NCBI RefSeq assembly: GCF_001194135.2
Contig: NC_068983.1
Location: forward strand, 94,912,604-94,976,603
Source: Octopus bimaculoides
Lineage: Eukaryota
DNA: 64,000 nucleotides
Direction of reading: 5' to 3'
Part shown: positions 1 through 64,000 of the stretch, piece after piece
Layout of the letters: every line of letters begins with the position of its first letter
Numbering within the stretch: the first letter of the stretch is position 1
Notes under the pieces: generated by a model
Told to the model about the DNA's origin: nothing
Seen by the model: the letters and a program-made list of their open reading frames with translations, nothing else
Database searches by the model: none
Translations under genes and position numbers: made by a program

Positions 1-45
1 GAGTACTCCAAAAAACACATGTACCCTTAACATAGTTTTCAGGGA

Positions 46-238
46 GAATCAGCATGACACAGAGTGTGATAAGGCTGGCCCTTTGAAATACAGGTACTAC
101 TCCTTTTTGCCAGCTGAGTGGACTGGAGCAGCATGAAATAAAGTGTCTTGTTCAAGGACACAACACATCGCCGGGGATTGAACTCACAACCATACAATCA
201 TGAGCTGAATACTCTAACCACTGAGTCACATGCCTTCA
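46..238 (-). mobile_element. tRNA-derived SINE, family E
   Basis: Head GTGAAGGCATGTGACTCAGTGGTTAG..GAGTTCAATCCCC; body GTGTCCTTGAACAAGACACTTTA..CTCCAGTCCACTCAGCTGG; second copy at about 48370-48570(-). Confidence 0.75.
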
Positions 239-1189
239 CATTGTACAAACTAAACAGTTTATAATACAAGTATATGGAGAATGACAAAAGACAGAAAAAC
301 TGTATTGTTTCCATCACAAACACTTATTTGCAAAGAGTTACACTCTGTCTTCAGTATTCAGTGTCTTGGTGAATGTTTGAAAAGAACAGATCCTTGATCT
401 TTTGGATGTCTTGTTGGTGTTTTTCCAGAATGGAATGTTGAGACCCTGCAAACATTGCCTCGATGGATTACTGCAAACATCATGTATCCTTCTTTCAGTG
501 ACAATGACCTTTCATAGATAAACGTTGTTTTACTTAAAAAAAAGTATAAATAGGAGCCCAACTTGTGAACATCTATATGCAACCAGCTACATCCTCTTCT
601 CAGTATTTAACAAGCAGTCCTCTCAGAAGGAATTGCCATACAGTTGAAAGTGCAATTAACTTTATGAAGGAGGAGAAAATAGCTGAACTCTTAAGGGTAG
701 TTGTTTAGATGTTGTAAGAATATAAGAAAATGGGATATACATTAATTACTAACATTGTTAGTATGTATAACACTAGCTAGGCTTAGTATTATCATCAATA
801 ACTGGTGTAACAATATCACTATTAACTGCTATGAAGGCAAAGATGATCTAGAAAGAGGTAGCTGTAGAGGCATCAAGGTGATGGAGCAAGTTATGTAAGA
901 GTTATAGCACAATTGATGAGGAAACAAACTAGCTTAGATATGATGATATTTGTGTTTGTGCTGAAGACTGGCTATTCATGAGAAATACTGTGTATCATTG
1001 ACCTAGTCCTTAAGCTGAATCTTTTGAAGTTTTAAAGAAATTTTAAACAAGGAAGCATAACCTTAAATCAAGAGATTGCAAAATAAACTTAGCAAAGACC
1101 ATACTTAATGCCTATTGTAGGTGCACAGGATGTGTAGTGTGATCACGGGTAGGCTGAGAGATGTGCAGGAATAGTTAGTAGCTAGAGCA

Positions 1190-1560
1190 CCTGTGAAATA
1201 ATTTTTTTCAAATGCTTAGAAGATTCCCTAGAAGCGGTTGGTAGCTTCTGTTAAACGACCAAACTATTAGTGGAGATGGATGTTCGAAATATCCAGAGCA
1301 ATAAGATAGTGGAAAAAGTGGAGGGTACTATTATCTCTGTTAGTAACAAAGAAATTCTTTCTGAGAGAATCACAGATTGTATAATACTTGTGTGCAAAGT
1401 GTGATGTTGCATGGTGGCAAAACATGGACACTAATGTGAAAACATGAAGTGGGTATGCTCCAGATGTGTAATGAACTAGGAAAATGGCTGACTGTAAGAA
1501 AAATCAGATGTAGAATGCATGACAGAAAACTATTGGGTTAAAAACTATTGGGTTAAAAAG
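1190..1560 (+). mobile_element. RTE-clade LINE fragment (RT C-terminal region)
   Basis: RLYNTCVQSVMLHGGKTWTL, a decayed RLYxACVRSVMLHGSETW; further decayed LINE-like sequence extends upstream to about 640. Confidence 0.65.
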
Positions 1561-3245
1561 GGCCAAGATGACAAACAAGAAAGTAACGTATGCATTGATG
1601 CATTACATAACTTGCACAATCTCTTCTCCCAATTTGCAATGAGGCCTTCTGATCCCTACCCACCTCTCCCTAACCAAATTAGCAAAAGTGATATTGTTGC
1701 CCTCTACAAAGCCTTTGATTAAATACATGGAAAGTTGACTCTTGAGAGATATGAACTCAGAATAGCGAGGAAAAAAACTAAGGTATCCAATTTAACAATA
1801 TTGTTTCAGCCAGTTCCACTGTTCAATATTCTCATATGATACTACACCCTTACATTACTATAATTATATAGACCTTTGTAGGCACTGCCAAACTGGGGAG
1901 ACAGATGCAGTTGATGTTCAGTTTGACCATTTCTAGGGAAAACATAGGTGATAGGGAAATGGAGAAATACTTAGGAATAATAGACAGTGTGTGTTGCCTT
2001 TTGAGAAGGTATGCAGCTTTTTATTACTGCAGTTTAGCTGGACAAGAGGTACCTGTCCTGGCATTGAGAAAGACACCTTCTAAATTAAATTGTTTTATAT
2101 GTAATTATTCAATTTTACATAAATGATCTATTCCGTCCATGGTTGCATGGGTTCAACAGTTATCAAATGGTGAAAAAAACATTTAATTCATCTTTTTAAA
2201 TTTTACAAACCGACCTTATACTCTTCAGGAAAAAATGTATATATGCATACACAATTATTACTAGCATGAAAATAGAAAAGTTTAGTCAAATGCCCCATAC
2301 CTCAGATATGGTTTCACATTTTGGCACAAGGTAAGTAATTTCGGGGGAGGGGTAAGTTAATTACAATAGACCCAGTGCTTGACTGGTACTTATTTTATTG
2401 AATCCCAAAAGAATGAAAAGCAAAGTCAACTTTGGCAGAATTTGAACTCAGAACATAAAGATGGATAAAATGGTGCTAAGCATTTTGCTTGGCATGCTAA
2501 CAGTTCTGCCAGCTGAACACCTTATAAGTCACAAATTATTTAAAAAAGTAAGTCTTCAATCAAATTTGTGGTAGAAATTTAAATTCTGTTTTTCTAAATA
2601 CAGACGTCTGAGTAGTTGTTGTGTACTGAACAACTAGCCAAGAGGTTAGTGTTTATTTTTCACCACTTTCACTCCCTGTATCCATGGTCAAGATCAGTGG
2701 TTCTCCAAACTTTTTGGACTCCTTCCCCCATGGCTCCCAGTTCACATTCCTAGCACCCCTCCCCAATACAAACATATGCTTCTTTCTACTGCAAATTCAA
2801 AACATCTGTGTTCAACAAATAAAGCTTAATCTAGTAAACCAATTTACTTTGCTGATTTTACAATGTGAAAGAGTAAATTTACACACACACACACATATAT
2901 ATCTTTTTATCTTTTACTTGTTTCTGTCATTAGACTGCAGCCATGCTGGGGCTCTGACTTGGAGAATTTTTAGTCAACTGAATTGACCACAATACTTTTT
3001 TTCTTTTAAGGCTGGTACTTAATTTATCAGTCTCTTTGCCAAACCACTAAGTTACAGGGATGTGCACACACCAATTTCGTTGTGAAACACAGACACAAAA
3101 ACATACATGTAGATATTTGCTTATTTACATTTCAGAGCCTATTATTATTGTTCATGTTGTTGTCATTATTATTATTGTGATTGTGGCTAATAAGTAGCTT
3201 ATCATCATATTACATTTAAATATTTATTTCTTAAAATTAACATTT

Positions 3246-4500
3246 AAATGAGGGTGAGTCAAAAAGTAATTCAATTTTTATCATAATTGGTGCATTTTTC
3301 AATGAAATTATTTGATATTTGGTATAGATGTAAAGGCACATATACTCTTGATCTTCAGTAGTTTAACTTTTTTTCCAGATTTATGAATGAGCTGATACCA
3401 AAATGCTTGAAGTACATCAGAAACAAAGAGCAATAATTGAGTTCCTTGTTACTGAAAGAGAAACTCCTGTGAACATTCACAAAAGACTGAAAAATGTTTA
3501 CAAAAATAAAACTTTAACCCACAGCAACTTATGGGAAATAGGCTCATTGTCTCACTGAGAATTCAACAGACCAAAAGGTATTGGTAAATTCAAGCTTAGC
3601 AGACATGCCTTGTAGTGATTGCTCATCAATTTCTGTCAACCCTGCCAACAAGAAAAAAAACAGACCCTTTAGTTAGAGCTGATTGGTGGATAAACATTGA
3701 TGAGCTGGCATCAGAGCTTTGAGTTAGCCATGGTAGTGCTCACATTATCAAAGCACTTGCACTTTTGGAAGTGTGTGCCTGTTGGGTAACAAAACAACTG
3801 ACGGATGAGCACAGGACTGGAAAGGTTAACTGTTGTACTGAACTCCTTAAACTCAGCGAAAGAGACAAAACCTTTCTTCGAAGGCTCTCAACTGATCATG
3901 AAAATTGGATTCATCATTATGAAGCAGAATCAAAAAGACAATCAATGAAGTAGTGTCACCCAATGTATCCAAAGGCATGAAAAAGTCAGCTGTAAAAATC
4001 ATGGTGACTATCTTTTAGGATGCTCAAAATGTTATTCTTGTTGATTTCTTGCAAAGAGAAGAAACAGTCAATTCTGAAACATACATTGTGACCCTTAAAA
4101 GACTGAGTAAGACCAAATTTGGAAATGAATGAAGTTCTTCAACAGAATGCCCGGCCTCACTCAAGCTTGAGAACAAGGGAGGCATTCACTTTTTTCAGGT
4201 GAACAACTCTATCCCATCTTTCTTTCTTACGTGACTTAGCACCCTCAGACTTTCATCTCTTTGGTCCAATGTAAAAGGAATGAGAAGCAAACATTATGGT
4301 GGTGATGAAGAATTGAAAACTACTACAAGGAATTGGCTACATCAGCAGACAGCAAAGTTTTACAAAGCTGGGATACACACCCCCATTTGTAGGTGGAACA
4401 CTGCCATTGAAAGAGGTGGGTGGTGACTATGTTGAGAAATAGGGAAGTATATCTATATGTGACGTATATCTATATGTGATGTATATCTATATTTTGATGT
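3246..4500 (+). mobile_element. Degenerate mariner (DD34D) transposon
   Basis: TIR-like start GAGGGTGAGTCAAAAAG; broken frames AIIEFLVTERETPVNIHKRLKNVY, WVTKQLT, DHENWIHHYEAESKRQSM, DLAPSDFHLFGP; many stops and frameshifts. Confidence 0.85.
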
Positions 4501-4531
4501 ACAATATGTTCAAATATTCTCCTTATGCATC

Positions 4532-4728
4532 TATGAGGGGGCACTGAAAAGTTCTTGGTTTTAAGGGTATCGCGAAAAGCCTGGTTGAAGGTCCAATCTT
4601 CTGAGTTATTTTACAGGGCCTAGAAAATCTGAAGGACAGGTGCAATAAGTGTGTGAATCTGAGTGGAATGAAACCATAATTAACTGATCCTCCACGCAAA
4701 GCCAGGAACTTTTCTACACCCCATCGTA
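4532..4728. mobile_element. Mariner-derived MITE (about 197 bp)
   Basis: Imperfect TIRs TATGAGGGGGCACTGAAAAGTTCTTGG and reverse complement TACGATGGGGTGTAGAAAAGTTCCTGG, TA at both ends. Confidence 0.7.
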
Positions 4729-5885
4729 TTGTCCCCTTACTTACATAAAGACTGTAAAGTGCATCTACTGTCTCCAATATTCACATGAAATCTTCCACTA
4801 CTCCCAGGGAGTAGTAGTGTTTATTTTGAATGCTGAGGTATTTGTTCTTGAAGACTGTGCACTACTCTTTGCTTTTGACTGGTAATTACATTTCTGGTTT
4901 TGCACTCCATTTGATAACATTTTTAACATAGTGGCTTGGTAAAAATGAATAATATTAGTAATGTGTTGAGAAGGCTTCCAGTGCATAACTTAGCTAGTGT
5001 ATGTTCTGTAATAAACAGTCCTACCTTACAAGAGATAGAGTAACTAACCATGTGAGGTGCAGAGTGGAGAAATGGAAAGGTGTCAACAAAAACAAATATA
5101 ATTTTAGACACATTTAAAATCAAAATTGATATTATTATGTGTAATTGGTGTGGGTTTAACATGAAAAATAAGTGATTGACCTTAAAGTAGAAAATTCATA
5201 ATTTTATTATAAATATTCTTCAGAAAATACATTGCACATTTATAAAAACATATTTGTCAGATTTATCTGTTGATGTGGGAGTTTTTGTGAAGACTTGTGA
5301 AAAAACTCTCAGAATTCAAAATTTAAACTGGGACAACTGGAAAATGACACTTATGGTGAACCTTATTTTGGATAAGAGAATATTTTAGACAAAAACAAAA
5401 AAACCAAGAAAAGCATGAAATGACTGACAAAAACTGGACACTCAGAAAAATATTTGGGTAATATTGTCATTTCTAACATATTTATAATCTATGCTCTACT
5501 TTTTTTTACCTACAACTTTTCCAGTTTTCATAGATGAAAACTAAGGTATTGAACCTGTGATGAGTTCAAACCAGCTGCAAGTATTCCATTGTTTCTAGAC
5601 AAGACACTCTTCATGTCATGTTTCATCTAGCAGTCTGGAGTTAGTACCAAAATATCTGGAAACATTCTTAGACTTCATTGTCAACTTGAAGAAGCTGATG
5701 GATTCCAGTATCTTTTTTCCCAGATATTCATGTTGATACTTCAATAGGATTTTATTTTTATCTCAATAATATATAATCTATTTCTTACCGAAGCACATCT
5801 TCATCTAAATTTACCAAACCTTACTTTGTCACCTAGCTTTTCTTCAATTTTCTTGTCCTACAATTTCATAGGGCTTAGCGTTTTT

Positions 5886-5891
5886 TTTATT
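5886..5891 (-). terminator. Candidate poly(A) signal of TANGO6
   Basis: AATAAA on the minus strand about 300 nt after the current stop; another at 5751-5756. Confidence 0.4.
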
Positions 5892-6032
5892 TTTGCTAGA
5901 ATAAAAACAATAAAGTACAAGAACAAATTTTCTACTTTGACACTGAATCTTAAAAATACAAAATATGTTTCACAACAAAATATTACTTTAGATTTAAAGA
6001 CTCTGAAAACAAAAACAAAGATTTACTATGGG

Positions 6033-6201
6033 TCATCATCATCATCATCATCGTTTAACGTCCGCTTTCCATGCTAGCATGGGTTGGACGATTTGACTGA
6101 GGACTGGTGAAACCGGATGGCAACACCAAGCTCCAATCTAATTTGGCAGAGTTTCTACAGCTGGATGCCCTTCCTAACACCAACCACTCAGAGAGTGTAG
6201 T
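6033..6201 (-). mobile_element. 5'-truncated SINE with RTE-type (GAT)n tail, overlapping the TANGO6 stop codon
   Basis: Near-identical to 50850-51010 and 52690-52843 of this window; starts ACTACACTCTCTGAGTGGTTGG, ends GTTAAACGATGATGATG. Confidence 0.92.
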
Positions 6202-9200
6202 CCAATACACGAATTCTTTTGGTGAGAACTTGTTTTGGAAAAAGGGCATCTTTTACCAGATCATTGAGTTCATACAATGCCAAATTTGTTTGTAATTTAA
6301 CAGCTTCATCTTGTTCTTTGGATTTAATAGATTTCAATAATTTATATAAATCCTTTAAAATGTCTTCTAGAAGAACGAAAGTATCTTTTCCAAGTCCTTG
6401 TAACAACTGTGTAATCAAAAGAACTGCAGCAGCTCGCACCTCAGCACTGCTGTCATGTTTTGCCAAGCTGCTACAGCAAGAGAATATCTCATAAATAACA
6501 TTGCCTAATGAGAAGCGGAGAAGTTTACAAACCTCACCAAGATTAGATAGGCAGCTGGCACGCACCAAGAAATCACTGTCTTTTGTACCTTGTAAAAATG
6601 CATTGAGTAAAATGTTTTTAAATTTCACCACAGTTTCACCAAGTCCTTGTGTCACCTTTACAAGACATTCTCCAAGTTTGATTTTCAACTCAGATGAAAC
6701 AGCTTCAACATTGTGGATTTCTGATTCAGGATCCTGGAATAATTTAATTATCCTTGGTACCACTTTATTAGGAAAATGATCAGCCATAACAGATAGGCCT
6801 TTCACAGCAGAAAGATAGATGTAGGAATCTGGGTGGATTAGCTTTTCTTCAAAGATATGTAAAATAAGATCTTGCTTTTTGAGAGTCTCTTCATCTTTGT
6901 TTTGAATTAGTTGTGTCAATGCAATTAGTCCATGACCCTGAACAGGCACTAATGAATCATACGCATCTTTTAATGCTGACTGTAACTCAGACAAACGAGA
7001 ATCCTTCTCCTTGGGGAAATTGTACCTCATCTTGAAAGTGTTGGCTGTTGCAAATTTTGGTTGTAATGTATTGTTTTCAGGTGCACTATTTTTCAGGTTT
7101 GATCTGTTACTATCTTTGGTAGATATTTCATTAATGTTGGATACTATAGTATTGGAATCTGGCTGACACAAATGTTTCTCTTTATTTTCTCTCTCTAGAC
7201 TCTGATCTACTGACTTGTCAGCGGATAACAAAGTAACTTTGTTCCCCAAAGCAGTTTTGTTCCCACATGGTTCCTGTGAAGAATTTTCAATAACCTCTAT
7301 AAGTTTTTGATCTTTTTTAGAATCTGTAGTTTTTGTAGATTGTTCATTTTCTAATATAACAGCTGAGTCCATATCAGGCCAAACTGCTCCGTATGTGGCA
7401 ACAGCAATACGCAAGCTAGATGCCATTGTTTTAATGCTATGGTTATCTGTACTCGTAATCACATTCTGAAGAAGGGGAATAAATGTTCTCATACTATTTT
7501 GTTCCTCATTAGACATTTCCATGGCACTTGCCACAATAGCTGTCAGCAGGCCTAGGGATATAGTTAAAATTTCATTTGTGAAAATGCTTTCAAAGTCAAA
7601 CTCATTCTCATTAGCTTTACAGCAACATCTAGTTAGAGCAGCTTTGATGAATTCTAGTATATATTTAGTATTACTATTACTACTAAAGTTCTGTTTCTCA
7701 TAAATTGCTGCTATGAAGGTGAGAATTTTCAATTGATAAAATATTTCATCAGAATTACATGAAAAGCTCCGAGGATTTATATCTAAACTATTTTTATCTA
7801 AATTCTCTGGAAATTTGCTACATGAACTCACTTTTGAAGTTAATGTTTGAGTAAGGCTCTGAAGCATGTCTACAAATAAATTTTCTGATAATTTATTGGG
7901 TTTTATTTTATCAAGCAAATCCATTAGGTTATCAATCATATCTGAATCTTCTGAAAAGAAATCATACTGTCCCTTTTTCTTATCATCAAAAACAACACTA
8001 ACAGCACCATTACTCTCTACTATAAAATCTAAAGAAGCATGCATTAAAGGAATTTTGAATTGAGGGACTTTGTTTGTGGTGCTGAAAATAAAAGATTTCA
8101 AACACATAACTGCATTTTTCTCATCAAGAAATTTTAAATAAGTCAATAAAAGTTCTTCTGACAATTTTTTAACATTGATAGGTGCATCCTTCCAACAAAA
8201 TAAACAAAAAATAACATGGATAAATTGTTTCAAATTGGTTAGCAAATAAGAGTGTGGTTCACAACCAAGAACAAAGATTTTGTGACAGTTTTGCAGACAT
8301 TTGCTAAATTCACTTTCACTAATTAAAGATGCACCTTGTAAAGTTGTATCTTTATGTAAATACCCAGTGCAAGTATAAAAAGGACCAAAAATATACCGTA
8401 AACAGTATTCTTCAAAGATATCTGGCTGTTGCTTACAAACAATATTCATAGTACAACAAGCAATACGCAAGTATTGTTGTGACATCTCCATATCATTGCA
8501 TTTAAGTAATGCATTTACTTGAGGCAGTATTAAATTATAATAATTATCAACTTTTTCATTCAAAGGAATGTTAGCAATCACTTTTGAAATACCATCACGT
8601 ATTTTATTTTCATCAATTGGGTTTTTGGAATCTGAGATTGATGCATCAAGCATACCTTGAACAATATACAGCACTCCATTAGGTTTAAGAAGAATTTTTG
8701 TTAAATTCAAACTGCAAGCATTTTTTAGCCACTGAGGAGTCGGTGAAAAATTAGGAGGGGAAAATTTTATATCGGAATTTTCCTCATTCAGTTTTTTAAG
8801 AAGTTTTGGTGCTGGGACACCCTGCAAAAATACAAGTTCTCTTACCAAAGATGGTTGATAAGACCCATTGACCAGTTTTTCAAGAAACTTTTGACAAAAT
8901 GTGATGTCTTCGACAGTAACATGAACATGGCTTGTAACATTTTCCCGATTCGTCTCCATTGGATTACATGATCTAGAAGAACTTGGGTTGTTTGTAATTT
9001 CGGCTGTCGTTTTCGAAGGAAAAACATCACAGCAATTTATATTTCCAGACATCAAACTTTCAATTAAATAGTTAGAAGATAATTTTCTCAAATCGATATT
9101 GTTTTCCGTTTCAGTCGGAGAGGGCTTTTGTGGAGGATATTTTTTAACTCCATAGCACAACTGGAATATCACAGCAAGACAATCTCCTAAATGACGTGAC

Positions 9201-9793
9201 AAAAGTAGACTACCCAGCGACGTTCGGTTGAGACAAACTGAAAACAGGCGAGCAACTTGTAATAATCTAAACTGTCTTTCTAGTATTGATTTAGCCTCCG
9301 GCTTACAAGATAACAACAACGAACCATAATCGGATCTTTGCTGTAGCGGAATGCCAACACCTTTAGCAAAATAAGGATAAACTCCGAGATAAATGATGAA
9401 CTGCATAGTACTGCTGAACACTTTCTGTTGCATGATGCTCAGTATATCAGAAGGAGCAGCATCTTTGCTATTTAACTTTTCTACTCTATCATTTCGAGAG
9501 AGATCCTGAAGAATTATTAATAAAGCTTCGTTGAGAATAAGGCAGGTAGATGCAAATTTCCATTTTAGACTAGATTCAGAAGAGAAATAATGCGCTTGTC
9601 TCCTGGTATAGAATGAATTCAAACTTTGGAATTTGCCATCTTTACAGAGTTTGTCGCAAAAATCTTCAAAACTATTTTGAAGTAGGAAATCCAGCTCATC
9701 AAAATTTGATGACTCTTTATTCAAGCTCTCCCACTTGCCAGGAGAAACCAAAATTTCCATTGCTTCTATAGTTATCGTCAGTTGAGATTCCAT
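6188..9793 (-). CDS. TANGO6: Transport and Golgi organization protein 6 homolog (TANGO6/TMCO7/Rtp1 family), single-exon ORF, 1201 aa
   Basis: Uninterrupted 3606-nt ORF. Segments resemble TANGO6 as recalled: N-terminal PSDILSIMQQK..QFIIYLGVYPYFAKGVGIPL; C-terminal HEAT/ARM region DSLVPVQGHGLIAL, HPDSYIYLSAVKGL, DSDFLVRASCLSNLGEVC, EVRAAAVLLITQLLQGLG, LFPKQVLTKRIRVL. Confidence 0.93.
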   Translation of the reverse strand: MESQLTITIEAMEILVSPGKWESLNKESSNFDELDFLLQNSFEDFCDKLCKDGKFQSLNSFYTRRQAHYFSSESSLKWKFASTCLILNEALLIILQDLSRNDRVEKLNSKDAAPSDILSIMQQKVFSSTMQFIIYLGVYPYFAKGVGIPLQQRSDYGSLLLSCKPEAKSILERQFRLLQVARLFSVCLNRTSLGSLLLSRHLGDCLAVIFQLCYGVKKYPPQKPSPTETENNIDLRKLSSNYLIESLMSGNINCCDVFPSKTTAEITNNPSSSRSCNPMETNRENVTSHVHVTVEDITFCQKFLEKLVNGSYQPSLVRELVFLQGVPAPKLLKKLNEENSDIKFSPPNFSPTPQWLKNACSLNLTKILLKPNGVLYIVQGMLDASISDSKNPIDENKIRDGISKVIANIPLNEKVDNYYNLILPQVNALLKCNDMEMSQQYLRIACCTMNIVCKQQPDIFEEYCLRYIFGPFYTCTGYLHKDTTLQGASLISESEFSKCLQNCHKIFVLGCEPHSYLLTNLKQFIHVIFCLFCWKDAPINVKKLSEELLLTYLKFLDEKNAVMCLKSFIFSTTNKVPQFKIPLMHASLDFIVESNGAVSVVFDDKKKGQYDFFSEDSDMIDNLMDLLDKIKPNKLSENLFVDMLQSLTQTLTSKVSSCSKFPENLDKNSLDINPRSFSCNSDEIFYQLKILTFIAAIYEKQNFSSNSNTKYILEFIKAALTRCCCKANENEFDFESIFTNEILTISLGLLTAIVASAMEMSNEEQNSMRTFIPLLQNVITSTDNHSIKTMASSLRIAVATYGAVWPDMDSAVILENEQSTKTTDSKKDQKLIEVIENSSQEPCGNKTALGNKVTLLSADKSVDQSLERENKEKHLCQPDSNTIVSNINEISTKDSNRSNLKNSAPENNTLQPKFATANTFKMRYNFPKEKDSRLSELQSALKDAYDSLVPVQGHGLIALTQLIQNKDEETLKKQDLILHIFEEKLIHPDSYIYLSAVKGLSVMADHFPNKVVPRIIKLFQDPESEIHNVEAVSSELKIKLGECLVKVTQGLGETVVKFKNILLNAFLQGTKDSDFLVRASCLSNLGEVCKLLRFSLGNVIYEIFSCCSSLAKHDSSAEVRAAAVLLITQLLQGLGKDTFVLLEDILKDLYKLLKSIKSKEQDEAVKLQTNLALYELNDLVKDALFPKQVLTKRIRVLDYTL

Positions 9794-10230
9794 GATGTAA
9801 ATGAATTAATGAGAATACAATGGCAAAAACGTTTCGGTGAATTAGCAGACACAAAACAAATAACAATCAACCGCCATGCTAACTAAATATGCAGCATTTT
9901 GGTTTCCTTTCATTGAAGAGTGTAAAGAGAGAGAGAGGGAGAGGAGAAAAGTATGGCGAAATAAAAGAGAGATGGAAAGAAAATAGACTAAAAGAAGAAC
10001 GATTAAAATAGAGAGATTAAGAGTTATGCAGTGCGTTTAGCAGAAATTACAAGGTTGAAAGCGAAAATGACAGCCACTGATGTCTCAAATGATTATTTTA
10101 ATGAAGTGAGGTGCAAGATATCAGAGTGACTTCCCTTGAGTATGAATCTTTCTAACGGATGTATATTGCTCACTTCTCGTCTAAATCCCTGAATTAAATT
10201 GCGATTCAAAACTTCACCTTAATTGTGGAA
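9794..10230. promoter_or_regulatory. Putative bidirectional promoter / 5' UTR region shared by TANGO6 and Cactin
   Basis: Divergent ATGs at 9793 (-) and 10231 (+), 437 bp apart; GA-rich tract about 9925-9990; YY1-like ATGGCG cores at 9872-9877 (-) and 9953-9958 (+). TSSs cannot be seen from sequence. Confidence 0.7.
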
Positions 10231-10319
10231 ATGGATGAGACATTACAAGTCAAGAAACATCATCACAAAAGCACTTCCAAGAGTAGTCATCGGCATAAAA
10301 GTAAAGAGAAACACAAATC
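10231..10319 (+). CDS. CACTIN: Cactin exon 1 (coding part)
   Basis: [29 protein letters not shown](S); first in-frame ATG after TAA at 10195; donor GTAAG at 10320; phase 2 matches exon 2. Confidence 0.82.
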
Positions 10320-13300
10320 GTAAGAAAATCTTTTCTATTTTTCGTTTGTTTTTTCAGAGTAAATGTAACCAAAGGGGGAGCTTACTGTATGACAAATGTT
10401 AGTTTCCCTTCCTTTTCTACTCTAGACACAAGGTTGGGGAGAGGGGGCTAGTCGATTAGATTGACCTCAGTACGCAACTGGTACTTAATTTAACAACCGC
10501 GAAAGAATGAAAGGCAAAGTCGACCTCGGCGGAATTTGAACACAGAACGTGAAGACGGACGAAACGGCGCTAAGCATTTCGCCCGGTGTGCTAACGTTTC
10601 TACCAGTTAGTCTCCCTTTCCATGTATACATTCATGTTGAAGTAAACCCCTGGGAAAATTTCTCTAGTCAACAAATCTTGTTATATTTAAACTAATGTCT
10701 TTTGAACATGTGTTTTACATTCATCAACTCTTACAGTGTTACATGTTTGATCCTTAGAACATCAGCTAACTCTTAAATACAGCTGCGTTTAATTTTTACT
10801 CACAAAATAACTAATCTAATTATGACATGCCCAGTACATTATTTTAGCCTTATATTCGAATGTTTTGTAAGGTACGTATAACATGAGAGACTTGAATGCG
10901 CTGGCTAATGGTTCTTAATCACATGTATTGAACTGTTTACTTGGTTTACACACACACTGACTTTATCGAACGAATTATGGAGCCTCTGCGTGGTCTCTCG
11001 GCCTGTTAGAAATAGTAGCCAGAGCTTCAAATCGCACCCTACTGCCTTAAAAAGATAAAAAGTGGGTAACGTGGTCACAAATATATAAAAAGATAGGATG
11101 GTCAAAACTGGAATGTTCGGCCGGTGTTAACTAGTGGCTAAACGACAAAAATAACATTTGTCTTCGTAGGAATAAAACATTGTTTCGATGAATTATCTTT
11201 AACTTCCGGAAAGCTATCCACAATGCTATTGGGAAAAGATAACAAAGTTCATGTTTATGCATTCCAACCTTCATTGCCTTTCATTTTCAAGCCCGCATTT
11301 GCACATCCTTAAAGATTTTGATGAATCAAAACAGCTCTTTCAGACTGGTGAAATTGCTGTGATTGCGCTATCTTTCGCTTTGATTCAAATTTTGTCAACA
11401 AATTAGTCGGTAATTTCCGTGAGCACGTGTTGTCTCGTTAACTTTCAGTTGACATATCGAAGTGGAAAGAGAAAGCTAATGATACAACAGAAATAATGCT
11501 TTTATGAATTTCATAAAATGCATTAAACAGTATTATACTGTTTAATTTACAACTTCAAAAATGTTTTTTATGAATTTCATAAAATGTGTTGTATAGTCCC
11601 ATAGATCTTTAATTTAGCTTTAGAATTAATAAAAAATCAATGTCATTTATTTTTCTTTCTTCCGCATTTCCTTTCATCAATAGTAAGTGTTAATTTACAT
11701 TTCTTCCTTTTCTCCATGCATGTTACAATATTAATGCTCTTTGATTGCGGTCCTTTGATGCATGTTACAATATTTCGGCTCTTTAGTGGTTAAAAAAAAA
11801 ACAACAAAAAAACATGGACTACTATAATTGATATGGCATTTTCGGTGTTCTTGTTTTCTGCTTGGAAATTTACGGATTTTATATACTCACATGAAGCAGG
11901 TAAGAACAAATATGCAAGGCTTTTATATTTTATAAACACCAAAAGGATGAAAGGCAAAGTCGACCTTGGCTATCTGAAGAATATTGATAAGGAAAAGTAC
12001 TTAGTTGAAATGCTAGGGGATAACAAGAGAAAGACAGGTGTGACAATTGAGTTTGAATGAAGGGAACATGCAAGTAGCTAGAGAAGCAGAGACTATTTTA
12101 GTAGCTGTAGAGGAAACAAATGAAAGAAACAATGCATCCGTAAGCAAATGATCGTAATTGTTGAGGGAATGTTTACCAATTAGTAGAATGAGTTTTTAGA
12201 TGGAGTTTGTATGTGTAGCAGCAGCACCATCTCAGAATACAGAGGTGTGAGTCGCACTTGAACTTTGTTGAGTATTAGTAATTCATTAAGGATGAAGAAT
12301 TTTCAGGTTCAGAAGAGGATTCCTAGTCTTTGGGATGTTGCAGGTTTGGTAGTTGTATGTATGTGGGGGTTACGTTAAGAAATCACCAGAAATTGTGAGG
12401 CCAAGCATTTATAGTAAAAAAATTGAGAATCTTAATTGTTTGTTGTTCATGTGTTGGGAGTGAGGTTACAATGTGATATTGTTTTGTTAATATTTATAGT
12501 GACTATGTACTGATACTAAAAACTAAGTCAGTATGTGCCCATTGGAAGAGCGACAGCTGTAGAAACCAGGTAGGGTTGAAGAATGTATGTAATGTTGAAA
12601 AAGGGAGATAACCAATGAGATATACGAGTTGAGATGACTGATAGTGTAGAAAAGGTGAATGGTAAAGAACAGCTGAATTGTCATAAAGGTACAGAAGGAT
12701 GAGATTGGGTGAGAGAGAGAGAGATGACATGTAGTTGGATAGGTTGTAAGAGTGTAGGGGGAAAGGTAAGCATCATGAATGAGGAAAGGGAAAAATAATT
12801 TGATGGCTCAGCCAGGTGTAAAATGTAGGTGGAGGTGACATTGTTAAGAAAAATGGATGGATATCAAGTGGAATGGTTCCAAGTATTGAGAAAAGATAAT
12901 TGATATCAAGAAAAAGTTGGTGGAGCTTACAATTTTGCTCACATTTAATTACAGTAGCAGAATACTGAAGTTAGAGGAAGAAACTGGGTGAAGGGTTCCA
13001 ATGGTACATACCTTTACACACATTATATTATTGGAATCTCTGTTTTCTTGAGATGGGCAAGTCTTCTTTAGAACTTCTTTGCCAGTCATTCTGGTCCTTT
13101 GTCATCTCCTCTGTGAAGGTCAAGGTTCTGAGATATGCTGTCACCACTTCACCCCATGTCTTCCTAGGTCTGCCTCTTCTGTGAGCTCCATCTACATTAA
13201 GTGATTAGAAGTTCTTTATACAGCTGTCTTCATCCACATAAATCATATGTCCATATTAGTACATTTTGTTTCTTGCACATTACATCTAATTCCTTTTATG

Positions 13301-16300
13301 TCCAATTTTTCTCTCAACACATTTGTTCTTTATCACTCATGCACACTTACATTGCACATCCAATGAAAAGTGCTAGGTTCATTTCTTTCTAGTTTTCTCA
13401 AGTTTTCTGGATTCAGAGCCTATGTCACACTACCATGCAGCATTACAGTTCTAGCATAAGCATCATACAACCTGTCCTTCACTCTGAGGGAAAGATCTTT
13501 GTTGCTCGCAATGGTAATAGCTACCTAAAATTTTCCAGCCTTTTCTTACTCTGGCTACAATACCTTTAGAGGATCCACCTCCCTTACTAATTAAATCTCC
13601 CAGACCTCCATTACATCTGTCACATATAAAGCTTATTTCCTCTGTTAGTCTACTTGTGATTCAACTATATCTCTTGTGTATCCATAGCTTACAAGGGATA
13701 CAGCATATGAAATTTATACCTACTCCTTTTCTGCATATGGAGCAAGGCCATTCTGTTGATGATACCAGGGTCCTGTCTTCTTTCCTACTAAGTAAAATCT
13801 TAGTCTTTGTGAAGTTTACCTCAAGTCCTCTCAGTTATAGGTTTAGCTTCTATGCCTTGGATTTCGTCTGTAATTCCCCTATAGATTCAGCTATGAGAAC
13901 TAGGTTATCAGTATATAGGAGTCTCAAACACCCCTGTAGTTGTTTAGGACTATGAAGAATAAGAGAGAACCGAGGTCTGAACCTTGATGAACTTCTACGT
14001 TCACACTAAATTCATCACTGAAATTGTTATTGACTCTCATTTTGCTTCTGTATTTTTGTGCATGGCTTGTACGGCCCTCACAAGCCATTCAGAGTTTTCT
14101 CTGTATCAGTTTTTATTCAGATTGTTGCTCTCCTAGATAGATTGCTGTGCTGTGGCTATCAAGAATCCACATCTCTTGTATGTTTTGAAAAAGAATCCAT
14201 ATCTCTTGTATGTTTTTGAAAAAAAAAAAAAGAGGCCCTTTCTGTATATAATATATTTCATTTCTTGTTTGCAGTCAGACTTCATCTGATATGTCAGATA
14301 GTTCAGAATCCCAACATCGACATAAAAAAAGGAAGAAATCCAAGCATAAAAAGAAAAGAACACATTCTTCCTCTGAAAGCTCTTCTGATTCTAATGCTGA
14401 ACCAACTCTTGAACAACGTTTGAATGACTTTGATGCCAGGAAAATAGCTAGCATTGAAGAACATCAAGCTGAAAAGAGGTAGGTCATTTAATGGACTTGT
14501 TTGCGCAAACTTTTTATTTATCTCAGTGCTATATTGGGGCTGTTTTGTGTCTTATAAATATCTTCCAAACATCTACTGGATTGGCTGAAGCGGGAGGCTC
14601 ATAAGTTTTATTTTCATCATATGAAATAGATGAGATTACTCTTTCTTAGTACAGGATGCTAGTTTTCTAGGTTAGTATGCTAGTAACTTTTAGCTTTTTG
14701 AATTAAATATCCTCTGCAGAGAAAAAGACAGCAACAATGAAAAACAAGTGCTTGTTGTAGATTTGGAACCATAGAGTATGAGCTATTAGTTGGACCAGTT
14801 GCTGATCTATTCTGAAAAGGTCTTGTAAAATTTAATCAATTTGTCCCATCTTCACCAAATATTTCATCGAAATGCAGTTGGTGTTATGAAACCTATTATT
14901 CATTGCAGTGTTTTTCATGGAAATCTTGCTGTTCACCACTGTTCAGAAATTAGTTACATAGGGTTACAAGTATAGTGAACTAGTTCATCAAACAATCAGA
15001 TTTGACTTGTTATAAGCTCACATATTTCTTCTTTGCTTATGCTGTGTAGCACTTCAGTACTCCCCCCCACTCCAGTCCATTGAATTCTTGTCATTTTGTC
15101 ATACCTTCCACTATACCCCTCTATATAACATTGTAAAAAATCAAGTTGATGAAGGATCTTCAATGTGGTCACTAAACATGCTTGAAATAGCATCAAATCT
15201 CCCTCAAACCACACCGTTTTATCATTACACAAAAAAGAAACATTAGATAATTTAGTTCTAGAATACTATGTTTGAATAAAAGACAAACTGGTCACAGCTA
15301 GAACATCTTTGTTCTAGCTGTAGTTTTGAAATCATTACTCATGATCAGCTACCTGCTTCTTCACCAAGTTGTCCCTTTTTATTTCTCATTTTATTTATAT
15401 AATTTGGAATATCAACATTTTTTTACCCTAAAGTGCAAATTTATTTGTATTTTTCTCATGCCAGTCATTATGTCTTATATGCCTCGATTTCTAATAGTTG
15501 AAAAAACTAATGAGATATGATTTTTCAGAAAGCTGAAGGAACTTCAAAAGGCTACTGAGACTCCTGAAGAAAAGCGAGCAAGAAGACTTAGTAAGAAGGT
15601 AATAACGATTTCTAATTTAAAATATAAAGTTGCATCCTGCTGGAAATATCAGGATTCATCTCTTCTTATGGCATTCAAACTGGTTTTTTAAATTCTCATG
15701 GGATACACACACATGAACACGTCTATACAGGGTGTCCCCAAAAAGCACATTGAATGATTATAAAATCAGTCTGTATAGAAATACATTTCATTTTCAAAAT
15801 TTAATAGAATCTACCGACAGAATTTAATTTTTTTATGATCATCTGTTTTCAAACTAATGTCCATTTGGATGACACTGATAACATGAAGCAATGGAATCAC
15901 AGGCATCAAAAAACGTTTCATTTGGTATTTGTGTACATTCTCATTCAATGGCTGCGTTTAATTTGTTGACTGTTACTTCTTTTGTATCATAAACTTTATC
16001 TTTTACGTATCTCTATAAAAAAAATGTAGTGGTGTGACGTCTGGTGAAGGCAGATGATATTCTACTGAATCTCTTTGTCCAATTCACTTGTTTGGCAAAA
16101 TCTCCTCAAGGTAGGCCCTTTCATTACTGTGGTAGTGTTGAGGTGCCCCATCTTGCTGGAAATAAAGCCTGCAACTTCAAAGTCCTCTTGAATACTTGAC
16201 ATGAAAAATTTCAAGTAAATGAAACCAGTTACTGTACCATAAAAAATGAATGGTTTAGTTAATCTTTTTGATGATAAGCTACACCATACTATAACTCCTG

Positions 16301-17894
16301 GTAAATAAACATGATGTTCCTCTGTAATATGTGGATTCTCAGATCCCCAGTAAGTGCAATTGTGGCAGTTAATTAAGCCACTTAGTTTAACTGTAGCTTC
16401 ATTATTCCAAACAATCTTTGTTGGAAAGTGCCAAGTACTACTCAGAAAACTCTACTCTTCAGTTTGGTTCATATTCATTGTGAGCATTGCCTATTCTTGG
16501 AATTTAACTTTTATAATGAAAGCACTTTTAAGTGGGTACTTGATTTTGAAATTCCTATTTCACAACTCATCTGCCATGCAAATTTCATTGAACCCTGAAA
16601 ATAAGTTTCTAATACACTATCATTGTGGGGCTTGTCAAATTCTGCAATCTTCTGCAATGTTTCTTGTGGACATTCTGAACAATTCCATCTGTTTCAAATT
16701 TATCTCTAATTTGAGTGATGGTAGGTCACATAGATGGATCTGTTTGAAATTCCTTCCTAAATTCTTTTGCACTTTGACTGTGTTTTCAAACTTCCAGTTG
16801 CACTTTTGGATAAATTTCCTTTGTTCAAATCTTAGTCTTGCTTCTTTCATTAATTCTAATGGGTTAAATCCAAGAAGAAATGAAATTGAAGTTAGTTATC
16901 AGCTGTTAAAGTTTATGTACAGTTTTGGGGACATTTTGCATATGCTTTTCTTTGAGTTTTAGTTAAGTTCTCCTTAAGAGAGTTCAAGCTGGTCTCTGGG
17001 GAATCTTTGGATTGTCTTACAAATCTTCAGTGTGCTACTAATAGAGTGGATTTCGAGAATTCAATTTTTGTGTAAATTTATTGGTACATAACCTAATGCA
17101 TCTATAACAACTGGTGTGTATATATATATCTATATATATATAAAGTTTTGTGCTTTAATCCATTCCTACTACATTGTTATAGTTTCCTGAAGCTTGGATT
17201 ACATAACAGTTGGAGTTATCACTTTGGTTGCTGTTATTAGATTTTCAACTTCCACACTCAAAAGGAGTTCTTGTCTTCATATTGCAAGGATAATCTCAGT
17301 TAATTGAAGTTCTTTAGGTTACTATATATAAATACAAACATATATTTAATTCACAATCGTTAGGCAAACAAAACATTTTGTTTTGCCTGTGGTTCAAATA
17401 AGTACCAGATTTAAAATAAGTATTGGGCTAAATGTGACTGACTAAACCCTTCATGGAAATGCTCCAGCTTGGCCACAGTCCAGTGACTAAAACAAGTAAA
17501 AGAGGAAGCATGTGTGTGTGTATTGTTAAGTAGTTCATTTTTGAACTGCATGGTTTCAGGTTCAATCACACTCTGTAGCACCTTGGGCAAATGTCTTCTA
17601 CTATAGCCCCAGGCCAGCTAAAGTCTTGTGAGTGGATTAAGTTATAGGGTGTGTTTTGTGAAGGATTTAGCTGTTATTTCTACCAGGTCAATGACCTTGT
17701 AGAGGGTCGTTAATTTGTTCTTATATAGACAGTATTGTCTTCAAACTTTTAATGAATAGCTTTATTTTCATTTCAGGAAGCCAAAGAACGTAAACGCAAA
17801 GAAAGAATGGGCTGGGATCAAGATTATTTGGTAAACCATTTTACTTCATTGTTTGTTTTGATTATTACGGTTCCAAATGGTTACACATGTATGT

Positions 17895-17932
<38 letters not shown>

Positions 17933-19913
17933 GCTAACAGACATGTAGACACACACAGATATATGTTTATCTATGTGTGTGTATATCACCAGCATCATTT
18001 AACTTTTGCCTTCCATGCTGTTATGGGTTGGGTGTTTGACAGGATCTGGGAAGCTGCAGTGTTGTGCTGAGCTCCAATGTCAGCTTTGGCATGGTTTCTA
18101 TGGCTGGATACCCTTCCTAATGCTAACCACCATTCAATGACTACTGGGTGCTTTTTTTATGCCACCAACACAAGTGAAGTTGCTAAGTAAGTTGCAGGAC
18201 ATAAAAGAACAGGAAAGAGAAAACATTCCATGATAAAATGTGGGGGTGTATTAGGGAGGTAAGCGGGTTTATCCCAGATACTGAGAGGCTAATACAGCAA
18301 CAAGCACAGGTGTCTTGCTCTAGAGGAGTTACATGGCTACCCTACATTATATAAGTAGCAATTGGGAAGAAGATGATGATAATAGTGTGTAGAGCAAACT
18401 CTCAAAGTACAAGAAGGTGAACATAAGAAAGGATATGGTCAGTAGATTAGGGGGAAGGGAAAAACATGTACATACATATACAATTTATATATATATATAT
18501 ATATATATATAATGTGTATGTATGTATTGTACAGGATGCAGCAAAATGATCTGACATATTTGTAGGTTTAATAAAAGTGAAATGGAGCAAAGAATGAAAA
18601 TTGGGTTTTTATTCTCGAAATATACATATAATGCCCTTTTGTTTCATTTGGTTTTAAAAATTAAATCAGTCGAGTAGGTGCTGTTACTGTCCACACACTG
18701 TTGAAGGTGTTCACAAAAGTTGTCATTAACTCAACGAGTCATTTCATGTGAAATGGCAGCAATTTCTTGATGGCATCTTTTAATTGTTCTGTAGATCAAG
18801 GGCGATGAATGTATACCTCTGATTTCAGGTATCCCCATATAAAAAAAATCGTACGGGTTCAAATCAGGTGATCAGACAGGCTAACCAATGTCACCGCACA
18901 ATGCAATCAAATGACTGGGGAATATCTCCCTCAAAATCCCCATTGCACATCAAGATGTGTGGGCTGTTGCCCCATCCTGTTGAAACCAAATGTTATCCCT
19001 ATTGTCAAGTTCATTCAGTTTGGGTTTCAGAAAAGTCTCTAGCATCACACAATATCGATCAAAGCTCATGGTCACTGTAACATTGTCTTCTTCGAAGAAG
19101 TATGGACCCCAAATGCCGAATTCTGCTGCTGCAGAATTTTGAGTTGGTATGGGATCATGTCTAGCAAGCCTGAAGTGCACACGGAACGCGCTTCATGTTG
19201 CGGTTACAGATTCATTGTTCTTGATGAATGTTTCCGCAATGAAAGTGCGATGCTTGCCCATCCAATTCATGTTGGCAACTGAAAACAAATTGAAATAAAA
19301 TGTCACAAATGGCACCAGTTGAAACAAAATTGCATTGTTTGTACATTTCAAAATTAAAAGCACATTTTTCGTTCTTTGCTTTATTTCACTTTTATTAGAC
19401 CTACAGATGTGTCAGATCATTTTGCTGCACCTGGCACATATATAAGTAGCAATTGGGAAGTAGCAATTCATGTTCTGTGTAATATTTATACCAGTAATGC
19501 TAATTTGATTTTCATATTTCAAAGACATTCTTGATGAAATGATTTCCACATTACATTCAACTAAATTAATTTAATAACTGCAATTAATAATTATGTAATT
19601 ATAATTGGTTAGCTGCAGAGAAAATGAAATTTGGGGAATATCAGTGAGATTGTTTCCTATTCATCATAATATTTTGATATGAGCACTCATTTTGGCTAAT
19701 TCTAAACTTTATACAATATTCTTATACAATATTTTATTTATGTTTTTCTTTTTTGTGTTTATTCTTTGTTATCAAAGGCTCCAACGATGATTGCATCAAA
19801 TCAGAAGATTTATTGCAATAAAATAGATACATACTGGAGTGCAACTATATGTTAACTGCTTATTTATTCACATTGTTTTGAATAAATAATCACCTATTCA
19901 ATTTATATATATA

Positions 19914-19976
<63 letters not shown>

Positions 19977-22900
19977 ACACACACATACACAATGGGCTTC
20001 ATACAATTTCTGTATATCAAATTCTCATCACAAGGCATTGTACGGCTTAGGGCTAGGGTTGCAATAGAAGATACTTGCCACTTGTGTCACACAGTGGAAC
20101 TGAACCTCAAGTTATATGGCTGAGAAAATCGCTCTCTTTCACACATACAGGCCTATCCTTTCACGTGACGGTACCACTTAAAAAGCACCCATGCTGGTGC
20201 TGCGTAAATGCACCCATGCCAGTGCTGCATTAATGCATCTATGCCAGCAGTATGTAAAAAGCACCCAGCATAATCTGTCTAGTTCTTGGCATTAGGAAGA
20301 GCATCCAGTCATAGAAACCATTCCACAACAGACTTTGAACTGATGCCAGTATGGAAAGCAGACATTAAACGATGATGATGATGAACCTAACTTCTGAACT
20401 ACACAACCATGCCTACACCTACATATATACATATGTGTGCATATATGTACATGTGAATGTGTGTGTATGCATGCACATGAGTGTATGTATGCCTGTGTAT
20501 GTGTTTATGCATATATGTATGAATGTGTGTGTGTGTATGTGTGTAAATGTTTGTTTTTTATGTTCTTTCTTTCTGTCTAATAATGAAGTTTTCCCCCTTA
20601 CAGGGATACACGAATGCAGACAACCCTTTTGGTGATGAGCATCTGCTAGACACTTTTGTATGGCAGAGGAAAATGGAGAAAGAAGGCAAGAAAGGTGTTG
20701 CAGTGGAGAAACTACAGAAGATGCAGAAGGAGAAAATGGCTGAGAATAGGGTCAGTAATATTAAAATATATGGTTTTTTTGTTGTTGAGTAGTCTTGTTT
20801 TGCTTTACTTGAGTATATTAGTGACAACCCATGAGTACCAGAATAAGCAATTGAGACCAATCCAAAGGACTAAACTTCATACTGTCATGCAGTGATTGAT
20901 TATTGTTGTTTTAACTCCAGGTTAACTCTGATTAAGCAGACCTGTGATCAAAGGCCGTTTTGCATGTTATGAGGGTCTGCCTAAGATTATATTATCTAAT
21001 TCATTTTTTCCTTATTTATGACCATAGGACGTAAACTAAAGAAGTAGTTATGGAAGCTCCCTCATAAGCATGCAGTGGTTTCTTATGCAATTTGGCAGTT
21101 TAGATATGTTTTTCTTTTTTGTGTTTATTCTTTGTTATCAAAGGCTCCAACGATGATTGCATCAAATCAGAAGAATTTTGCTTTTAATTTTATCAAAACT
21201 TAGTAAAATTAACATGTTTAATGTTCCTCTTGACTAATTGTATGATGACAGCTGTTAGAAAAATATATGCAAGGACAGAAATCCTGAGGGCTAATGTTTT
21301 GGGAAAGAAGTACCAGAATTGTTGGTCAATGTGAGGAATAGGGTCATGAAGATGATATGGGTGACAACTTAGTGAGAGATGAGTAAGTTGAGAGTGCTTG
21401 AGTAGAAGTGACACAAGAGCAACTAGTTCCAATTGATAGAAGTTACTGTAGTAGTTGTTGAAAAGACAGAGAAGGGAGATGGTACGTCTTTGGGTCAGAT
21501 TGGAATATACAAGAATTTTAACTTGCAGGGCTGTATTAAATGGGAACCTATATCAGAGTTTGGGCATAATGAAGTAATATTATAGTTGTTTTGTATATAA
21601 ATTATGCTAGGTGGCGAGCTGGCAGAAACGTTAGCACATCGGTCGAAATGCTTAGCTGTACTTTGTTTGTCTTTATGTCCTGAGTTCAAATTCCACCAAG
21701 GTTGACTTTGCCTTTCATCCTTTCAGGGTTAGTAAATTAAGTACCAGTTGTGTACTGGGGTTGATCTAATTGACTGGCCCCCTCCCCAAAAGTTTCAGGC
21801 CTTGTGCCTTGAGTAGAAAAAAAGTATATAAATTATGCTGTTTGTTTGGAACCAATCAAAGAATTAGAAGATTTAAAGTGAGATATTTGGGGGTAGGGTT
21901 GTCACAAGTGGTTTTTCATTTTTACAAGTTTTATTTAACTGTGTAGATGATCTTTGAATGTGTAAAAGCTTTTTTATGATTTTCAGAGCTTGTAATTTAT
22001 GTTAGTGGTAAAGAGCAGTAAATATCCACAAAGTTGGCTTAATCTGTGGTATATTATATTGTTGATAGGTATCATCATCATCATCATCATTTAATGTCCA
22101 TTGTCTATGCTAGCATGGGTTGGATGGTTTGACCGGGCTGGCACGCTGGAAGGCTGCACCAGACTCCAGTCTGATTTGGCAGTTTCCATTTATTACCCAA
22201 ATGCTGTGCTTGTAAGTACTCGCAGTGCTGCATGTTGAAAATGGTCCATCAGATTTTTGCTTTATTGAATAAGATGTGAAGTATCAGATAAGGTGATCTG
22301 GCACTCCTGAGGAGTATTTCAGGACATATGTAAGAAGGTTAAAAGTAATTTGAGCGCTTTGAAATTGAAAGTACAAATAAGTGTCCACTAAATTCTCTGT
22401 CTCAATTCCTCATCAATCAATGTAGATCTTGATGTCTTCACAAGGAAGTTCAGGTCTAAATACTGATAGGAACTTGCATTTATGCATGTTACTTTGATAG
22501 TTTATATCTAAAACAGTGTTGTACATTTTATGTATTTTCTGTATTTACATGGAATTTTCTACTGATTTTCTTCATATTGCAGCGGGAACTTGAGAAAGTA
22601 AAGAAACGACGTCTTGAGCGAGAAAAGGAACAAGAAGAGAGGGAGAAGGAAAGGGTATCTATGTATAGCTTGTTTCTTTCTTGTACATATTAACAGGGCA
22701 CAGTGGTTGATTAGTTGAGTACTAAGATAGTTGTTAAAAGTTTTAAAGCTACTGATTTTTCTTGTGAGTGAAGTTCATTTTTTATATATATATATATATA
22801 TATNNNNNNNNNNNNNNNNNNNNNNNNNNNNNNNNNNNNNNNNNNNNNNNNNNNNNNNNNNNNNNNNNNNNNNNNNNNNNNNNNNNNNNNNNNNNNNNNN

Positions 22901-24163
22901 NNNNNNNNNNNNNNNNNNNNNNNNNNNNNNNNNNNNNNNNNNNNNNNNNNNNNNNNNNNNNNNNNNNNNNNNNNNNNNNNNNNNNNNNNNNNNNNNNNNN
23001 NNNNNNNNNNNNNNNNNNNNNNNNNNNNNNNNNNNNNNNNNNNNNNNNNNNNNNNNNNNNNNNNNNNNNNNNNNNNNNNNNNNNNNNNNNNNNNNNNNNN
23101 NNNNNNNNNNNNNNNNNNNNNNNNNNNNNNNNNNNNNNNNNNNNNNNNNNNNNNNNNNNNNNNNNNNNNNNNNNNNNNNNNNNNNNNNNNNNNNNNNNNN
23201 NNNNNNNNNNNNNNNNNNNNNNNNNNNNNNNNNNNNNNNNNNNNNNNNNNNNNNNNNNNNNNNNNNNNNNNNNNNNNNNNNNNNNNNNNNNNNNNNNNNN
23301 NNNNNNNNNNNNNNNNNNNNNNNNNNNNNNNNNNNNNNNNNNNNNNNNNNNNATTTAATTTAATTTTGTTAACGTATATAGTTATTTAATTCCATTTGTT
23401 TATCTGTGTATTGTATTATATTGTATTATATTTTGTTCATATTGTTATCAGTTTATGGGGATTTTATTCTGTCATATGTTGTGGTGTGTTGGGGGTGTGT
23501 GCTAGTATTCCATTCCAGTTTCCTATTCAGGCTAGGTTTATCTTCTATTATGTGTGTAGCTTCTGTAATTTGTCTAAGCGTTGCGTCTGTTCTATGTGTG
23601 GACAAGATTTTAACTTCTATGTTGTTGAGTGAGCCTCCGTGTTCCTGCTCAGCATGCTGGTACAGAACTGATGAGCTCTTCTCTTCCTTAAGTTCCCTCC
23701 AATGTTCATTTACCCGATCTCCTATGCTCTGTGCCGTTTCCCATACATACGTCGTTGTCTTGTTACTGCATCGTCCTTCTGTACATCTTATACTATAGAC
23801 TACATTTCTGGCTCTACAGTTTGTTTGCAGGCTAAATCTACATACAGTACAGTTCCTATCAGTACAGGGGGTTCTACTAAAAGGGTAGGTTCTACTGATA
23901 AGGGATTTGATAGGGTTGCCTGGCCTTTCAACAACCTTAATTCTTAGCTTAAGTTTGTCTAGGGCCCTTCTAAAGCAGTATGCCAGTTCGCCTCTAGGAG
24001 TGGTGTCGACGAACATGACACTCTGGTATTTGTGGCTATCATACCATGAGTTGGCCTTCCCTATTTTCTTGTCAGTACTCACAGTGCTATATTACTCAGG
24101 GAGAAAATAGGGAAGGCCAACTCATGGTTGGCGATTTTTTTTTTTCTGTGGGGATACCTGAAA

Positions 24164-24203
<40 letters not shown>

Positions 24204-26301
24204 CGTGTGTATCTATGTTATTTTGGATTGTGTGTATCAGAGATAGTGAAGAGTAGAGTAAAGAGAGGTACAGTGTTTGAAGTAATGTTTCAAAAAATTG
24301 TATAGGTTTGAAATGATTTCTTAATATTTATGTTTTTCTGATAAAATATTCTTTCTGTTTCTGGTTTTATAAAAGGAACGTTTGCAACGAGAAAAAGAAG
24401 CTGAATATTTCCGTGAGTGGGAAAAACAGGAGGACAGTGTAAGTTGCCATCTTGTCAAACAGGCTGTCATTTCTAGATATTACAAACATCTCCATTTTAC
24501 AGTGCATTACAACAAGAAACCTCTGTGTGGTCACACATTCAACCTAATAGAAATGGCAACTAGTTCTTCAAATCACATCCTACTATCTTAAAAATGGAGG
24601 ATACACTGGATAATGTAATCCAAGATAGATTATGTAGTTGATGTTCAGTTGAACATAGTGTGCAGAAAAGTATACTGAATGCAAAAAGAGTTTTAAAGAG
24701 AAGCTGCTTTGGTTGGCAGCTTGTTATACATATCAAAACAAACACAGTTACTGAACAGCTCATGTGTATAAATATAAACAAACTAATGCTTGTTTTATTA
24801 GAAGTGTCAAAATGTGTATCGTACGATACAAACAAGGAGATATTTTTTCCAAATGTATAATTGCTGTTAGAACAGCAGAAATACTGGGTAAATTACTCTA
24901 CTAAAATAGAAAAATTTGTCAATAAACAGCCATGGAACTCAAATTCACATCTCCCAAGACTCCAGTTGAGTGCTTTGCCATTAAGCTAAACTGTCAACTG
25001 ACAAATTCATCTGCTGATTAAATGCTCAAATAGCTTATTGAAAAAAACATGTGTATAAATATAAACAAACTAACAGTTGTTTTATTAGAAATGTTCATAT
25101 GTGTATTGTACAATACAGACAAGAAGATATGTTTTCAAATGCATAGTTGCCATTAGAACAGCAGAAATACTGGGTAAATTACCCTTACTAGGCAGAAAAA
25201 TTTGTCAGCTGAAAATTTAATGGGAATGTTGTATTGAAAGTATACAAAAATAGGCTTAACTTTTTTATTAACTGATATAAGTTCAAACTGCACATGTAAC
25301 TCTTGCTCTATACAAAGGTACAACTCAACCTGGTCTCCATCACAAGTGATGCATTTGCTCTATCATTGAAACCAACATCCAAATATCCTTTCAAACAAAT
25401 TCAGGCGTGCACTATTGTACCCACTCCTTCACAATCACTTTCACCTTGTCTTGTCATCAAATCATTTCTGAAAATTGTCCTTCAATGGACTGAACAAATG
25501 GAAGCTGAAAGGTACCTGATCTGGACTGTATGGTGGGTGACGGACTACTAGCCAGCCCAGTTTGTCAGTTGCTTGATTTGTTGCCAAAATATGTGTCATT
25601 ATACATTGTCATGGTGAATGTAAAGTGTTTTCACAGTATTGTTTGGTCTCCTTTTCCTAATGGCTTTTCTAAGCCTTTTCATTGTCTCAGTGTACTGCTA
25701 CATTTCAGAACATCAAGGAGAATGACACCCTTATCATCCTCCAAACAGTCAACATGACTTTCTGCACCAATCACTGGCTCTTGAACTTCTTTGGCCTTGA
25801 ATAAGAAGTGATAACATTCTATGGACTATCTTTCAAGTCATAAAGATATAGCCACTTTTTTACCTCTGTTACCAAATTGGGTAAAAATCATGTCTTCATT
25901 GGTTTCGAATGTTTTCAGCAAATCAGAACAGACTTCCACTCTTCTTGTCTTCAAATCTGGTGTCAGTTGCCCACTTTCACATTTCTTTCAGTACAACCGC
26001 TCTGTATGCGTGTGTTTATGTATGTGTGTGTGTGTGTATGTGTGTAGATTTAACATCTGCTTATCCATACTTGATATCAGTCAGACAAAATTTCATTGAG
26101 GCAGAATTTTCTATGGCTGAATACTTTTCCTGATAGTAAATCTTACTTATTTCCAAAGTCTATCAAACAGTGAACAGCCTGGACATGTTTTCATGCAAAA
26201 CTGCTACCAAATGTATTTTGTATGAATGATGATGCTTTTGTTTACATTCAGCATGCACATTTCAAGTTGAGGGCAATACATAGTTGTGCATGCACATGCA
26301 T

Positions 26302-26361
<60 letters not shown>

Positions 26362-27619
26362 TGTGTATGTGTGTAATATTGCTTTCCAACGATGTAATCT
26401 TAGATTTGGTCCCACTGTGCAGCACTTTGGAGAGTGTCTTTTACTATAACACTTACCCAACCAAAGTCTTGTGAGTATATTTAGGGTACATAAACTGAAA
26501 AGAAACCCATTGTATATATGTGTGTGTACATATATACATATACCTATGTATGTGTAGGCACAGCGTGACTGTGTAGTAAGATATTTGTTTCCCAACCACC
26601 TGGTTTCAAGCTCAGTTCCACTGTATCACACCTTGGACAAGTGTCTTCTACCATAGGCCCCAACCAACCAAACTCTTGCAAACAGATTTGGTAGACAAAA
26701 ACTGAAAGAAGCCTGTCAAATATATGTATGTGTGTTTGTCCGTGTGCATTACTGTCTCCTTACCTTTTACCTTGACATCACGTAATAGTTGTGAGTGTCA
26801 TCATCATGCAAGCATTTCCTTCATTTCCAATCATCCACGGAAATCTGTCATGGGGAATTATTAGCTTACTTGGAATATATATGTGATGGTCATTGCCTCT
26901 ATGAGGCCTAACACTCAAAAGGAGCTCAGCCACTTTGCCTCCATGAGGCCCAATGCTCGAAAGGAACTCAGCCACCTCACCTCCATGAGAAAAAGACCCA
27001 TCAAGCTGAGCAAAATCACAGTTGTGGCAGATACCGGTGTCACATAAATGGCACCCATGCTGGTGACATGTAAAAGCACCCATTACACTCTCAGAATGGT
27101 TGGTGTTAGGAAGGGCATCCAGCTCCAGCATGCCAGCCCAGTCAATGTCCAACCCATGCCAGCATGGACAATGGACATTAAATGATGATGATAAAGACTC
27201 ATTCTCTGCAACAGAAGTGTTAAGGCCGCTTCCTCTGGTGAAGAGGAGGATTGGCTTGCAAGAGTCCTTTGCTGGTGCCATGTAAAGAGCACCTAGCATA
27301 CTTTGTAAAGTGGTTGGCATTAGGAAAGGCATCCCACTGCAGAAACCATGCCAAATAAGACTGGAGTCTGATGTAGCTCTCCAGCTTGCTAGATCTGGTA
27401 AAACTATCCAACCCATGCTAGCATGGACAGTGGACATTAAATGATGAAGATGATATATGCACACACATAGATACAAACACAATGCACTTCTTCCAGGTTT
27501 TACCTACCAAATTTCTTACTCAGATTGATCAATACGATCAATCTGCAGCTATAGTAGAAAACACCAGCCATCAGTGTCCACATGGTCCTGAAGCAAACTT
27601 CTAAATCTATCTCTGTGCC

Positions 27620-27656
<37 letters not shown>

Positions 27657-28226
27657 CATATATATACATATATATATATATCTGTATCTATCTATATGCG
27701 AAATTTTATGCTTTGGGGCAGATTTTGTCAAATTGATGTCACGATGGCTAGTGTGCAAAATGGGGAATTAAAACAACGAATTGAAATAATAAGTTTTAGC
27801 AAATCAAAACAATTCACATTGAAATGAAGAATTAGCAAATGTTAAATAGATTGCTGTTAATAAGCTGTCTGTTTATACCCATGAAACATTTTTCGTCAAA
27901 TTGATGTCACAATGGCTAGTGTGAAAAATCCCGAAATTTTATGATTCTTGAAAAATCGATGCTGATAAAAAATCGATTTTTGAAAAAAAATTCCAAAGGC
28001 ATAAGCCCTACACATGTGTGAAGTTTCATCAAGGTCTGTTGGATAGTCTTGAAGTAGTTAAAGTAACAAATTCACAAACACACAAACTTGCCATTTATTA
28101 TGATTTTTACTTTGTATTATATTATACTTATTTATTGTGCATTTACTTATTAATTTTTCTATATGTGACTGTGGGTTTTTATGAATGAGTTCATGAACTT
28201 TGGTTCTTTTCTCTAAAACAAAATAT

Positions 28227-28261
<35 letters not shown>

Positions 28262-28441
28262 TAAGTGGTAGGTTTGCCTCGATCCTTCAGGGGTAAGTGA
28301 CTATGACATAATATACAAAATGACTCATTACATAACCTAAACCTCTACACTGACTCATTTCACAAGCTCCACATAATATAACAACGGCTATCTAGTCCAA
28401 CGAAAATGCTTTTTCTTGTATTTGTCACTCCATTCTCCAAG

Positions 28442-28481
<40 letters not shown>

Positions 28482-29122
28482 TACATACATACATACATAT
28501 ATACATACATAGACATATGATAGCTGTTTACTTCTGTGTGAAGAAAGTTATCATGAAAGGAAAGCCAGCAATGCTTATGCCGAATTAGACTGTCAGGTCA
28601 GAAGAAATTCAGCAGTATCAGCACCAAGCAGTGTTTAGGTATAAGCGAACTTTGTTAGTTAAAATATGTTTGTAACATAGTGAAAACTATGGCTTTAAAA
28701 TCTCCCCAGACTTACCTCTCTTTAGTTTTTCCCACTGATAACAGCTAAAGAGCTAGAAACACATCTGGGAATCCAATAGTGAGACAGCACTGGATAGATT
28801 TTGGTGTTTTTACACCTTTTACTATAAGAGAAAATTTATTCTCCACAGTAACTGCAGTGAGTTTGCTTTAAGAAGTTGAAATATGTCACATATTTTAACT
28901 TAAAGTTTGCGTTTACACACACACACACACACACACACATACTTGTCATATTCAACAATATATTTAGCGAAAAATTGACAATCTTTTGCTATCATTAACA
29001 TGTATATATCATTTTCTTTTTATCTTTATTGTATTTTTCAGTTTCATTTACATCAAGCAAAAATGCGTTCAAAGATAAGAATCCAGGATGCTAGAGGTAA
29101 GCTTAATTTTTTTTTGTGTGTG

Positions 29123-29155
<33 letters not shown>

Positions 29156-30058
29156 GTGTGTGTGTGTGTATGTATGTATAGGTGTGTGTGTGTGTATTTC
29201 TCAAATTGCTGGACCAAGTCATGAAAGTTACAGAAAGAGTTATAGCCCAATTAATTAGAAAGAATTATTGTAGATGAGATGCAGTTTGATTTTGTGCTAA
29301 GTAAAAGTATTACTCATACTCCCTTTCTAGTAAGACAACTCCAGGATAAATGTTTAGCTAATTGCAAGCCATTGAAGTTGGCATTCAGCAAACTGGAGAA
29401 AGCCTTGTTCTGTTATGTGGTGGTCTCTGAGAAAGCTAGATCTCTGGACAAATGGCTTGTGGGAACTATGCAGGCCATGTACAGGGACACTGCCTGTAAG
29501 GTGTGTGTTAGTAATGAGGACAGTAATAAATTTAGTCTTCAAGGTAGGAGTACGCCAGGCTTGGTTCACAGGGAGGACCAGAGGTACTATTTAGCACAAT
29601 TCCCTCTTGCAAGCATTTGGAACAATGACTTGCATTAAAGGACTCCTTGAGACAATGAGATAATGTTAAATCAAGCGGTACGTTAAGGTAGCATGACTGA
29701 TCTATTAGTTTCAGTTCTGGAGTAACCTTTCTTCTTAGTGCTGAAATTTAAAGAGAATCTGAATGCTAATATATTCATCATCATCATCACTTAGCATCTC
29801 TTTTTTCCATATTGGCCCAGGCTGAATGATTTGACATGAACAGATTAGCCAGAGGGCTGCAGCAAGTTCTCATGTCTGCTTGAGTACTGGGTGCTTTTTG
29901 CATGGCACCAGCAAGCACTGGGGAGGTCATCAAGTACTCACAGGCCATGACCCCCTCATCTGAGTGAGGTATAGTATTGAGGGATAAGAATGTAAGATTG
30001 AAGGATAGGAGCAGATGTCTTACTGAAGTGGTAAATACATGGTTTTTGCCCACCTGGT

Positions 30059-30094
<36 letters not shown>

Positions 30095-33000
30095 TGAGGT
30101 CAAGGTACAAGGTAGATATGAAAGACAGAATAGGATAGAGGAACAGTAAGGTGAATGTGTTGGTATGTGTGCTAGAGCATATTATTATGACAAAAACTAA
30201 CATCCCAATGTAGTGTTTAAAGACATCAATTGTATTTCATCTCTTACTTCACATCATACAGCTAAACCTATTGACCTGCTGGCAAAATACATCAGTGCAG
30301 AAGATGATGATCTTGCTATTGAGATGCATGAACCTTACACATATCTCTATGTAAGTACAAAACATTCGATTTTTTTTTTTTTAACCCAATTATACCTAAA
30401 TTATCAACAGGCAGGAAAGAAATTGTTAGCAAAACTAAGAGTTTAAGTGATAAAAGTTTGTCAGTTATTATAATTGCATGCATGCAATAATGTTATTTAA
30501 ACTTCAGAAATATTTAGAGTACATCCAATTTTTCAATTTTATTTTTTCCTAACCTGAAATTTTAAGTGTCAAGAATTATTAATAATAGGTGTTATTTGGT
30601 TAATTGATTATATTTAAATTCTTTCAAACTGCTCATGTATTCAAAAGCATACATGTTGGTGTGCCATACTTTAATTATTTGTTCTTTAGTTGGTTTGAAT
30701 TATTTTAAGGCTATGGTGAAGTTCTGCCCAATTAGTTTGTTTCTCAAAGGAAACTACTTCTTTTACAATGTTAATGCCCATATATTTTTCAAGACCTTCT
30801 GAGTAATGCAGATAACTTGAAGAAGTAGGAGGTTGTTATGGATTATTGTAAGCAGCTGGCAGGAATACATTAGTGAAGAGAGAATTCTAGAGAGGTAAAA
30901 TTCTAGGATGGGAGGTTTGGTGCAGGAAATGCAATGATAGGTATGTACATGAAGTGGGTTTGGGAGGAGATATTTCATAGTCAGTGGCTGACAGAAAAAC
31001 ACGAGTAAAGAAATACTTCCCGAGGGATACATTTCTGAAGTAGAAGGACTGGAGAATATATCTGATATAGTAGGAGGTAAAATATGTTCATCATGTGGGT
31101 TTGAGACAAGGTATTCAAGTCCCCAAGTAGAAGCTGTCGTGGTGGATAGTAGGGTAAGTATTGGTTAAAATTGTTGAAAATATCTGTTGAGTGCTGGACA
31201 GTAGAACTGTAGAAGTGGTAAATTTTATGGTGTAGAGGTGTAACTATAAGATGAAAGTTATGGAGATGAGGCTATAGTAACATTGGTAAAAGTATAATAT
31301 ATTGTTTGGGAAAAGCATGAGTGTCATTTAGTTTTATAACCACTCTCTTCTTTCCCAGCTCTGGTAGCTGTTCTAGTAGAATACCGATCTTGTTTTAAGG
31401 CTAAGGAGTGGCAAAGCAAGTGCTTGATGGAATTTAGTTAATTTCTCTTCACTTTCTGAATTTAAATCCTACTCATCATCCTTTAACATCCATTTAATGC
31501 TAGCATGGATTGGATGGTTTGACCCGGGCTGGCAAGCAGGAGAGCTGCACCAGGTTCCAGTTCGATTTGGCTTGGTTTCTATGGTGGGATGCCCTTCCTA
31601 ATGCCAACCACTTTACTGTGTGTACTGGGTGCTTTTAATGTGACACTAACACAAGCATTTGTATATGGCACTGGCACAAGTGCTTTTTACACGGCACCAG
31701 CACAGAGCTCTTGTAAGACAATCTTCTTTATCATTACATGGTTACAGATAGCCATATCTATGCCAACATTTACATTCTTTGCCAATATATAGCAAAAGAT
31801 ATGGGATGAGATGCACTTGCATATGTGCACACAGACACACACATACCAGATGATCTAGATAATACAACTGATTTTAGTTGGTCATTTTACTCAGTAAAGG
31901 CAGTGAGTTGGCAGAATTGTTAGAGTGTTGGGTAGAATGCATTGTGTTCTAAGTTGAAATCCTACTGAGGTCAACTTTACCTTTCATCCTTTCAAGGTTG
32001 ATAAAAAAGTATCAACTCAGATCAGTGAATTAGAGGGACAGACAAAATGGCTCTTAGTATCTGTTCTGGTACTTTGTGTTCCGACAGTAATACCTGCAAT
32101 GACACTGGTACCAAGCTGTATCAGATATCAGACTAAGTTGGCAACCTTTCCCTTGGCTAAACACTGGTACTGTAGAAAAGGGAGACTTGTGGGTATAGGA
32201 GACTGCAAGTCTTCTTCAAAAATTCTTGTCTTATGTCATTTTCCTTTGACTAAATAGTCATCTCCAAGCAATACTTTGATATGTTGAAGAGGTTTGGGGC
32301 AAAGGTCAAGTGGCTTCGTCTTGAACAAGAACTGAACTAATCTTTATGCAGTATGGTGCACTGCCACAGTGGGTAGTCACAGTACGTAATTGATTGAATG
32401 AAAAGTACCCAGAAAGATAGATGGGGGTTGTGGATCTGCAACTTGATCCTCAGATTTTCCACCATGTGATCTCTTTCTATGAGGATTCATCAAATCAAAG
32501 GTATACTGCAGTCATCCTAGGGACATGCTTGAATTATTGCGAAAATGTGTTATGGCTGCCTTTATTGAGATGCATTGGAACATTGTGCTGGAATATAAAA
32601 AAATAGAAGTTAGAGAATTTGGAGTTGCCCACATCGAAGTTCACATCTACTATTTAATTCAAGATAGTTGAAATGTTTTGTCAATGACTTGTATTGTACA
32701 TTTTTAAACATAGTGTGTTACATTGAATATTAAGATATGATTTATTTAAATCAAATGTGTGTGTGTGAGAGTGAGAGAGAGAGAGAGAGTGAGTGAGTGA
32801 GTGAGTTTCTGCACCGTTTCTCTCTCTTGTGTTCCACTCACATGTTTAGTCAACTCAGGGTTGTGGTAGAAAACACTAAGGTGCCACATGGTAGGATTGA
32901 ACCTGGAAACACTTGAGAAGCAAAGCAAAACCTCTTAACTACTTTGTCATACCTGCACACATATATGGAATAATTAAAGCAATTCTGTTTAATATTCTTC

Positions 33001-36000
33001 TGTTTCAGGGTCTTACAGTACCAGACCTGGAAGACTTGCTTGAAGACATTAAAGTATATTTACAACTGGAACAAGGTAAAAATGCAGATTACTGGCGGGA
33101 CATTATCACAGTTACAGAGGATGAGGTGAACAAACTGAAAAAGTTAGATCCTCTTAGTCGAGGTGAGACATGTGCTGTTTTGACTTTTCACATTCAAATT
33201 GGTTTAATCTGGCTATAATTATGATATTCTTGGTTTTGTTAACATGTTTGCTTTTATAATAATATAACCCCACCAAATTACACAAATAGTTGAAGTTTCC
33301 TTTGGTTGTTTATATCATTTTATATATATACATCAACATATCTAACAGCATCAGTATTATAATGACTAAAGTGTTATACTTTAATCAAGATAAACCACTC
33401 TATAAATAAATCCACATACCAAACATTATTGGTATTATAAGTAAATTGTTAAACCTTAGACAAGACACCACTGTGAGAGAATATACATTAACATATTTAA
33501 CACTGTTAATAATAATCATCATCATCATCATTTTCAAATTTGCTTTTTCTATGTTGGCATGAGTTGGATGGGTCAGTTCAACACATGTCATAGTACATTG
33601 TCATCTCTTTTGTGAGGTTCAGCAACATAAAATGGTCCCTCACCACTTGTGCTCACATCTTTTACAATTTTTGTCTTCTGCAAATTCCTTCTGCTTGCAT
33701 CACTAGGTACATAATTACCCAGCTGTCATTTTTCATATCCATCATGTTTCCATATTAATGAAGTTTCTCACTTGCATACCACAGTGAATACATCTTGCGT
33801 GTATCTTCTCTCAGTGTATTTGTGCTGCATTGTTCATGCATGCTGACATTACTCATTCAGTGGAGCATTCTAACCTGATTTCATTTTAGCTTTTGCATAT
33901 CCTCCACAATCATTGCCAATGTCTCACAGGCATGCAATATTGCACTTTGTATACAAACATCATGCAACCGCCCCATCCCTCATAGAGAAAAACTCTATGT
34001 TATCAATAGAGATTAATAACTGCTCCATATACCTTTTTTCTTTTCTCTGGCTACTATACTTTAACACTACTCACCTCCACTGCTGATTTGGTTACCTAGG
34101 TTAACAAAGCTATCAATTATTTCTCACATATCTTCTGGGCAATTGAGAAAATTCATTCTTGGGTGCTTTTATTTACTAGCTGTTCCTGTGTATCCATCAC
34201 ATATGAAATCCTTCTTGTCTGTCAACCTAACTGAGATCCAACTGCTTCTTTTGTGTACCCTTTGTTTGCAGTAGGTACAAAGTGTAGAGTTTTCTTTCTA
34301 TATATTGAACATGGTCAGTTCCTTGGTGGTGTGATGTTCTGGTTTCTTCTCTGCTCACAAAAATTTTCACCTTTCCTAGTTCAGTTTTTAGGCCTTGGTT
34401 CTAAGTCCTGCTTCCACATTAGGAACTTAAACCTTTAATTCTTCAACTGATTCACAAAGACCTGAGTATTAAGACTCAAAAAAATCACTTATTGACACAA
34501 CATAACCATTTCAAGATTCACTTGCTTATACACTACATAAACTTACCAACACCCTGCAATCATTAAAAAAAACTCATCTATTACACATTTACCCTATCAT
34601 TTCTCTCAGTTGCATCCTTCTGGAATTCTCAACCATCCTATACTCAAGAAGACCTGCCCTCCATAGCAGAAGTGTTAAGGTCACTCCTCCTGGTGAAGAA
34701 GATTGGCCTGCAAAAGTCGTGTGCTGGTGTCAAATAAAGAGCACTCGTGCCGGTGCCAAATGAAAAGAGCTCCATGTGGTGCCACGTTAAAAGCACCCAG
34801 CACACACTGTAAAGTGGTTGGCATTAGGAGGGGCATCCATCCATTGAAACCAAGCTAAATTAGATTATAACCTAGTACAGCTCTCCAGTTTGCCTGCTCT
34901 GATCAAACCATCCAACTCATGCTAGCACGGAAAATTTACATTTAAGGATGATGATGATGACACTGACCTGTAAAAGTTCAAACTAAACAACAATCACATC
35001 TGTCTCACTAGTGGGGATCTATACAGATAACTCCTCTATAGGCTAATAAATACAAAAAAAAAAAAAGGACTTGATTTTTTTTCTGTTTTTAAGGCATGCT
35101 GAGTCTGATGAATAAATACATTGGGAGAAGATAGCCATTCCTGCATCCATCCTCTTACTACTATCATTACATACTGTGGCTAATAGCCTCTCTACTTCAT
35201 TACCTACTTCATGTTGTACTATCAACTCACTGTTATTATCACTACTACCAGCATCACTCCCCTTTACCACTAAATATACCACCACACGACTACATTACCA
35301 CCTTCAACACCATTTCATTATTATTGTGCTGTCATTAATCATCATCATGTTACTACTTCATTGTTATCATTGCAACACCACCAGGTTGGAATGACATAAC
35401 TACCATACCTACCATACCTGCATTAATAGATTTATCTTCCTGATATATATAGATTATAGGGTTAGTAGCAATGTAGTAATGTAAACCATTTCTCCCTAAT
35501 TACAGATTATGCTGGTGACCGAAGAGAAGGAATTAACCACTCAGTCAGCAGTGAAGTGTCCACTATATTTAAAGGGAAAACTACAAATCAATTGTTACTT
35601 CTACAGGAACAGATGAAGAAGAAATTGCAAGGCGGAGAGGGCATTGATATCGGTAAATTTAACCAGGTTTTAGTGTTATTACAACTGTGACTGTCCCTTC
35701 TCTATCCTGTTACTATTACTTGGGCTGCCACTGTCTAGTTGATAGCATGAAAAGGATGTTTTGGTCCTGTTGCTACCATTATTATCACTTCTCTTGTCCT
35801 GTTATCCTCTACTATCATTCTCTTTCCTGTTGCTATCATTATTATCACTTCTCTTGTCCTGTTATCCTCTACNNNNNNNNNNTGTTATCCTCTACTATCA
35901 TTCTCTTTCCTGTTGCTATCATTATTATCACTTCTCTTGTCCTGTTATCCTCTACTATCATTCTCTTTCCTGTTGCTACCATTATTATCATGTCTCTCTT

Positions 36001-39000
36001 GTCCTGTTATACTCTACTATCATTCTCTTTCCTGTTGCTATCATTATTATCACTTCTCTTGTCCTGTTATCCTCTACTATCATTCTCTTTCCTGTTGCTA
36101 TCATTATTATCACTTCTCTTGTCCTGTTATACTCTACTATCATTCTCTTTCCTGTTGCTATCATTATTATCACTTCTCTTGTGGGTTTCCTGTCTGATAT
36201 TGACTATGTCCCTTTCTCTGACCAGACTTAGAGGCACTATATAAGGTTATGGGTGCAGCCCTTATTCATTTGACTAATATTTGACCATAAAAATGAATGA
36301 ATGAATGAAAAGAAAACTCTGATGGAATGACTACAACTACTATTTTTACTACTGCTACAGTTATTTCTCTTTTGTGTATAAGGTAGTCCTAGGAGAAGTG
36401 TGGAGTAGGCTGTACCCATGACCTTTTAGATTGGTGAGATTGATGAAATTGGTGCATATTCTGAACATTTGTTGGTGATGGTCTTTAGGAATAAAATATC
36501 ATGTGGTGGGAGGGTGGGATTTGATTTGAAAGCTTGAATTGAGTGACTTTTGTCAAAAGCACTCTAGTGTCAGGTGCTTGTTTTAAACCATGTAATGTGT
36601 TAAATCAAACAAAGCTCCACCCCTCCCTGCACAGGCTTCTAATAAAGAAGAAAATCATGCCTTTGGCAACCATAGTTTTGGGCAACCTGCAACCAATAGA
36701 ACTTTCTGCATGACATGCCTAATGAAAAATTACCTTCAGGGCTTTTAGTAGTGTGGCCCATTTGATGATGAGTCACATCTCATGCAGCCTGCTTCTTGTA
36801 AAAGGTTGCCCATGTTTGGCTTATATTGTGTGCAAGCACTAAGCGGATGTTCAACAAGAAAGTGAAAATGAATGGAGACTCATGCATGCCAGAACAAGGC
36901 TGCAGTCAGTAGAATGAGTTGTTGATGAGTGAAGATGCAGCAGCAGATGGCTCATCATCACATGAAAATAATTAGTTTAAATAAGGAATACAAATTTTTC
37001 CTTATCTTTAAGTTTTTAGGCATCCTGAATCCATTCATTCAAGGATAAGCTGATGTAAAATATGCCATCAGGTAAGAATAACTATTAAATACATAATTTG
37101 TATTTGTATTAAGTTCTGTTTTCTGTTATGCTACAGGCTACTGGGAGTCATTGATGTCACAGCTGAATGCACACATTGCAAGGACAAGGCTCAGAGAAAG
37201 ACATCAAGATGTCCTCCGCCAGAAATTATTCAAATTGAAACAAGAGGTAATTTTTGTTGTCATCATCATCATCATCAGCAGCAGCAGCAGCAGTATACTA
37301 CTCATCAAAAATTATAGGATTTTATTGAGTATAGAATAGATTATACAAACACATATTTGAGAGAAACTTTATAGATAGCAATAAAGTGTTCCTCATTACA
37401 CCATTTTGTAATGTGGAAATGTTTTCTTATTGTATCTTATGCTCTTATCTGTCACTAAATATTCTCAATCTCTCTCTCACTCTTTCTTCTTTTCTGTATC
37501 CTCCTCACCATTCACATATCCAAAGCAGTACAGTTACCACTCAACACAGTAGATTTATTTTCAAAAGTGGCTATCTAACATGGTGCCTAACCTACAGCAA
37601 AGAATGTTCTACAGCAGAAGTTTTCCTATTGTAAAGGCTTTTGTAGAAGCTATGTTACAGTGAAAGCTATCCTACTGAACAAAATGATTTACTTCAATTT
37701 CTTCCAATTTCATGATAGTTCTCATCATTTACCATTGTATGCTACTTTATATATCTGGTACCTTCTTGCTATCTGTTGCTACACATTATCATATATTTAT
37801 TGTTAATTCACCCTTGTTGTATATCTAAAAATACATTTGTTGCTATCCTTCATCTATGAAATCTAAGGCTTAGCTTTCTCAAGGTATATCTATCACTTCC
37901 ATTTGTTTCTTAGTACTATTTCACCCAACTCCTAAACTGACCCTATGTTTTTCATATGGTCTAAGAATGTGCTACCATTTCAGTAGCAGAAAAGATGTGC
38001 CAAGGCAAAAAGGAAAAACAATTCGAAACAGACCACCCAGGTTACAAACCAGAAGGCAAGAACAAAGAAAACTTATCTTTCAACTACACACCGCCTGCAC
38101 CAACATCAACACCTTCACTGACACTCCAACAACAACAACAAATGTAATACTCACATGTACAACATTAATCACAGTTGTTGTGTGAGAGGTGGTTTCTGAG
38201 TGTGCGGCCATGTCTCATGATTCTAACAGGAAGACTAGATTTGCTGCTGTTTTTCAACTGACAGATTTAAAAAACAATATTTACCAAAGAAGTAACTTTA
38301 CATTAAGGAGTGGAACGTACAATTTCCTGTAATTCAGACTGCCTATGGTCCCAGTAGACCAAATGGAAAAGGTGTTGCCATGGAGGATAGTGAGGGAGAT
38401 GCACTGGAACAGCCACTCTGACTCACAGGGCTTGCACAGCTCTGAACAAATTTCAGTTCTTCACACTTTATGACTATATTCCATATGTGTTGCTCATATA
38501 GTGACACTCACATATCATTTTGACTTGTGCACTCATCATAAACACATGTAAACTATATCTAAGAGAAATACATTTGGCTGATTGGCAAACCTTCATTTAC
38601 AAACACAATAAGTTCATTAACATACAAGTTCTGCTTCCTGTCTTCCACTACTACAACAGATTCTGCTCTTATCAACTTGTTCACTTTACACTATCCTTAT
38701 CTGTACATCTGTGTCTCTTTTTGTTACCCTTGAATCTGCTACTAAACACTTTATCTAACTATTTGTGTCTAGAACTGCATCTCCCAATCTCACCAAGTTA
38801 TTGCTAGCCTTTCTGTTCACAAAGGGTTAAAAAGATCAGTAGACACTGTCTCTTTTCAAACTATCCAATACATTTAAACATTCCTCCAAGAAGTCGAACA
38901 CTTACATGATTTTAAAACTGCTTTCTGTTCTAGCTTCTCATTATAATAATATCAAGGACAATGGGTTAGTAGAATCAGTAGAATTGCAGTTAAAGTACTT

Positions 39001-39793
39001 TGTTATACTGGAGCATGGTGCAGCTCTCCAGCTTACCTGTTCCAGTCAAACTGTCTAACCCATGCCAGTTTGGAAAGTGAATGCTAAATGATGATGATGA
39101 TGATGATTTTGTTACATCTCTGTATGAATGCAGGCATGGTTGAGTGAGTAACAACCACAGGGTCTTGGGTTCAAGTCCACAGCACTTTGGGAAAGTGCCT
39201 TTACCATAGTTTCACTGTTTTGTGAAATGAAATTGGTAAATTGGAAACTGTGTAGAAGCCTGTCTGATAGACTGTGTCTGTAAATTCAAAGATCCAGCCT
39301 TGCTACAGTGTCACATTGATTCTACCTAGTAATTACATTATTAAGCTTCTGTAGACTACATGGCCACTTCATATGCTAATTAGTAGGTCATCTAGTTGGA
39401 TGCTCTTTTGTCCAAATCAGTAGGAGTCCATCATCACATCTCTACACCTTGAGTTCAAAACCCACTGAAGCCATCTTTCTGGAGTCAATGAAACAAGTGC
39501 CAGTTAAGTGCTTGGATCAATATAATCATCTGTACTTCTCTCTCACAGAATTTATATCATTGTCCATCATTTTAAGTCCACTTGTACATACTTGCAAGGG
39601 TCAAACAGTTTACTGAGGCAGATTTGTCGATGGTGGGATGCCTGTCCGGTCAACAACACTCATCTCTTTCCAAGCAACGAAAAGGATGAGTTTCCACAGA
39701 ATATTGGTAACCAATAACAGTGCTTGTAGAACAGTGACACTCATTACAACTGTCATGTGATCAAGACAAGGAAACACAAACATCATACATTCT

Positions 39794-39825
<32 letters not shown>

Positions 39826-42800
39826 CAATGTATGGTGGGCTTCCTTCATTTAACATCTATCAAATTCCACTCACAAGGATTTGGTTGGCTTGGGGCTATT
39901 GTAGGAGATATTTCCCCAAGGTACTACACAGTGAGACTGAATCCGAAACCATGTGGTTGGGAACCAATCTTCTTAACCACACCTGCACCTATATATAATA
40001 ATATTCTATCCAGGCATTTACATTTCTAGGACCTTCTAAGCCACAAGGGTAGAGATTATAAATGAAGAACTATATCAAAAATGGTGATAGAAATTATTAC
40101 AACTATTTTATCAAGATATATAATCTGAAAGATTGTGTTTAAACATTCTGTTGTATACTAGTGAAATAATTTTGTCCATTTAGAATGCACACTATTATAG
40201 ATCCATTACTAAGCTGGCAGAATTGTTAGCACATCTGTCAAAAGTCTTAGTAGCATTTCTTTCGGTTCTTTATGTTCTGAGTTCAAATTCTACCAAGGTC
40301 AACTTTACCTTTTGCTTTTGCAGCTTGATAAAATAAGTAGCAGTCAAGAACATGAGTAGCCTCTCCACCTCAAATTATAGTAGGTACAAGGATCTGATCC
40401 AGTCCCTGACATACTTGACACATTGTCCCAAAATGTTTTTGGTACGAGAAACACACATCCTCAGGACTACTTATAAACCTTTATTGTATATGACTTAATA
40501 AACAATTCTTTTGTGATTCTTTATGCTTATGGCTAACAAGATAAGCTAGCTGGTATTTTATCTTCATTGTGTATTTTATTACAGCAAGGAATTGAGTCTG
40601 CTCCACTGTTTCCTATCTTGGTTGAAAGTGAGGGTTCACAGAGAGTTCCTGCAAACAATAATGTACTACAGCCAAGTTCAAGTTCAGCTGATGGTGGAAG
40701 TGAATCTGTAACAACACAAAATAAAGTCGACTCCAGTGTAACAGCACCAGCAAGCACTTCTGAGGGAGAAGAAATGCAAGATGGGGCCACGTAAGTCAGG
40801 CTTTTTTTAAAAAATAAATCTCCAAATTATTTACAACATTGAGATTTGTTGCAAACAACGTCTCTTAGTCTTGAGTTCTTTTTGTTATAGTTGTAATGTG
40901 ATTACTACTGATTGTTATGCAGTGTGTTCTATAGTCTTTGTGATATGGTTGTAACTCAGTTAATACTGAATATGTTATTATGTGGATTGTCATATATCTT
41001 TTGTGACATAGTTGTAACATATAAAGTTTGTGCAAAAAAAGAGCAATTAACTGTTTTTTAAAAAACCAAATTTTCGCTTTACAATTTAATGAAACTTATC
41101 TCCTTCAATATAATCCCCTCTCCTGTTGGTAACATCACTTTCAACTTTTTCTTATTGTTTTGGAACATGTCCTGATGCATTTTCAAGAACAGTGTGCTAT
41201 TCATGTAGTGAAGTTTTTTGATTTCCTCTGTTATCTAAAATCAGTGATCTTTCAGACTGGGTGTCAACTTTGGGAATGCAAAAACATAAGCAACGGCTAA
41301 ATCTAGAGCAGGGCACCAACGTTTTGGCAAAACATCATGGATAACAAGTGACATGTGAGAAGATGCATTATGTTGCCTCATCCTAGTTTTGTTTATCCAT
41401 TCTCTTGCATTGTCTCTCTCAAACACCTCTAGACATCCAAGTAAAATTGTCTATTGATTGTCTGGTCAAATGGAAGAAACTTGTGATAAAAGACACCCTT
41501 CCATTCAAAGAAAATGTTTCAGCAACTAAGACATACCTGTTTTGGACACAACAACAGTTTCCCATCTAATTGCATTGAATACCATTTTGTTTTCATTAAA
41601 ATAGCAGAGATTTATATTTATCATCTGTTATTATAGTTTCAAAAAAGTGTTATTAGTATTCAAACAATCAAACTGACTGATTGTTACTCTGTTCTGTTTT
41701 GTTTGTCTCTCAGCAGATTTAGCACAAATATTTTGGTAGCATGATGCATTTTAATTATTTTCTTTTAAAATCACATAGCAAGGACTTTTACAAATGCTTA
41801 TTTCTTGAGAAATTCATTGGCAGTACAGTGACAGTTTTTTTCAGATCACAGCACACACTTGTATATAATTGTTGTCCATTGTCTTTGAAGATAATCCTGG
41901 GTTGGAATCACTTTTGATGTCTTCTTCCTGTTTATAAATACTCATGTTACACACGAGATTGTGTGTAGCTGAAGCAGTTCTCTCCATAAGCCTCTTGCAA
42001 CATTAGAAAATTCTCTATATCCGTCATTGTTTAACTTATGGCAAACCACCAAGTGTACTAAACATACATTCATTCCGGTGCATATAGATTGATGACTAAT
42101 TGATATAATGTGATATGGTTATTATTAAACTGCAGGCCAATGTCACCCATACACAGCACTGTTATCACAAGCTCACCATGTCAGCTGATTGGTGCACTGT
42201 CTTAAAAGATTGTTTCTTTTTGGACAAACTTCATATTTGTAACTATGGTAACACTGAGTGTGTTATAGTATTAATGAATATTGTATAATATTCTGATATA
42301 TGTAATATTTACATTTTGTATAATATTCTAATTCCCCACAGCACTGAAACCACTCATTCTGATACTAACATTTATTGCAATATATATTTCATAAAAATTT
42401 TAAAGCCTGTTTATGAATGTAAGAATTAATTCAATTAATATATTTGTTTAGTTCTGAACCTGTTTTTACTGAACAAGACTTAGTCAATCAGTGCCAAGAT
42501 GACTATGAAAATGGTGGATACAGCCCAAAACTTCTTCGCTTGGATGAATTGGAGTTTGATGCCATTGTCTTTGATCCTGTTGATGATTTGAAGAAATTAG
42601 AGCTAGCTCGAGAACAAGTGTTAACTACAGGTCGAGTCAAAGTAAGTTTATACTTAATTCTTTTTTTAATGACAACCAAAGGAAGAGGAGAAGTGCTATG
42701 ATCTTTGCAGACCCATCCAAACATTTGAATATTTATAGATTGATATCTGTAGGAAAATTTTGGAGGAGAGACTTCCAGAGGGTTGTAGTTCTGGGGGAAA

Positions 42801-45800
42801 AGAACTGTGAGTGTGAGATATAGGTACCATACAGTAGGAGTGGTGAGAAGAGGAGGAAAGATGAGTTAGTCAGTTCAGATTGCTAGTTCAAAGGAGACAA
42901 AGCCAATGTTGTATTGATTGAAAAGGCAGAGAAGAAACAGCATGTCTGTAAGCATGTGGTTGAAGTGTGTTCGTGATTGAAACTACATTAATCAGTTAAA
43001 TGACTTTCTGCTTTCAGTTTAGGATATTTATGTGTATAGCAGCAGCATGGTCATGTAGATGTCAGCACAGTATACCTGTGAGAGTCAAGCATACACACAT
43101 ATCTATTAATATCTGCATACATATCTATACATGTGCACACACATACTCACACACACACACAAATGCATAAAATATTTCTGAAAGTATGAATATAGTGTAG
43201 CTCAATAGATTTTTCAAATATGTGTTGGTTTATATAAATTTGCAAATCTATATCTTATTTGAACAACAGATGCCCACAGAAAATCTGTTTTTCCAGACAA
43301 TTTATTAAAGAATGATAAGGAGAAAGCAAAAACCCCCATTAAAATTCTTATCTTAGGCACAGCTGTGTTACTAATAATACACGTTTAAAATAAAAGCTGT
43401 TCCTCACACCATCATTTTCATTTTACATATCCATTTTTCCATTCTGACACAGGTTGGGCAGGCATTTTTCTAATACATTGTCTTCCTACCTGTGGTTCTT
43501 TGTATTCTGATACAAACAACAGAGGAAACATGACAATTTTTGTTACTGTGTATGTCATATTTTCTTCAGCTTGTTTTTTTGGTTGGCTGTCCTTCCTATT
43601 GCCAACTATTTTAGAGTATGGACTGGGTGTATTTTATCATGCCAGTGATACTCAAGAGGTTTTCTGCGAGGACTACAGAAATTCTTTTACCATGTATCAG
43701 TTTTTGTTTTGAAAATGCAGTCAATGCATGCACAATCTTAAACCTTCCTAAAGAGGACCATCTGACTGACAGCAACAATTCACCGGCTCACAGTCTCTGT
43801 TCTTTTTTCTGTCTTTGTTGTTACTCGTATTTACTACACCACAATTTACTGCCACCCAGGCTCATCCAGTTATCCCATCTTTTATGCTATTTCTGCACCA
43901 AACACTTTATATAGTTTTTCTGTCCCATAAACATAACTATCTGGTATCCTGCCTTGCCTGTGTTTTTCCTGCAGGCACCAAAATAATGATAACATCCAAA
44001 TTGCTACCTAAGCAGCTGAAGGTTATTGGAATTGAGACTCTGCATTGTCATACTGCAGAAAAATGCAATCCTATATTCTGCAAGAATCCTAAGAAAAATT
44101 CTTGAGATTTGAGAAGATTCGCTGTTATCAAACTTCAAGGTAACATCCTTGCTAGCTAACATAGCATGTAACAGTTATAATAAATAATAATAGTGATAAT
44201 CCTTTCTATTAAAGGCACAAAGAACTTAATTTATTGACCATCAAAGTCAACCTCAGTGGAATTTGAAATGAAAGGTAATGATGGGTGAAATACTGCTAAG
44301 CATTTTATCCAGCATGCTAACAATTCTGCCTCCCTTTCTGTTCTAGCTGTAATGATCTCTGCTCCTTGTAGTTACTAAATTTTGAACCAACACTGCTTTG
44401 GGCCTACTTTTCTAAATAGACATTAAACTTCTCTGTTTTATACATGATTTGTTGATCATGTCACAGTTACTTATGTATGATTTCTCTGTTGTAGACAACA
44501 GAGTGAAGACCTTTTGAATGAATGGCCAGTATCTTGTATCCTATCACCAAATAGCATTGTTTCCATAGCAAAGATATTTCATTCTGTCCACCTGGGTTAT
44601 AAATGACCAATCCACTTGTACAAAGAATATTTTGTTAGCTTCTTCTGCAGCTTGAAATCTTCCCATTTACTGGAAGACAACCACAGTAAACCAGCCTTCT
44701 TACTTTTTATCAAACTCTTATCTTTGAAGATACACTGATCATTGAATACTTAAATCTCTGCCACTGCCATCTTAAGCACTATAAACTGATAGAAAATATA
44801 AGAAAAATCCTTAATTTACATGTTACAGCTCATATTGACTACATCAGATCCAATCTCACCTCTGATAATTATCTCCATTATTTGTTACAGACGCTTGAGA
44901 ATCAGGACTATCTTTTGCCTTTCACCTTTTACTTGTTTCAGTCATTAGACTATGACTATGCTGGGGCACTGTCTTGAAGAATTTTTAGTTGAATGAATGG
45001 ACTTCCATACTTATTTTTTTATAAACTTGGTACTTAATTTATCAGTCTGTTTTGCTAAACTGCTAGATTACGGGGACATAAATATACCAACACCAGATGT
45101 CAAGCAGTGGCGGGCAGCAAACACAGACACAAGAACATGCACACAAAAATGACAAGCTTTTTTTAGTTTCCATCTACCAAATCCACTCACAAGGCTTTGA
45201 TCAGCCTGGTGCTATAGTAGAAGACTCTTACCCAAGATGCCACACAGTGGGACTGAACCTGGAACCATGTAGTTGGGAAGCAAGCTTCTTACTACATAGC
45301 CATGCCTTACTGTTGTTTCATAGATTAGCCCCATGGTAGGAGTATTAGACTGACATAAGAGATTCTCAATGTTTCAGATTGGATTCACTTAACTACAGTT
45401 TTCACTTGAATTTGCTTCTTTCAGTTGGATATGGAGACTGAATTTGAAAAGAAGGCTCGTGAAGGGATGGGTGATGATGAAGCACAATTCAGTGTTGAAG
45501 TTGCTCTTGACCAACAAGCCTTCCTGTGGTCAAACAAGTATCGACCAAGAAAACCACGTTTCTTCAACAGAGTTCATACGGTAAGTTGTATTCCTTTTTC
45601 TTTATACATCTGTTATTGTTGATTCTGAACAGGAACTTGCACTATGCAACTCCATTGTGATATGTTTGTTTTTGTTCTTTTTTTTGTTTTATTGTTTTTT
45701 TGTAAAGGCTGTTGGCCTAGACATTGAAACAGTTTGGTAACTAAAGTATGATTGCTGCTGTGGCAAGAATATTATGAGTGACACCTTGAAATTTCTGCTC

Positions 45801-48800
45801 CATGATAGCTATATTTTTTGTGTTATCAAGCCACATTCATGGCACATCATTTAATGGTGTTATGTCATATATACATCGAATTTTCAAACACAGTAAATAT
45901 TGTATCTGTTTCACATCAAAATATTAGCCATTTATTGAATTTCATGCATTGAATTACTATTTTTATGATGAATTAAAAATCATTTACTTTTTATACATTA
46001 TTTACAATTGACGGATATTTGTCCTCATCTTATTTGTTGTTAACACAACATTTCGGCTGATATACTCTCCAGCCTTCATCAGGTGTCTTGGGGAAATTTC
46101 AAACCTGGGTTCTCATTCCTAAGGTATTTTCGATGTTGTTGTTATTATTATTATTCAGGTCACTGCCTGGAATCGAACTAATCTTGGGGTTAGCAGCCCG
46201 CTCTCTTAACCACTATGCCATATGCCCATGGGTATATCAGCCGATACGTTGTGTTAACAACAAACAAGATGAGGACAAATATCCGCCAATTGTAAATGAT
46301 GTAAATAATGTACATAATTCCTCATCTTTTAATTATAGAACTGGATTTACCTTTTATATTTAATAATTAATATCTATAATTTTAGTCTGGGTAGGCACTG
46401 TCTATTTTCCCTTGGCTGCTTATCTCTGAGTACCATAGAGAAAAATATAGAGGGAAAAGGCTAGACATACTTAACTTTTAGTGTCTCTTGAGCCAATTAG
46501 TTGTCTTTTCTCTCTCTTTCTCTGAGTGTGTATATATATATGATGATCATGGTCTTCTATGCAGATTCTGTCAACTAAGTTTATTCACAAGGCATTGTTT
46601 GGCCCAGGGCTACAGTGGAAGACACTTACCAAAGGTGCTGCCCAGTGGGGCTGAACCCCAAACTGTATTGTATCAAACCAAACTTCTTAACCATGCAGCC
46701 ATACTGTATGACTTTTTTCTTCATCCTTCAATGTGGCCTCAGCGACAATAGCAATCTACCTGTCCTTATCCACAGTAAAAAACAAATTATTCATAGATTT
46801 TGAGTTGATTTGCATGACACTTAGCAACATGTTAAGTAATGTTGGATTGAGTAGTTTCTTGATACCTTTCCCACTAAGTTTCATTGTTTTTTTAAAGTTT
46901 TTCTATATATTTTAATTATTCTTTTTGAGCATATGTAGTTTTATACATATGTGTATGTGAAATGTCTTGTTTTATGCAATGACTATATAAGCGAATGAAG
47001 AAAACGTTTCAGGAATACATATGTTTCAGTGTGTTCATACAGCAGACGGGTGTATTAAATTCTTGGGCATATTGCACATGATAGCTGACAGATGGACATG
47101 TTTCTTTCCTTAGAACAAATATCACTTCAGTAGATGTAAAGCATAGCTAAAAAGTTCTTTATGGTGACAGTTATAGACTGAGTTTCAAGGAAAATGGTTA
47201 ACTGAGAAGAAAGAAGTCTTACTTTAAATAGAATTAAATACTAAAACAATAATAAACATAACATTAGTTTCTTGGAACTGATCTCTGTCAATCACCTTTA
47301 ACTACTTCTTAATAGCCATCAAAATTTGATTGTTTCCTACAAATTTATGATACATTTCTCTTATATAAGTTTCAACAAAGGTGAATAAGTATTTTAGTTG
47401 AAGGGAGTCATATTTATATTTGAGTAAGTAATCACTTTTTGATTTCTTCCCATTTCAGGGCTTTGAATGGAACAAGTATAACCAAACTCATTATGACATT
47501 GATAATCCACCACCTAAAATTGTACAAGGATACAAATTCAATGTAAGTATCTCCCCTTCTCTGAAGGCTAGGAAATTAACCTTTCATCTCATTTTCATTA
47601 TTTTCTACCCATTATGTAACTTTTTTTTTTTTTTGGCATCAGTATGAATTCATTGGTTGGTTCAGAATATTTAGACACTCGAATGTGTGCTAACCCTGTT
47701 AGTATTTATTCACCTGAAATAGCCTCTATGAAACAGAACATCTCACATAATTTAATGTATTCACACTTAAATTAACATCTTCCATCAAAATTTTATTTAA
47801 GAAATGTTTGTTCAGTAATGTTCCAACACTGGCTTAATAATAGGATAATTAATTATTCTCAAATTCTCTTCATACTAATTGGAAAAAATGCATGGTATAT
47901 TTCATTAAAAATATGATCATGAAAACATTAACAAACATATTTCAGTGTTCAGATATTTTAATTAACAGGTATATCTACTATGGATCAGGTTTAATAGTAC
48001 TAAGAACTTGCTGGAAATATCTCTGGAGGAAATAGACTGTTGCACAGAATGCTTAAATGAAGAATTATTCATAAGCAAATATTCTTAAGAATTCAAGTTA
48101 GTAGATTCCTGAAGGAGTCTCTGAGTGTATGAGATGAGGGTCTTGAAAGAATAGTAATGAAAAACAAAACAACTTCCAGTAAGACTTTGGATGTAACAAA
48201 TAAACTCACATATTATATTCTATCGAAAAATTTGGTTAGTGTATAATTATTATGAATAAGGATTTCTAACATAAATACAAGACCAGAAGTTTGGGAGTAG
48301 GTGTTAGCTGATTAAATCAATCCTAGTATTTGAGTTGGTTGGTTAATCCATATTACTTCATAAGGAGTATAGGGCCAGTTTCCCAGTTTCTCTAGCATAT
48401 ATATATTCTTCCCTGGACAGGACACCAGCCCATCGCAAGGTTATTCATTTTTACCTGTTGAGTGAACTGGAGCAACATGAAATGAAGTATTTTGTTCAAA
48501 AACACAACGCATCACCAGATCGAGGAATCAAAACCATGATCTTATGATCATGAGTTCAACACTCTAAACACTGAACCCAGTATTTGACTGGTACTTTATT
48601 TTATCAACCTCAGAAGAATGAAAGGCAATGTTGGCCTGAGTGGGATTCAAGCTTAAAATGAAAAAAGAAAACCATAAATAGCACAAGGCATGAAAATTAT
48701 AGTTAGTTAAATCAACTCAAATACTTAACTGTACTTATTTTATTAATTCCAGAAAGATAAAAGACAAAGTTGTGTCAAGCAGAATTAGAAACTGATATTG

Positions 48801-49004
48801 ATTTGTTACACAACACCACAAATATTACAGAATAGGAACCTAATTGATTGAATCAACCCCAGTACATGACTGTTTATTTATTTATTTAACTCTGCTAGGG
48901 TTAAAATTAAAGTCAACTTAGGTGACATTTGAACTCAAAACACAAAACTAAATATTTGCAATATTTACTCTAGCTCACTACTCTTTTTGCTATTCCACTA
49001 CCCT

Positions 49005-49040
<36 letters not shown>

Positions 49041-52000
49041 TTCTACTAAAGGCACAAGGCCTGAAATTTGTGGGGAGTGGACTAGTCAATTACATTGACC
49101 CCAGTTTTCACTGGTACTTAATTTATTGATCCCAAAAGGACAAAAGGCAAAGAACCATCCAGTGGTTCTTGAGATATCTTGTCCACAGACAAACAAACAA
49201 ACATGACTGAAAACAATACCTCTGCCTTCACTAAGATGGAGGTAATAATGATTTCAAATTTTGGCACAAGCCCAGCAATTTCGGGTGAGTGGGAAGTCAA
49301 TTACATTGACCCCAGTGTTCAACTGGTACCTATTGTATCAACCCTGAAAGGATGAAAGGCAAAGTCAACTTTGGTGGAATTTGAACTCAGAACCTGAAGA
49401 CAGATGAAATGCTGCCAAGCATTTTGTCTGGCATGCTAATGATTCTGTCAGCTCATTCTTTCTACTATAGACTGAAGACCTGAAATTTTGGGGGAGGAGG
49501 AGTCAAATTGACCCCAGTGCTCAACTGGTACTTATTTCGTCATTCTGAAAAGGATGAAAGGCCAAGTCAACCTCAGTAGATTTTGAACTCAGAACGTAAA
49601 GACAGACGAAATGCTGCTAAGCATCTTGGCCAGCATGCTACCAATTTTACATTGGTAGCATGCTGGACATTCCACTCTGAGTCACCAAATCATCTCATCT
49701 TCTCCACTATCTTATGTCTCCTCATACACTACACCAGCCTCTCATACTCTCACAACCTACTCAACTACTTGTCATCTCTTTCTCTCTCACATAAATATCC
49801 TTCCCCTATTTATTATATTATCATTACTGTTCTGCTGTTCTTCACCACCATGTGTTATTGGTCATCCCATCAATTTATCCATTGTTCACTACAAACACCT
49901 CTCAATACCTGTTTTTCAGTCATATTCACCCCTTTACCCATTCCCCATTTTTCACTCTCCCAATCTCTAATCACCCACATTCCCAGTTTTACCTCTATTC
50001 ATTTCTGCTCACCTCATATCTTAGGTGGGGGAGGGTCCACCTTGATCACCTCCACCCACCCTCTAATCTAAAGGGTGAGTTGCTATATAACACTTCTACA
50101 GCAAGAACCCTGTTCTGGTTTGGCCCCTTCCTCTCTTACTTTAAACCTCATCACCTTGCATAAAGCTGCAGTTCTCAAATTTACAAGATCACCTCAGTAC
50201 AGCAGGAAATTTATTCTATAATGAGATTACAATCACATCATGACAATACTCTAAAATGAGGTATTTGGGACACATTGATGTATGAAGTGTTATTTGATGT
50301 ATGAAGTGTTATTTGATATATGAAGTGAGTAAGAAGGTTAACAGTTACGGAGCAGTGATATATCAATCACCAGTGTTTTAATGCAAACAATTATTGAAAG
50401 AAAAAAATTTGGGTCTCTTTTCAGATATTCTATCCTGACCTTATAAATAAAGCTGATACTCCAGAATATGCTTTGGTAAGTTTTTCCCACATTTATTTCT
50501 GCAAAACTCTTCTGAGACATTATATTTCAAAAAATAAATTAATTTACTAATTAATATTGGACTTTCACACTCCTAAACTATATGACAAGCATGGATTGTT
50601 GTTCCTTTTCCGAGACAGACATAGTTACAACTACAGATGGAACAAATAAAAATTTACTAAACCTTCTCTGAAAAGCAGTCTTGGAAACTGATTTCTATGC
50701 CGAGTTTAACCTTTAGCACATTGCATTTTTTTCTAGAATTACCGACGTTGCCTTCTTGTGCAGGTGGCACGTAAAAAACACCATTTTGAGCGTGGCTGTT
50801 GCCAGTACCGCCTGACTGGCCTTCGTGCCAGTGGCACGTAAAAGCACCCACTACACTCTCAGAGTGGTTGGCGTTAGGAAGGGCATCCAGCTGAAGAAAC
50901 TCTGCCAAATCAGATTGGAGCCTGGTGTAGCCATCTGGTTCACCAGTCCTCAGTCAAATCGTCCAACCCATGCTAGCATGGAAAGCGGATGTTAAACGAT
51001 GATGATAATGATAATGTTTCCCCTGTCACTGCCCTGTTGTTACAGGGGAGAAAACTCATACAGTGACATGATGCACCTACAGTGTGCTAAAGGTTAATGT
51101 AATTTGTTTTATATATGAAAAGACATAGTTTATGATTAATATATTGGAAGTATGATCATAAACATCATTGAAACATAATGCAGTTATATTGTATGCAATG
51201 ATGAATGACAATGAAACGTGGAGCAGTGTTATTACATTGGTATTACACATGTGATGTATGACAGTGACCCTTCATAATGTGTCATAAGTATGGTGGTATA
51301 TTCTCTGTTTTATCATTATCATTTTAATATTCACTTTTCTATGCTTGCCTGGGTCAGATGGAGTTTATTGAAATAGACTCTCTGTGGCTGGATGTCCTTC
51401 CTATCACCAGCCCTTACCTGTTTCTGATCAAGGTAATATCTCCCCATGGCCAGACATGTTTACACAGAATATTGGAAATCACTCAACATCAGAATAAGAA
51501 GACGCAGACACACAAACACACACAAATCCACTTACGAGGCTTTAGTTGGCCGAAAGTGCCACACTGGGACTGAACCCAAAAATCATATTGTTGGGAAGCA
51601 AAAACCTTACTCACACAGCTATGCCCAATGCTCCATAAATGGGTTGATGGCTGATGCATCATAAATGTTGTGATGTGTGTCTGACATGTGAGGTAGTAAT
51701 ATAGTAAAATGTACCAACATAGAGCAATCATACAGTATGATGCATGCAAGTAAAACAATTGTATCTGGCTATATTTGTTTTATAACTGGGTGATGTTTGA
51801 GGTGGGGTTGTGAATGGATCCGAGTGAGAGATAGACTAATTAAGAATTTTGAGAAGTTAATTGACATAGATTATTAAAATATTTCATGAGAAAAACCTTT
51901 ATATCTAATCTAGTATTTCCTAACCTTTTCGTTCTTGGGGAAACCTTGAAATACAATTCCATATCTCTGGAAAACTGTATAAAAAAAAATTATTATATAT

Positions 52001-53635
52001 CGTTATTAACTTTGCTTGACTGACAAATTTGGTTCTCTTTCTATTTCATAGTTGATTATTTAAAAGTAAGGTCATCCAGGCTGCAAAATCAGTTCCCCTA
52101 ACAGAATGATTCCTATGTATGCTAGCATGGTATAAATAGCTGCACAATGTATCTCATTTTGAAAACATTTGTTTCATTCCTTCTGAAAATTGATTTTTAC
52201 TTCAGTGATATAATTGTCTCCTCTCTCTTTACAGACACCTTGCAATGACAATAAAGATTTTGCACTGTTACGCTTTCATGCTGGGCCACCCTATGAGGTA
52301 AATATTGTTTTATATCCATTTCGAGACTGTTGTTCTTGAAGTAGAGATGTTTTTGGGAGTATTATTTTACCTTACTGATTTTAAAAATTGGTAGACTGAA
52401 GTGGAGTTTAAGAATATTACTAAAAAGCTAGTTACTAGTGTGTGTATCCTACTTTTTTAGATATATTTTTCATATTTTCCATATCTCAACATCTATCCTT
52501 AATGGTAATTGTGCTTTCAGCTGTTTGGCAATTAATCTCAATAAAGCTAGCCCTTCTATTAGGATTACTTATTGAATGGCAAAGAGAGAGTGTAGGTGTT
52601 TGTGAAAAGATAGTCTATTTTTTTATGTTGAGTAGGGAATACTTTTTTGTAGTAGTTCAATGTTTACAGGGTCCTAACATTCCATTCTGGTTAAACACCA
52701 ATAAGGAAGGGCACCCAGCTGTAGAAACTCTGCCACATCAGATTGGAGCCTGGTGCAGCCATCTGGTTCGCCAGTCCTCAGTCAAATCGTCCAACCCATG
52801 CTAGCATGGAAAAAAGGACGTTAAACGATGATGATGATGATGAAGCTGTCCAAAATATCAAGGATCAGTTATTTGCAAGCATTCACCAGGACCATTGACT
52901 GTTGAAGAGAGGGTGTAACTATTTGCAATGGAAGCAATACAACTATTTTGTCATTCCCCATATATCTGCATTATAAACTGCTTATTTTGAACAAATGTAT
53001 TGATAGAGTTTGTTACTCCACAAGATGGCATGTGAGCCATAAAGGCTGCATCAGAATTTCTTTTGGACTAAATTCTGATGATCTATTGATAGAAAAGGTG
53101 CATTCCCATCAGGGATACATAAAATGCTCTCTCTCTCTTTCTCATCAAAATCGTCAGCGCATTAGGCTTATCAGTGACTAGTTGGATAGCTGGTTTCCTA
53201 ATGTTCAAGTTGCAGATGATATATTAATGTTCATCACAGTACTCCCTGTACCTCTTGTACCATAGTTGTGCTCCCCATGAATACCAGTCTGCTATTGATA
53301 AACACAATAAGAAATAAATTTATCTGAGATGTTTTAGATACTCATTCCTACAAATTTAAATTATAAGGTTGTGTTGTCCAAAACCACAAGAAATAGGTTT
53401 CTACTCTCTTGGCCCTAAAAAATAAAACCAGAAATGGAAATAAAAAAAAAACTTTTTAATGAATATGTACTTGAATATTGTAATAACTGTGTGAATTCTC
53501 CTTTTGCAGGATATTGCATTCAAAATTGTCAACCGTGAATGGGAATATTCATACAAGCGAGGCTTCCGCTGTCAGTTCCAGAACAACATTTTCCAACTGT
53601 GGTTTCACTTCAAACGTTATCGCTACCGGCGATAG
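10231..53635 (+). CDS. CACTIN: Cactin (spliceosomal C-complex factor), 19 coding exons, 709 aa (whole-gene span)
   Basis: Exons join in phase via GT-AG introns to 2130 nt. Conserved Cactin motifs [79 protein letters not shown], and C-terminus [14 protein letters not shown]. Confidence 0.97.
12050..12960 (-). mobile_element. CR1/Jockey-group LINE fragment
   Basis: QVR....(W)[10 protein letters not shown] motif near 12200-12270 on the minus strand; heavily decayed. Confidence 0.4.
13040..14100 (-). mobile_element. RTE-clade LINE fragment (RT core)
   Basis: Decayed GSVLSPLLF / LLYADDLVLIAES region at about 13890-13990; RTE-type 3' region toward 13100. Confidence 0.65.
14275..14478 (+). CDS. 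CACTIN: Cactin exon 2
   Basis: Acceptor TTTGCAG; [28 protein letters not shown]...[14 protein letters not shown](R); donor GTAGGT; phase 2 in and out. Confidence 0.88.
15529..15598 (+). CDS. CACTIN: Cactin exon 3
   Basis: TTTTCAG; [23 protein letters not shown]; donor GTAATA. Confidence 0.93.
15724..16942 (-). mobile_element. Degenerate Tc1/mariner-superfamily element with DUF4817-type HTH
   Basis: TIRs TACAGGGTGTCCCCAAAA / TGCAAAATGTCCCCAAAA; ORF remnant [25 protein letters not shown] resembles the N-terminus of DUF4817 transposases. Confidence 0.7.
17777..17830 (+). CDS. CACTIN: Cactin exon 4
   Basis: TTTCAG; [18 protein letters not shown]; donor GTAAAC. Confidence 0.93.
18530..19436 (-). 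mobile_element. Internally deleted Tc1-like (DUF4817) element with about 55-bp TIRs
   Basis: TIR TACAGGATGCAGCAAAATGATCTGACATATTTGTAGGTTTAATAAAAGTGAAAT matches the other end; [26 protein letters not shown] joined to [22 protein letters not shown]. Confidence 0.85.
19739..21174 (+). repeat. Identical 70-bp direct repeat flanking Cactin exon 5 (19739-19808 and 21105-21174)
   Basis: TATGTTTTTCTTTTTTGTGTTTATTCTTTGTTATCAAAGGCTCCAACGATGATTGCATCAAATCAGAAGA present twice without mismatch. Confidence 0.92.
20604..20750 (+). CDS. CACTIN: Cactin exon 5
   Basis: CTTACAG; [28 protein letters not shown]...KMAENR; donor GTCAGT. Confidence 0.95.
21610..21820 (+). mobile_element. tRNA-derived SINE, family A (GGCGAGCTGGCAGAAACGTTAGC head)
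   Basis: B box GAGTTCAAATTCC, tail GGCCTTGTGCCT.GAGTAGAAA. Other copies at about 2312-2521(-), 10416-10616(-), 31899-32010(+), 40209-40345(+), 44210-44330(-), 63474-63566(-). May correspond to described octopus OK/OR SINEs; not verified. Confidence 0.85.
22583..22654 (+). CDS. CACTIN: Cactin exon 6
   Basis: ATTGCAG; [24 protein letters not shown]; donor GTATCT. Confidence 0.93.
22804..23352. other. Assembly gap (549 N)
   Basis: Run of N between a (TA)n tract and the 3' side of the Penelope-like fragment. Confidence 1.
23453..24128 (-). mobile_element. Penelope-like retroelement, 5'-truncated: Cys-rich linker + GIY-YIG endonuclease
   Basis: 209-aa ORF: [21 protein letters not shown], CxxxxCxx[11 protein letters not shown]...YVWET(AQS)..[33 protein letters not shown]. 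Flanked by (TA)n plus gap and by (TG)n. Confidence 0.85.
24376..24438 (+). CDS. CACTIN: Cactin exon 7
   Basis: Acceptor TTTTATAAAAG (AAG); [21 protein letters not shown]; donor GTAAGT. Confidence 0.92.
24761..25207 (+). repeat. Diverged about 160-bp direct duplication (24761-24921 and 25048-25207)
   Basis: Both start CATGTGTATAAATATAAACAAACTAA, share TTAGAACAGCAGAAATACTGGGTAAATTAC and end AAAAATTTGTCA. Confidence 0.85.
26303..26360. repeat. (CA)n microsatellite (representative)
   Basis: Pure CA run. Other microsatellites: (CA)n about 17895-17930, 28913-28938; (TA)n about 18486-18512, 19930-19975, 27620-27680, 28228-28258, 28445-28475; (GA)n about 30065-30092; (TG)n about 24163-24190; (AAT)n about 49005-49040. 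Confidence 0.95.
27690..28100 (+). mobile_element. Possible non-autonomous Helitron/HINE-like element
   Basis: 3' part GTGAAGTTTCATCAAGG...ACAAACACACAAACTTGCCATTTATTA resembles HINE/Lep1-type ends as recalled; internal about 35-bp direct repeat at about 27726 and 27896; preceded by a long (TA)n. Confidence 0.35.
29042..29096 (+). CDS. CACTIN: Cactin exon 8
   Basis: TTTTTCAG; [18 protein letters not shown]; donor GTAAGC; phase 1. Confidence 0.94.
29270..29580 (+). mobile_element. RTE-clade LINE fragment (RT N-terminal motifs)
   Basis: [23 protein letters not shown]...[20 protein letters not shown], a decayed QFGF..STTDAIF.VRQLQEK..AFVDLEKA..EWLV.AVQAMY. Confidence 0.75.
30262..30350 (+). CDS. 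CACTIN: Cactin exon 9
   Basis: CATACAG; (A)[29 protein letters not shown]; donor GTAAGT. Confidence 0.95.
33009..33162 (+). CDS. CACTIN: Cactin exon 10
   Basis: GTTTCAG; [33 protein letters not shown]...LDPLSR; donor GTGAGA; phase 1. Confidence 0.95.
33600..34430 (-). mobile_element. RTE-clade LINE fragment
   Basis: Same decayed RT C-terminal sequence as the 1190-1560 and 59060-59500 fragments, followed by a (GAT)n tail near 33515. Confidence 0.5.
35506..35652 (+). CDS. CACTIN: Cactin exon 11
   Basis: ATTACAG; (D)[25 protein letters not shown]...QGGEGIDI; donor GTAAAT; phase 1. Confidence 0.95.
35762..36181. repeat. 60-bp-unit minisatellite, about 7 copies, in Cactin intron 11
   Basis: Unit GTCCTGTTATCCTCTACTATCATTCTCTTTCCTGTTGCTATCATTATTATCACTTCTCTT; consecutive 60-nt lines nearly identical; 10-N gap inside (35873-35882). 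Confidence 0.95.
37137..37246 (+). CDS. CACTIN: Cactin exon 12
   Basis: GCTACAG; (G)[36 protein letters not shown]; donor GTAATT. Confidence 0.95.
40585..40790 (+). CDS. CACTIN: Cactin exon 13
   Basis: ATTACAG; [12 protein letters not shown] followed by S/T-rich low-complexity linker; donor GTAAGT; phase 2. Confidence 0.92.
41080..41560 (-). mobile_element. Mariner transposase C-terminal remnant
   Basis: [25 protein letters not shown], a decayed HDNAPAH / SPDLAPxDFFLFPKL. Confidence 0.55.
42452..42641 (+). CDS. CACTIN: Cactin exon 14
   Basis: TGTTTAG; [10 protein letters not shown]...[11 protein letters not shown]...[14 protein letters not shown]; donor GTAAGT. Confidence 0.92.
44925..45305 (-). 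mobile_element. tRNA-derived SINE, family C (CORE-like CCTTGGGCAAGTGTCTTCTACTATAGC body, internal (TG)n), near full length
   Basis: Head GGC(A/G)TGGCT.TGT.GTAAG; 3' end GACTGAAACAAGTAAAAG. Partial copies at about 2925-3110(-), 17390-17640(+), 20000-20135(-), 26558-26760(+), 32815-32940(-), 39130-39270(+), 39830-39990(-), 46555-46705(-), 51540-51625(-). Confidence 0.8.
45425..45580 (+). CDS. CACTIN: Cactin exon 15
   Basis: CTTTCAG; [26 protein letters not shown]...[15 protein letters not shown]; donor GTAAGT. Confidence 0.95.
45994..46316 (-). mobile_element. tRNA-headed non-autonomous retroelement with hammerhead ribozyme and inverted terminal copy
   Basis: Minus strand: tRNA-like head 46227-46158 (A box TGGCATAGTGG, B box AGTTCGATTCC), (AAT)n, body, hammerhead 46087-46042, tail; 68-nt inverted copy of the tail at 46232-46299. 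Confidence 0.8.
46042..46087 (-). ncRNA. Minimal type-I hammerhead ribozyme motif
   Basis: GACAC-CUGAUGA-A-GGCUG(GAGAGUAUAU)CAGCC-GAA-A-UG-U-U-GUGUU: stem I GACAC/GUGUU, intact core, 5-bp stem II, 1-bp stem III as in Penelope-associated hammerheads. Confidence 0.8.
47459..47542 (+). CDS. CACTIN: Cactin exon 16
   Basis: ATTTCAG; [28 protein letters not shown]; donor GTAAGT. Confidence 0.97.
49039..49640 (-). mobile_element. Three tandem family-A SINE copies after an (AAT)n tract
   Basis: Copies at about 49039-49145, 49255-49455 and 49460-49640, same orientation. Confidence 0.8.
50425..50475 (+). CDS. CACTIN: Cactin exon 17
   Basis: TTTTCAG; [17 protein letters not shown]; donor GTAAGT. Confidence 0.95.
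50737..51016 (+). mobile_element. SINE with RTE-type (GAT)n tail (longest young copy of this family)
   Basis: GGCACGTAAAAGCACCCACTACACTCTC...CCATGCTAGCATGGAAAGCGG.TTAAACGATGATG. Other copies at about 17985-18170(-), 20190-20385(+), 22071-22180(-), 27040-27452(+, two), 31475-31720(-), 34720-34962(+), 39010-39107(+), 52686-52843(+), 58556-58740(-). Confidence 0.85.
52235..52297 (+). CDS. CACTIN: Cactin exon 18
   Basis: TTTACAG; [21 protein letters not shown]; donor GTAAAT. Confidence 0.96.
53510..53635 (+). CDS. CACTIN: Cactin exon 19 (terminal coding part)
   Basis: TTTGCAG; [41 protein letters not shown], stop TAG 53633-53635. Confidence 0.97.
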   Translation, partial: DIAFKIVNREWEYSYKRGFRCQFQNNIFQLWFHFKRYRYRR

Positions 53636-53687
53636 GATTCCCCTTCTTTCTTCATTCAGATTTTTAAAGCAATGTATATTTTTTAAC

Positions 53688-53693
53688 AATAAA
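53688..53693 (+). terminator. Candidate poly(A) signal of Cactin
   Basis: AATAAA about 50 nt after the stop, followed by a GT/T-rich stretch; a second AATAAA lies near 53758. Confidence 0.55.
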
Positions 53694-53972
53694 TCTGTTC
53701 TTTTGGAGTTGGTTGAGTTTGCTTTGCAGAACTTTTGAGCTAACTTATCATTACTAATAATAAAGAAAAAAGAAAGCTTGCTGTTGTTTTGTATAAAATA
53801 ATTTTAATTTTTGATAAAATATAACTTCTTTTCAATTTAATTGTTCAATTACAAAAAGTATGGATAGGAACAATGTAGTGGTAGAAAAATAGACAGAGGC
53901 TGTAGTAATTTTGTAATGGGTGAAGGTTGTAGTAACAGTATCTGTGATAGAAAGATATGGTAGTACTGTAAT

Positions 53973-54655
53973 GGGATCTTTGGGGTTTGACGGGTAACAT
54001 TTGTTTTCTTAACGAAACACTTTCAAACTTGGGACACTGGTAGAATGTGTCATATAAAACAACTTCTTCTCTTAACCTTCTTAACAAAATTTTGTACATC
54101 GCAAGTTATTTCATGTTAAAGTTGTCGTATTTCTGTAATTTCAACCAATCACTGACGTCTATTCAGCTGAATACAATTACTGCTGTTCGGTGTCAAGTGT
54201 GTTATTCCCTGTTTAATTATATCATTATTCCCTAGTAAGGGTTCGGGTTTTAGGGTTAGGGTTATGGTTATGAATTATAGGGTTAGAGTTAAGGTTATGG
54301 CAAAAATAATCATAACCCTAACCGTAATCCTAAAACTAACCCTAACCCTAAAACCAGCACAAACGATGTCATAAATAAGAGTAACACGGGTGGTTGTTGA
54401 CCAACAACGGGACTAATTTTATTCAAAGGAAAAGATCCCATGACACCGTTACGGCATTAATTGTTTTCACCTCAATAGACGTCAGTGATTGGTTGAAATT
54501 ACCGAAATACGACAATTTTTTACATAAAATAATTTCGAATACAAAATTTTTTATCTGTTCTATACCACAAAATATACAAATATTCGAAGTTTGAAAGTGT
54601 TTCGGTACCAAAAACACTACAAAAAACATGTTGCCCGTCAAACCCCAAAGATCCC
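53973..54655. mobile_element. Foldback MITE with head-to-head telomeric-like core
   Basis: TIRs GGGATCTTTGGGGTTTGACGGG(T/C)AACAT 27/28 identical; 6-bp TSD TGTAAT on both sides; inner arms 54124-54163 / 54474-54513 39/40 identical; degenerate (TTAGGG)n then (CCCTAA)n at 54238-54355. Confidence 0.85.
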
Positions 54656-54731
54656 TGTAATGTATTATTGGTGAATGAAGGTTGTAATAACAGTATCAGA
54701 GAGAAAGAAAATGTGGTAATGGTTGTGAAGG

Positions 54732-55198
54732 TTTAGGTCTACAGAGAAATGAAAGAGAAATTTCATTGTGAAGTTGTCACGAGGAGCACACTTCTATGAG
54801 TACATCTAATACCCCCACCTCTGGATGTTTTTTTCTCTCTTTTAGCTTTTTTCTCCTCTCAACTGTTCAATAAATAGTATCTGTTTGAGCCACTGTATGG
54901 TTCCTTATGAGTCAAAGAGTGAACTTCTATACAGTCACTCAGTTAACTAAAAATAGCATTCAAATATCTCTCAGATCAGATTATACCATCTTAAATAAAA
55001 GCATATTAGATAAGGTAGTCCTAAAAAGATGAGATGCTCATAGCTGGAATATCTCTGATCATATATCTGTTCAACTTCAGTTGGCCTGGAGTTAAAAACA
55101 AGTATTGCGCAGAGGTGGGGGTATTAGATGTACTCATAGTGTGCTCCTCGTGACAACTTTACAATGAAATTTCTCTTTCATTTCTCTGTAGACCTAAA
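54732..55198. repeat. Near-perfect long inverted repeat (92/89-bp arms, 286-bp spacer)
   Basis: 54732-54823 versus reverse complement of 55110-55198: one mismatch and one 3-nt indel. Confidence 0.9.
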
Positions 55199-55552
55199 TA
55201 TTGTTGTGTCTACATTGAAGGGTTTGTCTTTAAATATCCATGAATAATATGTCAGAGACCCAATCTTGGCAGAATACATACTTTTTCGGGTGGATATTAT
55301 ACAAAATACATGGGTTGAAGTGAATTGAAATGGCTTGACCACAGATTGAACCTTGTATTGCAGATTTTACTCACTTGAAGCACATAGATATGACATAAGA
55401 ATGAGCCTTCATCATCATCATCATTTAACATCTGTTTTCAATGCTGGCAAGGATTGAAGTATTAATAAAAATATATAAAATGAAAATGTAGCAAATGTCC
55501 AGTGAGAATTGAATTTTTGACCTGTGATTAATGGTCAAGTACATTGACCAAG

Positions 55553-55641
55553 GCTTTTCATTAAAGGATTCTGTATAAGATTCTGGTACTGTGTCACCTG
55601 AAATTAGATAAGAAGTTCTAGAGAATCCTCAGCAAACTTCT
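55553..55641 (-). pseudogene. Decayed partial duplicate of galactosyltransferase coding sequence (source about 56023-56112)
   Basis: Aligns with CDS: ..TSYLISGDTVPESYTESFNEK versus ..TAYLISGDLVPELYAESFNGK, with a 1-nt deletion. Confidence 0.8.
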
Positions 55642-55676
55642 TAAAAATTGATCCTCAGCATATTAATACCACTTGT

Positions 55677-55682
55677 TTTATT
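55677..55682 (-). terminator. Candidate poly(A) signal of the galactosyltransferase gene
   Basis: AATAAA on the minus strand about 135 nt after the stop. Confidence 0.45.
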
Positions 55683-55817
55683 AACCATATCCTCAAAAGA
55701 ATAAAAGATGTCAACTATGGCAGGATTTGAACTCAGAATATGGTGTAAGGATATTCAAGAATGCAGGGCATGTAGTTCATTTCAGCAAGCTTCAACTGCT
55801 ATTTTTAAAAGAGAAAA

Positions 55818-56770
55818 TTAACGGCAAATAAGATTTACATCTTTTAATTGTTGATAAATAATTTTCATATTTCTTGGCATCACATGATGTCCACTTATTA
55901 TGTTTTTGTAAGTACAGCCAGTGTGTTGTTGGTTATGGATTGTAAACTTGCTACTGTCTATTCTTGTTGCATTCACTCGGTTTGCAAGCATCCCTGTTAT
56001 ATAAACATCTTCAAGCCAGAAGCGCTTTCCATTAAATGATTCTGCATACAATTCTGGTACTAAGTCACCTGAAATTAGATAAGCAGTCCCAGAGACATAC
56101 TCAGGAAACTCATTCTTTGGATATTTTGATATGGGTGTGTACCATTTTGATGAACTATCTCTGATTGGTGCAACATGTTTAAAAAGTAAACCCATGATAA
56201 ACCGAGAACGTTTCATGTTCATAAGTGTTTTCTCTAACAATGGAAGATTTATATACATATCATCATCTGTTTTCAACACAAATTTTACTTTTCTACATGA
56301 AGAACTCACCCAACGTAGATAAGCAATTGACTTTAAAGATAAGTTTGCATAATGATCAATATAGTTCTCTTGTACAATATCACCATATTTTACACTTTCT
56401 TCATGAATATCATCTTGAACACCAGGACCATGTGTAACACCTTCAAAAAAAACCATCTTAAAGTTTGAATTATTCCTAGCATATTGACCCCACGTCTCTC
56501 GTATGGTATTTCGACGCAGTATATTTATTGGGGCTGAACACACAGCAACAAGGATCTGAACAGAGTCAGAACAATTATTTGTCAAATGAATGTATGAGAA
56601 ATGATATGACTGTTGGTTTATGATAGAAACATCTGAAAATGGAAGAAATCGTAACCACCTGCCTGAAAGTATATTCATGTAGGTTTCTGGATTGATTTGG
56701 TACATGAGAATAATGTACACAAAAATGGCTATAATTAATATTGTCATCCATATGCGAATCTTCTTTTTAC
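55818..56770 (-). CDS. Beta-1,3-galactosyltransferase (CAZy GT31 / Galactosyl_T family, B3GALT1/5-like), main exon
   Basis: N-terminal TM segment; GT31 motifs RRNTIRETWG, DIVQENYIDHYANLSLKS, KTDDDMYINL (DxD), FPEYVSGTAYLIS, EDVYITG. Acceptor CATTTCCAG ends at 56771; frame stays open upstream of the ORF-track Met (KKKIRIW). Confidence 0.92.
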
Positions 56771-56821
56771 CTGGAAATGATAAGAAATAAACATTTCATT
56801 AATATATATATATATATTATT

Positions 56822-56982
56822 TTATTAAAGCCAAAAATTCTTCAAATTTTTATTCAGAGTTTCATGACTGCTCATTAGACAGTTGTGATAATACAGACTG
56901 GTATATGTGTTATCACAACTGTCTGAGGAAGAGTCACAGGAATCTCTGAGTAACTGTTTGTGAATTTTTTTTGGCTTTAGCA
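56822..56982. repeat. About 160-bp imperfect palindrome, each arm a decayed hammerhead-like motif
   Basis: Perfect 15-bp inner stem AGACAGTTGTGATAA / TTATCACAACTGTCT; outer arms alignable to TAAAGCCAAAAA; CTGAGGA..GAA and CTAATGA..GAAA cores. Confidence 0.6.
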
Positions 56983-57489
56983 AAATAGTATTTTACTCTA
57001 CTTTTGGTATTTTAGTTCTAATTTTTCTACCTTGTTTTGTATTTATGTGCTTACCTGTGTGTGTGTTTGTGCATGCATAAATATATATTATATCATATTA
57101 TAATAATATTATTATATCTGCAAGTAGTATTATTATCAAAGTAAGAGTACTCAATACCTAATGTAGAGTAAATATTTCTTTTAACATTTGAAATATTTCT
57201 TTATGAAGAGAACATCAGAGGATTACTTTATAGGGTTGAAACTTTATGGTAATACAACAGTTATCTCCACCTTACAACAGCAAAAAACCTGTTTAGAGGG
57301 AAATTACTCTGAAGGAAAAGTGATAGTGTAGAAATAGATTCTCTAAACCTCCTGCAGACAACTTCTCTAATCCCTGTAGCATAAAATGCACTAGATCAGC
57401 ACTGTATAGCGGTTGATACCTGAATGAGTATCTGACTATAAAGTCCATGTAAAAAACAAGCACAACATATTCAATAGCAGAGTTGGCCA

Positions 57490-58440
57490 GTTTTCTCTGT
57501 TGCTGTAGATGCGTTTAGTAATGGTTTTGTTGACATCAGAACTGTTCAAAGATGGTTCCAAAGCTCTTGTTCAGGAGATGACAGCCTTAAAAATAAACCA
57601 AGAGGTAGGCCAAAATCAGTTATTCAGCATGATGGATCAAATGCTTTAGTTGAACAAAATCCGAGAGCAAAGGTTCGAAAACTTTCATCAGAATTCCAAA
57701 CATTTCGCACAACTGTCTTTGGACACCTGTAAAAATTTGGAAAAGTCAAGAAAACAGATAGGTTTATTCCATATCAAATGAACGAGATTCAAAAAACAGA
57801 CACCTTGAAGTATGCTCCTTATTACTTTCTTGACTGGAAAAAAACATTTTAGCATCAAATCATTACTTGTGATGAGAAATGGATACTCTTTGACAACAGC
57901 AGGAGAACAAGACAGTGATTAGATGCAGGAGAGTCACCTAAACACTACCCAAACCCACCATTGCCTCCTAAAAAGCTAGTGGTCACTGTATGGTAGTCTG
58001 TGAAGGGAGTTATTCATTATTCATTTTTGCAACAAGGAAAATCAGTAACAGTAACATCATATTGCCAGGAAATTGATTATATGCATGAAAATTTGAAAAA
58101 GAAGCAACCCAGACTAGTGAACAGAGATGGCCCAGTTTTGCTCCACAACATCGCACGTCCTCAAACTCCTCAAGCTATGGTCCAAAAGTTGCAAAGCCTG
58201 AATTATGAGATTTTGCAGAATCCGCCCTATTCCCCTGATATCTCTCCTACTGATGATCACTGATTTAAGCATTTTGAGCTTTTCATAAGCAATAAAACAT
58301 TCTTAAATAGAGAAGAGGTAATTGAAGCATTCGGACAGTTTATCACAGCAAAAGATGAATTTTATTTTTAAAGATGAAATATATGGCATAGAGAAACATT
58401 GGGTAAACGTCATAAATGAACATGGATCATACTTTGATTA
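57490..58440 (+). mobile_element. Degenerate mariner (Mos1/SETMAR-like) transposase
   Basis: RTVQRWF, PRGRP, IITCDEKWILFDN, KKLVVTVW, GVIHYSFL, VLLHNIARPQ, NPPYSPDISPTDDH; stops and frameshifts. Confidence 0.88.
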
Positions 58441-58516
58441 AATAAACCAGTTCTCTAACACTTCTGAAACATTTTATTGTTACCTTTCCAATACAACATT
58501 TCATGTGAAACAATCT

Positions 58517-58553
<37 letters not shown>

Positions 58554-59059
58554 CATCACCATCATTTAACATCTTTTTTTTCTATGCTGACATGGGCTGG
58601 ACAATTTGACAAGAACAGATGAGCAAGAAGGCTTCATCAGGTTCTATGCTCGCTTTGCATTGGTTTCAACAACTGGATGCCCTTCTTAAAACTTAACAGA
58701 ATGTACTGGGTGCTTTTAATGTAGCATGAGCACTGGTGAGGTCACCAGGTACCCAAGCAGGTGTCTTACTAAAGAGGTGAATACATGGCTTGCTCACCTG
58801 TAAAGATGTGAGGTTCAGGTACATCATGACTATGAGACGATAAGCTAGAAGAAGGGAAAAAGTGGATGTGCTGGTAAGTCCATTGAGTGAATATAGTGTG
58901 ACAGATAATTAGTTGGATGCAGAGGATATCAGTTCGGTGCATGAGGAAGTGAAGAAGATAGGGTGACATAGAAGACTGATGGAAGAGTGGTTGTCAGATA
59001 ATGAGTTGTGGGGAAAGGCCTCAATTCTGTTGAGATAGATTGGTCTTCTCAAGCACAAC

Positions 59060-59500
59060 ATAATGCCATTCATCTCAGTCACCCCTCATCTTCTCTGAGA
59101 GGTTGAACATCTTGAGGTTGGTCTTCACTAATTTATACCATGTCTTCCTAGGTCTATTACTGTCACATGTTCCTTCCATATTTACTGACCATGTCCTCAT
59201 CCACATCTCATGACCATACCAGCACAGTCTTTTCTCCAACAAACTACGTCTCATGTCTCTTATGCCCAATTTTTCTCTAAGCATGCACTTTGTAATAAAT
59301 ACACATTGACATTGCACATCCATCAAAGCATACTTGCTTCATTTCTTTCAAAACTTCACGTCTTCTGCATTTACAGCCCAAGTTTCACAGCCATGTAGCA
59401 TTGCTGTTCATACGCAGGCACCATACAATCTGCTTTTCATTCTAAAAGAGAGGCCTTCTGTTACCAACAGATGTAAAAGTTCTCTGAACTTTCTCTAAGT
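59060..59500 (-). mobile_element. RTE-clade LINE 3' fragment
   Basis: LREKLGIRDMRRSLLEKRLCWYGH..EGTCDSNRPRKTW, a decayed RL.WYGHV...GRPRKTW. Confidence 0.75.
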
Positions 59501-59502
59501 TG

Positions 59503-59720
59503 GCAGGAGTACATGGTCAAGGTTACGGAGCTCTCTCCTAAGCAGTTTTTGAGCCTCCTATCCCAGCATAACATGAAGAGGTTAGTGACATGTCAGCAAT
59601 ACTGACACCAATGGCTGCACCCACTACTTGGATGTACATTTCGTTATTAAGCTTGAACATGTGACCCTTTAGTGCAACTTTAGTACTTGCACCTACCGCA
59701 TATGCAATAATTTTTCTCAC
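59503..59720 (-). mobile_element. Penelope-like reverse transcriptase fragment (frameshifted)
   Basis: HMFKLNNEMYIQVVGAAIGVSIAD, then after a frameshift VTNLFMLCWDRRLKNCLGESSVTLTMYS, ending where RYVDD would follow; PLE-type RT motif B' to C region. Confidence 0.65.
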
Positions 59721-60479
59721 TGGATTATAGTTTTTAGAGGTCCGTATGACTCCCTAAGAAGAAAAACCCATCCGAGTCTCTGAAATGTGTATGTTATTGT
59801 AAACGAAGAAGTCCGAAAATTTGACGATGATGGAGTCATCGGACGTAACTAATGATGATGATGATTCTTGCAGAGTATGTCTTCCTGTTGAGAAGTGTGT
59901 AACTCAAAGGCGAAGTTTCAAACAACATGATCTATTTTCGTTACATTTACAATTATAAATCAACCACGTCGGATCGATGAAAATCAACATATAATTTTAA
60001 CTGTATGCATTTGTTGACAATCTACTTAGCCTTGTGAAATTACTACTGAGGAAAGGGTATGTGACAGATGGGATAGAAAAGGTAATCTGTAAATGTGGTA
60101 GGCATGACAATTAGATTAATCAAGTGTGAGTAGATGAATGTCAGTGTGAAACAGTTTTCGTTTGACCCAGTGACATCGTTTCTCGTTCAGCCCCAAAACC
60201 GTCTGCAACAGGCTGTCACGATCGCAAGCAGGGAGCTAACTCCTTTGGCTGGTCAGCTGGTCGTATTTATAACAATCTGCAGTCTGTAGAAAGACGGACA
60301 AACCTTAGCTAAATATTCAAGTTAGATCCGGTTCATTTGAACTTAATTTCACCTAGCTGGTCATTAAAAACTCATCAATCATTGTTTCAATTGACAGGAC
60401 AAAAAAGTTTTCCCTGCCGCAAACTGATTTGGCGGGCGAATTCTGAGATGCGGTTTCAAATGTCAGGCGACAGAATTGA

Positions 60480-60610
60480 TATTCGTTCTTTATATTATGT
60501 TTATAGTCTCTCTCTGACTGGAAGGGGGTCGTTCATCAAGAGTTTGTTCCGCGTGGTCAGGAGATCAATAAAAATTTTACTCGGATATCTTGAAGTGTTG
60601 AGGACATATA
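60480..60610 (+). mobile_element. Short mariner transposase fragment
   Basis: DWKGVVHQEFVPRGQEINKNF from 60516. Confidence 0.6.
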
Positions 60611-62747
60611 CAACCGCCCTACACTTTGGAATTGACCCCAGCGAACATTTTTTTTTATCTCTTAAATTTGAAATCTACCCTAAATCTACCCAGTTACCGA
60701 CATTATGTGAATCGAATAAAATTCGCTACAATGACGTATCACTCTTGAAAATGCATGTAGTGGATCTTGTATGCATGAAGTGGATTCGATCCACCATAGC
60801 CAAATTTAAATTAACACTGCGACAGAACTTTTCCCACGGTGGAACAATGGTTTTTCTCTGACAGCAGTTTTACATTATCCAGATGCCTTTAGCTAGGCCG
60901 AAATGTCTTCACCACTTGACCCTTTCTAACCTCTTCTACTTCACCAAAAGCTAGAATAGAGATAACAAGACCACCAACTAAATCTATTGTTCTCAATGAT
61001 ATGTCTATCCTTATAGATAGTTATAAAAGCAAGAAAACTCCAAGCAAAAATGAGTTTAGTCACCAGTCGGTGACGACTCAACGAGTTCAGTCACATGGTG
61101 ACGACTCAATGAGAACGAAGTCTGGCTGACCAGCTAGAACCTTGGCCAGAGGGAGAAATGAAGTTTACTGTCAGCAACTGTGAGACAACATCCCACACCC
61201 TACAACTTTCACTAGCTCTAATTCTGTCCTCTTACAACATCATTCTATCTCTCTCTGTAATTACTACTAAACAATGAAGAGGACACAAACACAAACTTTA
61301 CTTCGCATGCTTTTGGATCTATCATAACCTGCCCGTCGAGGCAAGGTATTGTAATGTAACGGTAAATAAATATTTCCTTAAAACTTCAAGCATTGTTCAT
61401 CTTTCGCATCCTACAACACACATACAATTATAACTACATAAATTATTATCGTTACATGCATTCCAAAAGTGTGTATGCCTGGGGAAAACGTTGGAATCGG
61501 TGTATCATTAACTGTGGGGGGAACTAATTTGAAGAAGACAAGTCTAATTAAATTAGGTAGTTAAGCAAGAGAGTTCTATTCATTTATTTTTAAGAAAGAC
61601 AGATTCCACTTTGAACATGTCTCATGAATGTGCGTCTATTTATTTTGCTAGTTTCCGAACTTCATGATTCCGGCCTCTTACGCGCGCGCACACACACATA
61701 ATTTCTATAAAGAAGAAGCGACTTATGCTTGGTTTGGCTTCTACAGACTGAAACGAATCGTTCTTTTCTACATAATCCCACTCCAAATTTTCTTAATCGT
61801 TAATAATTATCTCATAGACCTAGATTCCCAGAAGTCCAAAACAAAATTCTGAAAACTTTTATAAAACAAAGACAAAAGCACAGAGACAGGAATGGGCACG
61901 GTCCGAAACTCCGCAAGGCTTTTCAAGAGAAGAATAAAAGTGTTAAATGAAATTTATGCGTTTAATTAAAGCTCTTGTGAAAATTTTTTTGGTAGTTCTT
62001 CAATTTCATGGTTGAGTAGGTTATTTATTAATTTAGTATCTTGTAACAGCCAAATCTCTCTGGCTCAAAATAATTTTTTTTAAATTGTTGAATATGGGCA
62101 ATACTCCAAATTACAGTTATAAACTAATATTGAAAAAAAGGCAAGCAAAATACGAACGTCGTTAAATTTTCTAATGCTTATTTAATAGCTATTTAATAAA
62201 TGTTTTCAAGTGTAAAATATATGATTATATAAAATGTATATTTACTAGAGACAGTAATGCGGATTCTTGGCAAGAATTATTTCGAATCAAAGAATACAAG
62301 AATACATATTTATACAAGTATATACAAGAATACATATTTATACAAGTATATATATATATATATTTTATATTTACTTTTGAATTCATGGCTATTACGAAAG
62401 ATCTCCAAATAATGTAGTCCTAGAGACACAATATTTGAAATAACACAAATAATTTAAAAAACTAATGGGTCTGCTTGATCAGGTGCTAAGTTCTAAACAA
62501 CACAGCGACGGAGTCGCTACGTTGTCTCTCGACCTACCAGAAATAGCTGCCAAATCCTTCAAATCAGACTTCACCATCTCATACAAGAAAAGGTCACACG
62601 AAAGAATAGTCTAAGACATTCTAAAAAAGACATAATGGGACAAATACTAAGGTTACAAAGATAAATGAAGGAATAATCAATCTAGAAACATAAACTATGA
62701 AAACTTTCTGACCATTTTCTTATAATATGCGACATGGATCTACTTAC

Positions 62748-62766
62748 CGATATCTCTTCCTGGCAT
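62748..62766 (-). CDS. Probable first coding exon of the GT31 galactosyltransferase (MPGRDI-G)
   Basis: ATG CCA GGA AGA GAT ATC G followed by a consensus GTAAGTA donor; phase 1 fits the 56770 acceptor, giving MPGRDIGKKKIRIWMTILII.. (323 aa); ACCATG context; in-frame TAA 30 nt upstream. Confidence 0.72.
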
Positions 62767-64000
62767 GGTAAACGGCACTTTCGTAACGAAAAATTAACCG
62801 TAGACGTGTCTCTGAGAGATAGTGACGTTATTTGCGATCGAATCACGGAATCAAATCACGGAGAAGGATAAATGTTGAAATTTCGTTTGTATTGTTTCTT
62901 TTTTTTTATGTCTAATAGTTGCAGCATCAACTTTTCATTCTTTGAAACTCTGCGAAGGGAATAGGCACCGTCCGAACCAATAAAATAAAAGCTATCCAAT
63001 CATAGTTACTAAAGTAAATGAGTAAAAGATAAAGAAAGAAAACAAATCATGAAAAAGATACGCTGTATGTAACAAAAAGAAACATGTTATTTAGAGAGTT
63101 AATAATTCAATTAGTGATGAGGCGAGGGGACGGTGAGAAAAAAAGGAATGATAAACGTTTAAACAGAAGCTATGAAGAATCACCGGTGTTATCTTCTTCT
63201 TCTTCCTCATTTCTTTCTCTTTCTCAGCATCTTCCAACCTATTTATCTAGTAATATGGCTGAGAGAAAATATCAACACATTAAATATGAGTAGAGTAACA
63301 CATGTAATATAATGACATGAAAAACTTCGTTGAACTGAGATTCTTGTCATCACAAATCATTGAAAATAAATGTATTAATCTACGTTTTATGTATTAAATT
63401 CCTTAATGTATGGTTAGTCTCCTTAATTTTGTATTAAGGTAATTAAATATATAATTGCGTATTTATATATACTTTTCTACTCTAGGCACAAGGCCCGAAA
63501 TTTTGGGGGAGGGGGTCAGTCAATTAGATCAACTCCAGTACGCAACTGGTAATTAATTTATCGACGAAATATCAATTTCTTTATTGTCCACCGGGGGCTA
63601 AACATAGAAATGGACAGAACAACTGATGGGATCAGTAAATCGGTATGATTGTACATGATATATGACTTTTAAAAATGAAATAAAATGTATTTAAAAAATC
63701 GAATGAAATTAACAATACAGGGACAATACAAATGAAGCGATGATCAGGCCACGCTCCGACCCCACAAGCCCCGATCTATCGCTGGTACCTTTTTTTGTTC
63801 TTTTGTTTTCCGTCTATTCACACGGTTCCTTTCACGCACAACACTCGTGCAACATGCTTCCATCTCTTTTGCAACGTACACTCCGACAGACATCTCTTCT
63901 CCAGTCACACCTTCCTTTTCAAATGAAAAGTAAAAAAATGATCGTAAACTGTGGCCAGAGATAAAGTTGCCTGTCTTAATTCCTTTTATCCTAGTCTTCC

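What the first reader, a model, noticed from the sequence alone, without database searches (positions are those of the whole stretch)
6026..6202. A SINE inserted at the penultimate codon of TANGO6 and now supplies its C-terminus and stop codon
Seen: the ORF ends VLD-YTL*. From 6201 downward the sequence (ACTACACTCTCTGAGTGGTTGG...) matches the SINE copy at 50850-51010, so Y-T-L-TGA is SINE-derived. Directly after the SINE's (GAT)n tail the minus strand reads GAC CCA TAG (6034-6026). Removing the 168-nt insert restores ...KRIRVLDP*, with GAC duplicated at both junctions. Vertebrate TANGO6 as recalled ends in a similar ..KKIMVLP*. Inference: a young retroposon changed the C-terminus (P to YTL) of a conserved gene and donated most of the proximal 3' UTR, a potential lineage marker or polymorphism.
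Basis: seen in the sequence. Interest (0 to 1): 0.75.

Follow-up and report, generated by a model that had tools for sequence, protein, structure and literature searches.

The report
SINE insertion rewrote octopus TANGO6 C-terminus
In the California two-spot octopus, a short mobile element landed one codon before the end of the conserved gene TANGO6, so the protein now ends in Tyr-Thr-Leu instead of Pro; this is a real, species-lineage-specific event, but an ordinary and probably harmless kind.

Summary
The window is Octopus bimaculoides chromosome CM046603.1. A single-exon 1201-aa TANGO6 ORF (6188-9793, minus strand) ends ...KRIRVLD-YTL-TGA.

Window 6035-6201 is a 5'-truncated, sense-oriented copy of an abundant octopod SINE with a (GAT)6 tail. 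It is 93% identical to 50850-51016 (E about 1e-68). Immediately after it come GAC CCA TAG.

The orthologous DNA of O. vulgaris, O. sinensis, an unidentified octopod (SRR11869394) and Argonauta hians has an uninterrupted empty site, TTA GAC CCA TAG/TAA. Cutting 168 nt from the window restores a 1199-aa ORF ending VLDP*, the length of the O. vulgaris and O. sinensis ORFs. dS values place the insertion on the O. bimaculoides branch after its split from O. vulgaris/sinensis.

Three qualifications:
- **Stop codon:** the T of the TGA is not shared by the only other young copy (AGA), so the stop may be a later mutation. The next in-frame stop is also in the SINE (TAG, 6155-6157).
- **Target duplication:** it is only 0-3 nt.
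- **Effect:** the TANGO6 tail after the conserved ...KKIxVL motif varies naturally (0-8 residues), so the change is probably neutral.

Transcript use and fixation could not be tested. This is a new member of a known kind, of modest interest.

The parts
6188..9793 (-). TANGO6 coding sequence, a single exon of 1201 codons plus the TGA stop
   Evidence: ORF list. Pfam hits TANGO6_N, ARM_TANGO6 and RTP1_C1 at E 1e-28 to 1e-46. The translation is identical to the NCBI O. bimaculoides protein. dN/dS about 0.3 against O. vulgaris.
6200..6202 (-). GAC (Asp1198), upstream copy of the possibly duplicated target. The last 2 nt (AC) also match the SINE, giving junction microhomology.
   Evidence: BLAST segments overlap by 3 nt in every relative.
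6035..6199 (-). 165-nt SINE insert, sense orientation, 5'-truncated. It lacks at least 20 nt of the basic unit and about 95 nt of the long form.
   Evidence: 93.5% identity to 50850-51016. Absent from four relatives. Aligned with long copies.
6191..6199 (-). SINE-derived codons TAC ACT CTC (Tyr-Thr-Leu) that replace the ancestral terminal Pro
6188..6190 (-). Current stop codon TGA, inside the SINE. Its T (6190) is unique among the copies seen: the sister copy has AGA, O. sinensis copies GGA, older copies AAA.
   Evidence: Alignment A3.
6155..6157 (-). Next in-frame stop, TAG, also in the SINE. It would end the ORF as ...[17 protein letters not shown] if codon 1202 were AGA.
6035..6052 (-). (GAT)6 simple-repeat tail of the SINE
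   Evidence: The same tail is present on other copies.
6032..6034 (-). GAC, downstream copy of the duplicated target (or GA of the tail plus C of the target)
6026..6031 (-). Ancestral last codon CCA (Pro) and ancestral stop TAG, now in the 3' UTR
   Evidence: They align base for base with the terminal CCA TAG/TAA of O. vulgaris, O. sinensis and the SRR11869394 octopod.
5886..5891 (-). First AATAAA downstream of the stop, a candidate polyadenylation signal. Its use is inferred only.
   Evidence: Motif scan.
50756..51016 (+). Long copy of the same SINE subfamily, used as reference. It has a duplicated head module, the body and a GAT-rich tail.
52704..52841 (+). A third young, 5'-truncated copy of the same subfamily
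   Evidence: 92.8% identity and three-way alignment.

Best explanation
In the lineage leading to Octopus bimaculoides, after its split from the O. vulgaris/O. sinensis lineage, an RNA copy of an abundant octopod SINE with a (GAT)n tail was reverse-transcribed into the TANGO6 exon. It entered between the Asp codon (GAC) and the last codon (CCA, Pro).

The mechanism is most likely target-primed reverse transcription by a LINE with a microsatellite tail. The copy is 5'-truncated and was joined with 0-3 nt of target duplication or microhomology.

TANGO6 is intronless here and the element sits in the sense orientation inside the only exon. Translation therefore runs from Asp1198 into the SINE, reads Tyr-Thr-Leu and stops at a TGA inside the SINE. 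The remaining 153 nt of the SINE, the old CCA TAG and the old 3' UTR now form the 3' UTR.

The conserved C-terminal motif FPxQxLxKRIxVL is untouched. The residues after it vary naturally across animals, so the change is most likely selectively neutral or nearly so.

**Shown:** the insert, its family, the empty orthologous sites, the branch on which it occurred, the intact ORF under purifying selection, and the variability of the tail.

**Inferred:** the TPRT mechanism and LINE partner, presence of the SINE in the mature mRNA, fixation in the species, and neutrality.
For: - **Insert and family.** 93.5% identity over 168 nt to a second copy, E about 1e-68. There are 14 family hits in the 64-kb window, plus copies in O. 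sinensis.
- **Empty sites.** In four taxa the flanks join exactly at a single GAC.
- **ORF lengths.** The genomic ORFs of O. vulgaris and O. sinensis are 1199 aa ending VLDP*. Excising 168 nt from the window gives the same.
- **Polarity.** dS is 0.076 for Obim-Ovul, 0.185 for Obim-SRR and 0.177 for Ovul-SRR, with Argonauta at about 0.78. Two successive outgroups are therefore empty.
- **Orthology.** Cactin is the divergent neighbour in all four genome assemblies.
- **Gene is functional.** dN/dS is about 0.3 over 1199 codons, with all TANGO6 Pfam domains present.
- **Age.** The copy has 4 private substitutions in 141 nt plus one indel. Flank divergence to O. vulgaris is about 11%.
- **Target duplications.** Other copies of the family also lack long target duplications.
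- **Tail variability.** In 148 TANGO6 representatives the motif ...KKIxVL is followed by P, DPE, DPP, DAES, GYQ, DSPPEPF and others. In the 58 where it could be located by pattern, the tail length is mostly 0-8 residues.
- **Tagging tolerance.** Human TANGO6 carrying a C-terminal FLAG tag gave a staining pattern compatible with endogenous TANGO6 (PMC10943085).
- **Context.** SINE fragments are commonly embedded in octopus transcripts, and the octopus RTE LINE has a microsatellite tail (PMC9115989).
Against: - No transcript, read-level or population data for O. bimaculoides could be reached. mRNA inclusion, assembly correctness and fixation therefore rest on inference.
- All database copies of the YTL protein come from the same assembly.
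- The SINE head was not recognised as a tRNA or any Rfam family. 'SINE' rests on copy number, size, tail and presence/absence behaviour.
- The T of the TGA is unique among the copies seen, so the present stop may be secondary.
- Neutrality is argued from comparative variability only.
Confidence: 0.88

Rival explanations
1. The SINE first added a longer tail ([14 protein letters not shown], stop at TAG 6155-6157). A later A-to-T change (AGA to TGA at 6190) cut it back to YTL, possibly because a short tail is favoured.
For: The only other young copy that covers this site has AGA. Two O. sinensis copies have GGA and three older copies have AAA, so T is seen only in the TANGO6 copy. The copy has several other private changes. 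Natural TANGO6 tails after the VL motif are short, mostly 0-8 residues.
Against: There is only one comparator from the same subfamily. The T could have been present in the particular source copy. A 15-residue tail is not shown to be harmful. Attempts to obtain more O. bimaculoides copies failed.
Confidence: 0.35
2. The new C-terminus or the SINE-derived 3' UTR has been co-opted, for example for altered TANGO6 interaction or localisation, mRNA stability, or as an RNA-editing substrate. In that case the insertion is adaptive, not neutral.
For: The insertion persists in an essential gene under purifying selection. SINE fragments are enriched in brain-expressed octopus transcripts (PMC9115989).
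Against: Only three residues are added, after a motif whose downstream tail varies freely across animals. No conservation test is possible for a single-lineage insert. The insert shows ordinary decay, with 4 private substitutions and 1 indel. There is no inverted partner copy within the transcript to form an editing substrate; the nearest other copies are more than 10 kb away.
Confidence: 0.07
3. The insert is an assembly artefact, or a rare allele of the sequenced individual, and not a feature of the species.
For: All sources of the YTL protein trace to one assembly (GCA_001194135). No independent O. bimaculoides contig with this protein was found.
Against: Both junctions are clean and the flanks resume exactly, with a 3-nt overlap typical of retroposition and not of a chimeric join. 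The copy has its own private substitutions and an indel, so it is not a pasted duplicate of another locus. Reported heterozygosity of O. bimaculoides is very low at 0.08% (PMC9795677).
Confidence: 0.05
4. The SINE was ancestral at this site and was precisely lost in the other octopods.
For: None beyond the formal possibility.
Against: This would need at least three independent excisions, each exact to the base and each leaving a single GAC, including in two successive outgroups. SINEs have no precise-excision mechanism (established knowledge). The copy's divergence is lower than expected for a pre-Argonauta insertion (against dS 0.78).
Confidence: 0.01

Closest known systems
Transposable-element-derived coding sequence and C-terminal replacement by SINE insertion into a terminal coding exon (for example Alu, B1 or B2 fragments in mammalian CDS and 3' ends; from general knowledge such as Nekrutenko & Li 2001)
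   Same: A retroposon lies inside the annotated CDS in sense orientation. It supplies the last codons, the stop codon and the proximal 3' UTR, and it is lineage-specific with empty orthologous sites.
   Different: This is a direct insertion into the only coding exon, one codon from the end, and not exonisation of an intronic element by new splice sites. Only three residues change. The host is a cephalopod, and the element has a (GAT)n tail instead of poly(A).
Octopus SINEs OK, OR1 and OR2 (Ohshima & Okada 1994; cited in PMC4758252 and PMC4824008) and the abundant, mostly unclassified octopus SINEs (PMC13282606)
   Same: A short, highly repeated octopod retroposon with a simple-repeat tail. SINEs make up 11.6% of the O. 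vulgaris genome, with an expansion dated to about 18 Myr ago.
   Different: No reference sequence of OK, OR1 or OR2 or any Repbase family was available, so identity with a named family was not tested. ARAGORN and Rfam do not recognise a tRNA-like head. Long copies carry 2-4 tandem copies of a head module of about 65 nt.
SINE presence/absence loci used as phylogenetic markers (retroposon systematics; PMC9223172)
   Same: A filled site in one lineage and exact empty sites in the sister group and outgroups, a character expected to be free of homoplasy.
   Different: So far the filled state is known from a single genome. Its distribution among close relatives such as O. bimaculatus is unknown.

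Membership tests
TANGO6 / Rtp1 (host gene) | Domain set TANGO6_N, ARM_TANGO6 and RTP1_C1 (with or without RTP1_C2), each above the Pfam gathering score | tested here: met
   151.8, 157.3 and 99.9 bits against cut-offs of 27, 27 and 25.9. RTP1_C2 scores 19.2 bits, just below its cut-off of 21.1.
TANGO6 / Rtp1 (host gene) | Orthology with annotated TANGO6 of other animals, and conserved gene neighbourhood among octopods | tested here: met
   hits named TANGO6 in O. vulgaris, Argonauta, fish and horseshoe crab. Cactin is the neighbour in four assemblies.
SINE (LINE-dependent short retroposon) | Short (about 100-500 nt), interspersed, many diverged copies | tested here: met
   14 hits in 64 kb at 71-93% identity, plus copies in O. 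sinensis.
SINE (LINE-dependent short retroposon) | Head derived from a Pol III gene (tRNA, 5S or 7SL) with internal promoter | tested here: inconclusive
   ARAGORN and Rfam (E up to 1) find nothing in the long copy at 50600-51100. Diverged SINE heads often escape these tools. The TANGO6 copy lacks the head in any case.
SINE (LINE-dependent short retroposon) | 3' simple-repeat or A-rich tail; copies anchored at the 3' end with variable 5' truncation | tested here: met
   (GAT)n tails on nearly all copies. 5' ends vary while 3' ends coincide.
SINE (LINE-dependent short retroposon) | Target-site duplication flanking the insert | tested here: inconclusive
   Only 0-3 nt (GAC) at the TANGO6 copy, and no clear duplication at other copies. 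This is compatible with LINE clades that make short or no duplications, but it is not diagnostic.
SINE (LINE-dependent short retroposon) | Orthologous empty site in related species | tested here: met
   (four taxa).
SINE (LINE-dependent short retroposon) | Partner LINE sharing the 3' end | not tested
   No LINE with this 3' end was looked for. The octopus RTE is reported to carry a microsatellite tail (PMC9115989), which is a lead only.
CORE-SINE superfamily / octopus OR1, OR2, OK | Sequence match to the roughly 60-nt CORE domain or to the published OK/OR consensus | not testable with these tools
   No reference sequences are held. The papers found only name the families.
TE-derived coding sequence in an expressed gene | TE nucleotides lie inside the annotated CDS of an intact, constrained gene | tested here: met
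   Codons 1199-1201 and the stop lie in the insert. The NCBI protein ends YTL. dN/dS is 0.3.
TE-derived coding sequence in an expressed gene | Transcript evidence that the TE part is in the mature mRNA | not testable with these tools
   No O. bimaculoides transcript data were reachable. Inclusion is inferred from the single-exon structure, and the first AATAAA lies about 300 nt downstream.

The most novel reading that the evidence does not exclude
The SINE did not bring a ready-made stop. It first extended TANGO6 by 14 SINE-encoded residues ([14 protein letters not shown]). A subsequent AGA-to-TGA mutation inside the element then trimmed the tail back to three residues. That would be a two-step 'damage and repair' history, suggesting selection for a short TANGO6 C-terminal tail.
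Probability: 0.3. Interest if true: 0.4.

Novelty: new member of a known kind. Interest (0 to 1): 0.3.

Why it matters
- **Worked example.** It is a clean, base-resolved case of a retroposon rewriting the end of an essential, deeply conserved gene (an RNA polymerase II assembly and import factor) in a cephalopod, a group whose genomes are shaped by SINE and LINE expansions.
- **Marker.** It provides a simple 168-bp presence/absence marker for the O. bimaculoides lineage.
- **Annotation.** It explains why the O. bimaculoides TANGO6 protein ends differently from its relatives. It also exposes annotation errors in O. sinensis and O. vulgaris that seem to arise around this stop codon.
- **Limits.** It does not reveal a new mechanism and probably has no phenotypic effect.

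Tried and rejected
1. **Protein search with a SINE-frame peptide**. The aim was to find more young copies and settle whether TGA is the subfamily consensus. No candidates were found.
2. **B3GALT paralogue route**. The window's galactosyltransferase was used to reach O. bimaculoides paralogues and hence more O. bimaculoides DNA. Only one paralogue (P0016) was named and it is not on record, so this was a dead end.
3. **ARAGORN and Rfam on the long SINE copy**. No tRNA or RNA family was found, so the head's origin is unresolved.
4. **Species identity of two assemblies**. A literature look-up for SRR11869394 and ERZ21867824 found nothing. They are treated as an unidentified octopod, placed by dS, and an unidentified more distant relative.
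5. **Literature.** The Albertin 2015 paper is not held. No paper holds both TANGO6 and octopus.
6. **O. sinensis as an apparent refutation**. The RefSeq protein ending VLDYTH... was rejected as counter-evidence. Its genome has the empty site. The YTHGV residues come from a mini-exon in another SINE copy about 18 kb downstream, joined through non-canonical junctions.
7. **Ancestral insertion with precise loss.** Considered and rejected by parsimony.
8. **Long target duplications.** Looked for at other copies to calibrate the 3-nt GAC. None were evident.
Full report
**Observation**

The minus strand of the window carries one uninterrupted ORF, 6188..9793, of 1201 codons. Pfam identifies it as TANGO6: TANGO6_N, ARM_TANGO6 and RTP1_C1 all score far above their cut-offs.

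Its last codons are GAC 6202-6200, TAC 6199-6197, ACT 6196-6194, CTC 6193-6191 and TGA 6190-6188. From 6201 downward the sequence aligns with 50850-51016 on the plus strand at 93.5% identity over 168 nt, E about 1e-68. It ends in (GAT)6 at 6052-6035. Directly after come GAC 6034-6032, CCA 6031-6029 and TAG 6028-6026.

Every coordinate in the finding is therefore correct, and the similarity is far beyond chance.

**Source and host gene**

An exact look-up places the protein on Octopus bimaculoides chromosome record CM046603.1 of GCA_001194135.2. The same 1201-aa protein ending YTL is the one held by NCBI and UniRef.

**The decisive test: empty sites**

I fetched the orthologous DNA from four other octopods:

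- O. vulgaris (L001)
- O. sinensis (L005)
- an unidentified octopod assembled from SRA run SRR11869394 (L002)
- Argonauta hians (L003)

In the genome assemblies the gene has the same divergently oriented Cactin neighbour, so these are orthologous loci.

BLAST of window 6400-5300 (minus strand) against them gives two segments each time. One segment ends at window 6200 and one starts at window 6034. In O. vulgaris, O. sinensis and SRR11869394 the two segments are contiguous and overlap by exactly 3 nt, the GAC. For Argonauta only the upstream segment reached BLAST significance, and its empty site is shown by the MAFFT alignment.

That alignment shows ...GTATTA GAC CCA TAG/TAA in O. vulgaris and SRR11869394, and ...GTTTTA GAC CCA CCA TAA in Argonauta. 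None has any trace of the insert.

Read straight from the genome, the O. vulgaris and O. sinensis ORFs are 1199 aa ending KRIRVLDP*. SRR11869394 ends KRIRVLDP* and Argonauta ends KRIHVLDPP*. Deleting 168 nt from the window (165 nt of insert plus one GAC) yields a 1199-aa ORF ending KRIRVLDP*.

**Polarity and age**

Nei-Gojobori distances on the genomic ORFs:

| Pair | dS |
|---|---|
| O. bimaculoides - O. vulgaris | 0.076 |
| O. bimaculoides - SRR11869394 | 0.185 |
| O. vulgaris - SRR11869394 | 0.177 |
| any Octopus species or SRR11869394 - Argonauta | about 0.78 |

SRR11869394 and Argonauta are therefore successive outgroups, and both are empty. The insertion happened on the O. bimaculoides branch.

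One paper cites 13-33 Myr for the O. bimaculoides/O. vulgaris split and reports a SINE/LINE burst at about 18 Myr (PMC13282606).

Against the two other young copies in the window, the TANGO6 copy has 4 private substitutions in 141 comparable positions plus a 1-nt insertion. The downstream flank differs from O. vulgaris by about 11%. The copy is thus compatible with any time on that branch. 'Young' is relative.

**The element**

The family is abundant. There are 14 BLAST hits in the 64-kb window, most at 71-82% identity and three at about 93%, with further copies in O. sinensis.

Copies share their 3' ends and a (GAT)n tail, and they differ in 5' extent. Older copies are about 185 nt long and begin near GGTGCCACGTAAAAGCACCC. 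Long copies carry 2-4 tandem head modules of about 65 nt.

The TANGO6 copy starts at ACTACACTC, so it is 5'-truncated and lacks the head. ARAGORN and Rfam do not recognise the head as a tRNA or any other RNA family. I could not compare it with the named octopus SINEs OK, OR1 and OR2, which the papers only mention.

Calling it a SINE therefore rests on size, copy number, tail, 3'-anchored truncation and presence/absence behaviour.

**Junctions**

The SINE homology begins with AC, overlapping the last two bases of the upstream GAC. The tail repeat GAT shares GA with the downstream GAC. The real target duplication is therefore between 0 and 3 nt. Other copies in the window show no obvious longer duplications either.

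This fits target-primed reverse transcription with a very short stagger and microhomology at the 5' join. That pattern is seen for LINE clades with microsatellite tails, and the active octopus RTE element is reported to have such a tail (PMC9115989). The mechanism and the partner LINE are inferences.

**The stop codon**

The stop lies in SINE-derived DNA, but its first base, T at 6190, is not shared by any other copy I could align. The sister copy at 50850 reads AGA, the two O. sinensis copies read GGA, and three older copies read AAA.

With AGA the ORF would run 11 more codons to a TAG at 6157-6155, also inside the SINE, giving ...[17 protein letters not shown]. All three sense frames of the insert contain stops, so the element would have terminated TANGO6 in any case.

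Whether the present TGA came with the element or arose later is open. My two attempts to obtain more O. bimaculoides copies failed.

**Consequence for the protein**

The gene is intact and constrained, with dN/dS about 0.3 against O. vulgaris over 1199 codons.

A HMMER scan of 1.8 billion representatives with the last 200 residues returned 762 relatives. I inspected the C-termini of 148 of the best 150. A motif of the form FPxQxLxKKIxVL is conserved from vertebrates to molluscs and lies at the very end of the protein.

What follows the VL is short and free to vary: P in many vertebrate-like sequences, then DPE, DPP, DAES, HPDS, GYQ, DPINNFNM, DSPPEPF and others. In the 58 sequences where a simple pattern located the motif, the tail is mostly 0-8 residues long.

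The octopus insertion fell one codon after VLD, leaving the motif intact. D-YTL is within the natural range.

Human TANGO6 carrying a C-terminal FLAG tag gave a staining pattern compatible with the endogenous protein (PMC10943085). I therefore consider the amino-acid change most likely neutral. This is an inference.

**Consequence for the mRNA**

The CDS is a single exon and the insert is in the sense orientation without an AATAAA. The first AATAAA downstream is at 5891-5886. Any full-length transcript should therefore contain the SINE, which then supplies the first 153 nt of the 3' UTR, followed by the old CCA TAG and the old UTR.

No transcript data for O. bimaculoides were reachable, so this is also inferred. 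SINE fragments embedded in octopus transcripts are common (PMC9115989).

**An apparent counter-example**

The O. sinensis RefSeq protein XP_029633628.2 ends ...KRIRVLDYTHGVDIPIPPK.... At first sight this looks like a relative ending in 'YT' without the insert.

Its gene model spans 23 kb, while the genome has the empty site GAC CCA TAG. The residues YTHGV come from TACACTCACGGAGTG inside a different SINE copy about 18 kb downstream. It is joined through a GAC|CC 'donor' and a non-AG 'acceptor'. This is a model artefact.

The O. vulgaris model P0003 likewise skips an internal segment and splices across the stop, using TA|GTAAAT.

**Rivals**

- **Assembly artefact or private allele.** This cannot be excluded without reads but is unlikely. 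The junctions are clean, the flanks overlap by 3 nt, and the copy has its own private mutations.
- **Ancestral insertion with precise loss.** This would need several base-exact excisions and is rejected.
- **Adaptive co-option.** There is no positive evidence for it.

**Comparison with the known, and verdict**

TE insertions that supply C-terminal codons, stops and UTR sequence are a well-known kind. No paper in the library links TANGO6 and octopus, so this case appears undescribed.

It is a new member of a known kind. It is neat, well supported, useful as a lineage marker and as an annotation correction, and probably without functional consequence. Interest 0.3.

Noticed in passing
window 6188-9793 (-); L001, L002, L003, L005, L006: The whole TANGO6 coding sequence (about 3.5-3.65 kb) is a single uninterrupted ORF in O. 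bimaculoides, O. vulgaris, O. sinensis, the SRR11869394 octopod and Argonauta hians. The same holds on a 163-kb genomic contig of a more distant relative (ENA ERZ21867824, 48% aa identity). From general knowledge, vertebrate TANGO6 is multi-exonic. This suggests an old intron loss or retrogene replacement in the cephalopod lineage.
   Followed up: partly
L005 9592-9600, about 27980-27994 and 29277-29354 (O. sinensis): RefSeq model XP_029633628.2 (P0010) ends VLDYTHGVDIPIPPK... by joining the TANGO6 exon, through non-canonical junctions, to a 15-nt mini-exon inside another SINE copy 18 kb downstream and then to a further exon. The genome itself reads GAC CCA TAG. This is probably an annotation artefact, possibly guided by the O. 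bimaculoides YTL protein.
   Followed up: yes
L001 about 6592-6837 (O. vulgaris); window 6021-6028 and 5895-5900 (-): The O. vulgaris gene model P0003 drops an internal segment of the ORF. It also splices across the stop codon (donor TA|GTAAAT, acceptor ...tctag|C) to add 33 residues. The same donor and acceptor sequences exist in the window, where such an intron would lie in the 3' UTR. The donor GT is absent in SRR11869394 and Argonauta, so the intron is doubtful.
   Followed up: partly
window 50756-50850; L005 25800-26060 and 27750-27975: Long copies of the SINE carry 2 (O. bimaculoides) to 4 (O. sinensis) tandem copies of a head module of about 65 nt containing GGTGGCACGTAAAAAGCACC. The two O. 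sinensis copies also share a further common 5' leader. The full structure and origin of the element are unresolved.
   Followed up: partly
window 50706-50723 and 51080-51097: An 18-nt inverted repeat (94% complementary) brackets the reference SINE copy. The SINE may have inserted into a small TIR/MITE-like element.
   Followed up: no
window 55818-56747 (-): An intact single-exon beta-1,3-galactosyltransferase gene (309 aa, Pfam Galactosyl_T, E 4e-47). Its O. sinensis orthologue is 91% identical. An O. bimaculoides paralogue (P0016) at 85% identity is not in the window.
   Followed up: partly
window 22804-23352 and 35873-35882: Runs of N (549 and 10 nt), which are assembly gaps. ORFs listed across them are meaningless.
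   Followed up: no
window 23453-24082 (-): A 209-aa ORF with no Pfam match. It lies next to the assembly gap and may be a fragment of a mobile element.
   Followed up: no

What the first reader, a model, noticed from the sequence alone, without database searches (positions are those of the whole stretch)
45994..46231. tRNA-headed small retroelement carrying a minimal hammerhead ribozyme, in Cactin intron 15
Seen (minus strand): a tRNA-derived Pol III head at 46227-46158 (A box TGGCATAGTGG, GGG-CT-GCT-AA-CCC anticodon-like arm, B box AGTTCGATTCC), an (AAT)n spacer, a short body, then a complete type-I hammerhead at 46087-46042. It has stem I GACAC/GUGUU, core CUGAUGA, stem II GGCUG/CAGCC, GAAA, and a 1-bp stem III (A-UG-U) with U at the cleavage position. 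The second copy in the window reads ACGU here, the palindrome. Established: minimal hammerheads with palindromic stem III that can act as dimers are found in Penelope-like pseudo-LTRs and animal retrozymes, and Schistosoma Sm-alpha is a precedent for a Pol III SINE-like element with a hammerhead. Inference: this is a Pol III-driven, self-cleaving non-autonomous retroelement, possibly undescribed in cephalopods, that could make monomeric or circular RNAs.
Basis: partly seen in the sequence, partly recalled or inferred. Interest (0 to 1): 0.85.

Follow-up and report, generated by a model that had tools for sequence, protein, structure and literature searches.

The report
tRNA-headed retroelement with Penelope-type hammerhead
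A roughly 340-base retrotransposon insertion in an intron of the Cactin gene joins a tRNA-derived RNA polymerase III promoter to the ribozyme-bearing 3' end typical of Penelope-like elements. It may be the first SINE that lives off that transposon class, but only this one copy could be examined.

Summary
The sequence features are real. On the minus strand, 46042-46087 is a complete minimal type-I hammerhead. It is the only descriptor hit in the window, and none with stems of 4 bp or more appeared in 300 random windows. At 46169-46220 lies the window's only box A plus box B pair (none in 1000 random windows). tRNA finders and Rfam recognise neither feature.

It abuts the head 11 nt upstream of box A. 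[quoted passage not shown] They show variable stem I sequences, palindromic helix III inserts, nearby RT/GIY-YIG ORFs and inverted partners. None has a tRNA head.

Best reading: a retrocopy of one Pol III transcript (tRNA-derived head, spacer, PLE 3' module), inserted by PLE machinery. It is either a PLE-dependent SINE or a one-off template-switch chimera. No cephalopod genome was reachable, so family status is untested.

Self-cleavage and circular RNAs are unsupported. Both copies span the cleavage site, and the palindrome has decayed in the only complete ribozyme.

The parts
46232..46319 (+). Inverted, 5'-truncated partner copy. It holds the 3' half of the hammerhead (from loop 2; reads GAUA-CG-U-U-GUGUU) plus the 3' tail. 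Its truncation point abuts the 5' end of the main copy.
   Evidence: the repeat finder arm, 88 nt, 89%. Alignment shows 10 mismatches, 4 of them in the inner 61 nt.
46228..46231 (-). CCAT, the first bases of the main copy. The junction with the inverted copy lies 11 nt upstream of box A, which is the distance expected for a Pol III start site.
   Evidence: Sequence. The expected distance rests on established knowledge of SINE 5' ends; this reading is an inference.
46158..46227 (-). tRNA-derived head. Box A lies at 46220-46210, a CUGCUAA anticodon-loop-like arm follows, and box B lies at 46179-46169. The cloverleaf is degenerate.
   Evidence: Only A+B pair in the window, against 0 in 1000 random windows. 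Single-box counts. ARAGORN and Rfam are negative.
46135..46155 (-). (AAT)4(AAC)3 simple-repeat spacer between the head and the 3' module.
   Evidence: Sequence.
46088..46134 (-). 47-nt body immediately upstream of the hammerhead. It is presumed to be the start of the PLE-derived 3' module.
   Evidence: Sequence. No similarity elsewhere in the window.
46042..46087 (-). Minimal type-I hammerhead: stem I 5 bp, core CUGAUGA, unpaired A, stem II 6 bp with an 8-nt loop, GAAA, helix III of one A-U pair around UG, and U17. Cleavage would fall between 46047 and 46046.
   Evidence: Descriptor scan with random controls. Fold. Same architecture in 66 loci from other hosts.
46035..46050 (-). Hairpin UGUUGU-GUUA-ACAACA. 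It overlaps the cleavage site and the 3' strand of stem I, competes with stem I in the fold of the whole transcript, and is identical in both copies.
   Evidence: MFE of the 256-nt transcript. Arm alignment.
45978..46041 (-). 3' tail downstream of the ribozyme. It is shared with the inverted copy up to the same terminus.
   Evidence: Tails of 40-55 nt follow the same ribozyme in L047 and L004.
45975..45979 (-). T5 run, the first T4-or-longer run after the putative start (252 nt). It sits exactly where the arm homology ends and is a possible Pol III terminator.
   Evidence: A T4-free run this long starts at 14% of random positions, so the evidence is weak.

Best explanation
The 342-bp structure at 45978-46319 is one retrotransposition event made by the reverse transcriptase and GIY-YIG endonuclease of a Penelope-like element (PLE).

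The template:
- It was a roughly 255-nt RNA polymerase III transcript with three parts.
- The 5' part is a tRNA-derived head with internal box A and box B promoters.
- The middle part is an (AAT)n(AAC)n linker.
- The 3' part is a roughly 160-nt module copied from the 3' end of a PLE: 47 nt, a minimal hammerhead and a 64-nt tail.

The insertion (inferred):
- Both nicked target strands primed on the RNA's 3' end.
- One cDNA ran to the 5' end of the RNA and became the main copy (46231 to about 45976).
- The other stopped after 88 nt and became the inverted arm (46232-46319).
- The two were joined head to head.

Interpretation:
- Most likely the element is a SINE that depends on a PLE in the way ordinary SINEs depend on LINEs, through a shared 3' end.
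- In that case the hammerhead is present because it belongs to the borrowed 3' module, perhaps as part of what the PLE enzyme recognises. It need not be there because the SINE must cut itself.
- In this old copy (arms 7-11% diverged) the catalytic core is intact. The helix III palindrome needed for dimeric activity has mutated from ACGU to AUGU at a CpG.

Shown: the motifs, their non-random nature, the inverted truncated partner, and the PLE association of this hammerhead type. Inferred: Pol III transcription, the PLE enzyme as the mobiliser, the double-priming mechanism and family status.
For: The features are real and unique:
- The hammerhead is the only descriptor hit in 128 kb of sequence (both strands). 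300 random windows gave no hit with stems >=4 bp.
- The A+B box pair is unique in the window, against 0 in 1000 random windows.
- The two unique features lie 133 nt apart on the same strand in the right order. For independent placement that has a probability of about 0.001.

The insertion architecture fits a PLE:
- An 88-nt inverted copy of the 3' end abuts the head. Its inner end falls in the middle of ribozyme loop 2, which marks a truncated cDNA rather than a designed terminal repeat.
- Craig et al. [quoted passage not shown]
- Cervera & de la Pena 2014 (PMC4209133) report paired min-HHRs 100-700 bp apart on opposite strands.

The ribozyme matches the PLE min-HHR traits listed:
- Helix I is 5 bp.
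- The G10.1-C11.1 pair is present.
- The 15.2-16.2 positions are palindromic (CG) in the inverted copy.

The hammerhead type is PLE-associated in other hosts:
- 66 metagenome loci carry the same core and stem II.
- 30% of the 47 distinct ones have a stem I of >=4 bp in register, against 4% in permutations, with at least 10 different stem I sequences. 15 of 18 have self-complementary helix III inserts (CG, UA, CAUG).
- An unselected sixth stem II pair covaries.
- ORFs with RVT_1 and GIY-YIG lie upstream on the same strand (L007, both above the Pfam cut-offs). GIY-YIG-like ORFs end 105 nt before the ribozyme (L021, L011, L037).
- Seven loci have an inverted partner upstream.
- In L004, L034 and L047 the DNA between the arms is the longer copy's own sequence, with at most about 28 nt of filler. 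By analogy the head belongs to the main copy.

The ends fit a Pol III transcript:
- The junction lies 11 nt upstream of box A.
- The first T-run falls exactly at the end of the homology.
- No direct repeat of 6 nt or more flanks the head plus spacer, which argues against a separate later SINE insertion.
Against: - Only one copy exists in 64 kb, whereas three ordinary short repeat families have 5 to 12 or more copies each.
- None of the 66 related hammerhead loci has a tRNA or A/B-box head within 450 nt. The combination is therefore not a general feature of this ribozyme class.
- The head does not fold as a tRNA and is missed by Rfam and ARAGORN.
- No target-site duplication flanks the structure.
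- No PLE ORF or matching 3' end is in the window, so the partner is hypothetical.
- The T-run evidence is weak (P about 0.14).
- The simple-repeat linker could be the tail of a separate RNA.
- No cephalopod genome, Repbase or Dfam could be searched.
Confidence: 0.45

Rival explanations
1. One-off chimeric retrocopy. A PLE reverse transcriptase began on the 3' end of a PLE RNA, copied about 160 nt, then switched template to an unrelated Pol III RNA (a tRNA-derived SINE or tRNA-like transcript ending in an AAT/AAC repeat) and copied it to its 5' end. The analogy is U6-L1 chimeras. The head and the ribozyme are then joined at this locus only and do not form a family.
For: - The 5' end lies at the Pol III start distance, and no TSD separates the parts.
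- There is a single copy in the window.
- No tRNA head occurs in 66 related loci.
- The simple repeat sits exactly at the junction between the parts.
- PLEs are reported to retrotranspose host sequences in trans (PMC8557442).
Against: - No T-run, the expected 3' end of a Pol III RNA, is present at the internal junction.
- No other copy of the head's putative source family is in the window.
- A T5 run lies exactly at the 3' end, and there is no T4 within 252 nt, as a selected Pol III unit would need (weak).
- This reading cannot be separated from the SINE reading without genome-wide copy counts.
Confidence: 0.3
2. Nested or adjacent independent insertions. An older head-to-head pair of truncated PLE 3' ends was later hit, exactly between the two copies, by a very short tRNA-derived SINE (head plus AAT/AAC tail, 46231-46135). 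The reverse order is also possible: PLE copies landing on either side of an old SINE whose microsatellite tail attracted them.
For: - PLEs have an insertion bias for microsatellites and for existing PLE copies (PMC8557442; PMC6765202).
- A head plus simple-repeat tail looks like a minimal SINE.
Against: - No direct repeat of 6 nt or more flanks the head plus spacer, although the supposedly older arms are still 93% identical over 61 nt.
- The insertion would have to hit the arm junction to within 0-4 nt.
- In comparable inverted pairs the inter-arm DNA is element-derived, with at most about 28 nt of filler.
- No other copy of such a short SINE is in the window.
Confidence: 0.12
3. An ordinary 5'-truncated copy of an autonomous PLE whose own 3' UTR happens to contain a tRNA-derived segment. 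The head is never used as a promoter, and the truncation point near box A is a coincidence.
For: - PLE insertions are mostly 5'-truncated (PMC8557442; PMC8969392).
- Most min-HHRs in genomes are thought to be such fragments (PMC4209133).
Against: - Truncation 11 nt upstream of box A is what a transcription start predicts. It is a coincidence of about 1-3% for random truncation.
- None of the 66 PLE-type loci has a tRNA-like segment upstream of the ribozyme.
Confidence: 0.08
4. A DNA transposon (MITE or foldback) with 88-bp terminal inverted repeats, an assembly artefact, or a chance motif cluster.
For: 88-nt inverted arms with a 166-nt centre.
Against: - There is no TSD.
- The arms are the truncated end of a directional unit, because half of the ribozyme lies in the arm and the other half in the unique centre.
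- The arms differ at 10 of 88 positions, so this is not a misassembled duplicate.
- Chance is excluded.
Confidence: 0.03

Closest known systems
Minimal hammerheads at the 3' end / pseudo-LTR of Penelope-like elements (Cervera & de la Pena 2014, PMC4209133; Lunse et al. 2017, cited in PMC6765202)
   Same: - Type I topology, with a 5-bp helix I.
- An unpaired nucleotide before G10.1-C11.1.
- Helix III reduced to A-U around a 2-nt palindrome (CG in the inverted copy).
- A partner on the opposite strand about 170 nt away.
- The same core plus stem II sequence occurs next to RT/GIY-YIG ORFs in other animals.
   Different: - No PLE ORF and no tandem pseudo-LTR here.
- The sequence upstream of the ribozyme is a Pol III head, not a PLE 3' UTR or ORF.
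- None of the 66 comparison loci has such a head.
Schistosoma Sm-alpha / Sj-alpha SINE-like elements (Ferbeyre 1998 and Laha 2000, as summarised in PMC6765202 and PMC8490949)
   Same: A short non-coding retroelement that combines a Pol III promoter with a type-I hammerhead on the same strand.
   Different: - Sm-alpha is described as carrying an active hammerhead and as occurring in tandem arrays, where an upstream unit transcribes the next.
- Here the ribozyme is the minimal PLE type, the copy is solitary, and it has an inverted truncated partner.
- The phylum is different.
- I could not read the primary papers.
Metazoan non-LTR retrozymes (Cervera & de la Pena 2020, PMC7229834; Li et al. 2026 preprint, 10.64898/2026.07.22.740005)
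   Same: Non-autonomous, hammerhead-bearing, and proposed to depend on PLEs.
   Different: - Retrozymes are head-to-tail tandem repeats whose transcripts are cut twice and circularised.
- Here there is no tandem direct repeat, only one complete ribozyme, and a Pol III head that retrozymes are not reported to have.
Non-autonomous PLE derivatives sharing 3' ends with autonomous families (e.g. MRC1 / Chlamys in Chlamydomonas, PMC8557442)
   Same: A short non-coding element mobilised through a PLE-like 3' end, with PLE-style complex insertions.
   Different: Those have no small-RNA-gene head and no hammerhead.
tRNA-derived SINEs with LINE-derived tails (Ohshima & Okada model), and small-RNA-headed non-autonomous LTR elements (Cassandra, Helenus, Ajax; PMC10886601)
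   Same: A modular design: a Pol III small-RNA-gene head fused to the 3' recognition module of an autonomous retrotransposon.
   Different: The borrowed module is from a Penelope-like element rather than a LINE or an LTR element. I found no description of that combination in the searchable literature.

Membership tests
Hammerhead ribozyme, type I | Conserved core CUGANGA ... GAAA, an A15.1-U16.1 pair and H17 not G. | tested here: met
   CUGAUGA, GAAA, the A-U pair and U17 are present at 46082-46047.
Hammerhead ribozyme, type I | Helices I and II formed by flanking and internal complementary strands, open at helix I. | tested here: met
   Stem I is 5 bp and stem II is 6 bp. The MFE of the 46-mer contains both (z = -2.6). 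In the full transcript stem I competes with a local hairpin.
Hammerhead ribozyme, type I | Match to the curated Rfam hammerhead covariance models. | tested here: not met
   No hammerhead family matches at E<=10 on 701 nt, 216 nt or the whole window. These models expect a real helix III.
Hammerhead ribozyme, type I | Self-cleavage activity. | not testable with these tools
   Needs in vitro transcription of monomer and dimer constructs.
PLE-type minimal hammerhead (Cervera & de la Pena 2014) | [quoted passage not shown] | tested here: met
   Helix I is 5 bp, a bulged A is present, and the G-C closing pair is present.
PLE-type minimal hammerhead (Cervera & de la Pena 2014) | Palindromic 15.2-16.2 / loop 3 allowing a dimeric helix III. 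| tested here: inconclusive
   The main copy has UG (AUGU, self-pairing only through G-U). The inverted copy has CG (ACGU). A CpG-to-TpG change implies an ancestral palindrome. 15 of 18 related loci are palindromic.
PLE-type minimal hammerhead (Cervera & de la Pena 2014) | Location in the 3' end or pseudo-LTR of an element encoding RT plus a GIY-YIG endonuclease. | tested here: inconclusive
   No such ORF was seen next to the element, and the rest of the window was not scanned for RT/GIY-YIG domains. The same ribozyme sequence type lies downstream of RVT_1/GIY-YIG ORFs in loci from other hosts.
Penelope-like element insertion | An inverted 5'-truncated copy immediately adjacent to the 5' end of the unit. 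| tested here: met
   46232-46319 is the reverse complement of 45978-46065 and abuts the unit. The same layout occurs in L004, L034 and L047.
Penelope-like element insertion | A partial tandem copy forming a pseudo-LTR. | tested here: not met
   No direct repeat of the element lies within 900 nt or elsewhere in the window.
tRNA-derived SINE (SINE2) | Internal Pol III promoter: box A and box B at tRNA-like spacing near the 5' end. | tested here: met
   TGGCATAGTGG and AGTTCGATTCC start 41 nt apart. The pair is unique in the window and absent from 1000 random windows. Box A starts at position 12 of the unit.
tRNA-derived SINE (SINE2) | Recognisable similarity of the head to a tRNA. | tested here: not met
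   ARAGORN and the Rfam tRNA model are negative. A resemblance to tRNA-Ser(GCU) (AGTGGTTAAG, CTGCTAA) rests on my memory only.
tRNA-derived SINE (SINE2) | Many dispersed copies sharing the same ends. | not testable with these tools
   One copy in 64 kb. No genome of the source organism or its relatives was reachable.
tRNA-derived SINE (SINE2) | A 3' end shared with an autonomous partner element. | not testable with these tools
   The partner is inferred only from the ribozyme type and the insertion architecture.
tRNA-derived SINE (SINE2) | Target-site duplication. | tested here: not met
   No direct repeat of 7 nt or more flanks 45978-46319. TSDs are often not discernible for PLEs either (PMC8557442).
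Metazoan non-LTR retrozyme | Head-to-tail tandem units, each with a hammerhead, giving circular RNA. | tested here: not met
   There is no tandem direct copy and only one complete ribozyme. Circular RNA is not testable here.
MITE / TIR DNA transposon | Terminal inverted repeats plus a fixed-length TSD. | tested here: not met
   Inverted arms are present but there is no TSD, and the arms are a truncated part of a directional unit.

The most novel reading that the evidence does not exclude
This is a member of a propagating family of tRNA-headed, Pol III-transcribed SINEs that parasitise Penelope-like elements through a shared, hammerhead-bearing 3' module. That would be the PLE counterpart of the SINE-LINE partnership, and I found no description of it in the literature I could search.
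Probability: 0.4. Interest if true: 0.65.

Novelty: new variant of a known kind. Interest (0 to 1): 0.45.

Why it matters
How Penelope-like elements choose and copy their RNA, and what their ubiquitous minimal hammerheads are for, are both unsettled.

A small Pol III-driven passenger that carries only the last 160 nt or so of a PLE would define the minimal cis-element that the PLE enzyme needs. It would also let one test whether the ribozyme acts as a cutter or as a recognition structure.

It would extend the head-plus-borrowed-tail logic of SINEs to a third class of autonomous retrotransposon.

If it is a one-off chimera, it is still a clean example of the PLE inverted-pair insertion signature and of template switching by a PLE enzyme.

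As a by-product, the insertion places an 85-bp hairpin in a Cactin intron. This is relevant if the host is indeed a cephalopod with heavy RNA editing.

Tried and rejected
Standard finders:
- ARAGORN and Rfam were run at gathering and at E<=10, on the whole window and on 701-nt and 216-nt slices. They see neither the head nor the ribozyme.
- Relaxed ARAGORN gives only a poor cloverleaf.

Other copies in the window:
- blastn with word size 7 finds only the inverted arm and microsatellites.

Reaching the source genome or its relatives all failed:
- The 91-aa ORF across the element has no homologues.
- A Cactin N-terminal exon gave no hit.
- The Cactin C-terminus gave a best hit of 85% identity and no cephalopod.
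- Exact lookup of the neighbouring galactosyltransferase ORF was not on record.
- Element-specific 24-mer and 30-mer scans of the metagenome, viral and prokaryote collections gave zero.

Literature:
- No paper links hammerheads to cephalopod SINEs or tRNA-headed SINEs to PLEs.
- A search for a repeat sequence string gave nothing.
- Ferbeyre 1998 and Lunse 2017 are not held.

Other checks:
- TSD searches were negative.
- RNAcofold of two ribozyme copies was uninformative about the dimeric helix III.
- I did not build a covariance model from the metagenome loci. They were retrieved with 22 nt of the window's own ribozyme, so a score would be largely circular.
- The stem I pairing percentages are on sequences pre-selected for a stem I of 3 bp or more. 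The unbiased figures are those and the sixth stem II pair.
Full report
**1. What is in the sequence**

Read on the minus strand, the region has this order:
- An 88-nt segment at 46319-46232.
- CCAT.
- A 70-nt tRNA-like stretch at 46227-46158, with box A TGGCATAGTGG (46220-46210), a GGG-CUGCUAA-CCC arm and box B AGTTCGATTCC (46179-46169).
- (AAT)4(AAC)3 at 46155-46135.
- 47 nt of unique sequence.
- A hammerhead motif at 46087-46042.
- A 64-nt tail, then a T5 run at 45979-45975.

The repeat finder shows that 46232-46319 is the reverse complement of 45978-46065 (88 nt, 89%, 166 nt between the arms). A gapped alignment confirms this, with 10 mismatches of which 4 fall in the inner 61 nt.

The inner end of the arm falls inside loop 2 of the ribozyme. 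The arm therefore contains only the 3' half of the hammerhead plus the tail.

**2. Is it more than chance?**

- A descriptor for minimal type-I hammerheads finds exactly one site on both strands of the window, this one. The descriptor requires CUGANGA, an optional bulge, a G10.1-C11.1-closed stem II, GAAA, 0-6 nt, U, H and stem I. The site has a 6-bp stem II and a 5-bp stem I.
- In 300 first-order Markov random windows there was one hit with 3-bp stems and none with stems of 4 bp or more.
- The 46-mer folds into both stems (-12.7 kcal/mol, z = -2.6).
- A box A followed 20-60 nt later by a box B (at least 8 of 9 specified positions) occurs once in the window and never in 1000 random windows. 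Single boxes occur at about chance frequency.
- Two features that are each unique in 128 kb of sequence lie 133 nt apart, on the same strand and in the right order. This would happen about once in a thousand for independent placement.

Curated tools do not see either feature:
- ARAGORN finds nothing, and at 70% thresholds gives only a bad cloverleaf.
- Rfam gives neither a tRNA nor a hammerhead match at E<=10.

The head is therefore a degenerate tRNA derivative identified by its promoter boxes. The ribozyme is of the minimal kind that the Rfam models do not cover.

**3. What kind of hammerhead is it?**

Cervera & de la Pena (PMC4209133) define the minimal hammerheads of Penelope-like elements (PLEs) by four traits:
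- A 4-5-bp helix I.
- A G10.1-C11.1 pair.
- A palindromic 15.2-16.2.

They suggest these ribozymes act as dimers, and found only weak activity in vitro. The window's motif has the first three traits. The fourth is present in the inverted copy (ACGU) and lost in the main copy through a CpG-to-TpG change (AUGU).

A scan of metagenome contigs with only the core and five stem II pairs (CTGATGAAGGCTG-N6-14-CAGCCGAAA) returned 66 loci from host-associated samples.

Features that were not part of the search pattern behave as a ribozyme class should:
- Of 47 distinct sequences, 30% have a stem I of 4 bp or more in the right register after U-H. Permutations give 4% on average and at most 16%.
- There are at least ten different stem I sequences.
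- In 15 of the 18 with a stem I of 3 bp or more, the helix III insert is CG, UA or CAUG, which makes A-insert-U self-complementary.
- A sixth stem II pair, outside the pattern, is paired in 10 of 13 sequences with five pair types.

The stem I percentages come from pre-selected sequences and are not independent evidence.

These loci are PLE-associated:
- L007 has an ORF with RVT_1 and GIY-YIG, both above the Pfam cut-offs, upstream on the same strand.
- L021, L011 and L037 have a long ORF with a GIY-YIG-like motif ending 105 nt before the ribozyme.
- L047 has a GIY-YIG-like fragment between two inverted ribozyme-bearing arms.

**4. The inverted arm**

Craig et al. [quoted passage not shown] Cervera & de la Pena saw paired min-HHRs on opposite strands 100-700 bp apart.

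Seven of the 66 loci show an inverted copy of the ribozyme tail upstream. In L004, L034 and L047 the two copies end at the same 3' terminus. The DNA between the arms is the longer copy's own upstream sequence, with at most about 28 nt of filler.

The window's structure is the same layout: 3' ends outward, and one copy truncated at 88 nt. By analogy, everything between the arms, including the tRNA-like head, belongs to the longer copy.

Three points argue against a DNA transposon or an assembly artefact:
- The arm ends within the ribozyme.
- There is no target-site duplication.
- The arms are 11% diverged.

**5. Best explanation**

The locus is one retrotransposition event by PLE machinery. The template was a single RNA of about 255 nt whose 5' end is a Pol III start.

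The evidence for a Pol III unit:
- The junction with the inverted copy lies 11 nt before box A. That puts box A at position 12, as in typical tRNA-derived SINEs (established knowledge).
- The 3' end coincides with the first T4-or-longer run. This is weak evidence, with P about 0.14.
- No direct repeat of 6 nt or more flanks the head plus spacer, although the arms are still 93% identical over 61 nt. This argues against a later, separate SINE insertion.

The 3' 160 nt (47 nt, ribozyme, 64-nt tail) has the layout of a PLE 3' end.

I therefore read the element as a tRNA-headed SINE with a PLE-derived tail. It would be mobilised in trans in the way non-autonomous PLE derivatives that share 3' ends with autonomous families are thought to be.

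Both copies contain uninterrupted sequence across the cleavage site (46047|46046). The template RNA was therefore not cleaved. With one minimal ribozyme per transcript, self-cleavage in cis is not expected. In the fold of the whole transcript, the 3' strand of stem I is taken by a hairpin, UGUUGU-GUUA-ACAACA.

The ribozyme is more plausibly a passenger, or a recognition part of the borrowed module, than a processing device for this element. That last step is inference.

**6. Rivals**

- **One-off template-switch chimera.** This fits nearly all local evidence equally well. It differs only in predicting a unique junction genome-wide.
- **Independent nested insertions.** This requires a hit within 0-4 nt of the arm junction and no TSD.
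- **A truncated autonomous PLE with a tRNA-like 3' UTR.** This requires a coincidental truncation point, and no such case exists among the 66 loci.

Points against the SINE reading:
- There is one copy in 64 kb, while three other short repeat families have 5 to 12 or more copies each.
- No related hammerhead locus has a tRNA head.

**7. What could not be done**

No cephalopod genome, Repbase or Dfam was reachable:
- Protein-based routes found no close relative of the host. The Cactin C-terminus gave at most 85% identity. A Cactin N-terminal exon gave nothing. The neighbouring gene is not on record. An ORF across the element has no homologues.
- Element-specific DNA scans were empty.

The cephalopod origin is therefore unverified. 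The Cactin assignment is solid: the five C-terminal coding exons identified in the window, joined and used as a query, match CactinC_cactus proteins. The element lies antisense in the intron at about 45581-47458, the fourth-from-last coding intron. The label "intron 15" was not checked.

**8. Comparison with what is known, and novelty**

- The ribozyme and the inverted-pair architecture are known PLE features.
- A Pol III promoter plus a hammerhead on a SINE-like element is known from Schistosoma Sm-alpha and Sj-alpha (PMC6765202; PMC8490949).
- PLE-dependent non-autonomous elements are known as retrozymes and as MRC1-like derivatives (PMC7229834; 10.64898/2026.07.22.740005; PMC8557442).
- Small-RNA heads on non-LINE-dependent elements are known for LTR elements (PMC10886601).
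- The specific combination here is a solitary tRNA-headed unit with a minimal PLE hammerhead tail and a PLE insertion signature. I did not find it described.

I rate it a new variant of a known kind, conditional on family status. Interest is moderate at 0.45. The ribozyme itself is ordinary for an invertebrate genome. The possible SINE-PLE partnership is the interesting part, and it rests on one locus.

Noticed in passing
window 45975-46322, + strand: In the sense of the Cactin pre-mRNA, the insertion folds into an imperfect hairpin of about 85 bp (MFE -142.9 kcal/mol, z = -16.3). That is a long intronic dsRNA and a potential substrate for editing or dsRNA-processing enzymes.
   Followed up: partly
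window 24748-25207: The only Rfam tRNA hit in the window (24924-24995, minus strand, 34.9 bits; ARAGORN silent) sits between two direct repeats of about 175 nt (24748-24921 and 25035-25207, 84%). It looks like a tandemly duplicated unit containing a tRNA-like sequence.
   Followed up: partly
window, e.g. 10412-10606, 21609-21833, 49040-49646, 63461-63564 (family A); 6034-6201, 27270-27473, 31473-31728, 50830-51016, 52701-52858 (family B); 26563-26746, 39802-39979, 45150-45305 (family C): Three short dispersed repeat families (about 170-260 nt, 70-93% identity) have at least 10, 12 and 5 copies in 64 kb. Read on the minus strand, family A has a GAGTTCAAATTCC box-B-like motif and ends in ..GTAGAAAA, so it is probably an ordinary tRNA-derived SINE. 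None resembles the element studied.
   Followed up: partly
window 6188-9793 (-) and 55818-56747 (-): Two long uninterrupted ORFs flank Cactin. One is a TANGO6 homologue (ARM_TANGO6, TANGO6_N, RTP1_C1). The other is a Galactosyl_T family glycosyltransferase.
   Followed up: yes
window about 22800-23350: A run of N (an assembly gap) lies inside a Cactin intron.
   Followed up: no
window 19914-19993, 20380-20557, 26261-26430, 27615-27702, 28434-28521, 43075-43244: Sub-threshold Rfam matches to mir-297, mir-466, mir-1277 and similar families all fall on TG/TA-rich microsatellites. They are low-complexity artefacts.
   Followed up: partly
window 57478-58260 (+), 3391-4423 (+), 13031-13660 (-), 59078-59338 (-): Six-frame ORFs look like mariner-type transposase fragments and LINE reverse-transcriptase C-terminal fragments. 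This is judged by eye only.
   Followed up: no
L004 83-326; L047 2-640; L034 1420-1700: Metagenome contigs from other animal hosts contain near-perfect head-to-head pairs of truncated PLE 3' ends. Each member of a pair carries the same minimal hammerhead. In L047 the arms are 97% identical over 131 nt, suggesting a recent insertion in that host.
   Followed up: partly
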